Below, one piece after another: positions 1 to 64,000 of a DNA stretch of 64,000 bases; positions within the stretch are counted from its first letter, which is position 1; every line of letters begins with the position of its first letter. Origin of the DNA: Candidatus Omnitrophota bacterium (lineage in GTDB: Bacteria > Ratteibacteria > UBA8468 > B48-G9 > JAFGKM01); contig JAMWDI010000005.1 in NCBI GenBank assembly GCA_023819375.1, forward strand, positions 130,715 to 194,714, given 5' to 3'. The notes beneath the pieces are model-generated. The model searched no databases. It saw nothing but the letters and a program-made list of their open reading frames with translations, and was not told where the DNA came from. The position numbers were made by a program, and so were the translations under genes.

Positions 1-769
1 CTCTGGTGTTGTAATAAAAGCTCTTGGTGTTTATGTAGTTATACGCCTTATTTTTAATCTTTTTGGTTTTAATCACATTATTAGCAATATTCTTGTTTAC
101 ATGGGAATTACTTCAATGATTATTGGAGTTTGTCTTGCTATTTTACAATGGGATTTAAAAAGACTTTTAGCATACCATTCAATAAGCCAGATGGGATATG
201 TTTTCTGTGGGATCGGTCTTGGAACTACACTTGGTATTTTAGGTGGCATTTTTCATCTATTTAATCATTCCTTATTTAAATCTTTACTTTTCCTTGACTC
301 TGGAAGTATTGAATATGAAACAGAAACAAGGGATTTAAATAAAATGGGGCTTCTTTACAAAAAAATGCCTATTACCTCTTTTTCTACACTTGTTGCATCT
401 ATGTCAATTTCTGGTATTCCACCTTTTAATGGATTTTGGAGTAAGTTTATAATAATACTTGCCTCAATTAAAGCTGGTAGACCAATTGTCGCTTTGTGGG
501 CTGTCATTGGAAGTATTTTAACCTTATCTTCTTTCACAAAAGTTTGTAGATACTCAATTTATGGAAAAGGAGAAAAATTTGATAAAGAGAAATGGGAAAA
601 ATTAAAGGAAGTGCCTGATTTTATGAGCATCCCTCTAATCATTTTATCCATTTTATGTATTTTCACTGGCCTTCTTTTGATAGGTTTAGAAAATGGAATT
701 TTTGGTCCTGTTATTGATGTTTTAAAGGGGGGTGTATTAGAATATATAAATAAAGTTTTAGGGGATTAA
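1..769 (+). CDS. mrpD: Mrp/Mnh antiporter subunit D (NuoN/NuoM-like proton-pumping subunit), 5'-truncated by window edge
   Basis: Reading frame is open from position 2 into the ORF at 101..769. Translation carries motifs typical of complex I NuoN / MrpD C-terminal half (HSSISQMGYV..GIGLGT..FHLFNH..FKSLLFL, RD.NKMGLL). Followed directly by mrpE-F-G. Confidence 0.6.
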   Translation, partial: SGVVIKALGVYVVIRLIFNLFGFNHIISNILVYMGITSMIIGVCLAILQWDLKRLLAYHSISQMGYVFCGIGLGTTLGILGGIFHLFNHSLFKSLLFLDSGSIEYETETRDLNKMGLLYKKMPITSFSTLVASMSISGIPPFNGFWSKFIIILASIKAGRPIVALWAVIGSILTLSSFTKVCRYSIYGKGEKFDKEKWEKLKEVPDFMSIPLIILSILCIFTGLLLIGLENGIFGPVIDVLKGGVLEYINKVLGD

Positions 770-770
770 A

Positions 771-1271
771 ATGAAAAAGGGTATTTTAATTATTTTACTT
801 TATATTGCTTGGATTTTTTTAACCTGGCCATTTGGAAAAGAAATTGACTGGCAAATTTTGATTGCTGGGCTTTTTATTTCAATTTTATCGGGTTTTATAT
901 TTGGAGAAGGTTTTACAGAAAGTCCACATAAATTTTTTGGAATAAAAAGATACTTCTGGGCAATTGCTTATATTCCTGTTTTAATCTTCTGGTGCATAGT
1001 TGCAAACCTTGATGTTGCATATAGAGTTTTACACCCAAATTTACCCATAAGACCTGGGATTGTAAAAGTTAAAACAAAATTGAAAAGTAAAAGTGGATTG
1101 ACTGCTCTTGCCAATTCAATAACATTAACACCAGGAACTATGAGTGTTGAAGTTGATCCCGAAGGATATATATATGTTCACTGGATTTATGTTAAAACAG
1201 ATGATATAGAAAAAGCAACAGAAATAATTGTTAAAAGATTTGAAAAAATACTTGAAAGGATATTTGAATGA
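771..1271 (+). CDS. mrpE: Na+/H+ antiporter subunit E (MrpE/MnhE)
   Basis: 166 aa. Two N-terminal TM helices followed by a soluble C-terminus typical of MnhE. Sits in the gene-order position between mrpD and mrpF, 1 bp after the upstream stop. Confidence 0.55.
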   Translation: MKKGILIILLYIAWIFLTWPFGKEIDWQILIAGLFISILSGFIFGEGFTESPHKFFGIKRYFWAIAYIPVLIFWCIVANLDVAYRVLHPNLPIRPGIVKVKTKLKSKSGLTALANSITLTPGTMSVEVDPEGYIYVHWIYVKTDDIEKATEIIVKRFEKILERIFE

Positions 1272-1525
1272 TTACATTATTATTTGTTTTTCTTTTAGTA
1301 TGTAGTTTTATGTGTCTTTATAGAATTTCAAGAGGGCCTACTCCTGCTGATAGAGTTGTTGGAATTGATATATTAGGAATTATTGTTGTAAATTTTTGTG
1401 CAATAGTAACTTTCTGGAGAAATGTAGACTTTTATATGAATATCGCTCTTTCCTGGGCATTATTAAGTTTCATAGGAACACTTGCAGTAAGTAAATTTCT
1501 TGAAGGAAAAGGATTTGATGAGTAA
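1268..1525 (+). CDS. mrpF: Na+/H+ antiporter subunit F (MrpF/MnhF)
   Basis: 85-aa small three-TM protein (ADRVVGIDILG motif typical of MnhF). Start overlaps the mrpE stop by 4 bp. Confidence 0.55.
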   Translation: MITLLFVFLLVCSFMCLYRISRGPTPADRVVGIDILGIIVVNFCAIVTFWRNVDFYMNIALSWALLSFIGTLAVSKFLEGKGFDE

Positions 1526-1535
1526 GGAGTAAAAA

Positions 1536-1859
1536 ATGAGAGAAACATTGAGTTTGATTTTTATGTTTATAGGAGGACTTTTCAATCTTTTTGGTTGTAT
1601 TGGACTCGTTAGGCTTCCTGATGTATATAATAGATTACAGGCATCAACAAAATGTGTAACTCTTGGAACCTGTTTAACCCTATTTGGTATAATAATATCA
1701 GGTCCAATTAATGCTTCTTTAAAAAGTTTACTCTGTATTATTTTTATCCTTATTACTGCACCTACTGCTGCTCATGCTCTATCACGAGCCAGCATAAAAT
1801 CTGGTGTAAAACTGTGGGAAAAAAGTGTTATTAATAAATTGGAGGAAGACAAAAAATGA
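1536..1859 (+). CDS. mrpG: Na+/H+ antiporter subunit G (MrpG/MnhG)
   Basis: 107 aa. MnhG-like sequence (LVRLPDVYNRLQASTK..LG, ..HALSRA). Last gene of the canonical mrp order. Confidence 0.6.
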   Translation: MRETLSLIFMFIGGLFNLFGCIGLVRLPDVYNRLQASTKCVTLGTCLTLFGIIISGPINASLKSLLCIIFILITAPTAAHALSRASIKSGVKLWEKSVINKLEEDKK

Positions 1860-2479
1860 AAAAACCTAAAATAAGAGAATTGAAAGAAGCAATTAAAAGT
1901 TTATTTTCAAAACCATATACTACAAAATTTCCTTATGAAGAACATAAACCATATCCAAAATTTAGAGGGAAACCACAATACAATGAAGACGAATGTGTTG
2001 GATGTGGCGGTTGCTTCCAAGTATGTCCTTCAAAAGCAATAGATATGATTGATGATTTAGAAAATAAAAAAAGAATTTTAATACACAATCCTGACAAATG
2101 TATTTTTTGTGGAGAATGTGAAAGAAATTGTATAACTCAAAAAGGCATTAAATTAACAAATCAGTTTGATATTTCATATTTGAAAAATCCTGATGAAGTA
2201 AAACATAAAGTAGAACATAATTTAATTTTATGCATTTTCTGCAAAGAAATAATAGGAACTGAAAAGCATATAAGATATATTTATAAAAAACTTGGTAATC
2301 TTGCCTATTCTCAACCCATTTTGATTACAAAGGCAATTGAAAATTTAAACATAAAAACTGAGCATGAAGAAAGATTAATCCCACCAATAGATAGGCAGGA
2401 TATATTAAAAATTATTTGCCCAAAATGTAGAAGAATTTCCTTTATAATAGATGAAAAAAAAGAAATAACAAAGAAATAA
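1856..2479 (+). CDS. 4Fe-4S dicluster ferredoxin-like protein (NuoI / hydrogenase small electron-transfer subunit-like)
   Basis: Two CxxCxxCxxxCP-type motifs (CVGCGGCFQVCP, CIFCGECERNC) plus further Cys pairs. Overlaps the mrpG stop by 4 bp, which suggests translational coupling with the Mrp module. Confidence 0.6.
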   Translation: MKKPKIRELKEAIKSLFSKPYTTKFPYEEHKPYPKFRGKPQYNEDECVGCGGCFQVCPSKAIDMIDDLENKKRILIHNPDKCIFCGECERNCITQKGIKLTNQFDISYLKNPDEVKHKVEHNLILCIFCKEIIGTEKHIRYIYKKLGNLAYSQPILITKAIENLNIKTEHEERLIPPIDRQDILKIICPKCRRISFIIDEKKEITKK

Positions 2480-2521
2480 TTTAGGTTTTCGTTATATAAG
2501 AATTAACAGAGAATTTCAAAA

Positions 2522-3736
2522 ATGGGAGCATTTTGGAAAATTATTCTTTATTTATTTCTTTCTATTTATGTTTTCCCTCAAAAAATGCCTATAAAATTAG
2601 GAATAGATGTTCTTTCAGAAAAAAATTATTCAATTTTAAAAGGGAAAAGAGTAGGAATAATAACAAACATTAGTGGATGTAACCAAAATCTCCATTCTAC
2701 AGTAAATATAATCTCTTCATTACCAGATGTTAAAGTTACAGCCATTTTTGCACCTGAACATGGATTTAAAGGAAACAAAATGGATTTAATTGAAGATTCA
2801 GAATTCAATAATATAAAAATTTTTAGTTTATTTGGGAAAACAAGAAGACCTACAGCAGAGATGCTTAAAGAAATTGATATTCTTATTTTTGATATTCAAG
2901 ATATAGGAACTCGCTCATATACCTATATTTCTACTCTAAGATATTGCATGGAAGAAGCGGCAAAAAATAATATTCTTTTTATTGTTCTTGACAGACCAAA
3001 TCCACTCGGAGGAATTCTTGTTGATGGTCCTGTCCTTGATATGAAATTTGAATCTTTTGTAGGAAGTTTACCTATAAGTTATGTTCATGGAATGACAGTT
3101 GGAGAAATTGCTTTATTCTTGAATAAAGAACTTAATATAAAATGTAATCTTGAAGTAATAAAAATGGAAAACTGGAAAAGAGAAATGATTTGGGATGATA
3201 CAGGACTTATCTGGACACCAACATCCCCACATATACCTGAACCGGATACCCCATTTTACTATCCCATAACAGGAATAATTGGAGAACTTGGCATTGTAAA
3301 TGTTGGAGTTGGTTATACATTACCATTTAAAATTATAGGAGCACCATGGATGGACGGTGAAAAAGTAGCAGAAGTTTTAAATAAAAAAAATTTAAATGGA
3401 GTATATTTTCAACCTTTCTATTTTACTCCTTTTTATTCTATCTTTAAAAATGAGGAATGTAATGGTTTTAGAATAATAATTAAAAACAAAAAAAATTATA
3501 AACCAGTTGAAGTATGCTATAATATTCTTGAAGTTCTTATAAGTCTTTATCCAGAAAAATTTGATTTTAGTAAAATACCGACTCCAAAAGTTGAAATGTT
3601 TGACAAAATAAATGGAACAGACCTTATAAGAAAAATGTTTCAAAATAATTTCAAAGCAGTTGATATTGTAAAGTTTTACCAGGAATCTTTAAATAAATTT
3701 ATTGAAAAAAGAAAAAAATATCTTTTATATGAATGA
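2522..3736 (+). CDS. DUF1343 family protein (NamZ-like exo-beta-N-acetylmuramidase family), secreted
   Basis: 404 aa with an N-terminal signal-like hydrophobic segment. GIDVL..KGKRVG(I/L)ITN and FAPEHGF.G motifs are typical of DUF1343. Confidence 0.55.
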   Translation: MGAFWKIILYLFLSIYVFPQKMPIKLGIDVLSEKNYSILKGKRVGIITNISGCNQNLHSTVNIISSLPDVKVTAIFAPEHGFKGNKMDLIEDSEFNNIKIFSLFGKTRRPTAEMLKEIDILIFDIQDIGTRSYTYISTLRYCMEEAAKNNILFIVLDRPNPLGGILVDGPVLDMKFESFVGSLPISYVHGMTVGEIALFLNKELNIKCNLEVIKMENWKREMIWDDTGLIWTPTSPHIPEPDTPFYYPITGIIGELGIVNVGVGYTLPFKIIGAPWMDGEKVAEVLNKKNLNGVYFQPFYFTPFYSIFKNEECNGFRIIIKNKKNYKPVEVCYNILEVLISLYPEKFDFSKIPTPKVEMFDKINGTDLIRKMFQNNFKAVDIVKFYQESLNKFIEKRKKYLLYE

Positions 3737-3777
3737 ATTTTAAATTTGAAAATTTTAAGGTAAAATTAAAAATAGAA

Positions 3778-3851
3778 GCGCTTGTCGCTTAATTGGATAA
3801 AGCACTGGCCTCCGGAGCCAGAGAATCCGGGTTCAAATCCCGGCAAGCGCA
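3778..3851 (+). tRNA. tRNA-Arg (anticodon CCG)
   Basis: Manual cloverleaf. Acceptor GCGCTTG/CAAGCGC; D-arm GCTT-AATTGGATA-AAGC; anticodon stem CTGGC/GCCAG with loop CTCCGGA (anticodon CCG); T-arm CCGGG-TTCAAAT-CCCGG; discriminator A. CCA is not encoded. Confidence 0.85.
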
Positions 3852-3858
3852 AAAATAA

Positions 3859-4332
3859 ATGAAAAGAAGAATTTTAATGATCTTGATTGGTGGATTTTAT
3901 CCTGTTTTTTGCATTTCTTTTTTTTATTTAATCATTCCATATATGTGGATAAAAACAGATGAGGCTTTCCATAAAGGACAATATAATAAGGCAATAGAAT
4001 ACCTATCTTTTATTTCTTTTTTTCAACCCCAAAACGTTGAATGTTATGTTTTAAAAGCATGGCTTCAATGGTCACAGGCAAAATATCTTTATTCACAAGG
4101 TTTACCATATGAAGAAAAATTAAATCAAGCAGTAAAAACATATAAAAAGGGAGAAAAAAATAATCCTCAAAATTGGTGGATATATTATGAAGAAGGAATG
4201 ATGTGGGAAGCATTTGGAGAAAAAGAAAAAGCATTAAAAGCATATTATATAAGTTCAAAATACAGTTTGACTCCATATAATAAAATATATAAAATAAAAA
4301 AAGAAAAATTCAAGATGAAAATAGAAAATTAG
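3859..4332 (+). CDS. hypothetical membrane-anchored protein (TPR-like, W/Y-rich)
   Basis: 157-aa ORF with an N-terminal TM segment and a plausible RBS. No recognisable family. Confidence 0.35.
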   Translation: MKRRILMILIGGFYPVFCISFFYLIIPYMWIKTDEAFHKGQYNKAIEYLSFISFFQPQNVECYVLKAWLQWSQAKYLYSQGLPYEEKLNQAVKTYKKGEKNNPQNWWIYYEEGMMWEAFGEKEKALKAYYISSKYSLTPYNKIYKIKKEKFKMKIEN

Positions 4333-4335
4333 GAG

Positions 4336-4788
4336 GTGCATATGAAGAAGTTTATTTATACTTTATCTTTTCTACTATCTATTTTGCTTTTTGCTGGAGA
4401 AACCAAAAAAGCAACATATGAAGAAGTCAAAAAATCTATAGAGTTAATTGAAAAATTTATTAAAGAGGGGAAAGAAGAATTGATACCAGTTTTTAATGAA
4501 GCAATAGAAATAGAAAAAAGAGCAACTACACCGTATTTAGCAGATAAAATAAAGAAAAAAATATGTAAAACAACAAAGATAAAGGAAGAGGTTTTTGAGA
4601 TTTACAGAAATAAATTTTCTTTTTTTGATATTGCCATTGCATGGGCTATAAATTGTGTTAAGGGTGTACCAATTGAAAAAGTATTAGAAGAAAGAGAAAT
4701 AAAAGAATGGGATGAAATTATTAAAAATGATTACAAAGTAATAGCAGAAAAAATTAAAGAATTAAATCCAAAACTAAAATCCTTTTAA
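4336..4788 (+). CDS. hypothetical secreted protein
   Basis: 150-aa ORF with an N-terminal signal-peptide-like segment, Lys/Glu-rich. AGGAGG RBS 8 bp upstream. Confidence 0.4.
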   Translation: MHMKKFIYTLSFLLSILLFAGETKKATYEEVKKSIELIEKFIKEGKEELIPVFNEAIEIEKRATTPYLADKIKKKICKTTKIKEEVFEIYRNKFSFFDIAIAWAINCVKGVPIEKVLEEREIKEWDEIIKNDYKVIAEKIKELNPKLKSF

Positions 4789-5508
4789 GAGACTTCCTAT
4801 TTTTGAAGGAAGCCCTTTTTCTATTATTTTTTGAATTGTTTTTTTATAATCATATTCAATCCTATCAAGTTTAAAAAATCTTCTATCAGTGTCATAAATA
4901 CTAACGCAAACAAAAGGAAAACCATCACGTGGAAACCCAACACTTCCAACATTTATTATATATTTAAAATCTTCTTTTATTTCAATTTCCATTTTTCCAC
5001 TAAAATCAGAAATGATTTTTTCAATTTTTCCATTTTCAATTTTTTTTATGAAACCACCAGGAATATGTGTATGTCCTACAAAACAAATTTTTCCTTCAAG
5101 TTTTTCAAATTCTTCTTCAGCATCTTTTAATTTTAAAATATATTTATAAAAAATATCTGTAAGTGAGGCATGAACAAAAATAATATCTTCCATTTTTTCA
5201 ATTTCTTTCCATCCTTTAATTTTTTCAATCTTTTCATTAATTTCTTTTATTGTCCATTCAAGCGATATTCTTGCATATTCTTTAAACCTTATAAATTCTT
5301 TATTTATAATACCTTCTTCATGATTCCCTCTAAGAATAACTTCTGCAAAATTTTCTGCAAGATTTATACATCTTTCAGGATCGGGCCCATAACCAATAAC
5401 ATCTCCACAAATTATTAACTTATCAATCTTATTCTTTTCAAAATAAAATAACGCCCTTTCAAAACTTTCAAGATTAGAATGAATATCGCTGATTATACCT
5501 ATTCTCAT
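4774..5508 (-). CDS. metallophosphoesterase (calcineurin-like; PPP-type Ser/Thr phosphatase-like motifs)
   Basis: Motifs SDIHSN (GDxHG-like), CGDVIGYGP (GDxxDRG-like) and RGNHEE (GNHE). 244 aa. Overlaps the kinase gene downstream on the same strand. Confidence 0.65.
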   Translation of the reverse strand: MRIGIISDIHSNLESFERALFYFEKNKIDKLIICGDVIGYGPDPERCINLAENFAEVILRGNHEEGIINKEFIRFKEYARISLEWTIKEINEKIEKIKGWKEIEKMEDIIFVHASLTDIFYKYILKLKDAEEEFEKLEGKICFVGHTHIPGGFIKKIENGKIEKIISDFSGKMEIEIKEDFKYIINVGSVGFPRDGFPFVCVSIYDTDRRFFKLDRIEYDYKKTIQKIIEKGLPSKIGSLLKGF

Positions 5509-6220
5509 ATATTTTCCGAAGTTCTGTTAAAATTTCCTTAATTGATGGTCTTTTTTTAATCTCATTTGATTTTGCCTTTATAACAATAGGATAAATTTTT
5601 TCAAAAAAATCATAATCAAAAAGATATTCTTCAAGAATAACACTGTAAGAATAAACATCACTTTTAAAATCAATAATTCCCTCTTTTCTTTCAGGAGCAA
5701 TATATTTTTCAGTTCCTCCAGAATAAAAAACTTTCCTTTTTAAAAAACCTATTTTTTCAGCAAATCCAAAATCAATAAGTTTAATTTTTTGAAAATCATT
5801 ACTTATAAGTATATTTTCAGGCTTTATATCATTATGAACTATTTTTTTTGAGTGAATATATTCAATTGTTTCCCCCACTTTAATCAAAATATATAAAATT
5901 TTCTCTGGTGTCAACTGAAATTTATCAGAAAAAATTCTTAAACTACTACCATCCACATATTCCATAAAAACAAAATAAAGTCCTCCCTTTTTCCCAAATT
6001 TATAAACTTTTATTATGCCGGGATGGGAAAGTTTTTTAAGTAATTTATACTCTTTTTTAAAAATTTTTATTTGACACTTTTCATTTCTGTAAGGATGAAG
6101 AATTTTAATAGCAACTATATCCCCATTTTCTGAAATTCCTTTATAAACTGTTGACGTTGCCCCCTGCCATATTCTTTCACTTATTGTATAATTTCCAATT
6201 TGAATTCCAATAATTTTCAT
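5474..6220 (-). CDS. Ser/Thr protein kinase (Hanks-type), short single-domain
   Basis: ATP-binding Gly loop plus VAIK; catalytic loop HNDIKPENILIS; DFG motif; APE-like (YIAPE) motif. Confidence 0.75.
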   Translation of the reverse strand: MKIIGIQIGNYTISERIWQGATSTVYKGISENGDIVAIKILHPYRNEKCQIKIFKKEYKLLKKLSHPGIIKVYKFGKKGGLYFVFMEYVDGSSLRIFSDKFQLTPEKILYILIKVGETIEYIHSKKIVHNDIKPENILISNDFQKIKLIDFGFAEKIGFLKRKVFYSGGTEKYIAPERKEGIIDFKSDVYSYSVILEEYLFDYDFFEKIYPIVIKAKSNEIKKRPSIKEILTELRKIYENRYNQRYSF

Positions 6221-6275
6221 AACCGTATAATTTTAATATTTTTTTTGAATTTTTCAACAATCAATAAATTTTAAA

Positions 6276-6292
6276 AATGCTTGATAAGCATT
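6276..6292. promoter_or_regulatory. 17-bp palindrome AATGCTT-GAT-AAGCATT in the divergent kinase/ROK intergenic region (candidate operator)
   Basis: Perfect 7-bp inverted repeat with a 3-bp spacer, read directly from the sequence. Lies in the 175-bp region between divergent genes. Confidence 0.4.
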
Positions 6293-6337
6293 AAAAAACC
6301 TAATGGAAAATACCTATAAAGTTAAATTATAAAAAAT

Positions 6338-6365
6338 TTGACAAAATTTGAAATATAGATATAAT
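6338..6365 (+). promoter_or_regulatory. sigma70-like promoter upstream of the ROK gene (TTGACA-16-TATAAT)
   Basis: TTGACA at 6338..6343, 16-nt spacer, TATAAT at 6360..6365. About 30 bp upstream of the ROK start at 6396. Confidence 0.45.
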
Positions 6366-6395
6366 TAATTTAAGTAAATTAACTAATCTCAAAAT

Positions 6396-7541
6396 ATGAT
6401 AGTAAATAAAGATTTACAAGAAAAAATATTGAATTATATCAAAGAAAAAGGGCCAAGTCCGAGAAAAGAAATAGCCCAATCTCTTGGTGTATCACAAGCA
6501 ATAATAACGCAAGTAACAAAGTATATGATATCTAAGAATATAATCTATGAAAAAGAGATAGGGCCTTCCACAAAGAAAGGTGGTAGAAAACCTATATATA
6601 TTGATATTAATTCTGAAACTGGATATATAATGTCTCTTGATGTTGGTTCATATGAAATAAAAGGTGGAATAGGAAATTTAAAAGGAGATGTTTTACTTTT
6701 AGACAAATTAAGAACCTCTTTAGATAATACATTAAATCAAATAATTGAATTTTCAGAAAGACTCCTAAATAAATATAGAGATAAACTTTTAGGAATAAGT
6801 ATAGGTCTTCCTGGAGTTGTAGATATAGAAAAAGGCATTTTAGTTTTTAGTGCAAACCTACCCTCAATTAATAATATTAATTTCAAAAAAATATTTGAAA
6901 ACAAATATAGAGTAAAAACATTTGTCTCAAACTGTGGAATCTTTTCATTGATTGGAGTTTATAATCATTTGAAGAAAAAAGAAAAAAACATTTTAAATCT
7001 TTATTGGGGAAATGGTATATCTGCTACTTTTCTTTCTGAAGGAAAAGAAATACTAACAGGTAAGACAAAATATAGAATTGATTTTGGGCATATAACAATT
7101 GATAAAAATGGAAAGTTATGTAGATGTGGCAAGAGAGGATGTATTGAAAGTTATGTAAGCAGTGAGGCATTGTTGAACAAAATTAAAGAAAAAATAAATA
7201 AAGAAATTGATATGGATTATGCATTGAAATTAGCAAGAGAAAGAGAAGATATAAGGGAGATATTTGAAGAGGCAGGATATGTTGTAGGTAAAACTTTATC
7301 TTTTCTTATCCAATACTTTTTCCCTGATTTGGTTGTTTTTTCTGGGGGATTGATTAAAAATGCGGGAGATATTCTTATCCCTTCAATAAAAAATGGAATA
7401 AAAGATAATATGGATGAAAAACAATATGAAAAATTAAACTTTAAAGTTATTGAGACAGAATATATTGGAGTAATTGGAGGAATAGAATTTATGATAAATG
7501 AAATATTTTCAAAACACCTTCATTTATTATATCAAGTATAA
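6396..7541 (+). CDS. ROK family transcriptional regulator / sugar kinase (NagC/XylR-type)
   Basis: N-terminal wHTH (EIAQSLGVSQAIITQV); ROK sugar-kinase fold with the zinc motif CRCGKRGCIESY (CxCGxxGCxE signature). Confidence 0.75.
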   Translation: MIVNKDLQEKILNYIKEKGPSPRKEIAQSLGVSQAIITQVTKYMISKNIIYEKEIGPSTKKGGRKPIYIDINSETGYIMSLDVGSYEIKGGIGNLKGDVLLLDKLRTSLDNTLNQIIEFSERLLNKYRDKLLGISIGLPGVVDIEKGILVFSANLPSINNINFKKIFENKYRVKTFVSNCGIFSLIGVYNHLKKKEKNILNLYWGNGISATFLSEGKEILTGKTKYRIDFGHITIDKNGKLCRCGKRGCIESYVSSEALLNKIKEKINKEIDMDYALKLAREREDIREIFEEAGYVVGKTLSFLIQYFFPDLVVFSGGLIKNAGDILIPSIKNGIKDNMDEKQYEKLNFKVIETEYIGVIGGIEFMINEIFSKHLHLLYQV

Positions 7542-7622
7542 GGAGGTGATGTAAATATGAGGGGAAAGAATTAAAATTGTAGAAAATTAAATTACATAAA
7601 AAATAAAAAAGGAGGGAATAAA

Positions 7623-8360
7623 ATGAAAACAAAAAATAAAAAGTTAGGGTTCACATTAATAGAATTACTTGTTGTGGTAGCAATAATCGCAATTTTAGCA
7701 GCGATGTTGCTACCTGCTTTATCAAAAGCACGCGAAAGAGCAAGACAGGCAGTTTGTATGAATAATTTAAAACAATTGGGACTTGCAATGTTAATGTATG
7801 TTGAGGATTATGACGGTTATTTTATTCCTACAGGAACTGCTCCAAATTATTCTTTGCCTTATGGATATTGGGCAGCAAGATTAGACCAATATTATGTAAA
7901 AAACCCAAGAACTTTCTATTGTCCCTCTACCATTCATTACAAAAAAGTTGAAGCAAGACTAAGGGATCCTGTTGGTTCTTATAACTGGAGAGAGGCACAT
8001 AATTTTGTAAGTTATGGATACAATCATAGACATATAGGTACAAGTTTTAGATATACAAATCCTAACACTTCAAATTCTCCGCCTGCAAAACTTTCTCAAC
8101 TTAAAAATCCATCAAAAACTTTGCTACTTTGCGATGCCGGAAACCGCGGAGTTAATTATACAACAGGAACCTATTATGTAGAAGACTATGAGGAAAATAA
8201 TGCTTTTAATCCAATTCATATGAGCAAAGGAAATGTTTTAATGGCAGATGGACACGTTGAAGTATTGGGACCAGTTCCTCCAAATGTTCATCCAAACAAT
8301 TTCTTGAGGGATAAATTTACGACAGAGAAAAAATTCTATGGCTTATTCGGTAGATATTAA
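7623..8360 (+). CDS. DUF1559-type pseudopilin (prepilin N-terminal cleavage/methylation domain + H-X9-DG-like C-terminus)
   Basis: N-terminus [33 protein letters not shown] (class III signal / PulG-like). C-terminal MADGHVE motif characteristic of the DUF1559 family abundant in PVC-group and related lineages. Confidence 0.7.
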
Positions 8361-8387
8361 TTTTTGTTGAACAATAAGGGAGGATAA

Positions 8388-11300
8388 ATGAATACAATGC
8401 GATATTATTTTCTTTTATTCTTTTTCCTTATATCAATAGTTTATTCAGAATTAAAAATTAATGCAACTTGTGGAAGAATTGAATTAAAAGAAATAGATTT
8501 CCCTTTAAAAATTGAATTGCATATAATGGGAGAAAATTATAAACCTCTTGCAGCACTAAATTTATATCCACCCACCCCAATCAAAATTTTTTCAACAAAG
8601 CAAGAGGAAAAAAAAGTTGAAGTTACAGGAAAAGTTGGCATAGAAAATAATTCTTTTGTCTTTACTGGTAAAGGTGAAAATTTAAAGGAAAAAAATTATT
8701 CAATCTCATATGAAATTTTGCCAGAACAGGATATAGTTATGGCTGTCTGGTTTGTTGTTAATTTTGATATTCAAAAAGTCAAAACAATTTGCAATGAAAC
8801 AGAAAAAATAGAAATATCTCAACAGAAGGAATTTTCAAATCCTAATATTTTAAGTTCTAAAAAAATGATTTATATAGAAACAATAAAAGGTGAAAAAATA
8901 GAAATAAAGCCAGGCTCTAACATTGCTTCTTTAAGTTTAGTTGACGGAAGAAAATGGGGAACAGGTTTTCACATAAGGTGTTATTTTTCTCAAACTACTA
9001 GCCATCCATCTATAAAAATAAATAAAGGTGAAAAGTTATCTGGTGAAATTTTAATTAATTTTATATCTTCTTCTGAAGAAAAAAATAAAAATGCCCAGAA
9101 AGAGAATTTAAATATCTCTTCAAAAGAAATGAGTTACATTACATCTTACAAAATACCCTGTCCTTACTTTGAAAATAGTCTCCAAGTTGATGGAAAATTA
9201 AAAGAAAATTTTTTAGAAAACCTAACAAAATTTTCAAATTTTTATAAATTAGGAACTATGCTTCCCTCCCCTATCAAAAATGAATTTTATATAGGTCATA
9301 ACAATGAAGGAGTATATATTGCAGGAATTATTTATTTACCTTCTAATTATGTTCCATATGGTAATAGTTGTATCCGTGATTCAGAAATATGGAAAGAAGA
9401 TTCAATTGAAGTGTTTATTCAAAATCCCTTAAGCAAAGATGTATACCATTTTATTGGAAATATCTATAATTCAATCTATGATGAAAAAAATGATAATAGT
9501 AAATGGGATGGAAATTGGAATTTCTATGGAAAACTTTCAAAAGACAGATGGGAGTTAGAAATTTTTATTCCTTTTTCTACTGTTGAAATAAATCCTAAAA
9601 ATAACATGGAAATTGGATTTCAAGTAGCAATGAATCTACAGTCAATTAATAGTTATTCTTCCTTATTTCATGTAAAAAATAAATATGTTGAAGGTGTTAA
9701 AAACTGTAAAATAATTTTCACTCAAAATTTTTCTTTCCAAATAGAAATCAAAAATGAAGAAAATAAAAGTATTCTTTTAGGAAAGGTTATAAGTTTAAAG
9801 CCCATTCAAATTTCAGGAAAGATTATAAATATAGATAAAAACCTATCTAAAGAAATTGCTCCATTTTTACTAACGAAAGAAAAATTAACTCTTCCTTTAG
9901 AACTTTCTGAAGGTGAAAATTACTTAATTTCGTTATTTTTTAATAATGATTACTTTTTGACTATTCCTTTTTTTGCTGAATTCTCTTTTGATTTAATAAC
10001 AGAAATGAATTACATATTTTTCAATCCAGAAAATAAATTATGGATATGGAAACCGACTTTAAATTTGACGTTAATTTTAAAAGAAAAAAATAACATTGAA
10101 AAAATTAGTTATAAAATTTTTCTTAATGGGAAAATTGTGAAAGAAGAAATATTTAAAGACAAAATATTACTTGACTTTTTTACAAAAGAAGTAGATGTTT
10201 CCAATTTAAAAGAGGGAAGATATACTTTATCAGTTGAAATACAAGATAAAAACCAAAGAATAAAGAAAAAAGAAACAAATTTTTACGTTTATGAAAAACC
10301 ACAATGGTTTTCTATGTCATATAATATTAGTGAAGATGTGGTTCCACCTCCCTGGGAACCTTTAAAAATAATAAATGGGTGTATAATAAAATGCTGGGGA
10401 AGAGAATATAAATTAGGAGATTTTTTATTTTCTAATATTGTAAATCAAGAGGAAGAAATGCTAAAAAGCCCGATTTCTATTGTAATAAAATCTGATAAAA
10501 ATCTTCATATTAAAAAGCAAAAAAAAGAAATTGTTAATGTTTCAAAATCTAAAATTATTGTTAAAAATGAATTAGACTATGAATTATTAGATATTGTTAA
10601 TTTTATAACAGTTGAATTTGATGGAATGGTTAAAGTTGATATGAAAATAATACCAAAAGGAGAAAACATTAAAATTGAAAAATTATATTTCAAAATCCCT
10701 TTGAAGAAAAATTTTGCAAAATTGATAAGTAAACAGGGATTATGGGGAGTTAGTGCTGAAGAATATGCAACATTACTGAAATTTGAAAAAAATAAATCTT
10801 CCCTTAACGAAAAAATTTTGAAAAACAAATTAGAACCAATTTGGATAGGGAATGAAAAAGGAGGAATATGTTGGTTTAATGAATCAGACGAAAATTTTTA
10901 TGTAGAAAATAAGGACGAAATAATCAATATTATAGAAAATGAGGAAAGTTGTGAATTAATAATAAAATTTATTGATAAAACAACATATTTACAAAATGAA
11001 CTCAATTATACTTATGGTCTTCAAGCAACACCAGTAAAACCATTTCCAAATGATTTTTTAGACAGATATGGAATAGTTCAAGTTACAGAAGATTTTTGGT
11101 ATAACACTGTAAAAACAATTTTTGAACAAAAAGAAAAAATGGATTTGCTTGCTTCTAATGGTGTAAAAACTTTAATAGACCAAGGGAATTGGGCTTATTT
11201 TCATTCATCACTTTATAAAATGAATGAGCAATGGTTAAAAAACTTTGTTAATGAATGTCACAAGAGAGGAATTAAAGCAGTTATTTATTTAAGTTCTGAA

Positions 11301-12269
11301 ATTACAACAGGTACCCCTGAATGGGAAATTATGGGAAATGTAGTTTTGAAAGTTCCAAAAGGTTTTCCATATATAAGAAAAACTACACCTAAACATGAAT
11401 CATATGTTGCTTGTAATAAAAGTATTCATAGTGAATATCTTATATATAAAGTAAAATACCTTTTAGAAAATTTTAAAATTGATGGAGTATATCTTGATGG
11501 AGTAGGAAGTTTCCCTATTTGTATGAATGAAAAGCATGGATGTGGATATAGAGACAAAAATAATAAACTTTATCCTACACGAGGAATATTTGCAACAAGA
11601 GAACTGATAAAAAAAATCTATATACTTGTTAAAAAACATAATCCTAATGGAGTAGTAGATATTCATGGATTACCAATTCCTCCAATATTAAGTTTTGCTA
11701 CAAGTTATATATATGGTGAACAATGGATGAATATCAAAAGAGAAAATATTAAAGATATTTTTGACATCTTACCTTTACATTCTTTTAGAGCCAGTTTTAT
11801 GGGAAAAAATTTTGGAATTCCCTCAAATTTTCTTCTTTATCAAAAAAGACCTTGGCTACCGGATGAGGCATTATCTTTAGGATTAATTCATGATACTCCT
11901 GTAAGACCTTGGGGGCTTTATTCTGATGAAGAATTTGACTTTTTAAAAAAATGTTTTAAAATTTGGAATATTTTAAAAGATTTCAATATAAATGAAGCAA
12001 CATTTATAGGTTATTGGGAAAACAATACTTTTAAAACTACTGAAGATGATAGAATAAAAGTAAGTTATTGGGAACATAAAAATAAGAATAAGTTTTTACT
12101 TGTTATTGCAAATTTCAATGAAGAAAAAACTGTAGAAATCTGTAGTTCTAAAATAGAAAATGCTGAAATTGTAAACCTATTAACAGGGGAAAAAATAAAA
12201 AGTGAAAAAAACAAATTTTCTCTTAAAATTGGCAAAAACAATTTTTGTTTAATAAAAATTGAAAAATGA
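8388..12269 (+). CDS. large secreted multi-domain protein: CBM9-like carbohydrate-binding module + GH-like TIM-barrel (putative glycoside hydrolase)
   Basis: 1293 aa with a signal peptide. Central segment has a CBM9/DOMON-like pattern (DSIEVFIQNP..YHF..W..NW..W.LEI.IPF). C-terminal region has a TIM-barrel GH-like signature (GIKAVIYLS..DGVYLDGVG..GCGYRD). Class is inferred from motifs, so exact family is uncertain. Confidence 0.45.
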   Translation: MNTMRYYFLLFFFLISIVYSELKINATCGRIELKEIDFPLKIELHIMGENYKPLAALNLYPPTPIKIFSTKQEEKKVEVTGKVGIENNSFVFTGKGENLKEKNYSISYEILPEQDIVMAVWFVVNFDIQKVKTICNETEKIEISQQKEFSNPNILSSKKMIYIETIKGEKIEIKPGSNIASLSLVDGRKWGTGFHIRCYFSQTTSHPSIKINKGEKLSGEILINFISSSEEKNKNAQKENLNISSKEMSYITSYKIPCPYFENSLQVDGKLKENFLENLTKFSNFYKLGTMLPSPIKNEFYIGHNNEGVYIAGIIYLPSNYVPYGNSCIRDSEIWKEDSIEVFIQNPLSKDVYHFIGNIYNSIYDEKNDNSKWDGNWNFYGKLSKDRWELEIFIPFSTVEINPKNNMEIGFQVAMNLQSINSYSSLFHVKNKYVEGVKNCKIIFTQNFSFQIEIKNEENKSILLGKVISLKPIQISGKIINIDKNLSKEIAPFLLTKEKLTLPLELSEGENYLISLFFNNDYFLTIPFFAEFSFDLITEMNYIFFNPENKLWIWKPTLNLTLILKEKNNIEKISYKIFLNGKIVKEEIFKDKILLDFFTKEVDVSNLKEGRYTLSVEIQDKNQRIKKKETNFYVYEKPQWFSMSYNISEDVVPPPWEPLKIINGCIIKCWGREYKLGDFLFSNIVNQEEEMLKSPISIVIKSDKNLHIKKQKKEIVNVSKSKIIVKNELDYELLDIVNFITVEFDGMVKVDMKIIPKGENIKIEKLYFKIPLKKNFAKLISKQGLWGVSAEEYATLLKFEKNKSSLNEKILKNKLEPIWIGNEKGGICWFNESDENFYVENKDEIINIIENEESCELIIKFIDKTTYLQNELNYTYGLQATPVKPFPNDFLDRYGIVQVTEDFWYNTVKTIFEQKEKMDLLASNGVKTLIDQGNWAYFHSSLYKMNEQWLKNFVNECHKRGIKAVIYLSSEITTGTPEWEIMGNVVLKVPKGFPYIRKTTPKHESYVACNKSIHSEYLIYKVKYLLENFKIDGVYLDGVGSFPICMNEKHGCGYRDKNNKLYPTRGIFATRELIKKIYILVKKHNPNGVVDIHGLPIPPILSFATSYIYGEQWMNIKRENIKDIFDILPLHSFRASFMGKNFGIPSNFLLYQKRPWLPDEALSLGLIHDTPVRPWGLYSDEEFDFLKKCFKIWNILKDFNINEATFIGYWENNTFKTTEDDRIKVSYWEHKNKNKFLLVIANFNEEKTVEICSSKIENAEIVNLLTGEKIKSEKNKFSLKIGKNNFCLIKIEK

Positions 12270-15016
12270 AAAGTATTTTTTCAAATCAAATTTATGATAT
12301 AGTTGTTATAGGGGGCGGATGTTCAAGCATAGGTGTAATTCTACCTTTATTGAAAAATAACAAAAAAATTCTCATAATTGAAAGAAGAAGTAATTTAGGC
12401 TGGGAAATTACTTCTGCTTTTTATACTAAACTAAATAAAAATTTAAAAAGTGATAAATTTATTTTAAAAGAATTAGCAAAAATCGGTGGCATTAGAAATG
12501 GTATTACAAATCCATTCATTTTTGAGGTTTTTCTTGAAAAGTTTTTAAGCAAGAAAAAAGTTGATATTTTATATTACTCATATCCTGTAGATATTATTGA
12601 AAGAAACAATTTTATTGAAGGATTAGTTATTGGCAATAAAAATGGTTTAGAAGTTATTAGAGGTAAAATCTTTGTAGATCTAACAGATGAAGCACTTTTA
12701 TTAAAAAAAATTAATCCTAACATTGAAAAGAGAAGTAATACTCATTTTTATTCAATTTATTTTAACGGTTCAAATAAGGAATTAAAAGAAGAAATCTTAA
12801 TAGACCATCAAATTAATAACAATTTAAAACTTTTATCCCTTTTTCCAGGCTTCAAAAATAATGAAATCTGTTTAAGTTTCAAAACGAACGGTCTATCTTT
12901 GACACAAGTAAGAATAAGAATTCCTGAAATAATAAATTTGATAAGAAAAAATTATAAATTTTTAGAAGATGCTATTGTTACACACATCAGTTTTGAACCA
13001 TATTATCATGACTTATTCTCTTTAAAAAATTCCTTTATTAACTTAAAGAATGTTTTCTACTTAAATTATGAGTTATTTGAAAAAAAGAACAAATTTATAG
13101 AAGAATTTTTAGGTCCTTCAGAAAAATTAGAATTAGGTATTTTAGTTGGAGAATATATAGAAAAGCAAAAAGAACTATTTAAAAGAAAATTAGAAAAAAT
13201 TGAATGTGAAAATTATTTTTTAACTCCTGAAAAAGAATATGTTTATGATGTTGTAATTGGAGGAGGTGGAACAGCGGGTGCAATTGCTGGTATTGCATGT
13301 GGAAGAAATAAAGTAAAAACATCTATAATAGAGAATTCTACATGTCTTGGAGGTATTGGAACAGGAGGAGGTATTCATTATTATTACTATGGTATATCAA
13401 GTGGTCTCCAAAAAGAAGTAGAAACTAAAGTAAATGAACTTACAAATATTCTAAAAGGTAAATTTGATATTCTTGGTTTTCACCCAGAAGCCAAAAAAAT
13501 TATATTAGAAGATCTAAACGAAAAAGTCCAGACAGAAATATTTTATGGAAGTAGTATTATAGATGTTGAGGTTTATAATAAAAAAGTAGTTTCTGTTATA
13601 TGTGCTACTCCTGAAGGTATAGTTAGATTAAAAGGCAAAATTTTTATAGATGCAACAGGAGACGGAGATATATGCTCTAAAAGTGGAGAATTTTTCTTTT
13701 TTGGAAGAGAAAAAGATAACTTATGTCAGCCATATAGTATAGTCCCTGTCTGTTTTGACGAAAAAAATGGTAAATTAATACATATAAATTTTGATGCGGG
13801 CTATGTAGATCCTCTTGATGTCAGAGATTTAACAAGAGCAAAAAGAAATGGATTAAAACACTTCTTTCAAAATTATTATCAAGTTGAAAAAGTTCCACTT
13901 TACATTTCCCCTATTATTGGGATTAGACAAAGCAGACAAATTGTAGGTAAATACCTTTTAACTCTTAAAGATGAAATTTTTGGTTCCCAATTTCCTGATG
14001 TTATTGGTTATATGAGGGCACATTATGATAATCATCTTTTAGAGGATACCGAAAATCAAACTCTTGAAGCAATTTTTTGGAGATGGATTACAAATAATCA
14101 ACAAACTATTATGGAATGTGAAATCCCTTATAGATGTCTTCTAACACAAAATATTGAAAACGTTATTATAACTGGAAGAGCAATTTCTCTTGAACCAGAA
14201 GCACATTACGCCTTAAGAATGCAAAGAGATATTGAAAGGTTAGGTGAAGTGGCAGGTTTAGCAGCCAGTTTATGTATTAAACATAACAAAAACCCAAAAG
14301 ATATTGATATAAAAATTTTACAAGAAAATCTTAAAAATTCTGGATGCTTGATTGAAAATTTTATACCACAGAAATCTGTTGATTTTGGACTATCATTTGA
14401 AGAATTAAAAAAAGAATTTTTATCAGGAAATTTTAAAAATTCTGTTATTATTTGGTCTTTTTTTTATTGCAAAAAAGCAATAAAATTTCTCAAAGAAGTT
14501 TTAAAAACTTCAAATGATTCAAATTTGAAATTTTGGAGTGCAATTATTTTAGCAATGAATAAAGAAAAAGATGCAGTAAATATACTTTTAGAATATTTAA
14601 AAAATATGAAAAAATATGACAGAAAAATTTTCATTTCAGTTATTATCTTGTTAGGGAATGTAGGAAATAAAAAAGTCTTACCCCTTTTATATAAAATATT
14701 AATGAACAAAAAAATATTAGACCCAGATATTTTAATTGCAACTATTCAAACAATTGGTAAAATTGGGAATGAACAATGTGTTTCTATTTTAGAAAAATTC
14801 TTGAAAAGAAAAGATTTGCCTCAAAAAAGGATTTTATATAAAGGAATCCCTGGAGTAATTAATCAAGTTGAAGAAAACATTTTATGGCAAATAGAACTTA
14901 ATTGTTTAAAAGTTTTAAAAAATTTTGGTAAAAATAAAAAAGAAATTTTAAATAAATATATTAATGATGAAAGAGGATATGTTAGAAACTTTGCAAAATC
15001 ACTACTTATTCCTTAG
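12266..15016 (+). CDS. FAD-dependent oxidoreductase (two GxGxxG dinucleotide-binding segments) with C-terminal HEAT/PBS-lyase-like repeats
   Basis: IVVIGGGCSS and DVVIGGGGTAGAIAG Rossmann motifs. C-terminal repeats (LLEYLKN...LGNVGNKKVLPLLYKIL) are typical of HEAT repeats. Start overlaps the upstream stop (ATGA). Confidence 0.55.
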   Translation: MKSIFSNQIYDIVVIGGGCSSIGVILPLLKNNKKILIIERRSNLGWEITSAFYTKLNKNLKSDKFILKELAKIGGIRNGITNPFIFEVFLEKFLSKKKVDILYYSYPVDIIERNNFIEGLVIGNKNGLEVIRGKIFVDLTDEALLLKKINPNIEKRSNTHFYSIYFNGSNKELKEEILIDHQINNNLKLLSLFPGFKNNEICLSFKTNGLSLTQVRIRIPEIINLIRKNYKFLEDAIVTHISFEPYYHDLFSLKNSFINLKNVFYLNYELFEKKNKFIEEFLGPSEKLELGILVGEYIEKQKELFKRKLEKIECENYFLTPEKEYVYDVVIGGGGTAGAIAGIACGRNKVKTSIIENSTCLGGIGTGGGIHYYYYGISSGLQKEVETKVNELTNILKGKFDILGFHPEAKKIILEDLNEKVQTEIFYGSSIIDVEVYNKKVVSVICATPEGIVRLKGKIFIDATGDGDICSKSGEFFFFGREKDNLCQPYSIVPVCFDEKNGKLIHINFDAGYVDPLDVRDLTRAKRNGLKHFFQNYYQVEKVPLYISPIIGIRQSRQIVGKYLLTLKDEIFGSQFPDVIGYMRAHYDNHLLEDTENQTLEAIFWRWITNNQQTIMECEIPYRCLLTQNIENVIITGRAISLEPEAHYALRMQRDIERLGEVAGLAASLCIKHNKNPKDIDIKILQENLKNSGCLIENFIPQKSVDFGLSFEELKKEFLSGNFKNSVIIWSFFYCKKAIKFLKEVLKTSNDSNLKFWSAIILAMNKEKDAVNILLEYLKNMKKYDRKIFISVIILLGNVGNKKVLPLLYKILMNKKILDPDILIATIQTIGKIGNEQCVSILEKFLKRKDLPQKRILYKGIPGVINQVEENILWQIELNCLKVLKNFGKNKKEILNKYINDERGYVRNFAKSLLIP

Positions 15017-15573
15017 AGGACATTCTGGCCATCCTATTGTTATTTTTGTTGCTATTTATATGTATCAAATTAATCAAATAGATTTTCTCCACAATTGGCG
15101 CCAAATCTATTTCTAAATTACATTTTTTTCTTTTCAAATTAACTTTCTTCTTACCTTGATTTTTAAGTATAACAATGGATTTGTCTTATATCTTTGTCCT
15201 CCATTTGCTCTACGTTTCTTTAATATCTATCCATTTGTAGATATTAACATTTTTAATAACTTATTCCTCCATTTTTGAAAATAACTATCACCTTGGATTC
15301 CTTAAATAAAAATGAAAACTTTACTCAAAAGAGAAATTAAAGTAAAATTAAAGTGGGAAAAAATTAATTTAAAAGAAGTGTTTTGTATTCAAGAAAAATA
15401 AATGAAAAGAAAAACTTTAAGAGTGAATTTTGCCTTTCATCAATCAAATTGTGTAAAATTTATTCAGAAAAAATTATGAATTATATTATAAGAAAATTAA
15501 AAGACAAAGAGTAAAAATTTAATTTTGACAAAAACGAGAAAATTGTTAAAACTAATTGATAAATAAAAATTTT

Positions 15574-15615
15574 GGAGGGGTCGCACAGTGGTCTAGTGCG
15601 GCGGATTGCTAATCC
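15574..15615 (+). repeat. 42-nt partial copy of the tRNA-Ser 5' half (acceptor + D-arm + anticodon arm): left attachment-site direct repeat (attL-like)
   Basis: GGAGGGGTCGCACAGTGGTCTAGTGCGGCGGATTGCTAATCC matches tRNA-Ser 23875..23916. The only mismatches are compensatory D-stem changes (GCAC/GTGC vs GCAT/ATGC). Similarity ends after the anticodon loop. Confidence 0.7.
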
Positions 15616-15682
15616 CTTTTAAGCCATTTCTCTAAATTCCTGAAAAATCACTAAATCCATTCTCTATCAAGCATTTTACCCA

Positions 15683-15737
15683 CTTTTTCACTTTTTCAAT
15701 TTTTTTCATTTTTTTTCATTTTTTCACATTTTTTTGG
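15683..15737. repeat. T-rich heptamer-like microsatellite (TTTTTCA)n with variable T-run length
   Basis: ctttttca ctttttca atttttttca ttttttttca ttttttca cattttttt, seen directly in the sequence. Located just inside the left end of the element. Confidence 0.5.
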
Positions 15738-15863
15738 TACAAATACGACACAACTATATATTGTATTTTTTTGTTAGAATTTTTCATTTTAAATACTATA
15801 TATTGTATACCACTAAACCCTTGAAAATTCTTGCTTAAAGAGATATAACTTAAGAAAACCCTT

Positions 15864-16580
15864 AATAGACAATGCTTTCCAAAACAAGTATAATTAAAAC
15901 CATTGATTGACAACAATTAAGGGAGACACCCCACCCTTAAGAACTATATATTTTTTGTAGGAGATAAAAAATGCTGTCCAGAGGGTATGTTAATGAAAAA
16001 CCATTGATAATCAATATAAGAGAGAGACCCTCCCCCCCTTAAGGACTATATATTTTGACTGGGTTAAAAATATAGTCCATTAGGGGAGGGAGTATAGAAT
16101 TCCTTGATAGACAATAAATAGAGGAGCCCCCCACCCTTAAGAACTATATATTTTGGAGACACTCCAGAAAAGCATATTTTTTACAAAATAGTAAATAAAT
16201 AATGCTGTTTAAAGGAGAATAGTTTAAATCCATTAATTGATAATAAACATAAATACTTCCACCCCTAAAGGACTATATATTTTTAAAAGTTATATTTTCA
16301 AATTAAATTATTTTTGATGTATAATAAACTTAAAAAGAAGAATTACATATGGTAAAAGAAACAATTATAAAATCAAAAAAGATAAATTTTTTGAAAAATA
16401 CTATTAAAGAAGCGATTTTAGAAGCGTTAGAAGAGATAGGACTTGCAAAAGCAATTGAAGAGGGTATAAAAACAAAAAATAAGAAAAAGTTAAAAATGCT
16501 GTCCAGAAGGTAGTATGTGAAAACTATTGATAATCAATATAAAAGGGATACCCCCACCCCTAAAGGACTATATATTTTGA
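15864..16580 (+). repeat. array of five degenerate ~55-90 bp repeat units (iteron-like), each = [AATGCTKTYY ~21 nt] CATTGAT(W)RWCAAYA .. RRGA-CCCCYCCC(Y)-TAARGRACTATATATTTTK
   Basis: Core copies at about 15901-15957, 16001-16057, 16102-16155, 16231-16285 and 16524-16579. Unit 2 is followed by an inverted arm (16066-16092), giving a ~65-bp imperfect palindrome over 16028..16092. Units 1, 2, 4 and 5 carry an upstream AATGCT box at a fixed distance of ~31-33 nt. Confidence 0.7.
16349..16513 (+). CDS. small Lys/Glu-rich ORF (54 aa) between repeat units 4 and 5; possible solo antitoxin-like / DNA-binding protein
   Basis: ATG at 16349, stop TAG at 16511-16513 (manual translation MVKETIIKSKKINFLKNTIKEAILEALEEIGLAKAIEEGIKTKNKKKLKMLSRR). 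Its last codons (AATGCTGTCCAGAAGGTAG) coincide with the AATGCT box that starts repeat unit 5. A truncated copy of the same 3' end occurs in unit 2. Confidence 0.3.
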   Translation: MVKETIIKSKKINFLKNTIKEAILEALEEIGLAKAIEEGIKTKNKKKLKMLSRR

Positions 16581-16618
16581 AAATTGGGGTATAATTAATA
16601 TAAACAAAAGGAGAAAAA

Positions 16619-16828
16619 ATGAATATCAAAGTAAAAGAATTCTTGGTTGATAGAAAAGGAAGACCAAAAGGAGTAGTTTTGAATATTTCTGAATACAAAA
16701 AACTTTTAAAATTTATAGAAGATATACAAGATACACTTGACTTAAAAGAAGCAATAAAGACAAATAAAGGGTTTATTTCAGAGGAAGAGTTGTTAAAGAG
16801 ATTAAAACTAAAAGGGATTAATGTATAA
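16619..16828 (+). CDS. type II antitoxin (partner of the downstream RelE/ParE toxin)
   Basis: 69-aa ORF with GGAG RBS. Overlaps the toxin gene start by 8 bp, the typical TA organisation. Confidence 0.55.
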   Translation: MNIKVKEFLVDRKGRPKGVVLNISEYKKLLKFIEDIQDTLDLKEAIKTNKGFISEEELLKRLKLKGINV

Positions 16829-17072
16829 AGTAATTTTTGATGATAGAATAGAAAAAGATTTAAGTAAAATTCCTGCCAGAATAATAAAAAATATCTTCAA
16901 AAAAATAACTCTAATTAAAGAAAATCCATATAGTAAGGGAGTAAAAAAACTTATTGGTATAGAAGGTTATAGATTAAGGATAGGAAATTATAGAGTACTT
17001 TTCCAAATAGATGAAGAGACAAAAACAATAAAAATTTATAGGATAATCCATAGAAAAGATGCTTATAAATGA
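16821..17072 (+). CDS. type II toxin, RelE/ParE family
   Basis: 83 aa. Hallmark C-terminal motif GYRLRIGNYRVLFQIDEETKTIKIYRIIHRKD (YRhhY..d.....v.i..i.hR). Confidence 0.75.
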   Translation: MYKVIFDDRIEKDLSKIPARIIKNIFKKITLIKENPYSKGVKKLIGIEGYRLRIGNYRVLFQIDEETKTIKIYRIIHRKDAYK

Positions 17073-17443
17073 TGAAAAGAATTAGTTTACCAGATTTAAA
17101 AAAGAAGATATTTATTTATGAGACATTACAATCAGAGAAAGAAGTAAAAGAGAAAAAGATAAAAGGTCCTTTTAAATCTGGAAAAGAAGTATTAAAGTTA
17201 ATTAAATGAAATATAATCTTTATCTTACTTCCACATTCCAGAAAAAATTAAAAATATCACTTCTATCTTATCTATGAATACAGAATTTTGTTTATTTTAG
17301 TGAGAGATAAGATTTATCTAACAAACAAAGGAACTCACGAGGAAGTTTATTGAATAGAAAGTTAATACAGAGTTGTTAATTTGAATTGTAATATTGTAAA
17401 ATAAATATGAAAAGCGAAATTTTAGTCAAAAAAGAGAAGATAA

Positions 17444-18784
17444 ATGAAACAAAAAATAAAACAATTTTTTTTATGGCTTCCACTGGTTCTTATTGGAGGG
17501 TTATTAATCATAGGACTTGTTTATGTATTAAAAGAAAACTTTTTGGGGACATCAATTTCAATAGGTTTCGTTGTTTTTAGTTATGCAATAGCAATAGTTA
17601 TGCCCGAGATAATAGAAGAACTTTCTCGGCCAACAAAAATTACTCTTGGTATAATAATTAGCCTATCTCTTACAGGAATAGGAGTTTTGTATTTACAAGA
17701 AAAATTTTTAGTTTTAATAGGATGCACTCTCGGGTTGTTAATGATAAGAAAAGTGTTGTTAGTGATAGGGAAAAACATACAAGCAATAAACGCAAAAATA
17801 AAGGAGGCAAACCCCAAAATTAAACAATGGTTGAAGAATATCTTTTTGCTAATAGGTATTATGACAAGGGAAAATATTTTTAAAAGAAATTTTACACACT
17901 CTAAAGAAACAGAAATGAAATGGGATGTTAAAGAATTATTTAAAATTGTGAATAAATCGGAGTTAAAATATAAAATACATGGAATAGTAGCAGTAGTTTA
18001 TATTTTGTTTTTAACTCTTTTCTTTAATATTCTCGATAACAAAATTCTCCATAATAGTTCATTCTGGTGGATTAGCATTTTATTTTTGGGAATATTTGTT
18101 TTAATAGGATTTATCCATACATTACTTGACACAATATCATGGCATGGAGTAAAAAATGGATTATTAAAATTTTTTGTTTATTACCCTCTTGTATTAGGAA
18201 TATGTCTGTTTCTACACGGAAGAGTAACAGAAATAACTATTGATGGAGAAATAATAGAACCAGAAGAAAATGACAAAATACCAGTGTCTGATGTAGGAAA
18301 GTTAATATTGCTTATGTATGGTTTGTTTATCTTTTATAGAGCAATTACCTTTTTTGTTTGGTGGGGAGAGCGCAAACAAGTTATAAATTGTTTAAAAAAA
18401 ACAATAATAGAACTATATCAATTTTTGACTAAATCATATAACTCAAAAAAAGAAATAATAAAAAATATAGAAGAGTTTCATCAAAAATTACAACATTGCC
18501 CTTTACCAACAATAGATACCTTGGTTAAGAAAGAAATAGCCAAATTTTATCTCCGTATTTTTGAATTCAGTGAAAGATTAAAAGAAATTATGGAGACATC
18601 TGACAAAAGGTTTATAAAAAATAAAAATGGAGTATTAACGATAGTTTATGGTGATGAAGAATATTCACTGGGATACCTATGTGAACCATATGTTAAAGAA
18701 ATAAAAGAAAATATAAAAAAATTAATGAAGACATATAGAATATCTAAATACGACATTGACATTCCTATGGTAAATTTTGAATAA
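17444..18784 (+). CDS. polytopic membrane protein (~8 predicted TM helices) with ~150-aa C-terminal soluble domain; unknown function (cargo of element)
   Basis: 446-aa ORF. Multiple long hydrophobic segments in the N-terminal 300 aa, charged C-terminal domain. No recognisable family. Confidence 0.45.
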   Translation: MKQKIKQFFLWLPLVLIGGLLIIGLVYVLKENFLGTSISIGFVVFSYAIAIVMPEIIEELSRPTKITLGIIISLSLTGIGVLYLQEKFLVLIGCTLGLLMIRKVLLVIGKNIQAINAKIKEANPKIKQWLKNIFLLIGIMTRENIFKRNFTHSKETEMKWDVKELFKIVNKSELKYKIHGIVAVVYILFLTLFFNILDNKILHNSSFWWISILFLGIFVLIGFIHTLLDTISWHGVKNGLLKFFVYYPLVLGICLFLHGRVTEITIDGEIIEPEENDKIPVSDVGKLILLMYGLFIFYRAITFFVWWGERKQVINCLKKTIIELYQFLTKSYNSKKEIIKNIEEFHQKLQHCPLPTIDTLVKKEIAKFYLRIFEFSERLKEIMETSDKRFIKNKNGVLTIVYGDEEYSLGYLCEPYVKEIKENIKKLMKTYRISKYDIDIPMVNFE

Positions 18785-19114
18785 AAACATGTTCCTTAAA
18801 ATAATAATATGGTTAAAAAATAATTGGTTTAAGGTTATAGTAATATTTCTTTTATTAAAAGCAGTAGGGGAAAATCCTTATTCATATTATCAATTTTTAA
18901 GATGGGTTGTTTCTCTTTCCAGTGGTTATTTGACTTATTCTTTTTTTCCTCAAAAAGATATGTCTGGGTTTGGATATTTGGTTTGATAACCATTTTATTC
19001 AATCCTGTGGAACCTTTTCATTTTTCAAAAGAAACCTGGCATATTTTAGATGTCATTGTAGTAATGGTTTACTTCTTTGTTCTTATTAAGAGGGAAACAA
19101 AACAACGAAAATGA
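18777..19114 (+). CDS. two overlapping small hydrophobic ORFs (69 and 70 aa; 18777..18986 and 18902..19114), possibly one frameshifted small membrane protein
   Basis: Both are TM-rich small ORFs in adjacent frames directly after the membrane protein gene. Coding status is uncertain. Confidence 0.25.
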
Positions 19115-19721
19115 ATAAGAAAAGAAAATAAATTAAATTTATCTTTAAGTTAGTTTGTGAACTAACTACTACTTTCTGTGGATATTTATAATTAAAACAT
19201 AATTACAACCACAGATGCTTAACTCTACTCCTACTTTGAAATAAAAAAGCAAAATACTATTCAAAATAACCTTCCCTTTATAGGCAAAATAATTTCCCCT
19301 GAAATTTTTCTGTGGGGTCATAACCAGTAGGCAAGGGTGGAAAGTATGGGGATTGGGGGGGTACTCCCCTATTCATATGTAGTAATTTTAATAAAAATGA
19401 ATTTTACTCCTCTATAGGGATATCAATGATTTTAGCGATTTTAACAAGGAAAAAAAGTCAAAAAAAGTAATACATTATATGAAGGGAAAAATAAAAGTGA
19501 AAGTTATTCATTTAGAGTTAATACATTACATAAAGAAAAGATAAAGATGGAAAAAAGATAGTAATTCCAATGAAGCAGAAGTTTTTTGAAAGAATATCAA
19601 TAATTTTGGTAGTTTTGAGGATAAGTTTAAAAGAAGATGATGACCTAAAAAGTAATATATTAATAAAAAAGTAAAAAAGAATGAAGTTTTAAACAAGGGG
19701 AAAAATAGAGAGGGAAAAAAT

Positions 19722-20018
19722 ATGGAAAAAACCTTTAGAACATCAGATTTCTATCTTACTGCTTACCTTCTTTGTAATGGGTTGGATTTCTCTTACGAAA
19801 GAGATGCTGTAAAAAATAAGGTTGTTTTTATTTTTAAGGATAAAGAAAAAGCAGAAAAATTGGTTGAAGATTATTATCGAGACAGGGCAAAAATCTCCCC
19901 AAAAAGGTATGTTGAAGTAATTTACTCTCTAAAAAGTTTTCTTTTTGCCCAAAAGGAGGATGGAAATGGAAATAAAAATAGAAATGAAAAAAATTTTGGG
20001 AGATACACTGCCTCCTAA
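19722..20018 (+). CDS. small phage/satellite-type hypothetical protein (resembles DUF5659-like small proteins)
   Basis: 98-aa ORF with a GGGAAAAAATATG RBS-like context. Sits directly after a 600-bp non-coding control region. The family call is from memory and weak. Confidence 0.35.
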   Translation: MEKTFRTSDFYLTAYLLCNGLDFSYERDAVKNKVVFIFKDKEKAEKLVEDYYRDRAKISPKRYVEVIYSLKSFLFAQKEDGNGNKNRNEKNFGRYTAS

Positions 20019-20562
20019 TGAAATTCTCAAAGTTTTCCCTCAAGGTAGAGAGTATATAACGAATAAATTAACTTATCTCCTTAATAAGCGTCAGCAATTA
20101 TTAAACAGATTTAAACATTTTCTCAAAAGACAAGATTTAAACTTAGTTGAACTTATTCTTATTAGAGATACATTTAAAGAACGTGTAAAAAAGATAAATA
20201 AAGAAATAAGAAGATTAAAAAGGTATTTAACTTCAGAAATTCAAGATACCCACCTTGAAATAGATATTAGAACCATTAAAGAGAGAATTAATATTATAGA
20301 TATCTTTGAAGAGTTGTATCCAGATGCCAAACTTTATAAAACCAGTCGGACCGTCTATACTAACTGTCCTTTTCACGACGACAGACATCCATCCTTTCAC
20401 ATTTACCCTAAAACTTGCACCTTTTATTGTTATGGATGCGGTGTTAAAGGAGATGTGGTTGATTTAGTTAAGTTATCAAAAGGTTTGACTTTTAAAGAAG
20501 CAGTGTTTTTTTTGAAAAATCTTATAAAAGGAGGAAGATATGAAGAGGAAATTTTTAAATGA
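19945..20562 (+). CDS. CHC2-type zinc-finger protein (DnaG/P4-alpha primase-like zinc-binding domain), coiled-coil N-terminus
   Basis: C-terminal motif CPFHDDRHPSFHIYPKTCTFYCYGCGVKGDVVDLV = CxxH(x17)CxxC zinc ribbon of bacterial/phage primases. The true start is probably downstream of 19945 (MEMEIKI.. or MKKILG..). Confidence 0.55.
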   Translation: MPKRRMEMEIKIEMKKILGDTLPPNEILKVFPQGREYITNKLTYLLNKRQQLLNRFKHFLKRQDLNLVELILIRDTFKERVKKINKEIRRLKRYLTSEIQDTHLEIDIRTIKERINIIDIFEELYPDAKLYKTSRTVYTNCPFHDDRHPSFHIYPKTCTFYCYGCGVKGDVVDLVKLSKGLTFKEAVFFLKNLIKGGRYEEEIFK

Positions 20563-22042
20563 AATAGATGAAATTTTATTGAAAGAGAAAAAAGATAGTT
20601 TATCAAAAGAAGAGTTAAAATTATTAGGGTATGAAGACGATGTATATATCCGGGGGGTAGTCAAGGAAAAGTTAGAGAAAAACAAGATAGAACTTACTTC
20701 TCCAACTTTTCCTCAACTCCGGGATGAAATTATAAAATATTACCCTCTTGATGTTAAACTTTTAAAGACACTCCTTGCTGTGTATGTGGCTAATATGTAT
20801 GAAGATGAAACTGAACTACCTGTATGGCTTTTAATCATTGCTCCACCATCTTATGGGAAGACAAAGGCAGTTATACTACTACAAGATTTACCCAATACTT
20901 ATTTTATTTCCGAATTAACACCTCATACCTTCTTATCAGGGGATAAAAATACAGAAAACTCTTTGTTATTTAGGTTACCAAAAAAGGCAGTTTTGATATT
21001 CAAGGACTTTACCACTCTTATGGAACTTCCACCTGAAAAAAGAAGCGTGATATTGGCTCAAATGCGAGAAATCTACGATGGTCAGTACATAAAAGAGTTT
21101 GGCAGTAGCACCACGAAAAAATGGAGTGGTAAAATCGGCATCATTGCTTGTGCTACTACTAACTGGTTTTCCTTCCACCATTCAAAGACGATAATAGGGG
21201 AACGATTTTTATTTTACAGAATTTATTACTCTGACGATGAGTTTAATTCTATTAACCAACAAATTTTGAGTAGAAGAATTGATAAAAATGTAGATGTCCA
21301 CCTAAAAGGGGTGATTAAAGAGTTTATATCAAATCTTAAAGATTATTCTTATGAACTTAATGAACAAGAGAAAAACTATATTATCAAAACAGCAAACTTC
21401 ATTGCCAAGGCAAGATGTGCAGTAGTAAGAGATGGCTACAAAAAAGAAATAATTAACATACCAGAACCTGAAGCACCTTTTAGGATAGTACAACAATTAA
21501 GATTGTTTTATTCAAAACTGCAAACTATTGATAATAACATAGAAGATAATTTAGATGTTATAAAGAAAGTGATTTTAAGTAGTATATCAGAAGAGAGAAG
21601 AAAAGTAATTGAATTCTTACTTACAAGAGAAGAAGCGGATTTTCAAGAGATAAGGCAGGTAGTTAACATCTCTGACAGCACTTTAAGAAGGACGTTGGAG
21701 GACCTAGATGTATTGGGAGTTGTTAACAAAGAGAGTAGGGGCAAGGATTACTGGCACCTTAAAGGGGAATACAAAGAAATTTTTGTCCAAGGAAAAATTG
21801 AAAACCCCACTCCCATAAAGGATTTTGCCTGTTTTTCCTTCACTCACCACCCCCCATACCAGATGGTAGAAAAAATATACGAGGAATACTCTAAAAAGGG
21901 AGAAAAAGCAAAATTTTTACAGCGTTTTCAGAATTATTTAGGAGTTAATGCTTTAGAAGAGTTGGATAAAATACCCATTGAAGATTTAAAACACTTTATC
22001 AATGAAATGACGAATTTTTGGATAAAGGTTGATTTAAAATAA
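20540..22042 (+). CDS. replication-associated P-loop NTPase (SF3 helicase / DUF3987-like) with C-terminal winged-helix DNA-binding domain
   Basis: Walker A LLIIAPPSYGKTKA, Walker B-like AVLIFKDFT, sensor-like GIIACATTN. C-terminal wHTH-like segment (RKVIEFLLTREEADFQEIRQVVNISDSTLRRTLEDLDVLGVV). Overlaps the zinc-finger gene upstream. Confidence 0.5.
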   Translation: MKRKFLNEIDEILLKEKKDSLSKEELKLLGYEDDVYIRGVVKEKLEKNKIELTSPTFPQLRDEIIKYYPLDVKLLKTLLAVYVANMYEDETELPVWLLIIAPPSYGKTKAVILLQDLPNTYFISELTPHTFLSGDKNTENSLLFRLPKKAVLIFKDFTTLMELPPEKRSVILAQMREIYDGQYIKEFGSSTTKKWSGKIGIIACATTNWFSFHHSKTIIGERFLFYRIYYSDDEFNSINQQILSRRIDKNVDVHLKGVIKEFISNLKDYSYELNEQEKNYIIKTANFIAKARCAVVRDGYKKEIINIPEPEAPFRIVQQLRLFYSKLQTIDNNIEDNLDVIKKVILSSISEERRKVIEFLLTREEADFQEIRQVVNISDSTLRRTLEDLDVLGVVNKESRGKDYWHLKGEYKEIFVQGKIENPTPIKDFACFSFTHHPPYQMVEKIYEEYSKKGEKAKFLQRFQNYLGVNALEELDKIPIEDLKHFINEMTNFWIKVDLK

Positions 22043-22053
22043 GGAGGTATAAG

Positions 22054-22473
22054 ATGAAAGTTTTAACTCCTATAGAAGCGATTAAAAAAAGATGTAAAGA
22101 ATGTCTGGGATATGAACAAGACCCAAAAGAATGTAATGGGAAAGAGACAGAGGGACTTATAGGAACACAGGAAGACATTATAGGCAGGAATTATGAATGT
22201 CCTCTATATCTCTATAGGACAGGAAATAGACCATTAAAGGAAGAGAAGTCAAGATTGAAAGAGTTAAATATTAAGATATTGTCTCCTATTAAAGCCATTA
22301 AGGAATATTGTTTAAGATGCTGTAATGGAGATAGGAAGTATTTAAAGAATTGTCCAAGCCAAGATTGTCCTTTATGGGAATATAGGTTAGGTAAAAATCC
22401 TCATTTAAAAGGAAAAAGAAAAAAACCCATAGGGTTAAGACCTATTAAAATAGGGGTAAAAAATGGTAGTTGA
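22054..22473 (+). CDS. tandem zinc-ribbon protein (two ~45-aa repeats: [LS]PI.AIK..C..C...(n)C.(n)C(P)L(Y/W).YR.G.NP)
   Basis: Internal duplication visible in the translation (LTPIEAIKKRCKECLG..YECPLYLYRTGNRP / LSPIKAIKEYCLRCCNG..QDCPLWEYRLGKNP). AGGAGG RBS. Basic C-terminal tail. Confidence 0.5.
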   Translation: MKVLTPIEAIKKRCKECLGYEQDPKECNGKETEGLIGTQEDIIGRNYECPLYLYRTGNRPLKEEKSRLKELNIKILSPIKAIKEYCLRCCNGDRKYLKNCPSQDCPLWEYRLGKNPHLKGKRKKPIGLRPIKIGVKNGS

Positions 22474-22563
22474 TGTGGGATTTTTTAAAAAATTAGACAC
22501 GATTTTTATCTGGTTAATAGTTTTATACTACCTAATAAAAAACAAAGGGATTTTTTTAAAAAA

Positions 22564-22788
22564 ATGAGTAATGAAATTAGAAAAAGATTACTAACAATTA
22601 AGGAAGCCAGTGAATATCTCGGAATATCAGTTAGAGGACTTTACTTAATGGTTTATAGAAGACAGATACCATTTGTTAAACTTGGAGGGAAAATAAGATT
22701 TGATGTTAAAAAACTTGATGAATGGATAGAGAAAAACACTATACCATCAGCAGAAGATTTGATTGAAAAAAAGATTATGTTAAAATAG
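22564..22788 (+). CDS. xis: excisionase / AlpA-Xis family HTH DNA-binding protein
   Basis: 74 aa. LTIKEASEYLGISVRGLYLMVYRRQIPFVKLGGKIRF is the MerR-like excisionase HTH pattern. Immediately upstream of the integrase. Confidence 0.7.
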   Translation: MSNEIRKRLLTIKEASEYLGISVRGLYLMVYRRQIPFVKLGGKIRFDVKKLDEWIEKNTIPSAEDLIEKKIMLK

Positions 22789-22794
22789 AATAAA

Positions 22795-23889
22795 ATGGGA
22801 AGAGTATTTCAAATAGGGAAAACTTGGTATATTGATGTATCCTATAAGGGGAAGAGAATAAGAGAAGCAGTTGGTAAAGATAAAAAACTTGCCATTACTA
22901 TACTAAAGAAAAAAGAGATTGAACTTATTGAGAACAGACATCTGGATATAAAAAGAAATGCAAAGGTTAAATTTTCTGATTTTTCAACGTACTTTCTTAA
23001 TACATACTCAAAAGTAAATAAAAAAAGTTGGAAGAGAGACCAATTAAGCATAAACCATTTAAATAAGTTTTTTGGTAGTAAATTTCTATATGAGATAACA
23101 AGTAAAGACATAGAAGAATATAAGAAAAAACGATTAGAAACAGGAATAAAAACATCTACCCTTAATAGGGAACTTGCTTGTTTAAAAACAATACTAAATA
23201 AAGCAGTAGAATGGGAATATTTAAAAGAGACACCACCAAAGATAAAACTATTTAAGGAAAATAACCAGAGAGTAAGATATTTAACAGAAAATGAAGCAAA
23301 AACTTTAATAGATTTATCCCCAGAACCATTAAAGGGTATAATAATAATTGCATTAAATACAGGTATGAGACAAGGAGAAATATTAAATCTTAAATGGAAA
23401 GATATTGATTTTAAGGAGAAAATAATTACCATATGGGATACAAAGAGCAAAGAAAAAAGATATATACCTATAAATGAGATTGTTTATAACACATTACTAA
23501 ATATTGATAGAAATCCAGAAAGTGAATATGTATTTTATGGAGAAGACCCTAAAAAACCTATTTCAGGAAGTTATATAACACATTCATTTAACAGGATAGT
23601 AAAAAAAGCAGGGATAAAAGATTTTAGATTTCACGATTTAAGACATACATTTGCAAGTTGGCTTGTAATGAAAGGAGTAAACTTGAAAACTATACAGGAA
23701 TTACTTGGACATAAAGACCAAAGAATGACGTTAAGATATTCACATTTATCCCCTGAAGTAAAAAAAGAAGCAGTGGAAATTCTATCAGAGAATTTTAATT
23801 TTGGCAAAAATACGGCAAAAGTCAATTTTAACAAAAATAAAAAAATTGTTAAAACCATTGATAGACAAAGGATTGGAGGGGTAGCATAG
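22795..23889 (+). CDS. int: tyrosine-type site-specific integrase
   Basis: N-terminal SAM-like/arm-binding region. Catalytic box HDLRHTFASWLVMKGVNLKTIQELLGHKDQRMTLRYSHL carries the R..H..R..Y tetrad. The 3' end overlaps the 5' end of tRNA-Ser by 15 nt. Confidence 0.85.
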   Translation: MGRVFQIGKTWYIDVSYKGKRIREAVGKDKKLAITILKKKEIELIENRHLDIKRNAKVKFSDFSTYFLNTYSKVNKKSWKRDQLSINHLNKFFGSKFLYEITSKDIEEYKKKRLETGIKTSTLNRELACLKTILNKAVEWEYLKETPPKIKLFKENNQRVRYLTENEAKTLIDLSPEPLKGIIIIALNTGMRQGEILNLKWKDIDFKEKIITIWDTKSKEKRYIPINEIVYNTLLNIDRNPESEYVFYGEDPKKPISGSYITHSFNRIVKKAGIKDFRFHDLRHTFASWLVMKGVNLKTIQELLGHKDQRMTLRYSHLSPEVKKEAVEILSENFNFGKNTAKVNFNKNKKIVKTIDRQRIGGVA

Positions 23890-23965
23890 TGGTCTAATGC
23901 GGCGGATTGCTAATCCGTTGGTCGGTCGAAAGGCCGGCCCGTGGGTTCGAATCCCACCCCCTCCG
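23875..23965 (+). tRNA. tRNA-Ser (anticodon GCU), class II with long variable arm
   Basis: Manual fold. Acceptor GGAGGGG/CCCCTCC; D-stem GCAT/ATGC; anticodon stem GCGGA/TCCGT with loop TTGCTAA; long variable arm; T-arm GTGGG-TTCGAAT-CCCAC; discriminator G. Confidence 0.85.
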
Positions 23966-23986
23966 CCGGAGCCCCGTCCTCCGAAG

Positions 23987-24583
23987 TTAAGAGAAATAAG
24001 GGAGATGCCATTTAAATTTTATAGCCAATAATCTTGTTAAAAAAACTATCAAAACACATACCAGTCCAGATATAGAAGATGAAAATCCAAAGATGATGAA
24101 AAGATAGAAAAAGAAACCTCCTAAAATAGAACAACTTGCATAAAATTCTTTACATAAAACAAGTGGAACATCTCCAGAAAGCAAATCCCTCATAATCCCT
24201 CCACCTATTGCAGTTGAAAGTCCAAGAAGTATAATACCTATTAAACTAAGACCATTCTCATAAGCAATAATACAACCAGTAGAAGTAAATGCAGATAATC
24301 CAATAGCATCTGATATTAAAAAAATTTTCTCTATAATTGGGGTTGTTTTTTTTCTTAATAAAATACCTATTAAGATGCCAAGAAGAGAAAATCCAATGTA
24401 GGAAGGTTCTGTAAGCATTTTTGGCAATTTATTTACAAGAATATCCCTGACAATCCCTCCACCAAGAGCAGTAATACAACCCAAAACTAAAATTCCAAAT
24501 AAATCAAATTCTTTTTGAATTCCTTTAATTGCACCTGAAAAGGAAAAAGTAATAAGACCGATAATATTTAAAAATGAAAACAT
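23987..24583 (-). CDS. UPF0126 / TRIC-type trimeric intracellular cation channel family membrane protein (YadS-like)
   Basis: Two repeats of the GxxxGGGxxRD motif (ALGGGIVRDIL, AIGGGIMRDLL) in a 6-TM protein. Confidence 0.65.
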   Translation of the reverse strand: MFSFLNIIGLITFSFSGAIKGIQKEFDLFGILVLGCITALGGGIVRDILVNKLPKMLTEPSYIGFSLLGILIGILLRKKTTPIIEKIFLISDAIGLSAFTSTGCIIAYENGLSLIGIILLGLSTAIGGGIMRDLLSGDVPLVLCKEFYASCSILGGFFFYLFIIFGFSSSISGLVCVLIVFLTRLLAIKFKWHLPYFS

Positions 24584-24584
24584 T

Positions 24585-25181
24585 TCAGAATGACAATTTA
24601 TTTTTTAGTCGGACAGATGTTTCTATTCTCATAGGAACCATTTTTTTCATGGCAGGATGTGTTGCCTTTCCTATAAGAATTATCCTTACAAGAGTTGTTT
24701 CAGTATTTAATTTTTCATCTATAATATTTCTTCCATTTGCATCATAATATTCAAATCTTGAACCACTTAAAAGATACACTTTTTTATTCAGATCTAAATC
24801 AACATCATTTTGATATAAACTTGTCTCCCCTCTATCTGTATCTTTTATTTTTATTTGATATATTACAGTATTTTTTGCTGTTGAATCAGAAAATACAAGT
24901 GTGTATTTGTCCAAAGAGACAGGTGGGTTTACTTGTGAACATATATTTCCAGCATCTTTTAAACCTAAAACTCCTTTCCTTCCATTTGTTATTATATCTA
25001 TCATCTGACTTAAAACTTCTCCAACTTCATTATAAGCATTTATTATATTTCTTGTCCTTGCTGCTCTTACGTAAAGAAGTGTAATTAAAGTGAAAACAAC
25101 AACAAGGATAGTTAAAGCCACAAGAATTTCAAGAATAGTAAATCCCTTTTTATCCATTTTTGCCCTCTCAATAAAGTCCAT
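24585..25181 (-). CDS. minor (pseudo)pilin with prepilin-type N-terminal domain
   Basis: KKGFTILEILVALTILVVVFTLITLL class III signal + hydrophobic helix. The likely true start is the internal MDKKGF. Confidence 0.6.
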   Translation of the reverse strand: MDFIERAKMDKKGFTILEILVALTILVVVFTLITLLYVRAARTRNIINAYNEVGEVLSQMIDIITNGRKGVLGLKDAGNICSQVNPPVSLDKYTLVFSDSTAKNTVIYQIKIKDTDRGETSLYQNDVDLDLNKKVYLLSGSRFEYYDANGRNIIDEKLNTETTLVRIILIGKATHPAMKKMVPMRIETSVRLKNKLSF

Positions 25182-25653
25182 CCCTTGTTCTATAAATTTT
25201 ATGCTTTAATAATACTTTATTCCCTTTTCTTCTTAAAATATAGATTGTAATTTCTAAAGACATTGCATTATCATACATATTTTCATTAAAATTCTGTATA
25301 AGGTTTCCAGAACCATCTTTTCCTTGAACAAACCTTATAATTCTAAAATCATTTCTATAACTTTCTGGTGTAAAATCGGTATAAGGACAGGGATTATCAT
25401 TTATATATATAATAGATTCTGATTCTACTTCATCTCCAAAATCTCTCTGTCTATCATAATAAATTGGTGGAAAGTCAATATTTTTAACTTCTTCAATTGT
25501 ATATTGTAATAAAGCAGTTGCAATAGTTAATTCATTTGCTTTTTTTATAACATTTAAATTACCTGAAATTATAAGAAGACCTGTTGCAATGACAGCAGCA
25601 ATTAAAAAGATAGAAATCACAACTTCAATTAAAGTTAATCCTTTCTTTACCAT
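25168..25653 (-). CDS. minor (pseudo)pilin with prepilin-type N-terminal domain
   Basis: MVKKGLTLIEVVISIFLIAAV N-terminus. 161 aa. Confidence 0.6.
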   Translation of the reverse strand: MVKKGLTLIEVVISIFLIAAVIATGLLIISGNLNVIKKANELTIATALLQYTIEEVKNIDFPPIYYDRQRDFGDEVESESIIYINDNPCPYTDFTPESYRNDFRIIRFVQGKDGSGNLIQNFNENMYDNAMSLEITIYILRRKGNKVLLKHKIYRTRDGLY

Positions 25654-27335
25654 TCAATTCTCCAACTTCCCAGCAGTGGTAAGTATCTTCTACGTCCGCC
25701 AACAAAAAATTTAAATACTCCTTTAAAATCAATTTTTTTGAAATTTTCTGGATCATAATTTATTTGAATATTATTTCCTAAATTAACTTTCCCATTTGTG
25801 ATTATTAAACCATTTAGGTTTGTGTTTAGATTTATTTCTTGGGAAGTATTCTGGTAGAAAACAGAATATATACTGCCAATTAAATTACCTCCTGAAAGTA
25901 TAAAATTTTCGGAAGATTCTGATTGGTTAAAAATTAAAAATTTATATAATGCAGGATTAATTTTTATTTCATTAGATATTAAAATGTTTGACTTTTTCCC
26001 AGAGCCACCGGGAACAACATTATCAAAAAATATCATTATGCCAGCAATTTGGTTTTCTCCAAGGGTTATATTCACAGGAGAAGAAATGGTTAACTTTAAA
26101 GTGGTATTAGAGTCATTAAATAATAAAAGAGAACTTCTTGTTTGACTATTTGTTGAGTCTATTGTTAATGTACCACCATCAATATATATTTCATTCCTGC
26201 TCATTAAACTTCCTTTAATATTTTTTGCAGTATTTCCCTTTATTTCTATCTTATCAATTCCAACAATATCACCTTTTATTTGTGGGCCTATAGAATTGTA
26301 ATTTATAGTTATATTACGTCCTGCCCATAAAGTTGTCTGATTTTCTTTACCAATTGGATTTGGGTTAGAAACCCCAACATATTCAATTGTTATATCTTCT
26401 TCTGCAACAAGCATCCCTTGTATATTTGGATTGTTGGGATTGGAAAAATCTAAATTTATATTCTGTTCAGAGTAAACAATCCCATTGTTGTTTAATGTAG
26501 TATTTCCTCGTATATTAACAAGTAATGAATAACTTGGATCGGTTTTCTCAAACTTCCATTTTTGATCTATGTTAGAAGATGATAAAGTGTAAATTTCTGT
26601 TGAAGAAGTACGAGTATAATTCCCCCCTGGTACTTCAACTTGTCCGTCTAAATCGGTGTCTTTAAAAATTCTATCGTAAGGGCCTGAATATTTTAAATCG
26701 TAAGGATTGGCTGGTTTATAATTTGTATTTAAAACAGGAACCTGTATGTTTGAAGCGATAGTCTTTGTAAAAGATGATGCTGAACCAGTAATAGAAAATG
26801 CAAAAATATTTCCTTTTCCAGAAATACCATTTCCAAATTGAACACTGTTTGCATATATTAGATGTTTATTAAATGCTTCTGGAATTCCCTGGGTTTCTAC
26901 ACTTAAGCCTTCGTTTAATTTATCCCCTCTTTTAAGTTCTGTTTCACTTCTTATTTCAAAAGATATTTTTACTTGTCTACCTTTATATGAACCTACCGCA
27001 AGGATTTTTGTATCTTCACCAGTATTATCCGGATCTATTTTTAATTTACATTCACCCTTTTTACCCCCAACATAATATTCAATAGCAGTTTCCGGATTTG
27101 TTTCAGTTTGGCCTTCTCCCCATGGATAACAGCCAGTATCATATTTTTCATAATTTATTTTGTAAAGCCAATGTTGTATTCCTGCTTCTGCTATTTCAAG
27201 GGCTATTAGTTTATCTTTGTAGTAGTTTGCTCTTCTTAGTGAAATTGTTGCTGATAAAACAACTGTAAGAATAATTGAAGAAAACAAAACAATCATTACA
27301 ATTACTGCAATTAAGGCTACACCTTTCTTTTTCAT
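25647..27335 (-). CDS. large minor pilin / PilX-GspK-like pilus-tip protein
   Basis: MKKKGVALIAVIVMIVLFSSIILTV N-terminus (PilX_N/GspK-like, lacking the conserved Glu5), followed by a ~520-aa Asn/Ser/Thr-rich beta-rich domain. First gene of a three-gene minus-strand operon. Confidence 0.55.
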   Translation of the reverse strand: MKKKGVALIAVIVMIVLFSSIILTVVLSATISLRRANYYKDKLIALEIAEAGIQHWLYKINYEKYDTGCYPWGEGQTETNPETAIEYYVGGKKGECKLKIDPDNTGEDTKILAVGSYKGRQVKISFEIRSETELKRGDKLNEGLSVETQGIPEAFNKHLIYANSVQFGNGISGKGNIFAFSITGSASSFTKTIASNIQVPVLNTNYKPANPYDLKYSGPYDRIFKDTDLDGQVEVPGGNYTRTSSTEIYTLSSSNIDQKWKFEKTDPSYSLLVNIRGNTTLNNNGIVYSEQNINLDFSNPNNPNIQGMLVAEEDITIEYVGVSNPNPIGKENQTTLWAGRNITINYNSIGPQIKGDIVGIDKIEIKGNTAKNIKGSLMSRNEIYIDGGTLTIDSTNSQTRSSLLLFNDSNTTLKLTISSPVNITLGENQIAGIMIFFDNVVPGGSGKKSNILISNEIKINPALYKFLIFNQSESSENFILSGGNLIGSIYSVFYQNTSQEINLNTNLNGLIITNGKVNLGNNIQINYDPENFKKIDFKGVFKFFVGGRRRYLPLLGSWRIEW

Positions 27336-27370
27336 ATTTGCTCCACTTTATTTTACCTTTATCTTTTTTA

Positions 27371-27411
27371 AAATGTCAAATTTTCTCAAATTTTTATTAA
27401 TTTGACATTTA
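27371..27411. promoter_or_regulatory. perfect 12-bp inverted repeat AAATGTCAAATT-(15 nt)-AATTTGACATTT in divergent promoter region (candidate operator)
   Basis: Seen directly in the sequence. Lies between the pilin-operon start (27335, minus) and the epimerase gene (plus). The arms contain TTGACA-like hexamers. Confidence 0.5.
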
Positions 27412-28409
27412 AAATTTATGATATAATTATTTGGAAAATGGGAAAGATTTTAGTAACAGGGGCTTGTGGTTTCATTGGTTGGAAAGTTTGTGAAAAATTG
27501 CTTGAAAGAGGAGAAGAAGTTTTAGGTGTTGATGATTTAAATGATTATTATGATGTAAGATTAAAAAATTGGCGTCTTGAAAAGTTAAGAAAAAATAAAA
27601 ATTTCCTTTTTGTAAAATTTGACATCTCTAAAAAGGAAATAAGATATATAGTAAAGGAAGCAAAACCAGATATAATAATAAATCTTGCTGCTCGTGCTGG
27701 TGTAAGGGCAAGTATAGAAAATCCAGACATATATTATCAGACAAATGTTATAGGAAATTTAAATCTTCTTGAATGTGCAAAAGAATTTGGAATTAAAAAA
27801 TTTATTTATTCTTCAAGTTCTTCTTTATATGCTGGTTGTAAAATTCCATTTTCAGAGGACTTACCTGTAAATGAACCAATTTCTCCTTATGCAGCAAGTA
27901 AAAAAGCAGGAGAAATTACCTGTTTTACATACCATTACCTCTATGGCATAGATATTGTAATATTCAGATATTTTACTGTTTATGGACCTGCTGGAAGGCC
28001 TGATATGAGTATTTTTAAATTTATAAAGTTAATAGATGAGGAAAAAGAAATAACGGTTTATGGTGATGGAACTCAAAGTAGGGATTTTACTTATATAGAT
28101 GATATTGCAGAAGGAACAATTTCTGGTTTGAATCTATCAGGTTTTCATATAATAAATCTTGGAAGCAGTTTTCCACATTCATTAAACGAAGTAATAAAAA
28201 TAATTGAGGAAAAATTAAATAAAAAAGCAAAGATTGTTTATGCTCCATTCCCTAAAACAGATTTAAAAATAACATATGCTGATATTACAAAAGCCAAAAA
28301 ATTATTGAACTGGGAACCAAAAACAAAAATTGAAGAAGGGATTGAGAAAACAATACTCTGGTATATTGAAAATAAACACTGGCTTAAATATATTATGTTA
28401 AAGGACTGA
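27402..28409 (+). CDS. NAD-dependent epimerase/dehydratase (UDP-glucuronate 4-epimerase-like, SDR family)
   Basis: ILVTGACGFIGWKV Rossmann motif, YAASKKAGE catalytic YxxxK. The true start is probably 27438 (MGKILVTG), because the 27402 ATG lies inside the inverted-repeat operator. Confidence 0.7.
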   Translation: MTFKIYDIIIWKMGKILVTGACGFIGWKVCEKLLERGEEVLGVDDLNDYYDVRLKNWRLEKLRKNKNFLFVKFDISKKEIRYIVKEAKPDIIINLAARAGVRASIENPDIYYQTNVIGNLNLLECAKEFGIKKFIYSSSSSLYAGCKIPFSEDLPVNEPISPYAASKKAGEITCFTYHYLYGIDIVIFRYFTVYGPAGRPDMSIFKFIKLIDEEKEITVYGDGTQSRDFTYIDDIAEGTISGLNLSGFHIINLGSSFPHSLNEVIKIIEEKLNKKAKIVYAPFPKTDLKITYADITKAKKLLNWEPKTKIEEGIEKTILWYIENKHWLKYIMLKD

Positions 28410-29338
28410 TGGCAAAAATTCTTGTAACTGGTGGAGCAGGATTTATAGGAAGTCATACAGTTGATAGATTGATTGAAGAAGGAAATGAAGTTGTTGTAAT
28501 TGATAATCTTTCAACAGGTTTTTTAAAGAATTTAAATGAAAAAAGTATCTTCTTTAATGTGGATATAAGAGATAGAAAAAGATTAAAAGAAATATTTGAA
28601 AAGTACAAGTTTGATTTTGTTTTCCATTTTGCTGCTCAAATAAATGTAAGAAAAGGGGAAGAAGATCCATTTTTTGATGTAGATGTAAATGTCTTTGGTC
28701 TTTTAAATCTTCTTGAGGAACTTAAAAAAAATCCACCTAAAAAAATTATTTTCTCATCAACAGGTGGAGTTATGTATGGGATGCCAGATATATATCCGAC
28801 GCCTGAATCAGTTGAACCTTTTCCTACGTGTATCTATGCAATCTCAAAATTAACCTGTGAAAAATTATTATATGCTTATTGGAAAAATTATGATATCAAT
28901 TTTGTTGCTTTAAGATATGGAAATGTTTATGGTCCACGACAAAATTATCTTTCGGAAGCAGGAGTTATAGCAATTTTTATTTCAAGAATTATTGAAAGTA
29001 AAGAATGTGTAATTTTCGGAGATGGGGAACAAACAAGAGATTTTATTTATGTAGATGATGTAGTTGATGTAAATATGCTTTTTATGAAAAATGAATTAAA
29101 TGGAATTTTCAATATTGGAACAGGAGTTGAAACAACAGTCAATAGAATTTTTGATATTATAAAAGAAAATATAAAAATGGATTGCAAAAAGGTTTATGGA
29201 CCGCCTAAAAAAGGAGAACCAAGAAGGAGCTGTCTTTCAATTGAAAAAGTTAAAAATCTTACTGGATGGTTTCCTAAATATTCAATTGAAGAGGGAATTA
29301 AGAAGACTATAGAATGGTTTTTATCTCAAAATCAATAA
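28409..29338 (+). CDS. UDP-glucose 4-epimerase-like NAD-dependent epimerase (GalE family)
   Basis: ILVTGGAGFIGSH Rossmann motif, YAISKLTCE YxxxK. Start overlaps the upstream stop (TGATG). Confidence 0.7.
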   Translation: MAKILVTGGAGFIGSHTVDRLIEEGNEVVVIDNLSTGFLKNLNEKSIFFNVDIRDRKRLKEIFEKYKFDFVFHFAAQINVRKGEEDPFFDVDVNVFGLLNLLEELKKNPPKKIIFSSTGGVMYGMPDIYPTPESVEPFPTCIYAISKLTCEKLLYAYWKNYDINFVALRYGNVYGPRQNYLSEAGVIAIFISRIIESKECVIFGDGEQTRDFIYVDDVVDVNMLFMKNELNGIFNIGTGVETTVNRIFDIIKENIKMDCKKVYGPPKKGEPRRSCLSIEKVKNLTGWFPKYSIEEGIKKTIEWFLSQNQ

Positions 29339-30033
29339 GAAGATTTTTCCCATTCTGCATCACTTATAAAAACATTATAATCTCTAAAAGCAAGATTTAA
29401 AACTTTTTGTTTAAAATTATAATAATGCCAGAAACATCTAACAATAGGAACTTGTCCTCCAAATCCGTGCATTGATTGCCAAATTTTTGCTTCTTTCCAA
29501 GTAACTATTCCATCTCCATTTGTATCTGCTTGTTGAATTTCTTCTGGAGTATGGGTACTTTCAAACCACTTACAATGGGTTGGAGCAAATTCATAAGTGT
29601 AAGAACATTTTTCAATATTAGGGTTTCTATAACTATATGCAACTGTATCAAACTCAGAAGGAGTATAGGAATAATAAATCTGAACCTTTGATAATGGAAT
29701 ATCATTTATTTCAGGAAAGGCTGGATTTCCATGGCCCCTTGTCCCTTTATTTAAATCAGTTAGACATAGAAATATTTTACCTGTTCCGAGATAATTTGTC
29801 CCAAGTCCAATAACTTCACTTTTACATAAATTTGAAAGCCACACAGGATATTCGTCATAATCTTGATAATACATTTCAATAGCAAGTCCTATCTGATGAA
29901 GATTATTTATACAGTTTGCCTGTCTCCCCTTTTCTCTTGCAGTTGAAAGAGATGGTAAAATTTGACCTGCAAGCATTGAAATTATTGCAATTACAACTAA
30001 AAGTTCAATTAAGGTAAAACCTGTTTTTTTCAT
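29332..30033 (-). CDS. second DUF1559-type pseudopilin (prepilin N-terminal domain)
   Basis: [50 protein letters not shown] closely parallels the N-terminus of the 7623..8360 protein. Confidence 0.65.
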   Translation of the reverse strand: MKKTGFTLIELLVVIAIISMLAGQILPSLSTAREKGRQANCINNLHQIGLAIEMYYQDYDEYPVWLSNLCKSEVIGLGTNYLGTGKIFLCLTDLNKGTRGHGNPAFPEINDIPLSKVQIYYSYTPSEFDTVAYSYRNPNIEKCSYTYEFAPTHCKWFESTHTPEEIQQADTNGDGIVTWKEAKIWQSMHGFGGQVPIVRCFWHYYNFKQKVLNLAFRDYNVFISDAEWEKSSY

Positions 30034-30719
30034 TATTTGCCCCTTTTTTGAAATTCTTTTATAGTATCATATATATTTTTTTTAAATTCTGGGTTTTCTT
30101 CTTCATAATAACAATTCCATAAAGAAACTTCAATTTCTTCCCATTTGCCAACATCTTTTATTAATCCGAGGGCTTTCTGTCTTATTTCTAAATCCTCATC
30201 TTTATTTTCAATTATTTTTAAAAGTTTATCCTGATAGGCAGGAGACTTCATATAAGATAAAATCTTTAATTTTGTTTCTTTATCTTCTTTGTCAAACCTA
30301 TTTATAAGGATTTCAATATTTTTTCTATCAAGTTTTAAAATCGTCTCAAATGTTATTTCTTTTAAAGTTTTGTCAGAACTGTCAAGATATGAAAGTAGTT
30401 TATTAAAATCTATCTGTCCTATACTGTAAGCACTAATCCTTTTTAATTCAAGGTCCTCGTCTTGCAAAAAAATTTTTTCTATTTCAGGTAAAATTTCTTT
30501 TATTTTTAAATTACCTGCTATATAAATCCCATATTTTTTTTCTTCTTTATTAGGACTTTTCAAATATTTTAAATATATTTTTGGTGTTGGAGTTTTATTT
30601 CTTCTTATTGCCCATAAAGAAACTCTTAAAATTGAAAGGAAAAGAACAAAAGAGGCAATTAAAAAAACAATCTTCTTTTTTTTCTCAAGTGCTCTGTAAA
30701 AATCAATTATTTTAGACAT
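30033..30719 (-). CDS. membrane-anchored HEAT-repeat protein
   Basis: N-terminal TM segment then Lys/Glu/Leu-rich HEAT-like repeats. Start overlaps the stop of the DUF1559 gene, consistent with an operon. Confidence 0.4.
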   Translation of the reverse strand: MSKIIDFYRALEKKKKIVFLIASFVLFLSILRVSLWAIRRNKTPTPKIYLKYLKSPNKEEKKYGIYIAGNLKIKEILPEIEKIFLQDEDLELKRISAYSIGQIDFNKLLSYLDSSDKTLKEITFETILKLDRKNIEILINRFDKEDKETKLKILSYMKSPAYQDKLLKIIENKDEDLEIRQKALGLIKDVGKWEEIEVSLWNCYYEEENPEFKKNIYDTIKEFQKRGK

Positions 30720-30763
30720 TTTTAAGTAAAATTGTACCTCTAAAATGTTAAAAAATCAAGTTT

Positions 30764-31654
30764 TTATGCTTCTCTTATTATACATTCTTTTCTTATTTGT
30801 GAAAAATCAAAATGTTCAATAATATTTAAAGTTTTTTTATCTCTATATCCAGATATCTCTTCCTTAATTCCCAAACTTTTTCTTATACTTTCCATCATTA
30901 TTTCTCTTATATATTTTCCGATTAAAGACGAAAGACAGGCAACAGGTGAAACTTTCTCCACATCCTTTACAAAAAAAATTTTAAAATCATAATTTTCATC
31001 AAAAAGTTTATAACCTGAAAAATTTAAAGTTTCTTTATAGATTTTTATTTGAAATTGTGGAAAAAAATAATAAAGGTAATTTTTATAAAAAGTTAAACTT
31101 CCGATTTTCCCACAGAAAAACTCAACATTTTTAAATTTTATAAAATCTCTTATTATTTCACAAAAATTTTTCAAATTTAAAATAAATTTAGAATTCCCTT
31201 GGGTTAAAAATTTATTTAAAAAAAAGGGACACACAACATTTATTTTTATTTCCTTTAACTCTGTTCCAATCTTTATTAACTCTAAAAATTCATCAATAAT
31301 CTTATCAGAAATTTCATTTTTAAATTCCAAAGGCATATTTTTTAAACAGAAATTTTCTTTAAATATGCAATTAAAAGAAGTAAATTCTTCAAAAATTTCA
31401 AAAGGTGATTTTGGGAATCTTCTTTTAAAAATGAAAAATAATACAATTGCTATTTTTTCAATTTTCAAAAAATCCTTTTTACTTCTGTATATCAATTTGC
31501 TATCTTTTATAAAGGAAGGAATTTTTATCCCTTTTTCTGCAATAATACCGCTTACAACCAGTGGGCCTAAGATTGGACCAAAGCCATTTTCATCAATACC
31601 ACAAATATACTTTTTCATTATTAATAATTTTATAACATCATTTGTTTCTAACAA
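30764..31654 (-). CDS. divergent RNase HII-like protein with extended/inserted regions
   Basis: N-terminus ICGIDENGFGPILGPLVVSGIIA aligns with the RNase HII GIDEAGRGPL.GPVV motif (D-E retained, R replaced by F). A DSKL box follows. A SLIGKYIRE segment resembles the SILAKV.RD motif. At 296 aa it is longer than canonical RnhB. Confidence 0.4.
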   Translation of the reverse strand: MLETNDVIKLLIMKKYICGIDENGFGPILGPLVVSGIIAEKGIKIPSFIKDSKLIYRSKKDFLKIEKIAIVLFFIFKRRFPKSPFEIFEEFTSFNCIFKENFCLKNMPLEFKNEISDKIIDEFLELIKIGTELKEIKINVVCPFFLNKFLTQGNSKFILNLKNFCEIIRDFIKFKNVEFFCGKIGSLTFYKNYLYYFFPQFQIKIYKETLNFSGYKLFDENYDFKIFFVKDVEKVSPVACLSSLIGKYIREIMMESIRKSLGIKEEISGYRDKKTLNIIEHFDFSQIRKECIIREA

Positions 31655-31675
31655 AATATTTTTTAAATTATTTAT

Positions 31676-32488
31676 TTGGTTTTGACTGTAAAAAGAAAAA
31701 AAGATAAAATTTTAAAAATGAGCGAAAGAAAGAAAAAAACTGCACTTTCTGCACATAGTTTAAGTATATTTATTGAATGTCCACGATGTTTTTATCTATC
31801 AATTAAAAAGAAAACCTCAAGACCAAGAGGGCCAATGCCTTCAATTGCAACAGGAATAGACTTATTAATAAAGGAATACTTTGAATTTTTCAGAAAGAAG
31901 AACCAACTTCCACCTTTTCTTTCTGGTAAAGTAGATGGAGAGTTAATTTCCAATCTTAAAAAGACTTATTACTACGATTTAGATGAAAATAAAGATTTTT
32001 ATATCTGGGGACATCTTGACGAAGTAATTAAACTTAAAAATGGACTATATGTCCCTCTTGATCATAAAACAAGAGCAAGCAAACCTAAAGAGGAACCACA
32101 TGATGCTTACAAGTTCCAACTCGGTGTCTATTCTTTACTATTGAAAAAAGAAAATAATGGAGAAGTTGTTGATTTTGGCTATCTTGTTTATTATTATCCT
32201 GAAAAGGGATTAATAGATTACGAAGCAAATGAGATTAAAAATATAATAAATTTCAGTTTTGAGTTAAAAGAAGTTAAACTTAATATAAATGAAGTTAATG
32301 AAGTAATAAATGATGCAATAAAATGTTTAGAAAATGATAAGCCCCCAGAAAGTAGTAGAGATTGTGAGTATTGTAAATGGATAAAGAAAGTAAAATTTTA
32401 CTATTTAGATGAATTTGAGGAAGATGAAAAATTAAAAGAAGATGAAAAAATAGAAGAAATTTCTTTTCCTGATGGAAAACTGTTTTAA
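31676..32488 (+). CDS. Cas4-like PD-(D/E)XK nuclease with Fe-S cysteine cluster (DUF83/RecB-nuclease family), stand-alone
   Basis: N-terminal CPRC and C-terminal CEYC cysteines. Nuclease motifs GHLDEV, PLDHKT (D-x-K) and QLGVYSLLL (QxxxY). The true start is possibly the internal MSERKKK. Confidence 0.55.
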   Translation: MVLTVKRKKDKILKMSERKKKTALSAHSLSIFIECPRCFYLSIKKKTSRPRGPMPSIATGIDLLIKEYFEFFRKKNQLPPFLSGKVDGELISNLKKTYYYDLDENKDFYIWGHLDEVIKLKNGLYVPLDHKTRASKPKEEPHDAYKFQLGVYSLLLKKENNGEVVDFGYLVYYYPEKGLIDYEANEIKNIINFSFELKEVKLNINEVNEVINDAIKCLENDKPPESSRDCEYCKWIKKVKFYYLDEFEEDEKLKEDEKIEEISFPDGKLF

Positions 32489-32569
32489 CCCTTTTTTATT
32501 GATCTATAAAGAGAATAAACAAAGAGAAAAATAATAATACTCCAGGATAATATAAGCATAAACCAACCA

Positions 32570-34114
32570 CTAAGTTTCAATTTTCTCTCCTTTTCTGTCC
32601 CAAGATATTTTAACAAGAATACATAAAACAACAAAGATAACAAGAAGTATAAACCGTGTTATCAAAATATAAGGTAAGTTTTCAGGCTTAACATTTTTAA
32701 GTAAAAGTGTGGGAATTGCATACTGAACTGTCCAGAAAAGCAAAATAAAAATTAGAAAGGAAGGAGTTATGTATTTTATTATAAATTTATAAAAAGAAGG
32801 TAAATTTATATCTGAACCAGAATGCATTTCTTCCCAGGCATTTTCCATGCCAAAAATCCAGGCAAAAAGAATTGTTTCAATGGTTGCAAAAATAACAAGA
32901 GCAAATGTTCCTCCCCAGAAATCAAGTTCATCAATAACTCCTTTACTTAAAAAGAAAATTGCAAAATTGGAGAGAAGAAAACATATTATTCCGAAAATTA
33001 AAACACACTTTTTCTTTGATAAATTGAATTCATCTTCAAGAAAGGCAATTGCTGGCTGAGCAAGAGATATTGAAGAGGTAAGTCCTGCAAGGAATAACAG
33101 AAAGAACCACATTATTTCAAAAATTCTTCCAAAAGATAAAGATTTTAATATCAGTGGCATTGTAACAAAACCAAGATCAAAAGAACCCTGATTTGCAATT
33201 TCTTTTATTCCAACTGGGCCAAAAAAAACAAAGGCTGCAGGAATAACTATACTTCCCCCAAGTATAACTTCAGCAAACTCATTTGTGCTAGCACTTGTAA
33301 GACCTGAAAGTAAAACATCATCATCTTTACTTAAATAACTTGCGTAGGTAAGAATTACTCCAATTCCAACACTTAAAGTAAAAAATATCTGTCCTGCCGC
33401 TGAAAGCCAGACCCTTGCATCTTTTAAAGAAGAGAATTCAGGATTCCATAAAAATCCAAGGCCATTTAATGGACTCCAGTCAGGATTTAACTCATTTTTT
33501 AAAGTAAGAACTCTTATAACAAGAATAATGGCAAATAAAAATAAAGTTGGCATAGCAACTTTACAAACTCTCTCTATTCCTCTTTTAATTCCAAAATAAA
33601 TAATTATTAAATTTAGACTGAAAGTCAAAATGAAAAAAATGTAAGCAGTGAGAATAGATGAAAAATATTGATTTTTAACAATACCTCTAAAACCATTCAA
33701 AAACTCAACCATTTCATGTGTTGAGTTAATTGAAGCAAAATCATTTCTTAAAGGGAAAAAAGTATAAGCCAGAAGCCACGATTCAATATAAGTATAATAT
33801 ATAAAAATGGCGATTGGTCCAAAAATTCCAATTACACCAAAATACTTGATAAATCTATTCTTCCTCCATAATGTATGGAAAATACCAGGTGCAGTTCCAT
33901 GTCCAAATCCTCCACCAAATCTTCCTATCGTCCATTCAATCCACATTAGTGGTATACCAAGAAGAAAAAGAGAAATAAAATAGGGAATCATAAATGCTCC
34001 GCCACCATTTTTTACTGCCTGAACTGGAAACCTAAGAAAATTACCAAGACCAACAGCACTTCCAGCAACTGCAAGAATAACACCTATTTTACTTCCCCAT
34101 CTTTCTCTTTTCAT
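32570..34114 (-). CDS. neurotransmitter:sodium symporter (NSS/SLC6) family transporter
   Basis: N-terminus SKIGVILAVAGSAVGLGNFLRFP is the NSS signature. 12-TM, 514 aa. Confidence 0.75.
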   Translation of the reverse strand: MKRERWGSKIGVILAVAGSAVGLGNFLRFPVQAVKNGGGAFMIPYFISLFLLGIPLMWIEWTIGRFGGGFGHGTAPGIFHTLWRKNRFIKYFGVIGIFGPIAIFIYYTYIESWLLAYTFFPLRNDFASINSTHEMVEFLNGFRGIVKNQYFSSILTAYIFFILTFSLNLIIIYFGIKRGIERVCKVAMPTLFLFAIILVIRVLTLKNELNPDWSPLNGLGFLWNPEFSSLKDARVWLSAAGQIFFTLSVGIGVILTYASYLSKDDDVLLSGLTSASTNEFAEVILGGSIVIPAAFVFFGPVGIKEIANQGSFDLGFVTMPLILKSLSFGRIFEIMWFFLLFLAGLTSSISLAQPAIAFLEDEFNLSKKKCVLIFGIICFLLSNFAIFFLSKGVIDELDFWGGTFALVIFATIETILFAWIFGMENAWEEMHSGSDINLPSFYKFIIKYITPSFLIFILLFWTVQYAIPTLLLKNVKPENLPYILITRFILLVIFVVLCILVKISWDRKGEKIET

Positions 34115-34116
34115 TT

Positions 34117-34878
34117 TTAAATATTTAATTTCTTCAAAAATTCAACACATTTTTTATATCCAATCTCCTTATCCTTTCCTTCATATTCAGCACATAAAAC
34201 TCCATTATAATTATTCTCTTTAAGTATTTTTATTGCTGATATTATTGGAATTTCTCCTTCTCCAAGTACTTTTCCAGTATAATTTTCTCTTGTCCCTGTT
34301 CCATCTTTTATATGCGTATGTATAGTATAGGGAGCAATTGCTTTATAAATTTCAATCAATTTTTCAACTGGATAACCATACCATCTATAATTCATTGTAT
34401 CAAGATTTGCTCCAAGATATTTTGATTTTATACTTTCAAAAATTTCAAGCTGGAATTCATAATCATTTGTTAAAATTCCATGATTATCAAGCGCAAGATA
34501 AACATTTTCTTTTTCTGCAAATTCAACTACCCTTTTTATACCCTCAAAAATCAATTTTTTATAATCTTTTTCATCAATACCTTCTTTGGGCCATCCACCA
34601 TCTAATCTTAATTGATTACAACCAATATTTTTAACCTCTTTACAAAGCTCTCCAACCATTTTTACTTGTTTTTCAAACTCTTCTTTTACTTGAACAAAAT
34701 CATTCCTTGCTGTAACCTGAGAGATTTTCACATTATATTTCAGTAATAAGATTTCTGCTTCTTTTAAGTGTTCTCTTGAAATCTCAGCATATTCAACATT
34801 ATTTTCTGCACACCAGTTTAAAAAATCTTCTAATTTCTGAAAACTAAAATTGTAAAAAATTACTCCAATTTTCTCCAT
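34117..34878 (-). CDS. sugar phosphate isomerase/epimerase (xylose-isomerase-like TIM barrel)
   Basis: 253 aa. TIM-barrel pattern with conserved H/D/E positions (ALDNHG, HTHIKD) typical of AP-endonuclease 2 / XylA-like TIM barrels. Confidence 0.55.
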   Translation of the reverse strand: MEKIGVIFYNFSFQKLEDFLNWCAENNVEYAEISREHLKEAEILLLKYNVKISQVTARNDFVQVKEEFEKQVKMVGELCKEVKNIGCNQLRLDGGWPKEGIDEKDYKKLIFEGIKRVVEFAEKENVYLALDNHGILTNDYEFQLEIFESIKSKYLGANLDTMNYRWYGYPVEKLIEIYKAIAPYTIHTHIKDGTGTRENYTGKVLGEGEIPIISAIKILKENNYNGVLCAEYEGKDKEIGYKKCVEFLKKLNI

Positions 34879-34948
34879 TTTTTCTCCTTTTTCTTTTTAT
34901 TTTAATACATTTTTGGTAAACTGAAAAATTTTAGGGTATAATTTAAAA

Positions 34949-35620
34949 ATGTTATATATTGTTGCTACCCCAATAGGAAATATAAAGGACATTACTTTTA
35001 GAGCAATTGAAATTTTGAAGAATGTAGATTTAATATTATGTGAAGATACAAGGGAAACAAAGAAAATTTTGAATTATTATGGTATTAAAAAGCCACTTCT
35101 AAGTTACTATAGAGAAATTGAAAAAAAAAGAGTAAAAAAGGTAATAGAATTTTTGAAAGAAGGAAAAGAAATAGCACTTGTTTGCGATAGAGGGACACCT
35201 GGAATCTCTGATCCTGCTTATATACTTGTAAAAGAGGCATATAAAAACAATGTAAAAGTAACTCCAATCCCAGGTCCCTCTGCTTTAACTGCATCAATGA
35301 GTGTGTGTGGTTTTCCTTTGAATAAAGTTTATTTTTGCGGATTTTTACCTAAAAAAGAAAAAGAAAAAAGAGAAATTTTTGAAAAATGGAAGGATATGGA
35401 AGAAACAATCATTTTCTTTGAGTCAGTTCATAGAATAGAAAAAACAATAAATTTACTTGGCGAAGTTATGCCTGAAAGGGAGATATGTATATGTAGAGAA
35501 TTAACAAAAATGTTTGAAGAAATAATAAGAGGTAAAATAGAAGAAATTGTCAAAGTTTTTGGCAAAATAAAGAAAAAAGGAGAGTTTGTTGTTATTATAG
35601 GAGGAAAAAATGGCACTTAA
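34949..35620 (+). CDS. rsmI: 16S rRNA (cytidine1402-2'-O)-methyltransferase RsmI
   Basis: LYIVATPIGNIKDITFRAIEIL..LILCEDTR tetrapyrrole-methylase-fold N-terminus characteristic of RsmI. Confidence 0.75.
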   Translation: MLYIVATPIGNIKDITFRAIEILKNVDLILCEDTRETKKILNYYGIKKPLLSYYREIEKKRVKKVIEFLKEGKEIALVCDRGTPGISDPAYILVKEAYKNNVKVTPIPGPSALTASMSVCGFPLNKVYFCGFLPKKEKEKREIFEKWKDMEETIIFFESVHRIEKTINLLGEVMPEREICICRELTKMFEEIIRGKIEEIVKVFGKIKKKGEFVVIIGGKNGT

Positions 35621-36317
35621 ATTTTTTAGAAAGAAAAAAAATATAAGAATAATACTCTGGATAGTAACAATTCTAATTATTCCAGGATTTTTCTTCTGGG
35701 GTGTAGGAATTGGGGGAAAGAGTTCTTCCCATTATGTTGCGATTGTAAATAGAGAACCAATTACAATAAGAGAATTTTATGATAATCTATGGGAAGTAGA
35801 AGAAAAGTATAGAGAAATTTTTGGTGATAAATATAGGGAAATGATGGAAGCATTCAATATTGAAAAAAATGTTCTTGAAAATATGATAAGGGAAAAATTA
35901 TTATTGCAGGAAGCAAAAAAAAGAAGAATTAAGGTTTTCAAAAATGAAATAATAGAAGTTGTAAAATCGGATCCTTTATTTAAAAATGAAAAAGGAGAAT
36001 TTGACGAAAAAAAATATAGGGAAATCATAGCAAATTATCCTGATGAAGAATTAAAAAAGATTGAAGATAGAATAAGAAAACAAATATTATTTCAAAAACT
36101 AAAAGAGCAAATCTTATCAGAAACAAATATAGATGTAAGCAATACAGAGATTGAAGAATATTTAAAACATACAGGCAATAAAGATATTGATAAGGAAAAC
36201 ATAAGAAAATGGCTTTTGTGGCAAAAGAGGGAAAAATATTTTGAAGATTGGTACAAAAATTTAAAAAATAAAGCAAAAATTGTTATCCTTATCCCACTTG
36301 AAAAGAAAGGATCTTAA
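35610..36317 (+). CDS. SurA-N/PpiD-like periplasmic chaperone-like protein (membrane-anchored)
   Basis: N-terminal TM segment followed by a Lys/Glu-rich helical domain resembling the SurA N-terminal chaperone region. No PPIase domain. Confidence 0.35.
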   Translation: MALKFFRKKKNIRIILWIVTILIIPGFFFWGVGIGGKSSSHYVAIVNREPITIREFYDNLWEVEEKYREIFGDKYREMMEAFNIEKNVLENMIREKLLLQEAKKRRIKVFKNEIIEVVKSDPLFKNEKGEFDEKKYREIIANYPDEELKKIEDRIRKQILFQKLKEQILSETNIDVSNTEIEEYLKHTGNKDIDKENIRKWLLWQKREKYFEDWYKNLKNKAKIVILIPLEKKGS

Positions 36318-37511
36318 ATGGCAGAAATTTTCCCTTTTAAAGGTTATATTTACAATTTAAAAAAGATTAAGGATATAAGTAATGTAATCGCTCCTCCTTG
36401 GGATTTAATAGATAATGAATTGGAAAAAAAGTTGCTTTCACTTTCGCAATGGAATATAGTTAAACTTATTGGAAAAGAAAATAATCCAGAAGAAGTTAAA
36501 GAATTTTTTGAAAATTTGATTGAAAATGAAATATTGATTCAAGATGAAAAAGAAAATCTTTATTTCCTAAAAACAAAATTTAGATATAAAGGGAAAAATT
36601 ATGAAAGAATTGGATTACTTTGTATTTTAAAAATTGAAGATTTTGAAGATGGAAATATAATTCCTCACGAAAAAATTTTTCAGAAATATACAGACAACAG
36701 ATATAAATTGATTGAAAAATGTAAAGCAAATTTCTGTCCAATATTTATGCTTTATCAAGATAAGAACTTTGAAATTGAAAAAATAATTGAGAAATATAAA
36801 GTTTATTCAGAAGGAAGAATAAATGAGGAAAATTTACAATTTGGTAAAATTGAAAATGAAGAAGTTATTGAAAAAATAAAAGAGTTTTTCAAGGAAAAGA
36901 AAATTTTTATTGCAGATGGACACCACAGATATAATGCTTCCCTTTTATTTTACAAAAACAATCCAAAAGAAAACAATAGATATGTTCTTACCTATATCAC
37001 AAATATTGAATCAGAAGGGGTTTTAATTTTTCCAACTCATAGATATATACCTGTTGATGTTGAAATAAACTTTTATGAAAAAGATATAGAAATTATTGAA
37101 AAGAAAAATTTCAGGGATATGATAAAAGATCTTGAAATAAAAAATGAAGAAAGGAAAATAGGTATGTTTTTCAATGACAAATTCTTTATACTCGATTTAA
37201 ATGACTATATTAAAAAGATTAAAGCGGATACCATATATAAAGAACTTGACACATTTATACTTGACAATTATATAATCAAAAACTTTATTAAAATAAAAGA
37301 AGAAACTGAATTTTTTTATCATACATCGGAGGACTATCTTTTCAGAGAATATAAAAAAAGAAACAAGGGAGTGATTTTCTTCCTTAATCCAGTTGAAAAA
37401 GATTTGTTTATCAAAATATGCTTAAATAGAAAAATTATGCCTCCTAAATCAACGTATTTCTATCCAAAAGTACCCTCTGGTTTTGTTATCTATAAATTCC
37501 CACAAAATTGA
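36318..37511 (+). CDS. DUF1015 family protein
   Basis: N-terminus MAEIFPFKGYIYN....DISNVIAPPWDLI matches the conserved DUF1015 start (..PF.G.RY.......V.APPYDVI). Confidence 0.55.
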   Translation: MAEIFPFKGYIYNLKKIKDISNVIAPPWDLIDNELEKKLLSLSQWNIVKLIGKENNPEEVKEFFENLIENEILIQDEKENLYFLKTKFRYKGKNYERIGLLCILKIEDFEDGNIIPHEKIFQKYTDNRYKLIEKCKANFCPIFMLYQDKNFEIEKIIEKYKVYSEGRINEENLQFGKIENEEVIEKIKEFFKEKKIFIADGHHRYNASLLFYKNNPKENNRYVLTYITNIESEGVLIFPTHRYIPVDVEINFYEKDIEIIEKKNFRDMIKDLEIKNEERKIGMFFNDKFFILDLNDYIKKIKADTIYKELDTFILDNYIIKNFIKIKEETEFFYHTSEDYLFREYKKRNKGVIFFLNPVEKDLFIKICLNRKIMPPKSTYFYPKVPSGFVIYKFPQN

Positions 37512-38502
37512 GAAACTCAACAATCTTATAGGCATTTTTTTCTTTTATCCAGGACATACCACAGGAAGGTGTAAATAAAAATTGCTTTTTTATTTTTTCA
37601 AAGTCATAACCTTTATCTTTAAAATTTGTATAAATTATATTCAACTTATCCTTTATTTGTTCTAAATTAATATATTCAATTTCATCTGTAGAAGGGATTA
37701 TTCCCCACGCAATAATTTTTCCACTATTTAAAAATTTTTCTATATCTTCCCAATAGATAAAAAACTTATCCAAGTAATTGAAAGCATCAAAACTTAAAAT
37801 ATCTATATCCAAATCTAAAAATATACTCCAATCAGTATTACCACAACAATGGATTCCCAGTAAAATGTTTTTATCTCTATCCCTCAAAAATTTTATCAGT
37901 TCCATAAGTATATTTTTTACTCTATTTTTATCAATAGGGAAAAAAGCAGAACCAAAACTTGCCATAACAGGTTCATCATAAAAAATCACAGGGATTTTTC
38001 CCCTTTCTTCTATTTGTTTGGCAATCCATAATCCCTTCATTCCGAGAATTTTTATAAAAATATCTTCCAGCATTTCATTAAAAATTAAAGGTTTCCCTTC
38101 TTCATCTTTAACTGCAGAAAGAAATGTGACAGGACCAGCAAGTTGACCTTTTAAGAACATACCTTCAATTTTCGTATTAAGTAATTCATACATTCCAATT
38201 CCATATTCTCTACTTATTTTAAAATACTCTACATCATTTTCTGTAATTTTCTGATATACATTTAAAATTTCCTCTTCAGAATATGAAAAATTAATCTTCC
38301 TCTCTTTTAATTCAATTCCAGGCATCTTTTCTATTACCTGAATATTCATTTCTTCTTTAAAATTTAATCTTGGAAGTTGAGGCAAAAATGGGATATCTTT
38401 AAAATTGTTTTTTATAAATTCAATACTCTCTTTTAAATCAATAAAAGGTAAACTTCCAATTCCTGTAATTTTATTTTTTAAATTTTTCAAAATTTCAATC
38501 AT
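37486..38502 (-). CDS. cobalamin-independent methionine synthase-like / UroD-like TIM-barrel methyltransferase family protein
   Basis: GPVTFL, IFYDEP and GIHCCGN motifs resemble the Zn-binding MetE C-terminal / MtaA-like fold. Assignment to a subfamily is uncertain. Confidence 0.4.
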   Translation of the reverse strand: MIEILKNLKNKITGIGSLPFIDLKESIEFIKNNFKDIPFLPQLPRLNFKEEMNIQVIEKMPGIELKERKINFSYSEEEILNVYQKITENDVEYFKISREYGIGMYELLNTKIEGMFLKGQLAGPVTFLSAVKDEEGKPLIFNEMLEDIFIKILGMKGLWIAKQIEERGKIPVIFYDEPVMASFGSAFFPIDKNRVKNILMELIKFLRDRDKNILLGIHCCGNTDWSIFLDLDIDILSFDAFNYLDKFFIYWEDIEKFLNSGKIIAWGIIPSTDEIEYINLEQIKDKLNIIYTNFKDKGYDFEKIKKQFLFTPSCGMSWIKEKNAYKIVEFLNFVGIYR

Positions 38503-38507
38503 TTTTA

Positions 38508-39221
38508 TTATTTACCTGATTTTACTGGATATTTTCCACAGGTAAATTTTTCACCTTCAGGGCAGTAACCAAGATATTCACATTTTGCTCCACTCTTTTC
38601 AAAAACAGAAGGTAATTTTTCTTTACATATTTGAAGCATTTTATAAGCAAGTTCTCTAATTTCCCATTGAGCACGCGTGCAACATCTAACCTTAAAAAAA
38701 TTGAGGAGTTCTCTACAATTCATAGTAACTATAATTTTAGTTTCTGTTGCGTTTGGTAAGATATATCTTGCATCTTGATTTGCTATTTCTCCCTCAATTC
38801 CCAGTTCTTTAAATCTTCTAATCAGTTTTTTATATGCTTCCCTAATCTCTTCTAAAATATTTTGATATATTCCCATTAAAATTTTGTCATTTTTAATAGT
38901 AGGCGGAATAATATATTTAAAATTTTCCATATTTACATATCTTTGACTTTGCTGTGAATATGAAGCAATCCTATGTCTTACAAGTTGATGTGTTAAAGCC
39001 CTTGATACACCTGAAATTGCAAAGGTGAATTTTACATGTTCAAGAACACTTTCATGTCCAGAGTTTACAATTTCAATTATAAATTTTTCTAATTTTTCTT
39101 TTTTAATTTTTTTTGACTCTGTAAAAATATCAAAAGCATCTTTTCCTGAATAACATTGTCTTGCAGAAGCATAAATTATTTCTTCTGGATTTGAACTCAT
39201 TTCTAATAATTTTACTTCCAT
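38508..39221 (-). CDS. thyX: flavin-dependent thymidylate synthase ThyX
   Basis: ThyX signature RHRIASYSQQSQRY (RHRx7-8S motif). Confidence 0.85.
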   Translation of the reverse strand: MEVKLLEMSSNPEEIIYASARQCYSGKDAFDIFTESKKIKKEKLEKFIIEIVNSGHESVLEHVKFTFAISGVSRALTHQLVRHRIASYSQQSQRYVNMENFKYIIPPTIKNDKILMGIYQNILEEIREAYKKLIRRFKELGIEGEIANQDARYILPNATETKIIVTMNCRELLNFFKVRCCTRAQWEIRELAYKMLQICKEKLPSVFEKSGAKCEYLGYCPEGEKFTCGKYPVKSGK

Positions 39222-39324
39222 ATTTTTCTCCTTTTTAAATTACTTGACAAAAAATTTTTTATATTATATCATCCAATTAAATAGTAACACAAATTTTAAA
39301 AAAATAACACTAAAGGAGGAATAG

Positions 39325-40026
39325 ATGAATATAAATTCAAATAAATTTTTATTATTCTTTTCTTTTCTTCTCTTCTCAAATCTCCTTTTTGCAGGAAGAC
39401 CACTAACCACAGAGGATGCAGAAACAGTTGAAAAAGGGAAATTTGAACTTGAAATTGGTTACGATCTTATTAAGAACAATGATGATACAAAAAATAAAGA
39501 ATTGGGCGTGTCTTTAAAATTTGGACTAACTGATAGGATGGATTTTGGAATTTCTGTTCCTTTTATAATTGAAGAAAATAGTATAAATTTGAATAAATGG
39601 GAAAAACCAGAAATTGGTATTAAATTTTCAATTTTAAAGGAAGATACACTAAATATATCTTTCCAATTCTCGGGAACTCCAAATCCTGAAGAAGGAAATA
39701 TAAAATATACAATAAAATCAATCTTATCAAAAAATTTTGGGAAAACAATTTTACATTTTAATTTAGGATTATATTCTCTAAAAAATTCTAATGAAAGTGA
39801 GTATTATCTGACTTATTCATCTGCTTTTGAATATCCCCTTAGTGAAAAATTAAATTTATGTGGTGAAATAGTCGGAGAAAAAAATGAAGAAAATCCATTG
39901 ACAATGTTAATTGGTTTCAATTATGCTTTTTCTAAAAATCTTAAATTTGATTTTGGAATTGGATCTGGAATTAACAAATCGGCACCTGACTGGAAAATTA
40001 CAACAGGTTTAACTTTTAACTGGTAA
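39325..40026 (+). CDS. outer-membrane beta-barrel protein (porin-like), secreted
   Basis: Signal peptide with FAG cleavage-like site. Alternating amphipathic beta-strand pattern. C-terminal aromatic (..LTFNW). Confidence 0.45.
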
Positions 40027-40040
40027 AAAAGGGGGGAAAG

Positions 40041-40802
40041 ATGTTTAAAAAATTATTTTTATTGTTTTTATCAATTATTTTAAGTTCATATGGACATTTT
40101 GGTATGATTATACCTTCCTCTGATATTGTTGAGGATAAAGAAAAATCTAAAATTACCTTAAAAATTCTCTTTGCCCATCCTTTTGAAGGAAAAACTATGC
40201 CTATGGAGAAGCCAGAAGATTTTGGCGTTCTATTTAAAGGAGAAAAAATATCATTAATAAAAGATTTAAAAGAAGCAAATTTCAAATTTTATAGTGACGA
40301 AAAGGGAAATAAAGGATGGATTTTGAGTTATACAATTAAAAGGCCTGGTGATTACATATTTTATTGTATTCCAAAACCATATTTTGAAGAAGCAGAAGAT
40401 AAATATATTATTCATTATACAAAAGTAATTGTTAATGGTTTTGGCATGGAAGAAAGTTGGGACAGAGAAATAGGACTGAAAGTTGAAATAATACCACTTG
40501 TAAGACCTTACGGACTTTATTCAGGGAATACCTTTTATGGAATAGTTAAGTTTAATGGAAAAGAGGTTCCTTTTTGTAATGTAGAAGTTGAATATTATAA
40601 TGAAAAGGGAAATTTAAAAGCACCCTACTCTCCCTTTATTACACAAGTTATTAAAACAGACAAAAATGGAATTTTCTATTATTCATTTCCTAAAAGTGGA
40701 TGGTATGGATTTTCAGCAATTTGCTCTGATGAGAAAAAAATAAATAATAAGGAAGTAGAAGTTGCAGGAGTTTTATGGATAAAAGTTTATGACATGAAAT
40801 AA
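40041..40802 (+). CDS. DUF4198-type periplasmic metal-uptake protein (Ni/Co ECF-transporter associated)
   Basis: Signal peptide + beta-rich domain. Located directly upstream of cbiM, the arrangement described for the DUF4198 family. Confidence 0.45.
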
Positions 40803-40804
40803 AA

Positions 40805-41392
40805 ATGCATATATCAGAAGGAGTTTTATCAGCATCTGTTCTTTTATCTGGAGCAATTGTAAGTGCAGGTGGGACATTTGTAGGATTAAAGAATTTGAAA
40901 TATGATGATTATCCCAAAATTGCTCTACTAACAAGTTCTTTCTTTGTGGCTTCTTTGATACATATACCTGTTGGACCTGCTTCAGTTCATCTTGTTTTAA
41001 ATGGACTTATAGGAATTTTATGTGGATGGAGATCATTTCCACTAATTCTGATCGCCCTTTTTCTTCAAGGAGTTTTTTTTCAATTCGGAGGATTAACTAC
41101 ACTTGGAGTAAATACTGCAAATATGGCAATTCCAGCAGTTTTATCCTATTATCTTTTTAAACCCTTATTAAATAAAAATCCATTTCTTACAGGATTTTTA
41201 GCAGGTTTTTTTTCAATAATTTTTTCGTGTTTACTTGTTGCCCTCTCACTTTTTTTAACAGAATATCACTTTTTAAATATTGGTAAATTATTTTTCTTCA
41301 GTCATATTCCTGTTGCCTTAATTGAAGGTATTATTACAGGATTTGTTATAAAATTTCTAAAAAAAATAAAATCTGATATAATTGGGGGGTAA
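40805..41392 (+). CDS. cbiM: ECF transporter substrate-specific component CbiM (Co/Ni)
   Basis: N-terminus MHISEGVLS (conserved MHIPDG-type metal-binding N-terminus). Multi-TM, 195 aa. Confidence 0.75.
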   Translation: MHISEGVLSASVLLSGAIVSAGGTFVGLKNLKYDDYPKIALLTSSFFVASLIHIPVGPASVHLVLNGLIGILCGWRSFPLILIALFLQGVFFQFGGLTTLGVNTANMAIPAVLSYYLFKPLLNKNPFLTGFLAGFFSIIFSCLLVALSLFLTEYHFLNIGKLFFFSHIPVALIEGIITGFVIKFLKKIKSDIIGG

Positions 41393-41394
41393 TA

Positions 41395-41919
41395 ATGAAA
41401 AGAATAATTTTTTTATTTCTTTTATTCTCATTAATTTCATTTGCTCATAAAATCAATATTTTCACTTATAAAGAAGGAGAAAAAATTTATGTTGAAAGTT
41501 ATTTTCCAGATGGGAAACCTGTTAAAAAAGGGAAAATTGAGGTTTATAATGAAAATGGAGAAAAAATAATTGAAGGGCAAACAGATGAAAACGGGGTCTT
41601 TTCTTTCAATATACCTGAAAATAAAAAAATAAAAATAATTCTTACAGGAGATGCAGGACATAAAACAGAAACATTTATGGAACTTGTAAAAGAAATTAAA
41701 AAAGAAGGGAGTAATTTCAAAAAAGAAACTTTTAAAAGTGTGGAATTGGACAAAGAAGAAATCAAAAAAATTTTAGAAGAGGTTCTTGAAAAAAAAATGA
41801 ATGAATTTTTGAAAGAATATAGAAAAGAAAGAGAAAAGGAAAAATTTAAAGATATTGTTGGTGGAATAGGTTATATACTTGGTATTTTCGGTATTTATCT
41901 TTATTTTCGCAAAAAATGA
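41395..41919 (+). CDS. CbiN-position accessory protein: signal/TM + beta-sandwich (carboxypeptidase-regulatory-like) domain + C-terminal TM
   Basis: Occupies the slot of cbiN between cbiM and cbiQ. Topology is TM - extracytoplasmic domain - TM, like CbiN/NikL, but the protein is longer (174 aa) with a PEGA/CarbopepD_reg-like segment. Confidence 0.4.
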   Translation: MKRIIFLFLLFSLISFAHKINIFTYKEGEKIYVESYFPDGKPVKKGKIEVYNENGEKIIEGQTDENGVFSFNIPENKKIKIILTGDAGHKTETFMELVKEIKKEGSNFKKETFKSVELDKEEIKKILEEVLEKKMNEFLKEYRKEREKEKFKDIVGGIGYILGIFGIYLYFRKK

Positions 41920-42641
41920 AAGGAAAAATAGAAAAGGTTGACCCAAGATTAAGATTGATTATTTGTTTTGTCTATTCTATCATAGTTGCAATTGAGAAAA
42001 ATTTAGATTTTATTAAATATTTTTCAATTTTACCCTTTTTTCTTTTATTTTTTATTGAAAATTTCAAAAATTTTTTAAAAAATTTTTTTATAATAAACTT
42101 CTTTATTCTCTTTTTCTGGGTTTTTTTGCCATTTAACATTCCAGGAAAACCCTTATATAAAATCTTTATCTTTTCAGGAACAGTTGAAGGAGTAAAATAT
42201 GCTCTTTTAATTACCTTTAAAACAAACTTAATTTTTATAACAAACTTTGTTTTAATTTTTTCTTCTCATCCCTTCAAAATTATTCACGCACTGCATCATC
42301 TACATTTGCCTGAAAAACTTATAAATATTTTATTTTTAACTGCCAGATATATTCCTGTAATTGAAAATGAGTTAAATAAAATTTTTAAGAGTTTGAAAGC
42401 AAGAAGTTTTAAATTTAGAACTAACTTACATACTTATAAGACGATTGGGAATCTTGTTGGCATTTTAATTTTAAGAAGTTATTTAAAAAGTGATAGAATA
42501 TATAAAGCAATGCTTTTAAGATCTTTTTCTGGAACTTTTTGGATTTATAATCATTTTGAATGGAAAAAAAAGGATACTCTCTTTTCTATAATGGCAACAA
42601 TTTATTTCCTATGGATATTAATATTGAAAATAATGGACTGA
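41916..42641 (+). CDS. cbiQ: ECF transporter transmembrane (T) component CbiQ
   Basis: 241 aa multi-TM. Conserved Arg-containing loop (ARS..R) typical of CbiQ/EcfT. Operon position. Confidence 0.65.
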   Translation: MKGKIEKVDPRLRLIICFVYSIIVAIEKNLDFIKYFSILPFFLLFFIENFKNFLKNFFIINFFILFFWVFLPFNIPGKPLYKIFIFSGTVEGVKYALLITFKTNLIFITNFVLIFSSHPFKIIHALHHLHLPEKLINILFLTARYIPVIENELNKIFKSLKARSFKFRTNLHTYKTIGNLVGILILRSYLKSDRIYKAMLLRSFSGTFWIYNHFEWKKKDTLFSIMATIYFLWILILKIMD

Positions 42642-43294
42642 TTGAATTAATAGATATACATTTAGAATACCCTGAGACAGGAAAAATTCTTGATGGAATT
42701 AATCTTTCAATTTATAAAGGAGATAGAATTGGAATTGGAGGAGCAAATGGGTCCGGAAAAACAACTCTTCTTTATACGATAGTTGGTCTTGTTAGAGTAC
42801 AAAAGGGAGAAATAATAATATATGGTAAAAGAATGGAAAATGAAAAGGATTTTCAGGATGTGAGAAAAAAGATAGGTTTTTTATTTCAGGACCCAGATGA
42901 TCAATTATTTTTGCCAACTGTTGAAGAAGATATTGCCTTTGGCCCATTGAACTTAAGATTACCTAAAAATATAGTAAAGGAAAGGGTAGAAAAAACTATT
43001 AAATTACTTGGTATTGAAAAATTGAGAAATAGATTTTCAAGTAATCTTTCTTATGGAGAAAAAAGAATTGTTTCTCTTGCCACAATTATATCTATGGAAC
43101 CTGAAATTTATTTACTTGATGAACCAACAAATGGACTTGACGAAAGAACAACTGAAAGAATTGAAAAATTCTTAACGGAAAATAATCTTACATATCTGAT
43201 TGTAAGTCACGATATAAACTTCTTAAAAAAAACATGCAAAAAAATATATATTTTAAAGGATGGCAAAATTGTCCCAAATAATATGCTAAAATAA
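42560..43294 (+). CDS. cbiO: ECF transporter ATPase CbiO
   Basis: Walker A GANGSGKTT, signature LSYGEKRIVSLA, Walker B IYLLDEPT. The likely true start is the internal ATG ~42611 (MDINIENNG). Confidence 0.75.
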   Translation: MEKKGYSLFYNGNNLFPMDINIENNGLIELIDIHLEYPETGKILDGINLSIYKGDRIGIGGANGSGKTTLLYTIVGLVRVQKGEIIIYGKRMENEKDFQDVRKKIGFLFQDPDDQLFLPTVEEDIAFGPLNLRLPKNIVKERVEKTIKLLGIEKLRNRFSSNLSYGEKRIVSLATIISMEPEIYLLDEPTNGLDERTTERIEKFLTENNLTYLIVSHDINFLKKTCKKIYILKDGKIVPNNMLK

Positions 43295-43296
43295 AT

Positions 43297-44655
43297 TTGA
43301 TGAAAAAAATTTTAGTTGTTTTTGTAACGATCTTCTTTTTTCTCTTCCCTTTATTTCTTTTATTTTTTTTACTTGACCTTCCTGCAAGAAAAATTATTAA
43401 AGAGGAGATGAAAAAAATAAAGGAAAATAGAGAATCGTTAAATCTTTCAGAAATTATTTCTGAAAAGAAAGGTTTAAATTTAGATGAAGTTATTGAAAAT
43501 TTTAAAAAAGAAGTAGAAAAAATAGAAAAACAAGATAAGTTGGAAATTTTATCTCAACTTTTCACATCCGAAGGTTATGATATAAAAGTTTACAGAGAAA
43601 TAAAAAAACGAAAAATTATTGAAGACACGAATGACATTATTAATTCCTGTGAATATATAATTGAAAACTTTTCTTTATCACCTGATGAAAAAACTATCTG
43701 GCAATATACGTCCCTTTTTTCTATTCTATTTAAAATATCAAAAATCTTAAGAGCAAGATGTGTTATTAAGGCGATTGAGAATGAAAAAAATAAAGTTTTT
43801 AATGATATTTTTCTGTTAAATAAAATTGTCAAATTTTCAGATCAACCTATTAATTTTTCTACATTGAATTTAAGTTGTTTAATCTACTTAAACACAGCAA
43901 AATGTATAAATGATATTTTAAATATTTTAACTCTTGATAAAAAATCTATTGACATTATTGAAAGAAATCTACCTGAATTTAATGGAGAAATTTATAAAAT
44001 GACAATTTTTAGGGAAAGAGCAATTTATAATGAATATTTTACAGATTTGATGAAAGGAAAAAAGGGATTTATATCAGATTATTCTTTCTTGTACTCTGTG
44101 GATTTCAATTTTGAAGATCCAACCAAAAAGTTTATGAAATTTCCATTTGATATTTATTTAAAACCAATAATAAGACACAATAAAGCAAAATTTTTTTATT
44201 ACTTGAGAAAATTACTTGAAATTGAAAATTTACCTTTAAAGGAGAGAAAAATTCAACTGAAAAAAATAGAAGAAGAAATAAAAAATTTACCAAAATATGA
44301 TTTTTTAGTTTTTTTTCTGATACCTTTAACATCTACTTATACCTACAACAATTTTTTAACTACAAAAGTTTATGAAAATTTAATGTTTACAAGTATCTCA
44401 ATAGAAAAGTATAGAAAAGAAAAAGGATTCTTACCAGAAAAAATTGAAAAAATAAAAATTCCAGATAATAGGATGATTGACCCTTACAGTGATAAAATGT
44501 TAAATTATAAGAAAGAAAAAGGAGGATATAAAATCTGGAGTGTTGGTGAAAACGGTATAGATGAAGGTGGTGTATATTTAAGTTGTAGTGAGAAAAGAAA
44601 AATGAGATATAGATTGGATGAAAAAGATGATATTGTTTGGATTATAAAAAAATGA
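43297..44655 (+). CDS. hypothetical membrane-anchored protein
   Basis: 452-aa ORF with N-terminal TM helix. No recognisable family. Immediately precedes the ABC ATPase gene, with overlapping stop/start. Confidence 0.35.
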   Translation: MMKKILVVFVTIFFFLFPLFLLFFLLDLPARKIIKEEMKKIKENRESLNLSEIISEKKGLNLDEVIENFKKEVEKIEKQDKLEILSQLFTSEGYDIKVYREIKKRKIIEDTNDIINSCEYIIENFSLSPDEKTIWQYTSLFSILFKISKILRARCVIKAIENEKNKVFNDIFLLNKIVKFSDQPINFSTLNLSCLIYLNTAKCINDILNILTLDKKSIDIIERNLPEFNGEIYKMTIFRERAIYNEYFTDLMKGKKGFISDYSFLYSVDFNFEDPTKKFMKFPFDIYLKPIIRHNKAKFFYYLRKLLEIENLPLKERKIQLKKIEEEIKNLPKYDFLVFFLIPLTSTYTYNNFLTTKVYENLMFTSISIEKYRKEKGFLPEKIEKIKIPDNRMIDPYSDKMLNYKKEKGGYKIWSVGENGIDEGGVYLSCSEKRKMRYRLDEKDDIVWIIKK

Positions 44656-45593
44656 AAGAAGAAATTGTAATTGAAGTTGAAAACCTTAGAGTTGATTTTG
44701 AAAATGTTGTTGCATGTAAGAATGTAAATTTTAAAGTATATAAAGGTGAAATATTCGGGCTTGTAGGTCCAAATGGAGCAGGAAAAACAACAACATTGAA
44801 AGTCCTTTCTACATTGCTTAAATATACTTGGGGAAAAATAAAAATATTTGGTTATGATATTGAAAAGGATTTTAAAGAGATAAGAAAAATCGTCGGTTTT
44901 ATGCCAGATTTTCCACCTGTCTATAATGAGTTAAAAGTATGGGAATTCCTTTATCTTTATGCATCATCATATAGAATTGAAAAAGAAAAAAGAATGAGTA
45001 GAATAGAAGCACTTTTAAATACTTTTAATCTTTTTGAAAAGAGAAATTCATTTATTGGTGAGTTATCAAGAGGAATGAAACAAAGATTAATTCTGGCAAA
45101 AACATTAATACATGATCCAGAAATTCTATTACTTGATGAGCCAGCAAGTGGTCTTGACCCTACTGGGAGAAAAGAACTTGGAGAGATGTTAAAAAAAATT
45201 GGAAAAAGCGGGAAGACAGTAATCATTTCTTCTCATATTTTAACGGAACTGGCAGATTTCTGTACAAGTGTTGGGATTATGGAAAAAGGAGAAATTTTAT
45301 TATATGGGAAAATAGATGAAATATCAGGTATTCCAAAAGATAAAACTTTGATCAGATTAAGGATAAAAGAGAATATTGATTTAAAGGAAATTTTAGGGGA
45401 TTATCAGAAAATTGAAAAAATTGAGAAAATTGAGGGAAATTGCTGGAAAATTTTAATAAAGGGAGATGAAAACTCTATTCCAGAATTGATTAAATTTGTA
45501 ACAGATAAAGGTATATCAATTGTTGAAATAAAAAAAGAAAAAGAGGATATCCAGACAATCTATTTTAAATCAGGGGCAAAATATGTTACTTGA
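44637..45593 (+). CDS. ABC transporter ATP-binding protein (ABC-2/exporter type) with C-terminal extension
   Basis: Walker A GPNGAGKTT, signature LSRGMKQRL, Walker B LLLDEPASGLD. Confidence 0.75.
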   Translation: MDYKKMKEEIVIEVENLRVDFENVVACKNVNFKVYKGEIFGLVGPNGAGKTTTLKVLSTLLKYTWGKIKIFGYDIEKDFKEIRKIVGFMPDFPPVYNELKVWEFLYLYASSYRIEKEKRMSRIEALLNTFNLFEKRNSFIGELSRGMKQRLILAKTLIHDPEILLLDEPASGLDPTGRKELGEMLKKIGKSGKTVIISSHILTELADFCTSVGIMEKGEILLYGKIDEISGIPKDKTLIRLRIKENIDLKEILGDYQKIEKIEKIEGNCWKILIKGDENSIPELIKFVTDKGISIVEIKKEKEDIQTIYFKSGAKYVT

Positions 45594-47127
45594 ATTACCT
45601 CTTTATAATGCTTTTAAAAGAATACAGTTAAGACCTACAAGATTTATAACTACTTTGGTTCTTACTTTATTTGTTCTTATATTTATAACTTTTATTTTGT
45701 GGTTTGATACCTATCAAAAATATCCTCTATATACAGAAATTTTTTTTAAAAATTTTGGGAGAAATTTTTCTTATATAATGATAATCCTGCAATTTTTGAC
45801 TTTAACCCTTTTAGGAACAGCAACTGTTGAATCAAGAGTAAGATTGGATACAACAAGTGGTATAATTTCTTTTCATAAATTAACTCCTCTTTCACCACAT
45901 AATTTAATATGGGGATATATACTTGGTTCTACATTTGAGATTTATATTTCTTGGTCAATATTTTTTATTTTTGGATTTTTAGGTGTCCCTTTAAAAGGAA
46001 TTCCTTTTTATAAATACCTTTTTTCTTCCTTTCTTATAGTTCTCTCTTCAATTTTTTTCCATATATTTGCATTAATGAACAGTTTGGGCAGACCTTTAAT
46101 TTATGCTGGTAGAGGTTCCATATTAAGTTCTTCTTTTTTCTTTGTTATTATAATTATATCTTTTTTCCATAAACTGGATATAGGTTTTTTAACTCCGTTT
46201 CCCTCACTTTTCGGTATTCTACAGGAAAAAAATAGGATTTTTCTTAATTCTTACTACTCTATCCTTAATGTGCCATTTTTTTACTTCTATATTCCTCCTT
46301 TTGTTTATTCTTTAATTCTCTGGATTTCATTTGGAAGTATTTTTTACTTTTCTTCAAAAAGAAGAATTATATATGAGGAAAACCCTTTTTTTTCAAAAAA
46401 GGAGAGCATTTTTCTTTTATGTATAATATGTTTTTTAGTAATTGGAAGAATAACAGGAATTTTAAATTTAAATCCTGATTTTTCCTTTGTTGAAAAATCT
46501 CCTTCCATAGAAACAAAAGCAGAATTTTATATTTTTTTGAGTAAAATTATAATTCTGTTTTCTTCAATAATTCTTCTACTAATGACATTTCCCAGAAGAT
46601 TAGATTTAATTCGTCAATTTATAAGAAAAAAAAGAGGAGAAAAAATATTCTGGTGGGAAAATGAAGCCTCTTCATTAATAATAAATTTCCTTATTTTAAT
46701 TATCTCTGTTTTTTCAATTTTTATTATTGATACTTATGTTTCACTTACTGGACTATTAAAAAGTTGCTGGCTTGAAAATATATTAAGAATTTTGATCTTT
46801 ATCTCCTCAATGCTTTTTTTCAATTTTCTCATAGAAGGATGCAGGTTAAAATTTGAAAAAGGGGCCGACAATATATCTGGTTTAATAATTGTTTTCTGGT
46901 TTCTTTTAATCCCTGTTAGTTACATTATCTATGCTTTAAACGTGGAAAATCCAAAACTTTTATTTATGAGTTTTTCTCCTTTGCCATTTTTAATTTTTAC
47001 AGGAAAACCTTCAGCAGAAATAAGAAATTCTGCCTTTTTATGTTTAATAATTACAAATCTAATCCTTTTTTTAACATTTTTATTTTGGAAAAAAGCAAAA
47101 ATTGATTTTGGAGAAAAATATGGTTAA
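45583..47127 (+). CDS. polytopic membrane protein, putative ABC-2-type permease partner
   Basis: 514 aa with ~10+ hydrophobic helices. Overlapping start with the ATPase gene. Confidence 0.4.
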   Translation: MLLELPLYNAFKRIQLRPTRFITTLVLTLFVLIFITFILWFDTYQKYPLYTEIFFKNFGRNFSYIMIILQFLTLTLLGTATVESRVRLDTTSGIISFHKLTPLSPHNLIWGYILGSTFEIYISWSIFFIFGFLGVPLKGIPFYKYLFSSFLIVLSSIFFHIFALMNSLGRPLIYAGRGSILSSSFFFVIIIISFFHKLDIGFLTPFPSLFGILQEKNRIFLNSYYSILNVPFFYFYIPPFVYSLILWISFGSIFYFSSKRRIIYEENPFFSKKESIFLLCIICFLVIGRITGILNLNPDFSFVEKSPSIETKAEFYIFLSKIIILFSSIILLLMTFPRRLDLIRQFIRKKRGEKIFWWENEASSLIINFLILIISVFSIFIIDTYVSLTGLLKSCWLENILRILIFISSMLFFNFLIEGCRLKFEKGADNISGLIIVFWFLLIPVSYIIYALNVENPKLLFMSFSPLPFLIFTGKPSAEIRNSAFLCLIITNLILFLTFLFWKKAKIDFGEKYG

Positions 47128-47770
47128 AATATCTCCTTCATTACTAAGTGCTGATTTTTCAAAACTTGGAGAAGAAGTAAAAAAAATTACAGAGGCAGGT
47201 GCTGATTTAATACATTTTGATGTTATGGATGGACATTTTGTTCCGAATATAACTTTTGGGCCTTTAATTCTTAAAAGCATAAGGAAATTTACACATCTTC
47301 CTCTTGAAGCACATTTAATGATAACAAATCCTGAGAAATACTGGAAGGAGTTTGCTGATAGTGGAGCAGATATAATTGGAATACATATAGAGTGTAAAGT
47401 TGACCATCTTTCAATAATTAAAGAAATACAGCAATATGGAAAGAAGGCTTGTATTGTTATTAATCCTCCTACTCCTGTTGAAAAAATATATCCAGTTCTT
47501 AAATATGTTGACATGGTTTTAATAATGACTGTAAATCCTGGCTTTGGAGGACAGAAATTTATCTATGAGGTTGTAGAAAAAATAAGGAAAGTTGATGAAT
47601 ATAGGAAAATGGAAAAATTAGATTTTGAAATTGAGGTTGATGGTGGAATAAATCGTGAGACCTCAAAAATTGTTATAGAAAATGGTGCAGATATCCTTGT
47701 TTCTGGTTTTTACATTTTTTCTGGGAAGGACTATAAAGAAAGAATAGAGAGTTTAAGATGGAAAAAATAA
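47102..47770 (+). CDS. rpe: ribulose-phosphate 3-epimerase
   Basis: ISPSLLSADFS...HFDVMDGHFVPNITFG signature. The likely true start is 47120 (MVKISPS). Confidence 0.8.
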   Translation: MILEKNMVKISPSLLSADFSKLGEEVKKITEAGADLIHFDVMDGHFVPNITFGPLILKSIRKFTHLPLEAHLMITNPEKYWKEFADSGADIIGIHIECKVDHLSIIKEIQQYGKKACIVINPPTPVEKIYPVLKYVDMVLIMTVNPGFGGQKFIYEVVEKIRKVDEYRKMEKLDFEIEVDGGINRETSKIVIENGADILVSGFYIFSGKDYKERIESLRWKK

Positions 47771-48948
47771 ATTTTGAAGAACTAAAGAAAATAGTTTTAG
47801 AAGAGGAAGAAGTAGAAAAACAGGTAAAAGATATAATTGAAAAGGTCAAAAAAGAAAAAGATAAGGCTCTCTTTTATTTCACAGAATTATTTGATAAAGT
47901 CAAATTGAAAAGTTTAAAACTTGAAAAAAAGGAAAAGGAAGAAGGTAGAAAAATTTTAAAGGGAGAAATTTTTAAAGTTGTTAAAAAAGTTAAAGAAAGG
48001 ATAGAAAAGTACCACAATAAGCAGATACCAAAGGGCTTCAAAATAAAAGAAAGGGATATTGAAATTGAATTTAAATTTTCTCCAGTAGAAAAGGTTGGAA
48101 TATATATTCCAGGAGGGCAGGCTCCTTTAATTTCAACAGTTTTAATGACAGTAATTCCTGCAAAAATAGCAGGTGTAAAAAAAATTTATGTTTCATCTCC
48201 ACCCTCTTTTAATGGAAAAATAAATCCATTAATTGTTGGTATATGTGACTACCTTGAAGTTGACGAAATTTTCCAGATAGGAGGAGCACAGGCAATTTCT
48301 GCTTTTGCTTTTGGAACAGAAACAGTTCCTAAAGTTGATCTTATAGCAGGACCTGGAAATAAATATGTAAATACCGCTAAAAGGCTATTGTTCGGAAAAA
48401 CTGGAATTGATTTACTTGCTGGTCCAAGTGAATTAGTTATTTTTTCAGATGGATCTGGAAGAAAAGAATTTATAGAGTATGATCTGAAAGCCCAAATTGA
48501 ACATACAGAGGGATTAGGAATTTTAATAACAACTGATGAAAAACTTGGTAAAAGTTTAGCAAAAAATATTGAAAAAGGGTACTGGATAAAGGTAAAAGAT
48601 GAAAAGGAGGCCATTGAGATAATAAATTATATTTCTCCTGAACATTTACAAATAATTTCAAAAAATCCTAAAATTTTTGTTGATAACTGTAAATGTGGAG
48701 CAATTTTTATTGGAGAATATACATCAACTACAATTGGGGATTACTTTGCAGGTCCTTCCCATGTTTTACCAACTGGAAAAACAGCAAGTTTTTTGTCTGG
48801 TCTCTCTGTTTATACCTTTTTGAGAAGTTTTGCAATTGTTAAATGCGAAAGGACTTTTATAAAAAAATATGGAGAATATATTAAAAAAATTGCTGAAATA
48901 GAAGGGCTTAAAAACCATAAAAAATCTATTGAAATAAGGGTAAAATAA
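47758..48948 (+). CDS. hisD: histidinol dehydrogenase
   Basis: GIYIPGGQAPL.STVLM..IPAKIAGV and AGPSE..I motifs conserved in HisD. No other his genes in the window. Confidence 0.7.
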   Translation: MEKINFEELKKIVLEEEEVEKQVKDIIEKVKKEKDKALFYFTELFDKVKLKSLKLEKKEKEEGRKILKGEIFKVVKKVKERIEKYHNKQIPKGFKIKERDIEIEFKFSPVEKVGIYIPGGQAPLISTVLMTVIPAKIAGVKKIYVSSPPSFNGKINPLIVGICDYLEVDEIFQIGGAQAISAFAFGTETVPKVDLIAGPGNKYVNTAKRLLFGKTGIDLLAGPSELVIFSDGSGRKEFIEYDLKAQIEHTEGLGILITTDEKLGKSLAKNIEKGYWIKVKDEKEAIEIINYISPEHLQIISKNPKIFVDNCKCGAIFIGEYTSTTIGDYFAGPSHVLPTGKTASFLSGLSVYTFLRSFAIVKCERTFIKKYGEYIKKIAEIEGLKNHKKSIEIRVK

Positions 48949-48965
48949 TCCAAAAGGAGAAGAGA

Positions 48966-49715
48966 ATGGAAAAAATTATAACAGAGGGAATTATTAAAAG
49001 TTATATGGATGATTTACTTAAAAATATAGAAGTTGATGTTGTAATTGTAGGTGCAGGACCAAGTGGACTTGTATGTGGATATTTTTTAACAAAGAACGGA
49101 GTTAAAAGTATTATTTTTGAGAGAAATTTAAAAATTGGAGGGGGAATGCCAGGAGGAGGAATGATGTTTAATAAAATTGTCGTTCAAGAGGAGGCAATGG
49201 AAATTTTGAAAGAGTTTAAAATAAGATACAAAAAATTCAAAGAAAAATATTATATACTGGATGCCATAGAAACAATTTCAGGAATTACATATAAAACAAT
49301 AAGAGAAGGAGTTAAAATTTTCAATCTAATTAATGTTGAAGATGTTGTCATAAGGGATGAAAAAATAAGTGGAGTTGTTATAAATTGGACAAGCGCTTCA
49401 ATAGCAAAATTCCATGTAGATCCATTATCAATTATTTCAAAATATGTTGTTGATGCAACTGGTCACGATTGTGAAATATGTAAAATTGTTGAAAAAAAAG
49501 TTGGTGGAATAAAGGTTATGGGCGAAAAATCTATGTGGGCTGAAAAAGGTGAAAAAGAGATAGTTGAAAATACAAAAGAAATATATCCTGGTTTAATTGT
49601 TTGCGGAATGGCTGCAAATGCTTTCTTTGGTTCACCGAGAATGGGAGCAATTTTTGGTGGTATGTTTTTATCTGGCAAAAAGGCATCTGAAATTATAATC
49701 AAATCAATAAAATGA
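48966..49715 (+). CDS. thi4: thiazole synthase Thi4 family (archaeal/eukaryote-type thiamine thiazole synthase)
   Basis: DVVIVGAGPSGL..ERNLKIGGGMPGGGMMF motif characteristic of Thi4/THI1. Confidence 0.75.
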   Translation: MEKIITEGIIKSYMDDLLKNIEVDVVIVGAGPSGLVCGYFLTKNGVKSIIFERNLKIGGGMPGGGMMFNKIVVQEEAMEILKEFKIRYKKFKEKYYILDAIETISGITYKTIREGVKIFNLINVEDVVIRDEKISGVVINWTSASIAKFHVDPLSIISKYVVDATGHDCEICKIVEKKVGGIKVMGEKSMWAEKGEKEIVENTKEIYPGLIVCGMAANAFFGSPRMGAIFGGMFLSGKKASEIIIKSIK

Positions 49716-50098
49716 TAGAAAAGGGAAAGGTAATTGAAATTAAAGGAAATAACGCTTTTGTATTAATAGAGGAAAAAGAAAAATGTAAAAATTGCAATTT
49801 ATGTAAGAAAATTATTCCTCGACAGCCAATTATAGAGGCAGAAAATTATATAAAAGCTAATATTGGGGAAAATGTTGAAATTGAAATTAATGAAGATTAT
49901 TTGTTAAAAATTTTTCTTTATATATATGGAATTCCCCTTACTGGTTTTATTCTCGCTGCTTTAATTTCCTATTTTTTAAAAACACCTTTTAAAATCTTTA
50001 TTTTTTTGTCAATTCTAATAATTTTCTGGATTTTAGGATTTAAAAAGGGGAAAAAATTATCTGAAGAAATAAAGCCCAAAATTATAAAAAAGATTTAA
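49712..50098 (+). CDS. RseC/MucC-family protein (SoxR-reducing-system-like; N-terminal Cys-containing domain + 2 TM)
   Basis: GKVIEIKGNNAFVLIE..C.NC.LC followed by two TM helices. Overlaps the thi4 stop. Confidence 0.4.
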   Translation: MIEKGKVIEIKGNNAFVLIEEKEKCKNCNLCKKIIPRQPIIEAENYIKANIGENVEIEINEDYLLKIFLYIYGIPLTGFILAALISYFLKTPFKIFIFLSILIIFWILGFKKGKKLSEEIKPKIIKKI

Positions 50099-50153
50099 AA
50101 TTGAAAAGAAAAAGAAAGAAAGGTATAAAAATATTAAGAAAAAGGGGGTAGAA

Positions 50154-50717
50154 ATGGTACCTGCTTCTGAACTTAAAGAGGGGATGATAATAAAGAGAGA
50201 GGAGAAATTATATAAAGTTATGGAGGTAGAAACAAAGGCAAGAACCGCACAATTTTCAAGTTATACTCATTTAAAGTTGCAAGATCTTAAAACAGGCCAC
50301 ATTTATGATATAAGAGTTTCACCGGACGAGAAAATTGAAAATGTTGACATTGAAGAAATAGAAATGGAATACAGTTATTCAGATGGAGAAAATTTCTATT
50401 TCATCCATCCTGATACCTTTGAAATAATTGAATTACCTTCATATACAATTGGTGATTTCAAAAAATTTATGAAAGAGGGGATAAAATTGAAAATTCAAAT
50501 ATATGAGGGTAATCCTATCAGTGTTCTTATACCAGAATATGTAGAGTTAAAAGTAATCACAACAGGAGAAGGATTAAAAGGTGGAACAGATAATACCTGG
50601 AAAAGCGCAACTCTTGAAAATGGGATGGAAATACTTGTTCCTCAATTCATAAAAGAAGGAGATATTATAAGAGTTTCAACAAAAACAGGTGAATATTTAG
50701 AAAGAGTTCATAAGTAG
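50154..50717 (+). CDS. efp: elongation factor P (Arg-type loop)
   Basis: Aligns with EF-P over three domains (C-terminal GEY..RV). The beta3-beta4 loop reads TKARTAQF, placing Arg where Lys34 sits in E. coli EF-P (as in EarP-type EF-P). Confidence 0.65.
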   Translation: MVPASELKEGMIIKREEKLYKVMEVETKARTAQFSSYTHLKLQDLKTGHIYDIRVSPDEKIENVDIEEIEMEYSYSDGENFYFIHPDTFEIIELPSYTIGDFKKFMKEGIKLKIQIYEGNPISVLIPEYVELKVITTGEGLKGGTDNTWKSATLENGMEILVPQFIKEGDIIRVSTKTGEYLERVHK

Positions 50718-50953
50718 TTTTATAAGATTTTATTTAGAACTTTTTAATAAAAATTTAGGTTATTGTTTAGTGCGATATCTTCCCTGTTATATATCCATCC
50801 CCTCTACTTTTTTAACCAATTTCCAAAAATTTTTTATCATACCTTTACCCTTTTGTTCACATATACATTAATCTTACTAAAACATCTTTTTAATCATATA
50901 ATCAATGTTTCATTTATTAAACACTATGTCTTAACCTAAAAAGAGTTTATAAC

Positions 50954-50982
50954 TTGACAAAAAATTTATAAACTGGTATTTT
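50954..50982 (+). promoter_or_regulatory. sigma70-like promoter for tRNA-Phe (TTGACA-17-TATTTT)
   Basis: TTGACA 50954..50959, 17-nt spacer, TATTTT 50977..50982. About 11 nt upstream of the mature tRNA 5' end. Confidence 0.4.
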
Positions 50983-50993
50983 ATTTTGTTGTA

Positions 50994-51065
50994 GCCGGGG
51001 TAGCTCAGTGGTAGAGCGCAGCCCTGAAAAGGCTGGCGTGGGCAGTTCGATTCTGCCCCCCGGCA
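50994..51065 (+). tRNA. tRNA-Phe (anticodon GAA)
   Basis: Manual fold. Acceptor GCCGGGG/CCCCGGC; D-arm GCTC-AGTGGTA-GAGC; anticodon stem CAGCC/GGCTG with loop CTGAAAA; T-arm GGCAG-TTCGATT-CTGCC; discriminator A. Confidence 0.85.
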
Positions 51066-51111
51066 ACCAAAAATTGGACAAAAACCAGCCTGAAAAGGAA
51101 AGGAAAAAATA

Positions 51112-54100
51112 ATGGATTATTATGAAGAACTTCTTTTACGTTTAAAACTTTTAAATCCTGGGACAAAATTTTTCTTAAGTAGATTATTAAATAGGGAAAA
51201 GGTAATTTTTCTTGAAAGCCTTATTGAGATACTTAAAAAAATTAATGAAAAGGAAGAGGAGGTAAGGCATTTAACAAGAGAGAATATGATTAAAAAAACA
51301 GAAGAAATGAGAAAATTGATTTCTAAAGGAGAACCTCTTGATAATTTTCTTGTTGATGCTTTTGCCCTTGTTAGAGAAGCTGCGAGAAGAACATTAAATA
51401 TGAGGCATTTTGATGTTCAAATTATAGGAGGGATAGTTTTGCATTATGGTAAAATAGCAGAAATGGCAACAGGTGAAGGTAAAACACTTGTAGCAACATT
51501 ACCTTTATTTTTAAATGCTCTTTCAGGAAAGGGATGCCATCTTGTGACAGTAAATGATTATCTTGCAAAAAGAGATACTCAATGGATGGGTCCTATTTAC
51601 GATTATCTTGGACTATCTGTTGGATGTATTGTATCTTATAAAGAAACAAAAGATCGATATTCTTCTATTGCTTATAAATTTGATCCAACTCATCTTCCTC
51701 CTGATTCAAGATTTTTATATTTAAGACCTATTTCAAGAAAAGAAGCATATTTATGTGATATTACTTATGGCACTGGTAGTGAATTTGGCTTTGATTATTT
51801 GAGAGATAATATGGCTATAAGAAAAGAAGATCAAGTTCAAAGAGAATTGAATTATGCAATTATAGATGAAGTAGATTCAATTTTAATTGATGAGGCTCGA
51901 ACTCCTTTAATAATCTCTGGCCCAAGCGAGGAAAGTCCATCTTTATATTATGAAGTTGACCGTCTTGTAAGAAAACTTGTAAAAGATAAAGATTATATTG
52001 TTGATGAAGAAAATCAAATCGCCACTTTAACAGAAGAAGGGATAAAAAAATGTGAAAAACTTTTAAATATAAGCAATTTATTTGATGGGACACACACAGA
52101 ACTTGTCCACCATATAAATCAAGCATTGCGTGCCCATAATTTCTTTAAAAAAGATAAAGAATATGTTGTAAAAGATGGGCAGGTAATAATTGTTGATGAA
52201 TTTACTGGAAGATTAATGCCTGGAAGAAGGTGGTCTGATGGTCTTCATCAAGCAATAGAAGCAAAGGAAGGTTTGAAAATTGAGAGTGAAAATCAAACAC
52301 TAGCAACAATTACCTATCAAAATTACTTTAAACTTTATAAGAAAATTGCTGGTATGACAGGGACTGCTTTAACAGAAGCACTTGAATTTAAAGAGATTTA
52401 TAAACTTGATGTAATAGTAATTCCAACAAATAAACCTTTAAGAAGAACAGAATATGACGATGAAATTTATGCAACAGAAAGGGAAAAATTTAATGCAATA
52501 GTTCGTGAAGTAGAAGAAATGTATAAAATAGGAAGACCTGTTCTTATAGGGACTATTTCAATAGAAAAAGCAGAAAAATTGAGTAAACTCCTTGAAAAGA
52601 AAAATATACCTCACAAAGTTTTGCATGGGAAAAATCATGAAGCAGAGGCAGCAATAATTGCTCAAGCAGGGAAATTTAAAGCAGTTACTATTGCAACCCA
52701 AATGGCTGGTAGAGGTGTTGACATAATTCTTGGAGGAAACCCTGAAATTCTTGCAAGAGAAGAAACAATCAAAGTTTTATGGAGTAGAAAAAAAGATAAA
52801 AAACAAGTTAAAAGTGAATTTATAGAAATTATAAATGAAATTGAAGAAAAATATAGGAATAGATTGGAAGAAATTGAACAAAAATTTTCACAGCAATTAA
52901 AAAATTTAAAAGAAAAAATTACAGAAAAGGAAAAAATTATCTCAAACATAGAAAAGGAAATAAGGGACAAATTTGAAGAAGAAATTTTTAAGAAAATTGG
53001 AGGAGAAAGATTTGAAAAGTATAAAGGGAAACTAATAAAGTTAAAATCAATTTATGAAGCCAATAATCAAAAATTGCAAGAATTAAATGTCCAATTTAAA
53101 GACAAACCGGAAAGATTAAAAGAAATAAAAGAAACAACAGGGAAAAGTTTTAGAGAGTATGTCAATTTTAAAAATTATATAAAGAGAATTTTTGGAATTT
53201 ATACAAGAGAAGATATAGAGGAAAAGAGAAAATTATTTCTTGAATTTTTAGAAAAGGAAGAATTTAACAACCAATTTTTAACGCATTTAGAAGATTTTAA
53301 AAAAGTTATAATTTCTTATTTAAAAATCCTTGAAGATACCTATCCTGATATACTCCTGAAGGAAGAAACAGAAAAGGCAAAAAAAAGAATTACAAGATAT
53401 ACTGATTTTCTTGAAGAAATCAAAATATCATCTACAGAAAAAAATTTTGCTGAAATAAAAGATAAAGAATTTCAATTTTATAAAGTTTTAGAAGATTCCC
53501 TAATAGAAATTGAGAAAAAAATCTATGAAAAAATCTATCCATCATATCTGGAAATGGAAAAAGAATATGAGCAATTGATAAGAGAGTATGAAAGAGAACA
53601 AATAAAATATACAGAAGAATTAAAACTCGCAAGAGAAGCGTATGAAAAAGAAAGAGGACAATATGAAGAGGAATGGAAAAAAATAAAAGAAGAAATGGAA
53701 AGACGGCCGGAAGAATTTAAAGAAATTTACAACGAATTACTTGAAAAATATAAAAAGCCGTGGGAAGAAGAACATAAAAAAGTTGTAGAACTTGGGGGCC
53801 TTCATATAATTGGGAGTGAAAGATATGAAGCAAGAAGAATAGATAATCAATTGAAAGGAAGAGCAGGAAGACAAGGAGATCCTGGTTCATCAAAATTTTT
53901 CCTTTCCTTAGAAGATGATCTTTTAAGAATTTTTGGGGGTGAAAGGTTAAAGGGATTGATGGGGAAATTGCCTGAAGGAGAAAAAATAACGCATCCTTTA
54001 ATAACGAAGATGATAAATAACGCTCAGAAGAAGGTAGAAGGGAGAAATTTTGAAATAAGAAAAAATCTTTTTGAATTTGATAATGTTTTAAATGAGCAAA

Positions 54101-54852
54101 GAAATATAATTTATTCAATAAGGCAGGATATTCTTGAAAATAAAAATCTTTCTCAGTATATAAATGATTATGTTGACGAAATAGTAGATACTGCTTTTGA
54201 TGAATTTCTTAATGAAAAAATTAAACCTTATATGTGGAATATTGATGGACTTTGTAAATATTTCAAAACAAAATTTGGAATAGATATTGAAATTAAAAAA
54301 GAAGATATTCCAAAAATAGATATTGTCTGGAGAGAAAAATTTAAGGAACATGTAAAGAACATTTTCAAAAATATTATTGAGGAAAAAGAAAAACAAATTG
54401 GAGAATTTTTTGAAGAAATAAAAAGGTTTATATTCCTTCAAAGCATTGATAATAGATGGAAAGCACATTTGAAAGCAATGGATGAATTAAGAGAAGGAAT
54501 AGGCTTAAGAGCATATGCCCACAAAGATCCATTAATTGCCTATAAACATGAATCTTTTCAATATTTCCAAGAGATGTTAAAGGCAGTAAAAGAAGAGGTT
54601 ATTGGATATCTTTTAAAAATACAAATAACTGAAAAGGTCGCATTAAAAGTTAGAGAAACAGGAAGAAGAGAATTTATCCATCCAGAATATAATCAGTTTG
54701 AAACAGCAAAAAAAGAAATTCCGACAGCAACTATCACAAACCAAATGCCTGTTAAAGCTGCACCTATCAAAACTCAAAAAATAGGAAGAAATCAACCTTG
54801 CCCTTGTGGAAGTGGAAAAAAGTATAAACATTGTTGTGGAAAAAATGTTTAA
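51112..54852 (+). CDS. secA: preprotein translocase ATPase SecA with ~300-aa coiled-coil insertion in NBD2/VAR region and C-terminal zinc-binding tail
   Basis: Canonical motifs MATGEGKTLVATLP, DEVDSILIDEARTPLIISG, GRGVDIILGG, GGLHIIGSERYEARRIDNQLKGRAGRQGDPGSS, and C-terminal CPCGSGKKYKHCCG. 1246 aa against ~850-900 typical. Confidence 0.9.
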   Translation: MDYYEELLLRLKLLNPGTKFFLSRLLNREKVIFLESLIEILKKINEKEEEVRHLTRENMIKKTEEMRKLISKGEPLDNFLVDAFALVREAARRTLNMRHFDVQIIGGIVLHYGKIAEMATGEGKTLVATLPLFLNALSGKGCHLVTVNDYLAKRDTQWMGPIYDYLGLSVGCIVSYKETKDRYSSIAYKFDPTHLPPDSRFLYLRPISRKEAYLCDITYGTGSEFGFDYLRDNMAIRKEDQVQRELNYAIIDEVDSILIDEARTPLIISGPSEESPSLYYEVDRLVRKLVKDKDYIVDEENQIATLTEEGIKKCEKLLNISNLFDGTHTELVHHINQALRAHNFFKKDKEYVVKDGQVIIVDEFTGRLMPGRRWSDGLHQAIEAKEGLKIESENQTLATITYQNYFKLYKKIAGMTGTALTEALEFKEIYKLDVIVIPTNKPLRRTEYDDEIYATEREKFNAIVREVEEMYKIGRPVLIGTISIEKAEKLSKLLEKKNIPHKVLHGKNHEAEAAIIAQAGKFKAVTIATQMAGRGVDIILGGNPEILAREETIKVLWSRKKDKKQVKSEFIEIINEIEEKYRNRLEEIEQKFSQQLKNLKEKITEKEKIISNIEKEIRDKFEEEIFKKIGGERFEKYKGKLIKLKSIYEANNQKLQELNVQFKDKPERLKEIKETTGKSFREYVNFKNYIKRIFGIYTREDIEEKRKLFLEFLEKEEFNNQFLTHLEDFKKVIISYLKILEDTYPDILLKEETEKAKKRITRYTDFLEEIKISSTEKNFAEIKDKEFQFYKVLEDSLIEIEKKIYEKIYPSYLEMEKEYEQLIREYEREQIKYTEELKLAREAYEKERGQYEEEWKKIKEEMERRPEEFKEIYNELLEKYKKPWEEEHKKVVELGGLHIIGSERYEARRIDNQLKGRAGRQGDPGSSKFFLSLEDDLLRIFGGERLKGLMGKLPEGEKITHPLITKMINNAQKKVEGRNFEIRKNLFEFDNVLNEQRNIIYSIRQDILENKNLSQYINDYVDEIVDTAFDEFLNEKIKPYMWNIDGLCKYFKTKFGIDIEIKKEDIPKIDIVWREKFKEHVKNIFKNIIEEKEKQIGEFFEEIKRFIFLQSIDNRWKAHLKAMDELREGIGLRAYAHKDPLIAYKHESFQYFQEMLKAVKEEVIGYLLKIQITEKVALKVRETGRREFIHPEYNQFETAKKEIPTATITNQMPVKAAPIKTQKIGRNQPCPCGSGKKYKHCCGKNV

Positions 54853-54877
54853 ACTTATTTGAAAAAAGGGGTAAAAA

Positions 54878-56191
54878 ATGGAAAAAGAAAAATTTTTTTT
54901 GTGGGAAACTGTTTTAAAAAATATAGAAAAAACCCTTAACAATTCAAGAACTTTTGATCTTTGGATAAAACCCTTGAAACTTGTAGATATAGAGGGAAAT
55001 ATAGTAAAAATTGAAATCCCAACACTTGCTTTTGAAAAAACATTTATGCAGTTTAAAGATCTTGTCAAAGAAGAATTTTATAAGGTTTTTGGCTTTGTTC
55101 CTGAATTTGAAATTATATATCCTATTATTGAAGGTCAGGAAGAAAAGGAAACTTCTTTTTCATTTGAGAATTTTTTAAACCCAGAATATACTTTTGAAAA
55201 TTTTGTTGTCGGCCCCTGTAACCGTCTTGCACATGCTGCTTCTCTTGCTGTGGCTCAAACTCCTGGTATTGCTTATAATCCTCTTTTTCTTTACGGAGAG
55301 GTTGGACTTGGAAAAACACATTTAATGCAAGCAATAGGGCACTATGTAAAAAAAAGAAGCAATCTCAAAATTTTCTATATGCCTGCTGAGTATTTTGTAA
55401 ATGAATTTATAACAAGTATAAAAAATAAAACAACTCATATTTTCAGAAATAGATTTAGAAATTTAGATTACCTTTTAATAGATGATATACATTTTATTGC
55501 AGGGAAGGAAGGAACACAGGAAGAATTTTTTCACACATTTAATTTTCTTTACAACAATAGAAAACAGATAGTACTTTCAAGTGATAAACCACCAAAAGAA
55601 ATAAAATTTTTAGAAAAGCGTTTAGTATCACGATTTGAATGGGGGCTAATTGTTGATTTACAAGTTCCAGATTTTGAAACAAGGGTAGCAATAATAAAAA
55701 AGAAGTGTGAATTAAGAAAAATTAATCTTCCAGAAGATCTTGTTTTTTACATTGCAGAAAAAATTAAGGATAATATAAGATTAATTGAAGGTGTTATAAA
55801 TAGTTTGGCTGCTAGTTCTACTTTGTTAAATATGGAAATTGACAAAAATTTAATTGATGAAAATATTGAAAAATTATATAATTTTAAAAAAGAAGAAAAG
55901 AAAGTCATAGGATTAAAGAAAATTACACAAGTTGTTTGTGAGTATTTTGGAATAACAGAAGAAGAAATAAAAAGTGAAAGAAGAGTAAAAAATATTATTT
56001 TGCCAAGACAGATTGCTATGTATTTAAGTAGAGAATTTACAGAAAGTTCTTTAAACTCTATTGCTTTTGAATATGGTGTAAAGGATCATACAACTGTGTT
56101 GCATGCTTATAGAAAGATAAAAAATTTAATTGAGAAGGATAAAAATTTAAAAGATGTTATAGAAACTTTAAAGGAAAGAATAAATGAATAA
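54878..56191 (+). CDS. dnaA: chromosomal replication initiator DnaA
   Basis: AAA+ Walker A GEVGLGKTHL, Walker B LLIDDIHF, sensor/box VII, C-terminal DnaA-box-binding HTH (DHTTVLHAYRKI). Confidence 0.9.
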   Translation: MEKEKFFLWETVLKNIEKTLNNSRTFDLWIKPLKLVDIEGNIVKIEIPTLAFEKTFMQFKDLVKEEFYKVFGFVPEFEIIYPIIEGQEEKETSFSFENFLNPEYTFENFVVGPCNRLAHAASLAVAQTPGIAYNPLFLYGEVGLGKTHLMQAIGHYVKKRSNLKIFYMPAEYFVNEFITSIKNKTTHIFRNRFRNLDYLLIDDIHFIAGKEGTQEEFFHTFNFLYNNRKQIVLSSDKPPKEIKFLEKRLVSRFEWGLIVDLQVPDFETRVAIIKKKCELRKINLPEDLVFYIAEKIKDNIRLIEGVINSLAASSTLLNMEIDKNLIDENIEKLYNFKKEEKKVIGLKKITQVVCEYFGITEEEIKSERRVKNIILPRQIAMYLSREFTESSLNSIAFEYGVKDHTTVLHAYRKIKNLIEKDKNLKDVIETLKERINE

Positions 56192-56294
56192 AAAATCCAC
56201 ATTTTTTTTACATTTTAAATATTTGACTATGAAAATTTTACACTTTTTCACAAAACCTTTTACTATTATTGTTAAAAATAAAAAGGAGTAAAAA

Positions 56295-57431
56295 ATGAAA
56301 GTAAGTATTAATAGTAGTGTTTTAAACATTGGATTGGATTATATAAGTGAAGTTTTACCTTCAAAACCATCAATGGCTATTTGTGGTGGTATACATATTG
56401 AAGGAAAAGAAAACTATATAAATTTAATTTCTACAGACCTTGAAAATACAATGAAAATTTCAATTGAAAATGAAATAGAAGAAAAAGGAGAAGTAGTTGT
56501 TCCAGGAAAACAATTTATTTCTCTTTTAAAACAGTTTAAAGATGAAAAAATTGAAATAGAAAGAAAAGAAAAATTTGTGAATGTTATAGGTAAGCAATCT
56601 CAATATTCTTTTTTAGAAATGGAAGTGGAAGAATTTCCTAAATTCCCCAAAATTACTCCAGAGGTTAGTTTTAAAATTAAAGGTGAAATTTTAAAAGAAG
56701 GACTTAAGAAAATAATTTTCTGTATTGATCCAGAGGAACCAAGACATCAGTTTAGAGGTGGGCTTATTGATATAAAGGAAAAAAATATAAATATGGTTGG
56801 CACAGATACAAGAAGGTTATCTCTTTTTATACTTTCTAATGAACAGATTAAAAAACAAATCAAAATATTACTTTCTTATAATTTAATGAAGAAATTAATA
56901 AATATTTTAAATGAAGAAGAAGTAGAAATTTCAATAGGAAAAAACAACGTTTCTTTTCAAACATCTTTTACAAAAACTTTTGCTCCTAATAAAAGAATTA
57001 CAGGAACTATTTTATTTGTTTCACAATTACTTACAGGTGCTGAAGAATTTCCAGATTATGAAAAAGTAATACCTGATGTTAAAAAATCAAAAGTTGCAAA
57101 AATAAATTCAGACAATTTTCTTTTATCATTGAAAAGAATTTCTTTATTTACCTCAGAAAGGAACAATAGAGTTAAACTTGGTTTTAAAAAAGGCCTTCTT
57201 ACTCTCTCTGCAACAGGAGATATAGGAGAGGCAAGAGAGCAGATTGATATTGAATATAATGATGAAGATATGGAAATTTTCTTCCCTCCTTCCTTTTTAA
57301 CTGATTTTCTTGAGGTTATAAAAAAAGATGAGTTTATTTTTGCCTTTACTGCTTCTAATAAACCTGTTCTTATGAAACCAAATGAAGAAGAAAACTTTTT
57401 GTATGTTTGTATGCCTTTGAAAGGTGAATAA
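56295..57431 (+). CDS. dnaN: DNA polymerase III beta sliding clamp
   Basis: 378 aa with a three-domain clamp pattern. Conserved placement downstream of dnaA. Confidence 0.8.
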   Translation: MKVSINSSVLNIGLDYISEVLPSKPSMAICGGIHIEGKENYINLISTDLENTMKISIENEIEEKGEVVVPGKQFISLLKQFKDEKIEIERKEKFVNVIGKQSQYSFLEMEVEEFPKFPKITPEVSFKIKGEILKEGLKKIIFCIDPEEPRHQFRGGLIDIKEKNINMVGTDTRRLSLFILSNEQIKKQIKILLSYNLMKKLINILNEEEVEISIGKNNVSFQTSFTKTFAPNKRITGTILFVSQLLTGAEEFPDYEKVIPDVKKSKVAKINSDNFLLSLKRISLFTSERNNRVKLGFKKGLLTLSATGDIGEAREQIDIEYNDEDMEIFFPPSFLTDFLEVIKKDEFIFAFTASNKPVLMKPNEEENFLYVCMPLKGE

Positions 57432-57717
57432 CATGGGAGAAATAGAAAGAATAGATAAAATTTTAAAAAATGTTTTAAATGGAATAGGTATAGAATTTGA
57501 AAAAAACAGAAATCTGGATATTTCTGTAGTATGGCCAAGAATTCTTGATGAAAAAATAAGAGGTAAAAGTTATGTTCTTTTTGATAAAAATGGATATCTA
57601 TATGTTAAAGTTGAAAGTAGTTGCTGTCTTTCATGGTTAAGAATAAATAAGAAACAAATTATAAATAAACTTAAAGAAATGGGTTTCAAGTATAAGGATA
57701 TAAAATTTTTAATTTAA
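57424..57717 (+). CDS. DUF721 / DciA-like protein (putative replicative helicase loader-associated)
   Basis: 97 aa. VWPRILDEKIRGKSYVLFDKNGYLYVKVESSCCLSWLR pattern typical of DUF721. Canonical location after dnaN. Confidence 0.5.
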   Translation: MNNMGEIERIDKILKNVLNGIGIEFEKNRNLDISVVWPRILDEKIRGKSYVLFDKNGYLYVKVESSCCLSWLRINKKQIINKLKEMGFKYKDIKFLI

Positions 57718-57729
57718 AAGGGGGTTTTA

Positions 57730-58605
57730 ATGTTTAAAGGTGCTATTGTTGCAATTGTAACACCAATAAAAAATGATAGGATTGATTTTCCTGCATATGA
57801 AAAACTTTTGGATTTTCAAATGAAAAATAAGACCAATGGTATTCTAACAGCAGGATGTACTGGAGAACCTGCAACGTTGAGTTTTGAAGAACATAAGGAA
57901 TTGATAAAATTTACAGTTGAATACGTAAACAAAAAAATTCCTGTAATTGCAGGAACAGGGTCTAATAATACAAAGGAAGCAATTGAATTAACTGAATATG
58001 CTGAAAAAGTTGGTGCAGATGCTGCTCTTCTTATAACTCCATACTATAATAAACCAACACAAAGAGGTCTTTATCTTCATTACAAAGAAGTTGCAAAAGC
58101 AGTTTCCATCCCTTTAATTCTTTATAATGTTCCTTCAAGGACAGGAATTTCAATTGCTCCTGAAACGGTGGCAGAACTATCAGAAATAAAAAATATCGTA
58201 GGAATAAAAGAGGCAAGTGGTTCTTTAGATCAAGTTAGTAAAATTCTTTCCTTGATTAAAAGAGAAGATTTTGTAGTACTTTCAGGAGATGATTCTTTAA
58301 CATTACCTATAATTGCTGTTGGTGGGAAAGGGGTTGTTTCTGTTGCTTCAAATATAGTTCCTTTAGAAATTTCTCAAATGGTAGAATTTGCTTTAAATGA
58401 GAATTTTAATGAAGCAAGAAAAATCCATTTGAAACTCTTTCCTCTCTTTAAAATTTTATTTATTGAAACTAATCCTATACCAGTAAAGACATGTCTTTCT
58501 TTAATGGGTTTGATAAGCCCTGAATGGAGACTTCCATTATGTGGGCCAAGCGAAGAAAGCCTTGAAAAAATTAAAAAAACATTAAAGGAGTTTAATCTTA
58601 TATGA
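57730..58605 (+). CDS. dapA: 4-hydroxy-tetrahydrodipicolinate synthase
   Basis: GAIVAIVTP...GILTAGCTGEPATLS motifs, active-site Lys region. 291 aa. Confidence 0.8.
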   Translation: MFKGAIVAIVTPIKNDRIDFPAYEKLLDFQMKNKTNGILTAGCTGEPATLSFEEHKELIKFTVEYVNKKIPVIAGTGSNNTKEAIELTEYAEKVGADAALLITPYYNKPTQRGLYLHYKEVAKAVSIPLILYNVPSRTGISIAPETVAELSEIKNIVGIKEASGSLDQVSKILSLIKREDFVVLSGDDSLTLPIIAVGGKGVVSVASNIVPLEISQMVEFALNENFNEARKIHLKLFPLFKILFIETNPIPVKTCLSLMGLISPEWRLPLCGPSEESLEKIKKTLKEFNLI

Positions 58606-59444
58606 TTTTTAAAAGAAAAAAATATATTGAATTAACTCCGAAAGAAAAAGTAGATATAAAAAAGGAAATCTGGATTAAATGTGATGGCTGTGGGAAACTA
58701 CTTTATACAAAAAAACTTGAAGAAAATTTAAAGGTATGTCCTGAATGTTCTTATCATTTTAGAATGACAGCAGAAGAAAGAATAAAATCATTAATTGACG
58801 AAGGTACTTTTGTAGAGAAGTGGAGAAATCTTGAAACGTGTGACCCATTAAATTTTGTTGGGGTAAAATCCTATAAAGAAAAACTTCAAGAAGATATGAA
58901 GAAGACCGGTATGAAAGAAGCGATAGTAGTAGGGACTGGGAAAATAGGAGGATTTCCTGTATCTTTAAGTGTTCTTGATGCTCATTTTATTATGGGTAGT
59001 ATGGGTTCTGTGGTTGGGGAGAAGTTTTCAAGAATTTGTGAATTTTCAATTGAAGTAGGATTGCCATTGATTTCAATTTCTGGTGGCGGAGGAGGAGCCC
59101 GAATGTATGAAGGTGTGATTTCATTGATGCAGATGGCAAAAACTGCTTCTTCTGTTGGAAAATTAAAAAAAGCAGGGATTTTATATATTTCTATTTTAAC
59201 TGATCCTACAATGGGTGGAGTTGCAGCAAGTTTTGCTTTTCTTGGAGATATAATAATAGCAGAACCAAAAGCACTTATAGGTTTTGCAGGACCAAGAGTA
59301 ATAGAACAAACAATAAGACAGAAACTTCCACATGGATTTCAATCTGCAGAATTTCTTTATGAAAGGGGATTGATAGATATGGTTGTTGACAGAAGAGATC
59401 TTAAAGAGATAATAACAAAAATTTTGCGTATCTTCCACACATGA
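58602..59444 (+). CDS. accD: acetyl-CoA carboxylase carboxyltransferase beta subunit
   Basis: N-terminal Zn ribbon CDGCGKLLY...CPECSYHF and CoA-carboxylase CT domain (GSMGSVVGEK, GGGGARM). Confidence 0.8.
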   Translation: MIFKRKKYIELTPKEKVDIKKEIWIKCDGCGKLLYTKKLEENLKVCPECSYHFRMTAEERIKSLIDEGTFVEKWRNLETCDPLNFVGVKSYKEKLQEDMKKTGMKEAIVVGTGKIGGFPVSLSVLDAHFIMGSMGSVVGEKFSRICEFSIEVGLPLISISGGGGGARMYEGVISLMQMAKTASSVGKLKKAGILYISILTDPTMGGVAASFAFLGDIIIAEPKALIGFAGPRVIEQTIRQKLPHGFQSAEFLYERGLIDMVVDRRDLKEIITKILRIFHT

Positions 59445-60706
59445 AGAAACCCTCCTCTTTAGATTTCCTTAATTCTCTTAGTGATTTTGGGATAAAACTT
59501 GGTCTTGATAAAACAATTTATTATCTTGAGAAAATGGGGAATCCCCATTTTAAATATCCATCAATACTCGTTGCAGGGACCAATGGGAAAGGTTCTGTCT
59601 GTAAATCTGTAAGTAAGGTTTTACAGATTGCTGGATATAAAGTTGGACTTTATACAAGTCCTCATTTGATAGATGTAAGGGAAAGAATAAAAATAAATGA
59701 TGTGGAAATTCCAGAAAGTATATTTTTAGAAAAAATAAAAATTTTAAAAAAAATTATAGAAAAACAACCTATCCATCTATATCCAACATATTTTGAAGCA
59801 TTAACTGTAATCGCCTTTTTGTATTTTGCAGAAGAAAAGATTGATATTCTTGTCTGTGAAGTAGGAATGGGTGGAAGATTTGATGCTACAAATGTTTTGC
59901 CTTCTTTTATAAATGTTATAACAAAAATAGGTCTTGATCATACTGAATTTCTTGGGAAAACATACAAGGAAATAGCAAATGAAAAATCTGGAATAATAAA
60001 GGAAAATACTGTTGTAATTTCTGCAAAACAGAAGAAAGAAGCATATGAAGTTATTAAAAAGAAAGTAAAAGATAAGAACAGTAAACTTTTAGTATATGGA
60101 GAAGATTTTAATGGAGAAATTTTAAAATTGTCGCCAGAAGGGATGATTTTTAATTTTTATGGAAAGGAAAAATTCAGAAATTTGCAAACAGATCTTATTG
60201 GATTACATCAAATTGAAAATCTTTCTATAGGAATAGAAACTTTACTTGTTTTGAAAGAAAAAGGATATAAAATAAAAGAGGGAGATATAAGAAAAGGACT
60301 TTCACAGATAAACTGGAAGGCGAGATTTCAAATATTGCAGAAAGATCCTTATATAATTCTTGATGGGGCTCATAATCCTGATGGAGTAAGAATTTTAATG
60401 AAAAATTTGAAAACAATTTTTCCAGATAAAAAATTTTCATTTCTTGTAGGTATTTTAAAAGATAAGGATTATAAAGGTATGATAAAAATTTTCGAGAAAT
60501 ATACAGATAAAATAATTTTTACAAAACCAAACTCAGAGAGGGCTGTTGAACCAACAATACTTTTGAATTATGTTAAGAATAAAAAAAAGGTTGAAGTAAT
60601 TAACAATCCTAAAGAAGCATATGAATATATTAAAAAAACAAAGGAAAACTGGCTTATTTTTGGATCTCTTTATCTTGCATCAGATATTCTTTCTATCAAT
60701 GTTTAA
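59441..60706 (+). CDS. folC: bifunctional folylpolyglutamate synthase / dihydrofolate synthase
   Basis: Mur-ligase P-loop VAGTNGKGS, HLID.RER motif. 421 aa. Confidence 0.75.
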   Translation: MKKPSSLDFLNSLSDFGIKLGLDKTIYYLEKMGNPHFKYPSILVAGTNGKGSVCKSVSKVLQIAGYKVGLYTSPHLIDVRERIKINDVEIPESIFLEKIKILKKIIEKQPIHLYPTYFEALTVIAFLYFAEEKIDILVCEVGMGGRFDATNVLPSFINVITKIGLDHTEFLGKTYKEIANEKSGIIKENTVVISAKQKKEAYEVIKKKVKDKNSKLLVYGEDFNGEILKLSPEGMIFNFYGKEKFRNLQTDLIGLHQIENLSIGIETLLVLKEKGYKIKEGDIRKGLSQINWKARFQILQKDPYIILDGAHNPDGVRILMKNLKTIFPDKKFSFLVGILKDKDYKGMIKIFEKYTDKIIFTKPNSERAVEPTILLNYVKNKKKVEVINNPKEAYEYIKKTKENWLIFGSLYLASDILSINV

Positions 60707-60709
60707 ATT

Positions 60710-62155
60710 TTAAAATTTAATCCAAAACAAAAATTTCCTTTTTTCCCCAGGGTAATAAGGTGCTATTTCATAATTTTTATTTAAAACATTATAAATTCCA
60801 AGACCGAATTCAATATTTTTCTTATAAGCAATTTCAAGATTTAATAAGTTGAATTCATTTGTTTCTTTTACATTGAATCTTCTTTTTCCTGTAAAAGTGT
60901 TGTAAAATTTAAATGAAAAATCTTTGTATTTACAATCAAAACCTAAAAGAAATTTCTCTGTTGGTAGATACATTATTTCCCTATAAAAAATATTTTTTTC
61001 TAAATTAAAAACAAAACTTAAATTTTCAGAAATAGGAAAATTGGAATTTAAAATAAAAGATGTTTTTTGAAACTGGGTTTTCTCTGGAATATATAAAAAG
61101 GACAAATCATCATATTCCCAAAGGTATATGTTATTATATGAATGGGAAACTTCTAAAAATAAATTTTGAAAATTAAATTTAAGACCACCTTTATATTTTA
61201 TTTCCGGTGAAAATTTTTCTTCTTTTATTGTTTTCCAGTTATCTGTAATTAAATCTTTCCATAAATCTGGATTTCCATAATTGGATTCAAGAAAAATTGA
61301 AAAATTATTATTCACATTATAAAAAAATTCAGGTAAAAATTTTATTCCATAATCGTTATAGAGTTTAAGGGAAAATTTACACAAAAAATTATCTCTGGAA
61401 AAAATTAATGAGGGAGAAAAGCCAAATATGGAATTTGAATTTTTTGAAATCTGTCCTTCAAAGTTTAAAAGAACTTTAATATAATCCAGATTTTTTTCTA
61501 TATTTAAATTCAAAAAATTAGTTAATTTTTCTTCTATAGAATAGTAATTATGGGAAAAATTAAGGCAAAAATTTTCAAGTTTATGACTATATAGCCAATT
61601 TACTGAAAGAAAATCTCTTTTAAGAGATAAAGGATTAATTTCTGGCCCAGGGAGGCTCATTTCTCCAAATTGTAAATCAATATTTAAAATTTTATTTTCC
61701 TTTTCAAAAAAACCTTTTAATTCATAATTCAAAATTTCGCTATTTTTCCTATAGTTTTCTGTATGAAAAAAAGAGAGGGTAAAATTTACAAATTTTTCAA
61801 TTAGATCTAAATCCATTTTTTTTGTTGAAAAACTGCCAGTTTTTATTGTTAAATAAACATTTTTCTTTTTTTCTTCTTTTGCAGGTTGTTTTTTTTCAAT
61901 CTCTACCCTTTCTTCTTTTTTTTCTATAATTGGCTCTTCAAATTTAATTTCTGGTAGTTCTGGTAATATTAGTTTTTCAAAATAAGATGGAAATATATCA
62001 AAAATTTTTGTTTTTATTTCTTTTAAACTTTTAGCTTCTATTTCTTCAAATATATTTATTTCTTGGGAAAAACAGAGGTTTTTTATAAGAAAAAAAAGAA
62101 TAAAAAATTTCAATTTTTTAATTCTTTCAACGAGTTTTCTGCTAATTCTTTCCAT
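60710..62155 (-). CDS. putative outer-membrane beta-barrel protein (unknown family)
   Basis: Signal peptide, beta-strand-rich aromatic pattern. C-terminal ..FLFWIKF with terminal Phe (OMP sorting signal). Confidence 0.4.
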   Translation of the reverse strand: MERISRKLVERIKKLKFFILFFLIKNLCFSQEINIFEEIEAKSLKEIKTKIFDIFPSYFEKLILPELPEIKFEEPIIEKKEERVEIEKKQPAKEEKKKNVYLTIKTGSFSTKKMDLDLIEKFVNFTLSFFHTENYRKNSEILNYELKGFFEKENKILNIDLQFGEMSLPGPEINPLSLKRDFLSVNWLYSHKLENFCLNFSHNYYSIEEKLTNFLNLNIEKNLDYIKVLLNFEGQISKNSNSIFGFSPSLIFSRDNFLCKFSLKLYNDYGIKFLPEFFYNVNNNFSIFLESNYGNPDLWKDLITDNWKTIKEEKFSPEIKYKGGLKFNFQNLFLEVSHSYNNIYLWEYDDLSFLYIPEKTQFQKTSFILNSNFPISENLSFVFNLEKNIFYREIMYLPTEKFLLGFDCKYKDFSFKFYNTFTGKRRFNVKETNEFNLLNLEIAYKKNIEFGLGIYNVLNKNYEIAPYYPGEKRKFLFWIKF

Positions 62156-63744
62156 TCTTTAAATTGAGGATATAAACTTATAATTTCTATAAACTTTTCT
62201 TTTGCTTTTTCATAATCCTTTTTCTTTTTATATATATCGCCCAGATAGAATGTTATCTCTACTTTAAGAGAAGAATCATCAATTTTTAAATCTTTAAATA
62301 TCTTTTCCGCCTTTTCATATTCACCTTTCAGATAATATATTTTCCCAAGATAAAAATCAAACTTATCATTTTTCTTTTTTTCCAATAATTTTTTTGCATA
62401 CTTTTCTCCTTCTTCAAATTTTTTCCTTTTTATAAGTATTTCAAGTAAATAAATACAGGAATCTTCAAAATAGATTGAGTTTTCTTTTTCAACTAATTCC
62501 TTAAAAACCTCTTCTGCTTCTTTAAATTGATTTTCTTGATATAGTTTTTTCCCTTTTAAAAATAAAATTTGTGGTAGAAATTCACTTTCAGGATAGAGAT
62601 TTTTTAAGGTATCCCAATATTTGAAAGATTCATTGAAATTTTTTTTAAGGTAGTAAATGTAACCCAGAAAAAACAAACTTTTTTCCTTAATGAGAGGATT
62701 TTCATTTGAAATTAAAAGCGTTTTTTGTAAAAACTGGATAGAATTTTCAAAGTTTCTTTTATTAAAATTTACAATTCCCAATTTAAAATATATTTCAGAA
62801 ATTTCTTTTTTTTCAGGAAACTCTTTCAAAATTTCATTTAAAGTGTTTTCTGCTGTGTCCCAGTTTTCAAGTAAGATATAAATTCCAGCGAGTTCATTTA
62901 ATTTATTAAATTTAAGATCTTCATTCAGGGGTTTTATATTTTTTAAAATTTCTTCTGCTTTTTTAAAATTGCCTTTCCTTTTTTCTATCATTGCGGTTTG
63001 AAATTTTGCCCATTCAGAAAAAATGTTATCTTTTTCAACAATCAGTTCTTTATAATATTTTTCTGCTTTTTCATACTCACCAAGATTAAAATAACAATCA
63101 CCAGTTTTAAGTTTACTATCAAAAAACATTTCTTCTTCTCCAAAGTAAATTACTTTTTCAAAATAAGAAAGAGCCTCTTTAAAATTGTTTTTTTCAAATT
63201 CAATAAGTCCAAGATAATAATTTGTCCAAGAGAGAATATTTTTTTCTTTAAATTCTTCAAGTATAAAATTAAAAATATATTTTGCTTCTAAAAAATTTTT
63301 GTTTTTAAAATGAAATATTCCCTTTTGCAAAAAGTAATTTCCTATCTGTTTTTCTAATTCTTCTGTTTTGCCAAATTTTGTTTTATAATCTTTATAATAT
63401 TTTAAAGATTGTTGAGTTTCATCTATTTTAAGGCAGGTAATTATTAAAAACGTGTAAGTATCTTTAATATATGGTGACAGGGGAAACTGCAAGAGTATAA
63501 TTTCAAATTTTTCTTTTGCTTCTTTGTATTTTTCAAGTTTTAAAAGGTTATATCCATATATTAAAAAGGCTAAATCCAAAAATTCCTTCTCATTTCTTGC
63601 AATATATTCTTCTAGATACTTATTTGACAGTTCATAAAAACCCTTTTCAGAAGAATTAATTGCAAGTTTTAAATAATCTCTTGCAGTTTCCCCTATCAGC
63701 CAGAACGTTAGGAGAAGAAACAGTAGTAGTTGTTTTTTAAGCAT
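62110..63744 (-). CDS. TPR-repeat protein (secreted/periplasmic)
   Basis: Signal peptide followed by ~12 degenerate 34-aa TPR-like repeats (W/L/G/Y/A/F/A/P pattern). Overlaps the downstream beta-barrel gene by 46 bp. Confidence 0.6.
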   Translation of the reverse strand: MLKKQLLLFLLLTFWLIGETARDYLKLAINSSEKGFYELSNKYLEEYIARNEKEFLDLAFLIYGYNLLKLEKYKEAKEKFEIILLQFPLSPYIKDTYTFLIITCLKIDETQQSLKYYKDYKTKFGKTEELEKQIGNYFLQKGIFHFKNKNFLEAKYIFNFILEEFKEKNILSWTNYYLGLIEFEKNNFKEALSYFEKVIYFGEEEMFFDSKLKTGDCYFNLGEYEKAEKYYKELIVEKDNIFSEWAKFQTAMIEKRKGNFKKAEEILKNIKPLNEDLKFNKLNELAGIYILLENWDTAENTLNEILKEFPEKKEISEIYFKLGIVNFNKRNFENSIQFLQKTLLISNENPLIKEKSLFFLGYIYYLKKNFNESFKYWDTLKNLYPESEFLPQILFLKGKKLYQENQFKEAEEVFKELVEKENSIYFEDSCIYLLEILIKRKKFEEGEKYAKKLLEKKKNDKFDFYLGKIYYLKGEYEKAEKIFKDLKIDDSSLKVEITFYLGDIYKKKKDYEKAKEKFIEIISLYPQFKEWKELAENSLKELKN

Positions 63745-63757
63745 TTAAAAGTTTGCT

Positions 63758-63964
63758 TTATAATTTTACTACATTAATCGCTTGAAGCCCTTTTTCCCTT
63801 TTTACAACTTCAAATTCAACTGTATCGCCTTCATTTAAGGTTTTATAACCTTGGCCAACAATTGAACTGTAATGGACAAACACATCTTCTCCATTCTCTC
63901 TTTCAATGAAGCCAAAACCCTTTTTGTTGTTAAACCACTTTACTTTTCCTTTTTCTTTTGCCAC
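63758..63964 (-). CDS. cspA: cold-shock protein (CspA family)
   Basis: [15 protein letters not shown] (RNP1) and VFVHYS (RNP2) motifs. 68 aa. Confidence 0.85.
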
Positions 63965-64000
63965 TTCTTCATCCCCTCCTTTCTTCTCCCAGAAAATTTA

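Follow-up and report, generated by a model that had tools for sequence, protein, structure and literature searches.

Gene Content of the Locus

In the window (the whole 64,000-nucleotide, i.e., 64 kb, stretch of DNA analyzed here, from the genome of an uncultured Candidatus Omnitrophota bacterium), an intact tRNA-Ser(GCU) gene overlaps the end of a tyrosine integrase gene, and a second copy of the tRNA 5' half is found upstream. The principal features of this region are listed below; L083 is a contig from a sister sample (Logan SRR21619498).

15514..15615, + strand: attL, the displaced native 5' half of tRNA-Ser(GCU) (15574..15615) with the native upstream region, identical to L083:7813-7914
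15597..15615, + strand: identity (crossover) segment in attL, tRNA positions 24-42, TGCGGCGGATTGCTAATCC, anticodon stem-loop; position 23 holds the last difference between attP and attB
15690..15753, + strand: putative left (P') arm, with TTTTTTTCAT repeats in 10-nt phasing (15690..15732) and the candidate arm-type site GGTACAAATACGACACAA (15736..15753)
15850..16590, + strand: five direct units of ~90 nt each, found only in the element, which could be promoter/terminator modules or iterons
16619..17072, + strand: RelB-like antitoxin (16619..16828) and ParE toxin (16821..17072) (Pfam PF18506 and PF05016)
17444..18784, + strand: predicted membrane protein, 446 aa, without a family match
19722..20018, + strand: DUF5659 protein (Pfam, 9e-12), also present in the relative L174
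19945..20562, + strand: protein with a CHC2 (DnaG-type) zinc ribbon (Pfam PF01807, 8.6e-20; PHROGs DNA primase families; NCBIfam dnaG domain)
20540..22042, + strand: 500-aa protein with a Walker-A-like motif, PPSYGKT (identified by eye), and a C-terminal winged helix (weak HTH_34 match)
22054..22473, + strand: cysteine-rich protein, 139 aa, double zinc-ribbon-like (sub-threshold zf-C4pol match only)
22564..22788, + strand: predicted excisionase-type HTH protein (xis, recombination directionality factor; Pfam HTH_17, 5.8e-16, and Tn916-Xis, 1.9e-5; PHROGs excisionase)
22795..23889, + strand: tyrosine integrase (int), 364 aa (Pfam Phage_integrase, 1.5e-41)
23803..23855, + strand: putative right (P) arm within the int tail, with the candidate arm-type site GGCAAAAATACGGCAAAA (23803..23820) and promoter-like hexamers
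23875..23967, + strand: attR, the chimeric, intact tRNA-Ser(GCU) (ARAGORN; Rfam tRNA model, 63.5 bits)

The 500-aa protein is presumed to be a replication or initiator protein; a PDB sequence search with this protein gave nothing significant, and an Rfam search with the five ~90-nt repeats identified no family.

The int and xis genes are located at the tRNA-proximal end of the element, with xis ending 7 nt upstream of int. The int stop codon is a TAG in the tRNA D-loop (tRNA positions 13-15), so that, as noticed at the outset, the gene ends 15 nt inside the tRNA. The C-terminal tail of the integrase, from about 23780, is non-conserved, and its codons run through the tRNA upstream region as copied in the element; in an alignment of relatives, the tails diverge past the catalytic domain. 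The relatives of the integrase retrieved by a sequence search of the PDB include XerA, HP1 Int and lambda Int. The alignment with lambda Int, which is relevant for the arm-binding domain, starts at query residue 25, and there is no Pfam arm-domain match. The candidate arm-type pattern, which was derived after the fact, has only two matches in the 64 kb.

Two Copies of the tRNA 5' Half

A search of the 64 kb with the 42-nt 5'-half pattern detects only the segments 23875..23916 (0 mismatches) and 15574..15615 (3 mismatches), with 0 matches in 100 shuffles. The similarity of the two copies stops after ...CTAATCC, i.e., at tRNA position 42. The three differences are at position 9 (C/A) and at a compensatory pair in the D-stem, positions 13 (C/T) and 23 (G/A). 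Together with the end of the similarity at 42, these attP/attB differences place the crossover within positions 24-42 (counterpart in attR, 23898..23916). Neither ARAGORN nor Rfam calls a second full tRNA at the left copy, and no 3'-half copy of tRNA-Ser is present in the 64-kb window.

Both tRNA-Ser alleles, the chimeric one and the native one of L083, are good tRNAs: the latter scores 59.4 bits with the Rfam tRNA model, against a gathering score of 29. The 42-nt copy, the end of its similarity after the anticodon loop, the crossover in that region and the foldability of each version, all proposed in the preliminary description, hold, and its refuting case, a second full-length tRNA at the left copy, is excluded. 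Its statement that the copies differ only by D-stem substitutions is correct for the 13/23 pair and overlooks position 9. Nor is the tRNA 5' end the start of the repeat, as had been assumed: another ~60 nt of similarity precede it (15514..15573 vs. 23817..23874, with ~80% identity and two small indels), and on the int side this stretch lies within codons for the C-terminal tail of the integrase.

The Unoccupied Site

The contig L083, which was located by exact-protein look-up, contains this site without the element. It is 99.7-99.9% identical to the window and has the same flanks, the genes for a FAD-oxidoreductase and a Gly_transporter, between which there is a single intact tRNA-Ser(GCU) that combines the 5' half of the left copy with the same 3' half as in the window. 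L083 1-7914 aligns with window positions 7703-15615 and L083 7813-17314 with 23817-33316, leaving unmatched the 8,301 bp integrated element (15616..23916, + strand). Because the intact tRNA-Ser of L083 carries the left-copy 5' half, 15574..15615 is the displaced native half and the half fused to int belongs to the element. The latter contributes at least positions 1-23 of the attR tRNA, and the host contributes positions 43-93. The FAD-oxidoreductase flank, when used as a query on genome contigs, recovered no relative.

These observations indicate, with a probability that we put at roughly 0.9, that the locus carries an 8.3-kb site-specific integrative element inserted in tRNA-Ser(GCU) and bringing a replacement 5' half. 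In agreement with the preliminary description, an element that supplies the 5' half is thus supported by the empty-site comparison proposed there. The native 5' half is of the 15574..15615 type, and the interval is not conserved core sequence, being absent from L083, so that the other refuting case named in that description is excluded as well. The organization is also that of the 5'-fragment islands collected in Islander: an intact tRNA at one end, a same-strand cognate fragment (positions 1-42) 8,301 nt upstream, and a tyrosine integrase inside an interval that is within the 2-200 kb range of that database.

The left copy could, alternatively, stem from a decayed tandem array, as what remains of an earlier family member that was largely lost by deletion, namely its right end with the int tail and the 5' half. 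Such arrays are common at tRNA genes (PMC4383910), and the left copy reads in frame as KFNFDKNEKIVKTN followed by a stop, resembling the int tail KVNFNKNKKIVKT. Nevertheless, tblastn left of 15514 found no further integrase remnant in 15017..15513, and in L083 the left-copy 5' half and the sequence upstream of it belong to a single intact tRNA-Ser, continuous with the host flank, which makes this scenario very improbable. Even less credible is a classical island, with an attP that restores the 3' half, or an integrase that belongs to a neighboring element, the 5' copy being an unrelated duplication. The classical layout is that of the majority of the islands in Islander (3,760 of 3,919 have a 3' tDNA fragment and 159 a 5' fragment; PMC4383910) and of more distant integrase relatives. 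However, the occupied and empty alleles share the tRNA 3' half and the flank that follows it, all of the inserted DNA lies upstream of position 43, and the window lacks a 3'-half copy.

Under the interpretation of a replacement 5' half, the excised circle would contain attP. Exact-pattern searches for the attP and attL junctions in metagenome and viral contig collections gave no match and hence no sign of such a circle. We infer the present-day mobility of the element only from its being present in one genome and absent from the other, and from int and xis being intact.

The Integrase Family

In a set of 80 loci with related integrases, the tRNA at the int 3' end is co-oriented in 28, starting -199 to +127 nt relative to the int stop, and 36-37 show the convergent (usual) layout. 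Displaced 5'-half copies (tRNA positions 1-38 to 1-43) are present 4.3-10 kb upstream in L007, L017 and L033, and 3'-half copies starting at tRNA positions 30-35 were detected in seven convergent loci. L009, L015 and L034 have 3'-half copies downstream of the tRNA; no second integrase was found near these copies, which we regard as left behind by other islands. Three elements, with integrases of 67-76% identity, share one and the same 42-nt 5' half, and their host 3' halves differ, as would be expected if the 5' half travels with the element. In four co-oriented relatives, the int ORF reads beyond the crossover point, so that the C-terminus would change upon integration. The IMG/VR relatives, at 30-42% identity, are distant; nearly all have the classical orientation, and no attP-form genome of the clade is among them. 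Across the family, the att site is fixed just downstream of int, whereas the orientation of the tRNA relative to int appears to have flipped repeatedly, which fits symmetric recognition of the anticodon stem-loop.

Further Omnitrophota assemblies (L085-L089, L170-L174) have the same architecture at tRNA-Ser, and 28 genomes have it at different tRNAs. This recurrence bears on the possibility of an assembly or binning chimera, with the element misjoined to the tRNA locus via a shared tRNA-like repeat. Breaks inside the element do occur: window positions 20347-20376 are where Logan contigs end and start, and, for the relative P0005, the JGI contig breaks off 2.1 kb upstream of int. Both element junctions, however, are crossed at 100% identity by Logan contigs (L084, 7745-20376; L001, 20347-33889), so that, given also the recurrence, a chimera has a next to negligible probability.

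Type of Element

The preliminary description considered the element either satellite/PICI-like or integrative-plasmid-like. A phage satellite that needs a helper phage for packaging would be compatible with the 8.3 kb size, the int-xis pair at one end, the primase-type zinc-ribbon replication genes and the lack of virion genes among the element ORFs (Pfam, PHROGs). Against it, the tested ORFs contain no homologue of a terminase small subunit or of capsid-size redirection, portal, head or packaging proteins, nor of a helper-responsive repressor (Pfam, PHROGs and, for the genes of helper exploitation and the repressor, NCBIfam; several of the tested ORFs have no annotation). Furthermore, the cargo varies widely among relatives that use an integrase of this clade, with Prim-Pol/DUF5906 in L007, a carbamoyltransferase in L017 and an inovirus-type rolling-circle Rep in L033. 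We therefore consider a satellite unlikely; of the two proposals, the plasmid-like one stands, and "small integrative plasmid-like element" fits better than "satellite/PICI-like". No conjugation genes (FtsK/Tra, relaxase, T4SS domain) were detected among the element ORFs with Pfam, which places the element outside the AICE/ICE definition.

A Putative Promoter within the Integrase Tail

Given that the element inserts upstream of the tRNA 3' part, it must provide for transcription of the tRNA. The native upstream region in attL contains the promoter-like sequence TTGACA (15525..15530), a 16-nt spacer and TAAAAC (15547..15552). It aligns with TTAACA (23828..23833), a 16-nt spacer and TAAAAC (23850..23855) in the int tail, and with TTGACA-16-TAAAAT of the relative L085. 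The native TTGACA is closer to the consensus than the hexamers of the element; clear hexamers, TTGAC(T/A)-18-TAATAT/TAAAAT, are present 7 nt upstream of the tRNA in L033 and L066. A generic scan of the element for sigma-70 promoters and terminators revealed no excess (43 sites vs. 44.6 expected, in a genome of ~27% GC). Across the family, promoter scores upstream of co-oriented tRNAs are only modestly higher than in int gene-body controls (7.4 vs. 6.2; Mann-Whitney p = 2e-5), a difference confounded by base composition. The similarity over ~60 nt upstream, including the promoter-like hexamers, suggests that the element probably also carries its own promoter for the tRNA, encoded inside the integrase tail, with the reservation that these are weak consensus matches in a ~27% GC genome.

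Relationship to Known Systems

The 5'-half arrangement is rare yet already documented, and the element represents no new kind of system or mechanism. It fits the anticodon-centered class "A" of Islander sites. As far as the 5'-fragment islands are described (Williams, 2002, as cited in PMC8371274), there, too, the integrase island lies upstream of the regenerated tRNA, with the displaced 5' fragment at the far end in the same orientation and the gene parted from its original promoter. Compared with the Islander islands, for which counts are given (PMC4383910), the present case comes from an Omnitrophota MAG, has an int ORF that ends in the tRNA D-loop and ~60 nt of native promoter-like upstream sequence copied in the int tail, and belongs to an integrase clade that is oriented this way as a whole.

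In archaea, the 5' half of a tRNA is used for integration by pTN3 (PMC8371274, PMC5495485). In these pTN3/TKV4-type elements of Thermococcales, with "suicidal" integrases of the SSV type, attP/attB is the tRNA-Leu 5' half (positions 2-44), the int ORF overlaps tRNA sequence, and the full tRNA is rebuilt away from its original promoter, expression being proposed to come from the integrase side, all similar to the element described here (PMC5495485, PMC8371274). However, the pTN3 att is inside the int ORF and the gene is split on integration; here, int stays intact and full length (364 aa) when integrated, its stop (13-15) preceding the crossover (24-42), and the integrase is bacterial, with a separate Xis.

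The classical elements that use the anticodon loop (for example phage HP1 and SSV1; the "symmetric sublocation" class of Williams) likewise have the crossover in the anticodon stem-loop and an attP core a few tens of nucleotides downstream of the int stop. The classical layout with 3'-half repeats is found in distant members of the present integrase family, and HP1 Int is, as mentioned above, among the PDB relatives of the integrase in the window. The difference is that, here, the tRNA segment from int to the crossover is the sense 5' half, not the reverse complement of the 3' half.

Myxophage Mx8 targets the 3' end of tRNA-Asp. Its attP lies within the 3' end of intP, and an integrase coding sequence that extends into or across the att region is thus a shared feature (PMC4383910), but the int ORF of the window element is the same in both states.

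The locus is a clean bacterial case, verified by an empty site, of a rare mode of tRNA integration ("reverse"), in which an essential gene has its 5' half, and probably also its transcription, taken over by a mobile element; the phylum, Omnitrophota, has been little studied. Annotators and island-finding tools should expect 5' fragments, and integrase ORFs entering tRNA genes, in these lineages.

Proposed Mechanism

We propose that the element, which is predicted to encode a tyrosine integrase, an excisionase, a plasmid-type replication module and a RelB/ParE toxin-antitoxin pair, recombined through its attP with the anticodon stem-loop of the host tRNA-Ser(GCU) gene. The strands would be exchanged within the 7-nt anticodon loop, the arms of the stem being the core sites. 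As the allele comparison shows, integration displaces the native 5' half and the putative native promoter 8.3 kb upstream, where they are dead, and the host 3' half becomes fused with the 5' half brought in by the element, giving again a tRNA predicted to fold. The chimeric tRNA would be transcribed from the element, either from the promoter-like copy in the int tail or by read-through from int. Excision, directed by Xis, would restore the native gene.

The int-tRNA overlap may, in addition, act as a sensor of the integration state, a speculation to which we assign a low likelihood. Only in the integrated state would the int transcript contain a complete tRNA, and cleavage by RNase P at tRNA +1 would remove the last five codons and the stop of int, the resulting non-stop mRNA damping Int synthesis. 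The excised circle, with the 5' half only, would present no RNase P substrate and would yield a stable int mRNA, and the host supply of tRNA-Ser(GCU) would depend on transcription from the element. The int stop overlaps the tRNA in only 12 of 30 co-oriented relatives.

The unoccupied integration site and origin of the tRNA halves

The features at issue are:

15514..15615: left copy of the tRNA 5' half (15574..15615) with its upstream sequence
15616..23916: integrated element
22564..22788: excisionase-type gene (xis, HTH_17)
22795..23889, + strand: 364-aa tyrosine recombinase (int; Pfam Phage_integrase, 1.5e-41)
23875..23967, + strand: tRNA-Ser(GCU) (ARAGORN)

The tRNA-Ser(GCU) gene scores 63.5 bits with the Rfam tRNA model (gathering score 29). 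Its first 42 nt are present again at 15574..15615, as the preliminary description had it; the copies show 3 mismatches, and no further match to this 5' half was found elsewhere in the 64-kb window, nor any in 100 shuffles. The likeness stops past ...CTAATCC, i.e., the last shared base is tRNA position 42, immediately 3' of the anticodon loop, again as described. The left copy is called as a tRNA by neither ARAGORN nor Rfam and is therefore a fragment, which excludes a second full-length tRNA gene. The copies had been thought to differ solely by D-stem substitutions; the compensatory pair at positions 13 (C/T) and 23 (G/A) is real, but position 9 (C/A) also differs. Furthermore, the repeat reaches ~60 nt 5' of the tRNA (15514..15573 vs 23817..23874, ~80% identity), where the right-hand stretch is part of the coding sequence for the C-terminal tail of the integrase.

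When the 916-aa FAD-dependent oxidoreductase encoded in the upstream flank was looked up as an exact protein match, 2 Logan contigs, both of sister runs, were retrieved. One of them, L084 (SRR21619497), carries the left junction in its occupied state and is 100% identical to the window; the right junction, likewise occupied, is covered by L001/L082 with 100% identity. L083 (SRR21619498) contains the unoccupied site, namely, the oxidoreductase gene, one intact tRNA-Ser(GCU) (L083:7873..7965, 59.4 bits with Rfam) and a Gly_transporter gene, which is the 3' neighbor of the tRNA in the window too. L083 positions 1-7914 match window 7703-15615 at 99.87% identity and positions 7813-17314 match 23817-33316 at 99.67%, so that the two genomes differ at this site by exactly 8,301 bp, and the possibility that the interval is conserved core sequence is excluded by its absence from L083.

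The tRNA of the empty site joins the 5' half (C9, C13, G23) and upstream sequence of the left copy to the same 3' half as in the window. This allele identifies, at the sequence level, 15514..15615 as native DNA that has been displaced, comprising the promoter region and the 5' half, and the 5' half fused to int as element DNA; it places the strand exchange between positions 23 and 43, inside TGCGGCGGATTGCTAATCC, which holds the anticodon stem-loop. The proposal that the element supplies a replacement 5' portion through crossover in the anticodon-loop region is thus upheld, and the question of which half is ancestral is settled in favor of the left copy. The cleavage sites are predicted at the borders of the anticodon loop. 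The attP junction of the excised circle would read ...CTAATGCGGCGGATTGCTAATCC|CTTTTAAGCC...; exact-pattern searches of metagenome and viral contigs found no excised form.

Close relatives of the integrase (P0002, P0003 and P0005, 67-76% identical) occupy tRNA-Ser(GCU) sites of further Omnitrophota assemblies, and their C-termini all read ...GG(V/L)A*, with the same D-loop TAG. L174, L085 and the window share an identical 42-nt 5' half, with host-to-host differences in the variable arm and elsewhere in the 3' part. To judge from these sequences, this is the expected look of an element-borne 5' half on host-specific 3' halves.

The host genes upstream (window 8388-15016) encode a 1,293-aa GH123-like/CBM9 glycoside hydrolase and the 916-aa FAD-oxidoreductase, which has HEAT repeats, and those downstream of the site encode type IV pilin-like N-terminal methylation motifs; overall GC is ~27%. 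Independent assemblies break within the element, not at its ends: the overlap of L084 and L001 is 30 nt (window 20347-20376), and the 108.9-kb JGI contig with P0005 stops 2.1 kb upstream of int; such breaks are also noted at the starts of L085 and L086. These breaks may reflect strain-level element variants.

Overlap of the integrase gene with the tRNA and transcription of the chimera

The int ORF ends with a TAG 15 nt into the tRNA, and the HTH_17 gene lies directly 5' of int, in agreement with the arrangement initially reported; the Xis function of its product in the element is a prediction. Among the co-oriented cases (tRNA on the same strand as int), 12 of 30 show such an overlap, and it is therefore common, not obligatory. 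T13 of the element D-stem variant makes the int stop codon (GCA TAG; window 23884-23889); with the native half (GCA CAG; 15583-15612), the frame would continue to a TAA in the anticodon loop, yielding ...GGVAQWSSAADC*. The TAG is kept in 4/4 tRNA-Ser elements examined.

In the native upstream region, TTGACA (15525..15530) is followed, after a 16-nt spacer, by TAAAAC (15547..15552), 21 nt 5' of the mature end. The aligned sequence of the element is TTAACA (23828..23833)-16-TAAAAC (23850..23855), and L085 has TTGACA-16-TAAAAT at the equivalent place. The tRNA-Phe gene of the window is preceded by TTGACA-17-TATTTT, 11 nt 5' of its 5' end. In two GC-richer relatives, TTGACT-18-TAATAT (L033) and TTGACA-18-TAAAAT (L066) are separated from the tRNA by 7 nt and fall just past or within the int end. 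Given these consensus-level matches, we think it likely that the element carries its own tRNA promoter, coded in the non-conserved integrase tail. Alternatively, the chimeric tRNA could be transcribed by read-through from int. A generic promoter scan found no site excess in this AT-rich DNA, and the family-wide promoter score is only modestly above that of coding controls. Whether from an element-borne promoter, as we favor, or by read-through, the chimeric tRNA is presumably expressed.

Orientation of the tRNA across the integrase family

In an alignment of 27 integrase homologues, conservation extends to the region past the catalytic Tyr and the tails then diverge, several of them translating tRNA sequence (e.g., PIAQLVEH... 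and RDGGKEDATDLKS...). A family scan with one genome per GTDB species yielded 80 loci (33-51% identity) from Omnitrophota, Planctomycetota, Aminicenantes, Nitrospirota, Acidobacteriota, Desulfobacterota and others. Displaced 5' halves were sought in the co-oriented loci having enough upstream sequence.

Table. tRNA genes at the 80 integrase loci and displaced 5' halves
Same strand as int: 28/80 loci; tRNA start -199 to +127 nt from the int stop
Opposite strand (classical): 36-37/80 loci; few to ~100 nt past the int stop
Without called tRNA: rest of the 80 loci; mostly tRNA or tmRNA fragments uncalled by ARAGORN
L007, displaced 5' half: tRNA-Arg positions 1-43, 10.0 kb upstream
L017, displaced 5' half: tRNA-Gln positions 1-38, 4.3 kb upstream
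L033, displaced 5' half: tRNA-Leu positions 1-40, 6.6 kb upstream

One extra same-strand case (L004) was recognized by eye at a contig end, and L061, with the tRNA 351 nt from the int stop, is doubtful as classical. Displaced 3' halves are present in 7 convergent loci, starting at positions 30-35. In both layouts, the crossover maps a few tens of nt past int, to the anticodon loop, and the layouts differ solely in which tRNA half fills the space between int and the crossover. In a crude neighbor-joining tree, which gives an approximate orientation phylogeny, the window's clade is all co-oriented and the layouts interleave elsewhere, suggesting repeated orientation flips within the family; such flips plausibly fit a quasi-palindromic core site. 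Among more distant IMG/VR relatives, 17 are convergent vs 1 co-oriented.

Four loci with no ARAGORN tRNA (L022, L024, L027 and L068) are followed, in the first 150 nt past the int stop, by + strand sequence that resembles the 3' portion of a tRNA with a long variable arm; that of L068 has a UCA anticodon stem-loop resembling tRNA-Sec. A - strand tmRNA gene adjoins L021, and in L022 a tmRNA gene lies on the + strand, ~300 nt past the int stop. In three co-oriented relatives, perfect or near-perfect 3'-half copies of the same tRNA lie 1.7-4.9 kb downstream (L009:4132-4174, L015:3121-3157, L034:15942-15988). No related integrase is found between the tRNA and the copy in these loci; the intervening DNA of L034 encodes nitroreductase and carbonic anhydrase, and that of L009 carries toxin-antitoxin genes as cargo. 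These segments resemble remnants of classical islands, lacking an integrase and situated on the opposite side of that tRNA.

Relation to known systems

The supply of the 5' half by the element is unusual and already documented. In the Islander table, the tDNA fragment is of the 3' type for 3,760 islands vs the 5' type for 159, and the configuration filter of that database explicitly admits 5' fragments located upstream of a tRNA gene (PMC4383910). Bacterial recombinant tRNA genes have been reviewed as retaining the original promoter with very few exceptions; in the same review, archaeal integrases of the pTN3 type are said to use the 5' half, the expression coming from the side of the integrase, which is "seldomly encountered in bacteria" (PMC8371274). 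Details of pTN3 are given in PMC5495485. Unlike in pTN3, int is unsplit here, and the sole resemblance to Mx8 and SSV is contact between the int ORF and the att region. The present case adds a verified empty site, a promoter-like copy within the int tail, and evidence for systematic use of this orientation by a large integrase clade of uncultured bacteria.

Gene content and ends of the element

Table. Annotated genes of the element
RelB/ParE toxin-antitoxin pair
446-aa membrane protein
DUF5659 protein
CHC2 (DnaG-type) zinc-ribbon protein
500-aa protein with Walker-A-like motif and winged helix
139-aa cysteine-rich protein
Xis and Int

Genes for virions, packaging or conjugation were not detected, and the CHC2 and Walker-A/winged-helix proteins agree with the earlier report of replication-type genes without virion genes. 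The block of DUF5659, zinc ribbon, ~440-500 aa protein, small protein, xis and int is also present in L174 and L171, and other cargo found with the same integrase clade includes Prim-Pol/DUF5906 (L007), carbamoyltransferase (L017) and inovirus-type rolling-circle Rep (L033). The element had been likened to a satellite/PICI or an integrative plasmid. Of these, the plasmid-like assignment fits better, and we regard it as a small integrative element of plasmid-like character. A helper-dependent satellite is less likely and finds no positive support.

The left end of the element has T-tract repeats phased at 10 nt and a candidate arm-type site that is mirrored by one within the tail of int. Five direct ~90-nt units (window 15850-16590; consensus ...AATGCTGTCCAGAGG...AAAACCATTGATAGACAA...CCCCCCCCTTAAGGACTATATATTTTG), with no Rfam match, are restricted to this end, and their AAAACCATTGAT part repeats the int-tail sequence just 5' of the tRNA (23851-23868); the left end of L174 has 4 analogous repeats (positions 440-800). 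Tandem half-site motifs GGTACAAATACGACACAA and GGCAAAAATACGGCAAAA, candidate Int arm-type sites, occur at 15736-15753 and 23803-23820, ~100-120 nt either side of the crossover, and the pattern, derived after the fact, matches just these two places in 64 kb. Conservation of the right-hand copy extends to the related loci L170-L174 and L026, although the codons in which it lies also show weak conservation of the encoded protein.

Follow-up and report, generated by a model that had tools for sequence, protein, structure and literature searches.

The repeat units at the left end of an integrated element in the window (the whole stretch of 64,000 nucleotides of DNA that was analyzed, from an Omnitrophota MAG) are all copies of one intergenic element, 65-90 bp long, which forms part of a family of small tRNA-gene-integrating elements. 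The initial annotation had claimed five copies of a composite unit on one strand only. Five units were indeed located on the + strand, from 15871 to 16579, with a common core CCCYWAAGRACTATATATTT that was observed 5 times against 0.02 expected from shuffles. Matches to the core CCNYWAAGRACTATATATTTT lie at 15934, 16036, 16134, 16263 and 16558, and none was found elsewhere in the 64-kb window. The components of the array are as follows.

15753-15766 (+): site a, a tail-only copy ACTATATATTGTAT
15795-15808 (+): site b, a tail-only copy ACTATATATTGTAT
15871-15957 (+): Unit 1 (U1), with box A, box B, C-tract and tail
15970-16057 (+): Unit 2 (U2), a full unit with perfect ATTGATAATCAAT, missing from the sister arrays L032 and L030
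16066-16095 (-): inverted partial unit (tail and G-tract), which forms a ~65-bp palindrome with the U2 tail
16096-16155 (+): Unit 3 (U3), a short unit with box B, C-tract and tail and without box A; the inverted arm and U3 have box B in common
16201-16284 (+): Unit 4 (U4)
16495-16579 (+): Unit 5 (U5), a chimera whose front corresponds to the sister unit U5' and whose core corresponds to U6

The unit is composed of box A, box B, a short G/C clamp (GGG-N-CCCCNCCC) and a near-invariant end, GGACTATATATTTT. The unit ends read ...ACTATATATTTT(G/T). All seven occurrences of ACTATATATT in the window fall on the + strand within 15753-16576, where 0.48 would be expected. As had been described, box A (AATGCTKTYY) is present in four units (U1, U2, U4 and U5), ~30 nt upstream of box B. 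Box A may be a degenerate inverted copy of the end GGACTATATATTTT; the box A-to-tail match in the full units is weak and below nhmmer detection. An additional box-B-like site was found at 15859. The mean pairwise identity among six paralogues was 88% in the tail, 77% in the C-tract, 68% in box B, 50% in the linker and 38% in the 3' flank. The spacings of the repeats are irregular (42, 148, 102, 98, 129 and 295 bp).

The ~65-bp palindrome that had been noticed at unit 2 is a real hairpin: the U2 tail and the inverted arm at 16066-16095 fold strongly as single-stranded DNA (-17.2 kcal/mol, z = -4.2). The palindromic modules have inverted arms of 25-30 bp, and no duplication is visible at their flanks. 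The inverted pairs are arranged tail to tail and resemble arms of 13-14 bp around a 9-bp spacer.

The array lies inside an integrated element and adjoins its left att site, as had also been proposed. The element is ~8.3 kb in length and extends from the 5' half of a tRNA-Ser gene (attL) to the integrase gene and an intact tRNA-Ser gene (attR). The features of its two ends are listed below.

15514-15573 (+): remnant of the 3' end of a previous integrase gene, to the left of attL; 15514-15600 aligns with 23817-23901 (80% over 87 nt, E = 4e-16)
15574-15615 (+): attL, 5' half of tRNA-Ser(GCT), within a sub-threshold tRNA match at 15574-15634
15659-15676 (-, opposite to the units): box-B-like site in the P' arm; the + strand reads TATCAAGCATTT, fits WATCAAN4TT and is 83% complementary to U3 box B
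15674-15735 (+): phased T-tracts (TTTTTCA-type, period 8-10 bp), also present in the P' arms of the relatives L036, L037 and L048
15736-15753 (+): probable Int arm-type site pair GGTACAAATACGACACAA, which is GGCAAAAATACGGCAAAA in the sister arrays
22564-22788 (+): HTH_17 excisionase/AlpA-like protein (Xis) of 74 aa, 53-58% conserved among relatives
22795-23889 (+): tyrosine integrase (Int) gene, of which the last 15 nt overlap the tRNA gene
23803-23820 (+): P-arm copy of the arm-type pair, GGCAAAAATACGGCAAAA, within the int coding region
23853-23868 (+): P-arm box-B site AACCATTGATAGACAA, oriented as in the units
23875-23967 (+): attR, intact tRNA-Ser(GCT), with the identity block at 23898-23916

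The identity block common to attL and attR is 19 bp long (15597-15615, in the anticodon stem-loop, and 23898-23916). The phased T-tracts at 15674-15735 probably represent intrinsically bent DNA of the P' arm. Both arms of the window element and of relatives contain the tandem 11-bp arm-type pair GGCA(A/C)AA. We considered whether the tail is itself an arm-type site for Int and rejected this, as ACTATATATT occurs only on the P' side, whereas the GGCAMAA tandem is the motif common to both arms. Thus, the ends share the accessory attP architecture of tRNA-integrating elements, namely box B by the core in both arms, phased T-tracts and a tandem arm-type pair. However, the units reach 250-960 bp past the core, well beyond the arm-type sites, and the C-tract/tail core is missing from the P arm.

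In the family, the backbone genes follow the order DUF5659, primase-type Zn finger, Rep-like ATPase with wHTH, TerS-like or double Zn-ribbon protein, HTH_17 Xis/AlpA-like protein and Int. The element of the window carries int, HTH_17, CHC2 Zn finger and Rep-like ATPase genes and encodes the double Zn-ribbon protein at 22054-22473; no TerS was recognized in it. A Terminase_4 TerS is encoded in L037, and weak Terminase_2-like proteins are encoded in L020, L022 and L048. The family is probably phage-satellite-like and undescribed, and occurs in Omnitrophota and neighbouring uncultivated lineages. PICI-like satellites depend on a helper, are smaller than ~20 kb and combine int, an alpA/xis-type regulator, pri-rep and terS without virion genes. 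With PICI/P4-like satellites, the carrier shares a size of 5-10 kb, int, an xis/alpA-like gene, a primase/rep module, TerS in some members, the lack of structural genes and the link to a tRNA gene; it differs from them in having no known helper phage and in its host, an uncultivated Omnitrophota lineage. IMG/VR searches with the Rep protein, the Int protein and the second core variant returned nothing related, and nothing relevant was found in the literature on DUF5659 or on integrative elements of Omnitrophota.

The backbone of related elements contains the unit once or twice, in inverted orientation, at the point where the replication/packaging genes meet the xis-int operon. The L025 copy separates the Rep stop codon from the Zn-ribbon gene. 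L022 has two copies between the TerS-like gene and xis, and L020 and L048 each have one copy ahead of xis or its upstream gene. L048 has a further copy immediately inside the P' arm, past the arm sites and 20 nt before a TATAAT. This left-end copy has become an array in the lineage of the window. The core of the unit is conserved in the window element, L020, L022, L025 and L048, and GGACTATATATTTT was kept in 10 of the 12 copies, although the carrier Int proteins are only 64-76% identical. The unit is accordingly not unique to the locus in the window and constitutes a conserved component of the element family. No recognizable unit was found in the relatives L036, L037 and L047; therefore, it is not essential to the family.

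The initial annotation had named a dispersed MITE/REP-type repeat of the genome as the alternative to a repeat tied to the element. Host DNA gave no copy, neither in the ~55 kb that the window contains nor in the flanks of L025-L028. Exact scans with the core pattern gave 9 matches in GTDB genomes, 9 in JGI metagenomes and 0 in IMG/VR; all of them were single, as expected by chance, and none was accompanied by the wider unit. A blastn search with the array gave no match among PLSDB plasmids and GenBank phages. Many contigs break off within the element, and the unit may contribute to this.

The units separate two unrelated RelB/ParE toxin-antitoxin (TA) cassettes and several near-empty intervals.

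16349-16513 (+): truncated RelB-like antitoxin of TA cassette 1 (54-aa ORF, weak RelB-like match); the ParE-like toxin is deleted here
16619-17072 (+): TA cassette 2, with a RelB/Phd-like antitoxin (16619-16828) and a ParE/RelE-like toxin (16821-17072)

At the DNA level, the two cassettes are dissimilar, and the identity of their toxins is limited to 46% over 43 aa. At the place of cassette 1, L031 retains a 56-aa antitoxin and a ParE_toxin fragment; the decay stage of this cassette thus differs between L031, L030/L032 and the window. It had been claimed that box A coincides with the last codons of the 54-aa ORF. The overlap exists in U5. However, it does not represent a conserved coding relation, because the ORF stops earlier in L030 and L032, where box A is non-coding.

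Among the arrays of the window, L032 and L030, three indels of unit size (102, ~99 and ~96 bp) were found, the ends of which fall in the conserved core. These indels, together with one chimeric unit, show that the array changes by unequal recombination within the ~30-bp core. The variation among the sister arrays consists mostly of losses, and the order of the cassettes is identical in all variants. A 190-bp composite of U2, the arm and U3 is 88% identical to a composite of L030 (U5', arm and U6) at another position of the array. Since units are 88% alike while the adjacent cassettes are unrelated in DNA, units and cassettes were not simply co-duplicated. In L030, a degraded tail and a relic of TA cassette 2 were detected outside the element. 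Two spacers were inspected for gene relics. The U1-U2 spacer resembles an SD+ATG relic, and 17 of 2000 shuffles scored equally well. The similarity of the U3-U4 spacer to the 3' end of a toxin gene was not significant (112 of 2000 shuffles were equally good). Of the roles suggested in the initial annotation, scars of cassette turnover with duplication at a defined site come closest to these results: the units separate RelB/ParE cassettes in differing decay, and sister arrays differ by whole units.

The units were also analyzed for structure and for expression signals. With RNAalifold, the + strand gave 0 base pairs and the - strand gave -1.68 kcal/mol. Single units folded like shuffled sequence (z from -0.7 to +1.4), and searches of Rfam at the gathering and E-value thresholds gave no match at E <0.2. 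In single-stranded DNA folds of the four full units on both strands, z was between -0.9 and +0.3 in seven of the eight cases, the exception being the - strand of U1 (z = -2.8). One promoter candidate was found at the start of the array.

15866-15894 (+): sigma-70-like promoter candidate TAGACA-17-TATAAT (11/12), which points into the array, overlaps U1 box A and is conserved in L030 and L032

When the tails were scanned for sigma-70 promoters, only U1 (GAGACA-18-TATATT) and site a (TTGGTA-17-TATATT) passed, each with 9/12. The total equalled the shuffle expectation (11 found, 11.5 expected), and these sites are not conserved in all units. No canonical -35 box was found with the tail on either strand. 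The intrinsic-terminator scan gave no hit on the + strand and six overlapping hits on the - strand in U2, U3 and U5 (0.8 expected); these terminator-like hairpins are not kept in L025, L022 and L048. Small peptides encoded by the units were rejected, since the frames are not conserved and those of U4 and U5 stop after 5-6 codons. The bottom strand of box B in U1, U2, U3 and U5 and in both att arms fits the IHF-type pattern WATCAAN4TT (consensus reference WATCAANNNNTTR). Because the pattern is common in the AT-rich window (54 occurrences against 42 expected), we treat box B as an IHF site as a lead only. Positions in the arms that flank the att core are the usual place for bending-protein sites, and box-B-like sites were found to flank the core in both arms in the window element, L036, L037 and L048.

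Based on these results, our leading though tentative interpretation is that the unit is a protein-bound intergenic boundary element, similar to Correia elements and BIME-1 but limited to this family of mobile elements, with a biochemical role that is inferred. We propose that the unit acts as double-stranded DNA, not as RNA, and that a protein bound to it would mark the boundary between modules with independent expression. Beside the GC clamp, the DNA would have an IHF/HU-type bend, and the TATA(T/G)T end could contribute a -10-like box. The bound unit would then set or insulate the transcription of the adjacent cassette or operon, and the conserved core would also serve as portable homology for the loss, gain and swap of cassettes and modules. 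We favor this interpretation because the repeat is real and local, because every copy sits at a module boundary, because the constraint falls on the core (tail 88%, linker 50%, flank 38%), and because the cassettes differ far more from each other than the units do. U4, for example, lies 5' of the cassette 1 promoter, and U5 lies 3' of the ParE fragment of cassette 1 and 5' of the TATAAT of cassette 2. It is further favored because the unit behaves neither as RNA nor as a single-strand hairpin and because box-B-like sites flank the att core in both arms. However, part of the high conservation of the unit could result from recent exchange between elements and not from selection. Since the backbone copies are inverted relative to those of the array, a single strand-specific role is hard to fit.

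A related candidate was the promoter/operator of the TA operon itself. It was weakened by an 84%-identical cassette in L039, which has the same -10 region and no unit, and by the far greater likeness of the units than of the cassettes.

Correia elements are known to carry IHF sites, to give rise to promoters at their ends and to act as hot spots of recombination (PMC2649163). These elements (CREE) are intergenic, ~70-157 bp long, with inverted ends that bear a TATAG-type -10-like box, and the long forms have a central IHF site (PMC2649163). The palindromic module of the window, which consists of an inverted arm, box B, C-tract and tail, shares this layout with the CREE of Neisseria. However, CREE have no sequence similarity to the units, no target duplication was seen here, and most units are weakly palindromic (z ~0). 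Furthermore, CREE are present in 100-250 chromosomal copies with TA target duplications, whereas 5-8 copies are found here, in one mobile-element family, clustered and in one orientation. BIME-1 (RIP) is the IHF-containing subtype of BIME, with the arrangement REP-IHF-REP. BIMEs pair REPs with binding sites for host proteins (PMC3333891, PMC2817692). With the BIME-1/RIP of E. coli, the unit would share GC-rich arms around a site for a host bending protein at gene boundaries, that is, a protein-binding punctuation (PMC3333891, PMC2817692). REPs are stable stem-loops of 20-40 bp with a GTAG/CGTC tag that number >100 and are associated with RAYT transposases; no such feature was seen in the units. 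Unlike for Correia and REP elements, no high copy number, target-site duplication or candidate transposase was found, and this speaks against the boundary interpretation.

Among the alternatives, an operator or decoy array for a family-conserved protein of the element, likeliest the 74-aa HTH_17 Xis/AlpA-like protein or Int, survives best, and we consider it unlikely. The recognition sequence would be GGACTATATATTTT with sites a and b; the copies near xis-int would mediate autoregulation, and the array would regulate genes at the left end or titrate the protein. Int (64-76%) and Xis (53-63%) are the sole well-conserved proteins among the unit-bearing elements, in which the TerS/Zn-ribbon slot is swapped. 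The backbone copies lie 50-95 nt ahead of the next gene of the xis-int operon, and sites a and b lie immediately next to the P' arm-type sites. In addition, the putative recognition helix/wing of Xis is KALY / FDK in L036, L037 and L047, which have no unit, and KGLY / FDI in the unit-bearing elements. However, these Xis differences track phylogeny, so that the correlation is confounded. Moreover, the region upstream of xis in the window (22474-22563) contains no unit, the motif is missing from the P arm, and the spacing of ~100-300 bp is unlike known excisionase or regulator arrays; Cox and Apl boxes are spaced by ~10 bp.

Still less likely, in our estimation, are neutral leftovers, that is, tandem duplication of [unit + cassette] followed by decay of the cassettes, with spare units that have no function. 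The different decay stages of cassette 1 (L031, L030/L032 and the window), the prevalence of losses between lineages, the SD+ATG-like U1-U2 spacer (17/2000 shuffles) and the degraded tail and TA relic outside the element in L030 are consistent with this. However, even decay would be expected, yet the core is 88% identical against 38-50% for the linker and flanks. The units are also 88% alike beside cassettes that are unrelated in DNA, and distant relatives share the core.

We assign a low probability to cassette-docking sites, functional analogues of attC/attI at which the tyrosine recombinase of the element or another one would insert and excise cassettes near attP. The same low probability applies to the array as a non-integron cassette platform, with site-specific exchange by its own tRNA-type tyrosine integrase or a host recombinase. 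As in integron attC/VCR arrays, similar sites of ~85 bp point in one direction and alternate with small, dissimilar cassettes close to a tyrosine recombinase gene; some of these cassettes are TA pairs that have promoters of their own, and the cassette content varies between strains. In the circular form, the array would start ~250 bp from attP and int. The inverted tail-to-tail pairs (13-14 bp arms, 9-bp spacer) and the tail-bearing relic of TA cassette 2 that L030 has outside the element would also fit docking. In contrast to integrons, no attC fold was observed (single units form no hairpin, z ~0), and neither a GTTRRRY core, an R''/L'' pattern nor an IntI-type integrase was seen; the sole integrase, ~7 kb from the array, is a tyrosine recombinase that targets a tRNA gene and has an arm-binding N-domain. 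The cassette order is fixed in all variants, homologous recombination suffices to explain all indels, with the U5 chimera junction inside homology, and the homologous cassette of L039 has no unit. The initial annotation had stated that the array has neither CRISPR nor classical attC architecture, and our analysis agrees; CRISPR repeats are near-identical, 24-47 bp long and separated by spacers of similar length, whereas the units are degenerate and spaced by 98-295 bp.

A pac/cos-like packaging signal for the terminase of a helper phage, with a bending-protein site and repeated terminase boxes, appears just as improbable as docking sites. In lambda cosB (R3-I1-R2), a bending-protein site is combined with repeated terminase-binding boxes. 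The satellite-like gene content of the family (int, xis/alpA-like and pri/rep genes, no capsid genes, TerS in L037 and Terminase_2-like proteins in L020, L022 and L048) agrees with such a signal. So do the position of the backbone units beside the TerS-like/Zn-ribbon slot, the retention of the sequence while the Reps differ, and the palindromic modules with a central box B between inverted arms. However, the core is common to elements with non-homologous TerS-like and Zn-ribbon proteins. Five to six direct copies in 700 bp, and the inverted copies in L048, would be odd for a directional site, and no IMG/VR or GenBank phage match indicated a helper. Binding sites for the Zn-ribbon protein, which had been among the first proposals, are contradicted by L020, L022 and L048, which have the unit and lack this protein.

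Rep-binding iterons for replication or copy-number control, another early proposal, are very improbable. The repeats are direct and in one orientation, the element replicates with a wHTH Rep-like protein, and the P4 crr (cis replication region), which lies far from ori, is a precedent for distant iterons. However, the core is kept near-identical in L020, L022 and L025, whose Rep proteins are at most 27% identical to that of the window over ~150 aa. Furthermore, plasmid and satellite iterons are regular repeats of ~17-22 bp near rep by an AT-rich region, whereas the units are irregularly spaced (98-295 bp) and lie ~4 kb upstream of rep.

The least probable explanation is that the units encode small structured RNAs, as the initial annotation had suggested, or an RNA antitoxin array: the promoter-like site at 15866-15894 points into the array and the repeats lie upstream of TA genes, but no consensus structure was found on either strand, single units had z values of -0.7 to +1.4, Rfam gave no match at E <0.2, and, unlike type III ToxI-like systems with tandem identical repeats of ~36 nt upstream of a ToxN-type endoRNase, the repeats are neither tandem nor identical and the toxins are of type II (ParE/RelE).

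The units define a conserved cis-element of small integrative elements whose family is undescribed and probably phage-satellite-like, and the comparison of strains directly shows this cis-element driving the gain and loss of TA cassettes. The C-tract followed by the core GGACTATATATTTT is a usable marker for finding such elements. If the unit is a protein-bound insulator or promoter module, a punctuation of the REP/Correia type would have evolved in a mobile element and not in the host chromosome. If it is a cassette-docking site or a helper-phage signal, it would offer a way into the satellite biology of a phylum without cultured representatives. If the cassette platform were true, the integron principle would have been invented independently in an uncultivated phylum.

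Three further resemblances were noted. The likeness of CCCACCCC to the 3' end of tRNA-Ser was judged to be due to chance. The likeness of site a to a T7-type promoter was judged in the same way, and site a differs in L030 and L032. The (A/G)GGAC motif resembles the AlpA binding element GGGACG of P. aeruginosa (PMC9371919); the AlpA protein of P. aeruginosa is much larger and Q-like, unlike the 74-aa HTH_17 protein encoded here.

The core sequence CCNYWAAGRACTATATATTTT was found five times in the window against 0.02 expected from shuffles, and all other sequence of the 64-kb window is without a copy. The shorter ACTATATATT was found seven times, always on the + strand and within 15753-16576 (0.48 expected). 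The array of five + strand units, which the initial annotation had described at 15864-16580, is real and above chance. A full unit consists of box A, box B, a C-tract and a tail, in this order.

Repeat units of the array
15871-15957, + strand: U1
15970-16057, + strand: U2
16096-16155, + strand: U3, without box A
16201-16284, + strand: U4
16495-16579, + strand: U5
15753 and 15795, + strand: sites a and b (ACTATATATTGTAT), tail-only, the two extra copies of ACTATATATT, nearer the att site than the five units

The same repeat families were returned by repeat finding, together with an inverted arm at 16066-16095. With the tail of U2, this arm forms the ~65-bp palindrome reported earlier at this unit, which folds at -17.2 kcal/mol (z = -4.2). 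Conservation differs strongly along the unit. Among six paralogues, pairwise identity averages 88% in YWAAGRAC plus the tail, 77% in the C-tract and 68% in box B, versus 50% in the linker and 38% just 3' of the tail. The unit core is under constraint.

The array forms the left end of an integrated element of ~8.3 kb.

Features of the att sites
15574-15615: tRNA-Ser(GCT) 5' half; its 19-bp block (anticodon stem-loop) is common to the intact tRNA-Ser
23875-23967: intact tRNA-Ser, with the same 19-bp block
22795-23889: integrase ORF, 3' end inside the tRNA-Ser gene
15736-15753 and 23803-23820: tandem 11-bp pair GGCA(A/C)AAATA(C/T)GGCA(A/C)AA, in both att arms; also in the compared loci L020, L022, L036, L037 and L048

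The last integrase codons, GGVA*, coincide with the tRNA acceptor and D-arm (window 22795-23967). The integrated element supplies the 5' half of the sole intact tRNA copy and, with it, any promoter that this tRNA has. This arrangement is kept in all relatives examined (L020, L022, L025, L036 and L037). Left of attL, at 15514-15600, the 3'-end relic of an older integrase and a tRNA 5' half are 80% identical over 87 nt to 23817-23901, implying that another element, since deleted, once occupied this tRNA. The att-arm layout (core, box-B-like site, phased T-tracts and the tandem pair) is conserved in the window and relatives. Since the GGCA(A/C)AA pair is present in both arms, it is probably the Int arm-type site. 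The unit tail was ruled out in this role, the pair being what both arms carry. The relatives' version of the pair, TGGCACAAATATGGCA, also resembles a sigma-54 -24/-12 element.

NCBI assigns the integrase to a Candidatus Omnitrophica MAG. The genes 5' of int encode an HTH_17 Xis/AlpA-like protein, a double Zn-ribbon protein and a P-loop protein of 500 aa with wHTH; a primase-type CHC2 Zn-finger protein and a DUF5659 protein are also encoded here. In the left part are a RelB/ParE toxin-antitoxin (TA) pair, small ORFs and the gene of a 446-aa membrane protein. This multi-pass protein (17444-18784), which has no family match, and the small DUF6804 protein that follows it (18902-19114) are both missing from the sister element L030, and may be cargo or defence genes. 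The stretch 5' of the DUF5659-primase-rep operon (window 19250-19720; L030 4060-4612) contains inverted box-B-like sites (19421, 19595), C-rich/CTATAG motifs and repeats spaced 174-214 bp; it may be a replication origin or operon control region.

A scan for the exact core through GTDB genomes, JGI metagenomes and IMG/VR yielded nothing beyond isolated chance matches that lack the wider unit, and blastn against plasmids and phages found nothing. With a unit profile, nhmmer over all fetched loci detected copies in related elements with integrases 64-76% identical to that of the window. In the sequence searched, which included ~55 kb of host DNA in the window, the unit is part of the element family and not a repeat of the host genome.

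Unit copies in related elements
L025: a complete unit (box A, box B, C-tract, tail), in the gap from the Rep stop codon to the Zn-ribbon gene
L022: two copies, flanked by a TerS-like gene and xis
L020 and L048: one copy each, 5' of xis or of the gene upstream of xis
L048, second copy: C-tract/tail, + oriented, just past the P' arm-type sites, 20 nt before TATAAT

Every backbone copy in the relatives is on the opposite strand. In L036, the P'-arm position holds only a diverged form, GGGG...CCCCCCC...CTATATCT. GGACTATATATTTT is retained in 10 of the 12 aligned copies. Among these relatives, Rep (compared for L020, L022 and L025) is at most 27% identical to that of the window, Int 67-76% and Xis 53-63%. 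The gene in the rep-xis slot varies between relatives: a double Zn-ribbon protein occupies the slot in the window (22054-22473), L025 and L036, a small terminase (TerS, Terminase_4) in L037, and HTH proteins with weak Terminase_2 similarity in L020, L022 and L048. These exchanges speak against the Zn-ribbon protein as the binding partner once proposed. They also suggest a family of phage satellites, with the slot as a swappable packaging or hijack module.

By exact look-up of the antitoxin sequence, four further contigs with sister arrays were found. In L031, the U4-U5 interval encodes a RelB-like antitoxin of 56 aa together with a fragment matching ParE_toxin (27.3 bits, profile positions 30-89); in the window, it holds a truncated 54-aa antitoxin alone. 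Box A of U5 does overlap the last codons of this ORF, as initially annotated, but the overlap is accidental, because the ORF ends earlier still in L030 and L032. Past U5 lies a second RelB/ParE pair (cassette 2) with its promoter. The two cassettes are unrelated at the DNA level (toxins 46% identical over 43 aa), whereas the 190-bp U2+arm+U3 composite is 88% identical to U5'+arm+U6, sited between the cassettes in L030 and L032. Furthermore, L039 (1-712) carries a cassette 2 homologue (84% aa identity) with the same -10 region and without the unit. Therefore, the units are neither simply a TA-operon regulatory region nor merely co-duplicated with the cassettes. The L039 homologue directly follows a different tyrosine recombinase gene. 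In L030, a degraded unit tail and a relic of the cassette 2 start (2040-2216) lie to the left of attL, external to the element, with a host ABC-transporter gene on one side and the native tRNA promoter (TTGATA-17-TATAAT) on the other.

The arrays of the window, L032 and L030 are ~95% identical and are distinguished by three indels (102, ~99 and ~96 bp). Each is the gain or loss of one repeat period, with end points within the C-tract/tail. U5 of the window is a recombinant, because the front of U5' is joined to the C-tract of U6. Cassette order is the same in all arrays compared. This is the product expected if direct repeats undergo slippage or unequal homologous recombination, and a site-specific recombinase, though possible, is not required. 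The idea of scars from serial cassette turnover was partly right. The recombination that reshapes the array acts on the unit core.

The unit is a double-stranded DNA element that is conserved and specific to this family, and every copy is at a module boundary: between cassettes, between rep/packaging and xis-int, or between an att arm and left-end genes. Our preferred, tentative reading is a protein-bound boundary element. A bending protein, plus RNA polymerase or an element protein, would bind the unit, and the bound unit would punctuate transcription between modules. Box B fits WATCAAN4TT on the bottom strand, as do the copies in both att arms; this motif is frequent in such AT-rich DNA (54 found versus 42 expected), and box B as a bending-protein site is a lead only. 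A good sigma-70-like site, TAGACA-17-TATAAT (15866-15894), is directed into the array; the total of sigma-70-like matches equals the shuffle expectation, and no conserved -35 was found in the units. No terminator was found on the + strand. Six overlapping terminator-like matches lie on the - strand in three units (0.8 expected), a feature that the relatives do not keep.

An unlikely alternative is that the array serves the conserved Xis/AlpA-like protein or Int as operators or as a decoy, and neutral leftovers are slightly less likely again. Cassette-docking recombination sites are improbable; single units have no single-strand hairpin and no GTTRRRY core, so classical attC architecture does not fit, as had been noted. 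A pac/cos-like signal is improbable to the same degree. Rep iterons are very improbable, since the unit is conserved while Rep is so dissimilar. Least credible is the proposed family of structured RNAs: no consensus structure was found on the + strand (-1.68 kcal/mol only on the - strand), shuffled sequences fold as well as single units of the window, L025, L022 and L048 do (z -0.7 to +1.4), and Rfam gave no match.

Our literature search found no paper on DUF5659 and no relevant one on Omnitrophota integrative elements; the element family and its boundary repeat appear to be undescribed. The nearest functional analogues of the unit would be Correia elements and BIME-1/RIP repeats. In Correia elements, the inverted ends carry a TATAG -10-like box and an IHF site lies centrally; these elements make promoters and are recombination hot spots (PMC2649163); BIME-type repeats have been described (PMC3333891, PMC2817692). 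However, the unit differs from these families in copy number, dispersal, stem-loop structure and associated transposase. In outline, though, this kind of repeat is known: short and intergenic, it binds protein, promotes recombination and stands in an array with TA cassettes.

Other repeats were observed in the relatives. The closest, L020 (76% Int identity), has four copies of a different motif, CTCGCTATATATAAGGGG(G), at its left end (427-800), upstream of a - strand gene; on the opposite strand, this motif reads as a C-tract followed by TATATA, resembling the window core. A perfect 66-bp tandem duplication in L037 (5440-5571) includes a TTGACA box and lies immediately 5' of the DUF5659 gene; C-tracts of the form CCCATCCCCTA come before it. 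Contigs from several samples (L001, L022 and L025-L028) begin or stop within the element or a short way ahead of int, where assembly may be interrupted by repeats or strain heterogeneity.
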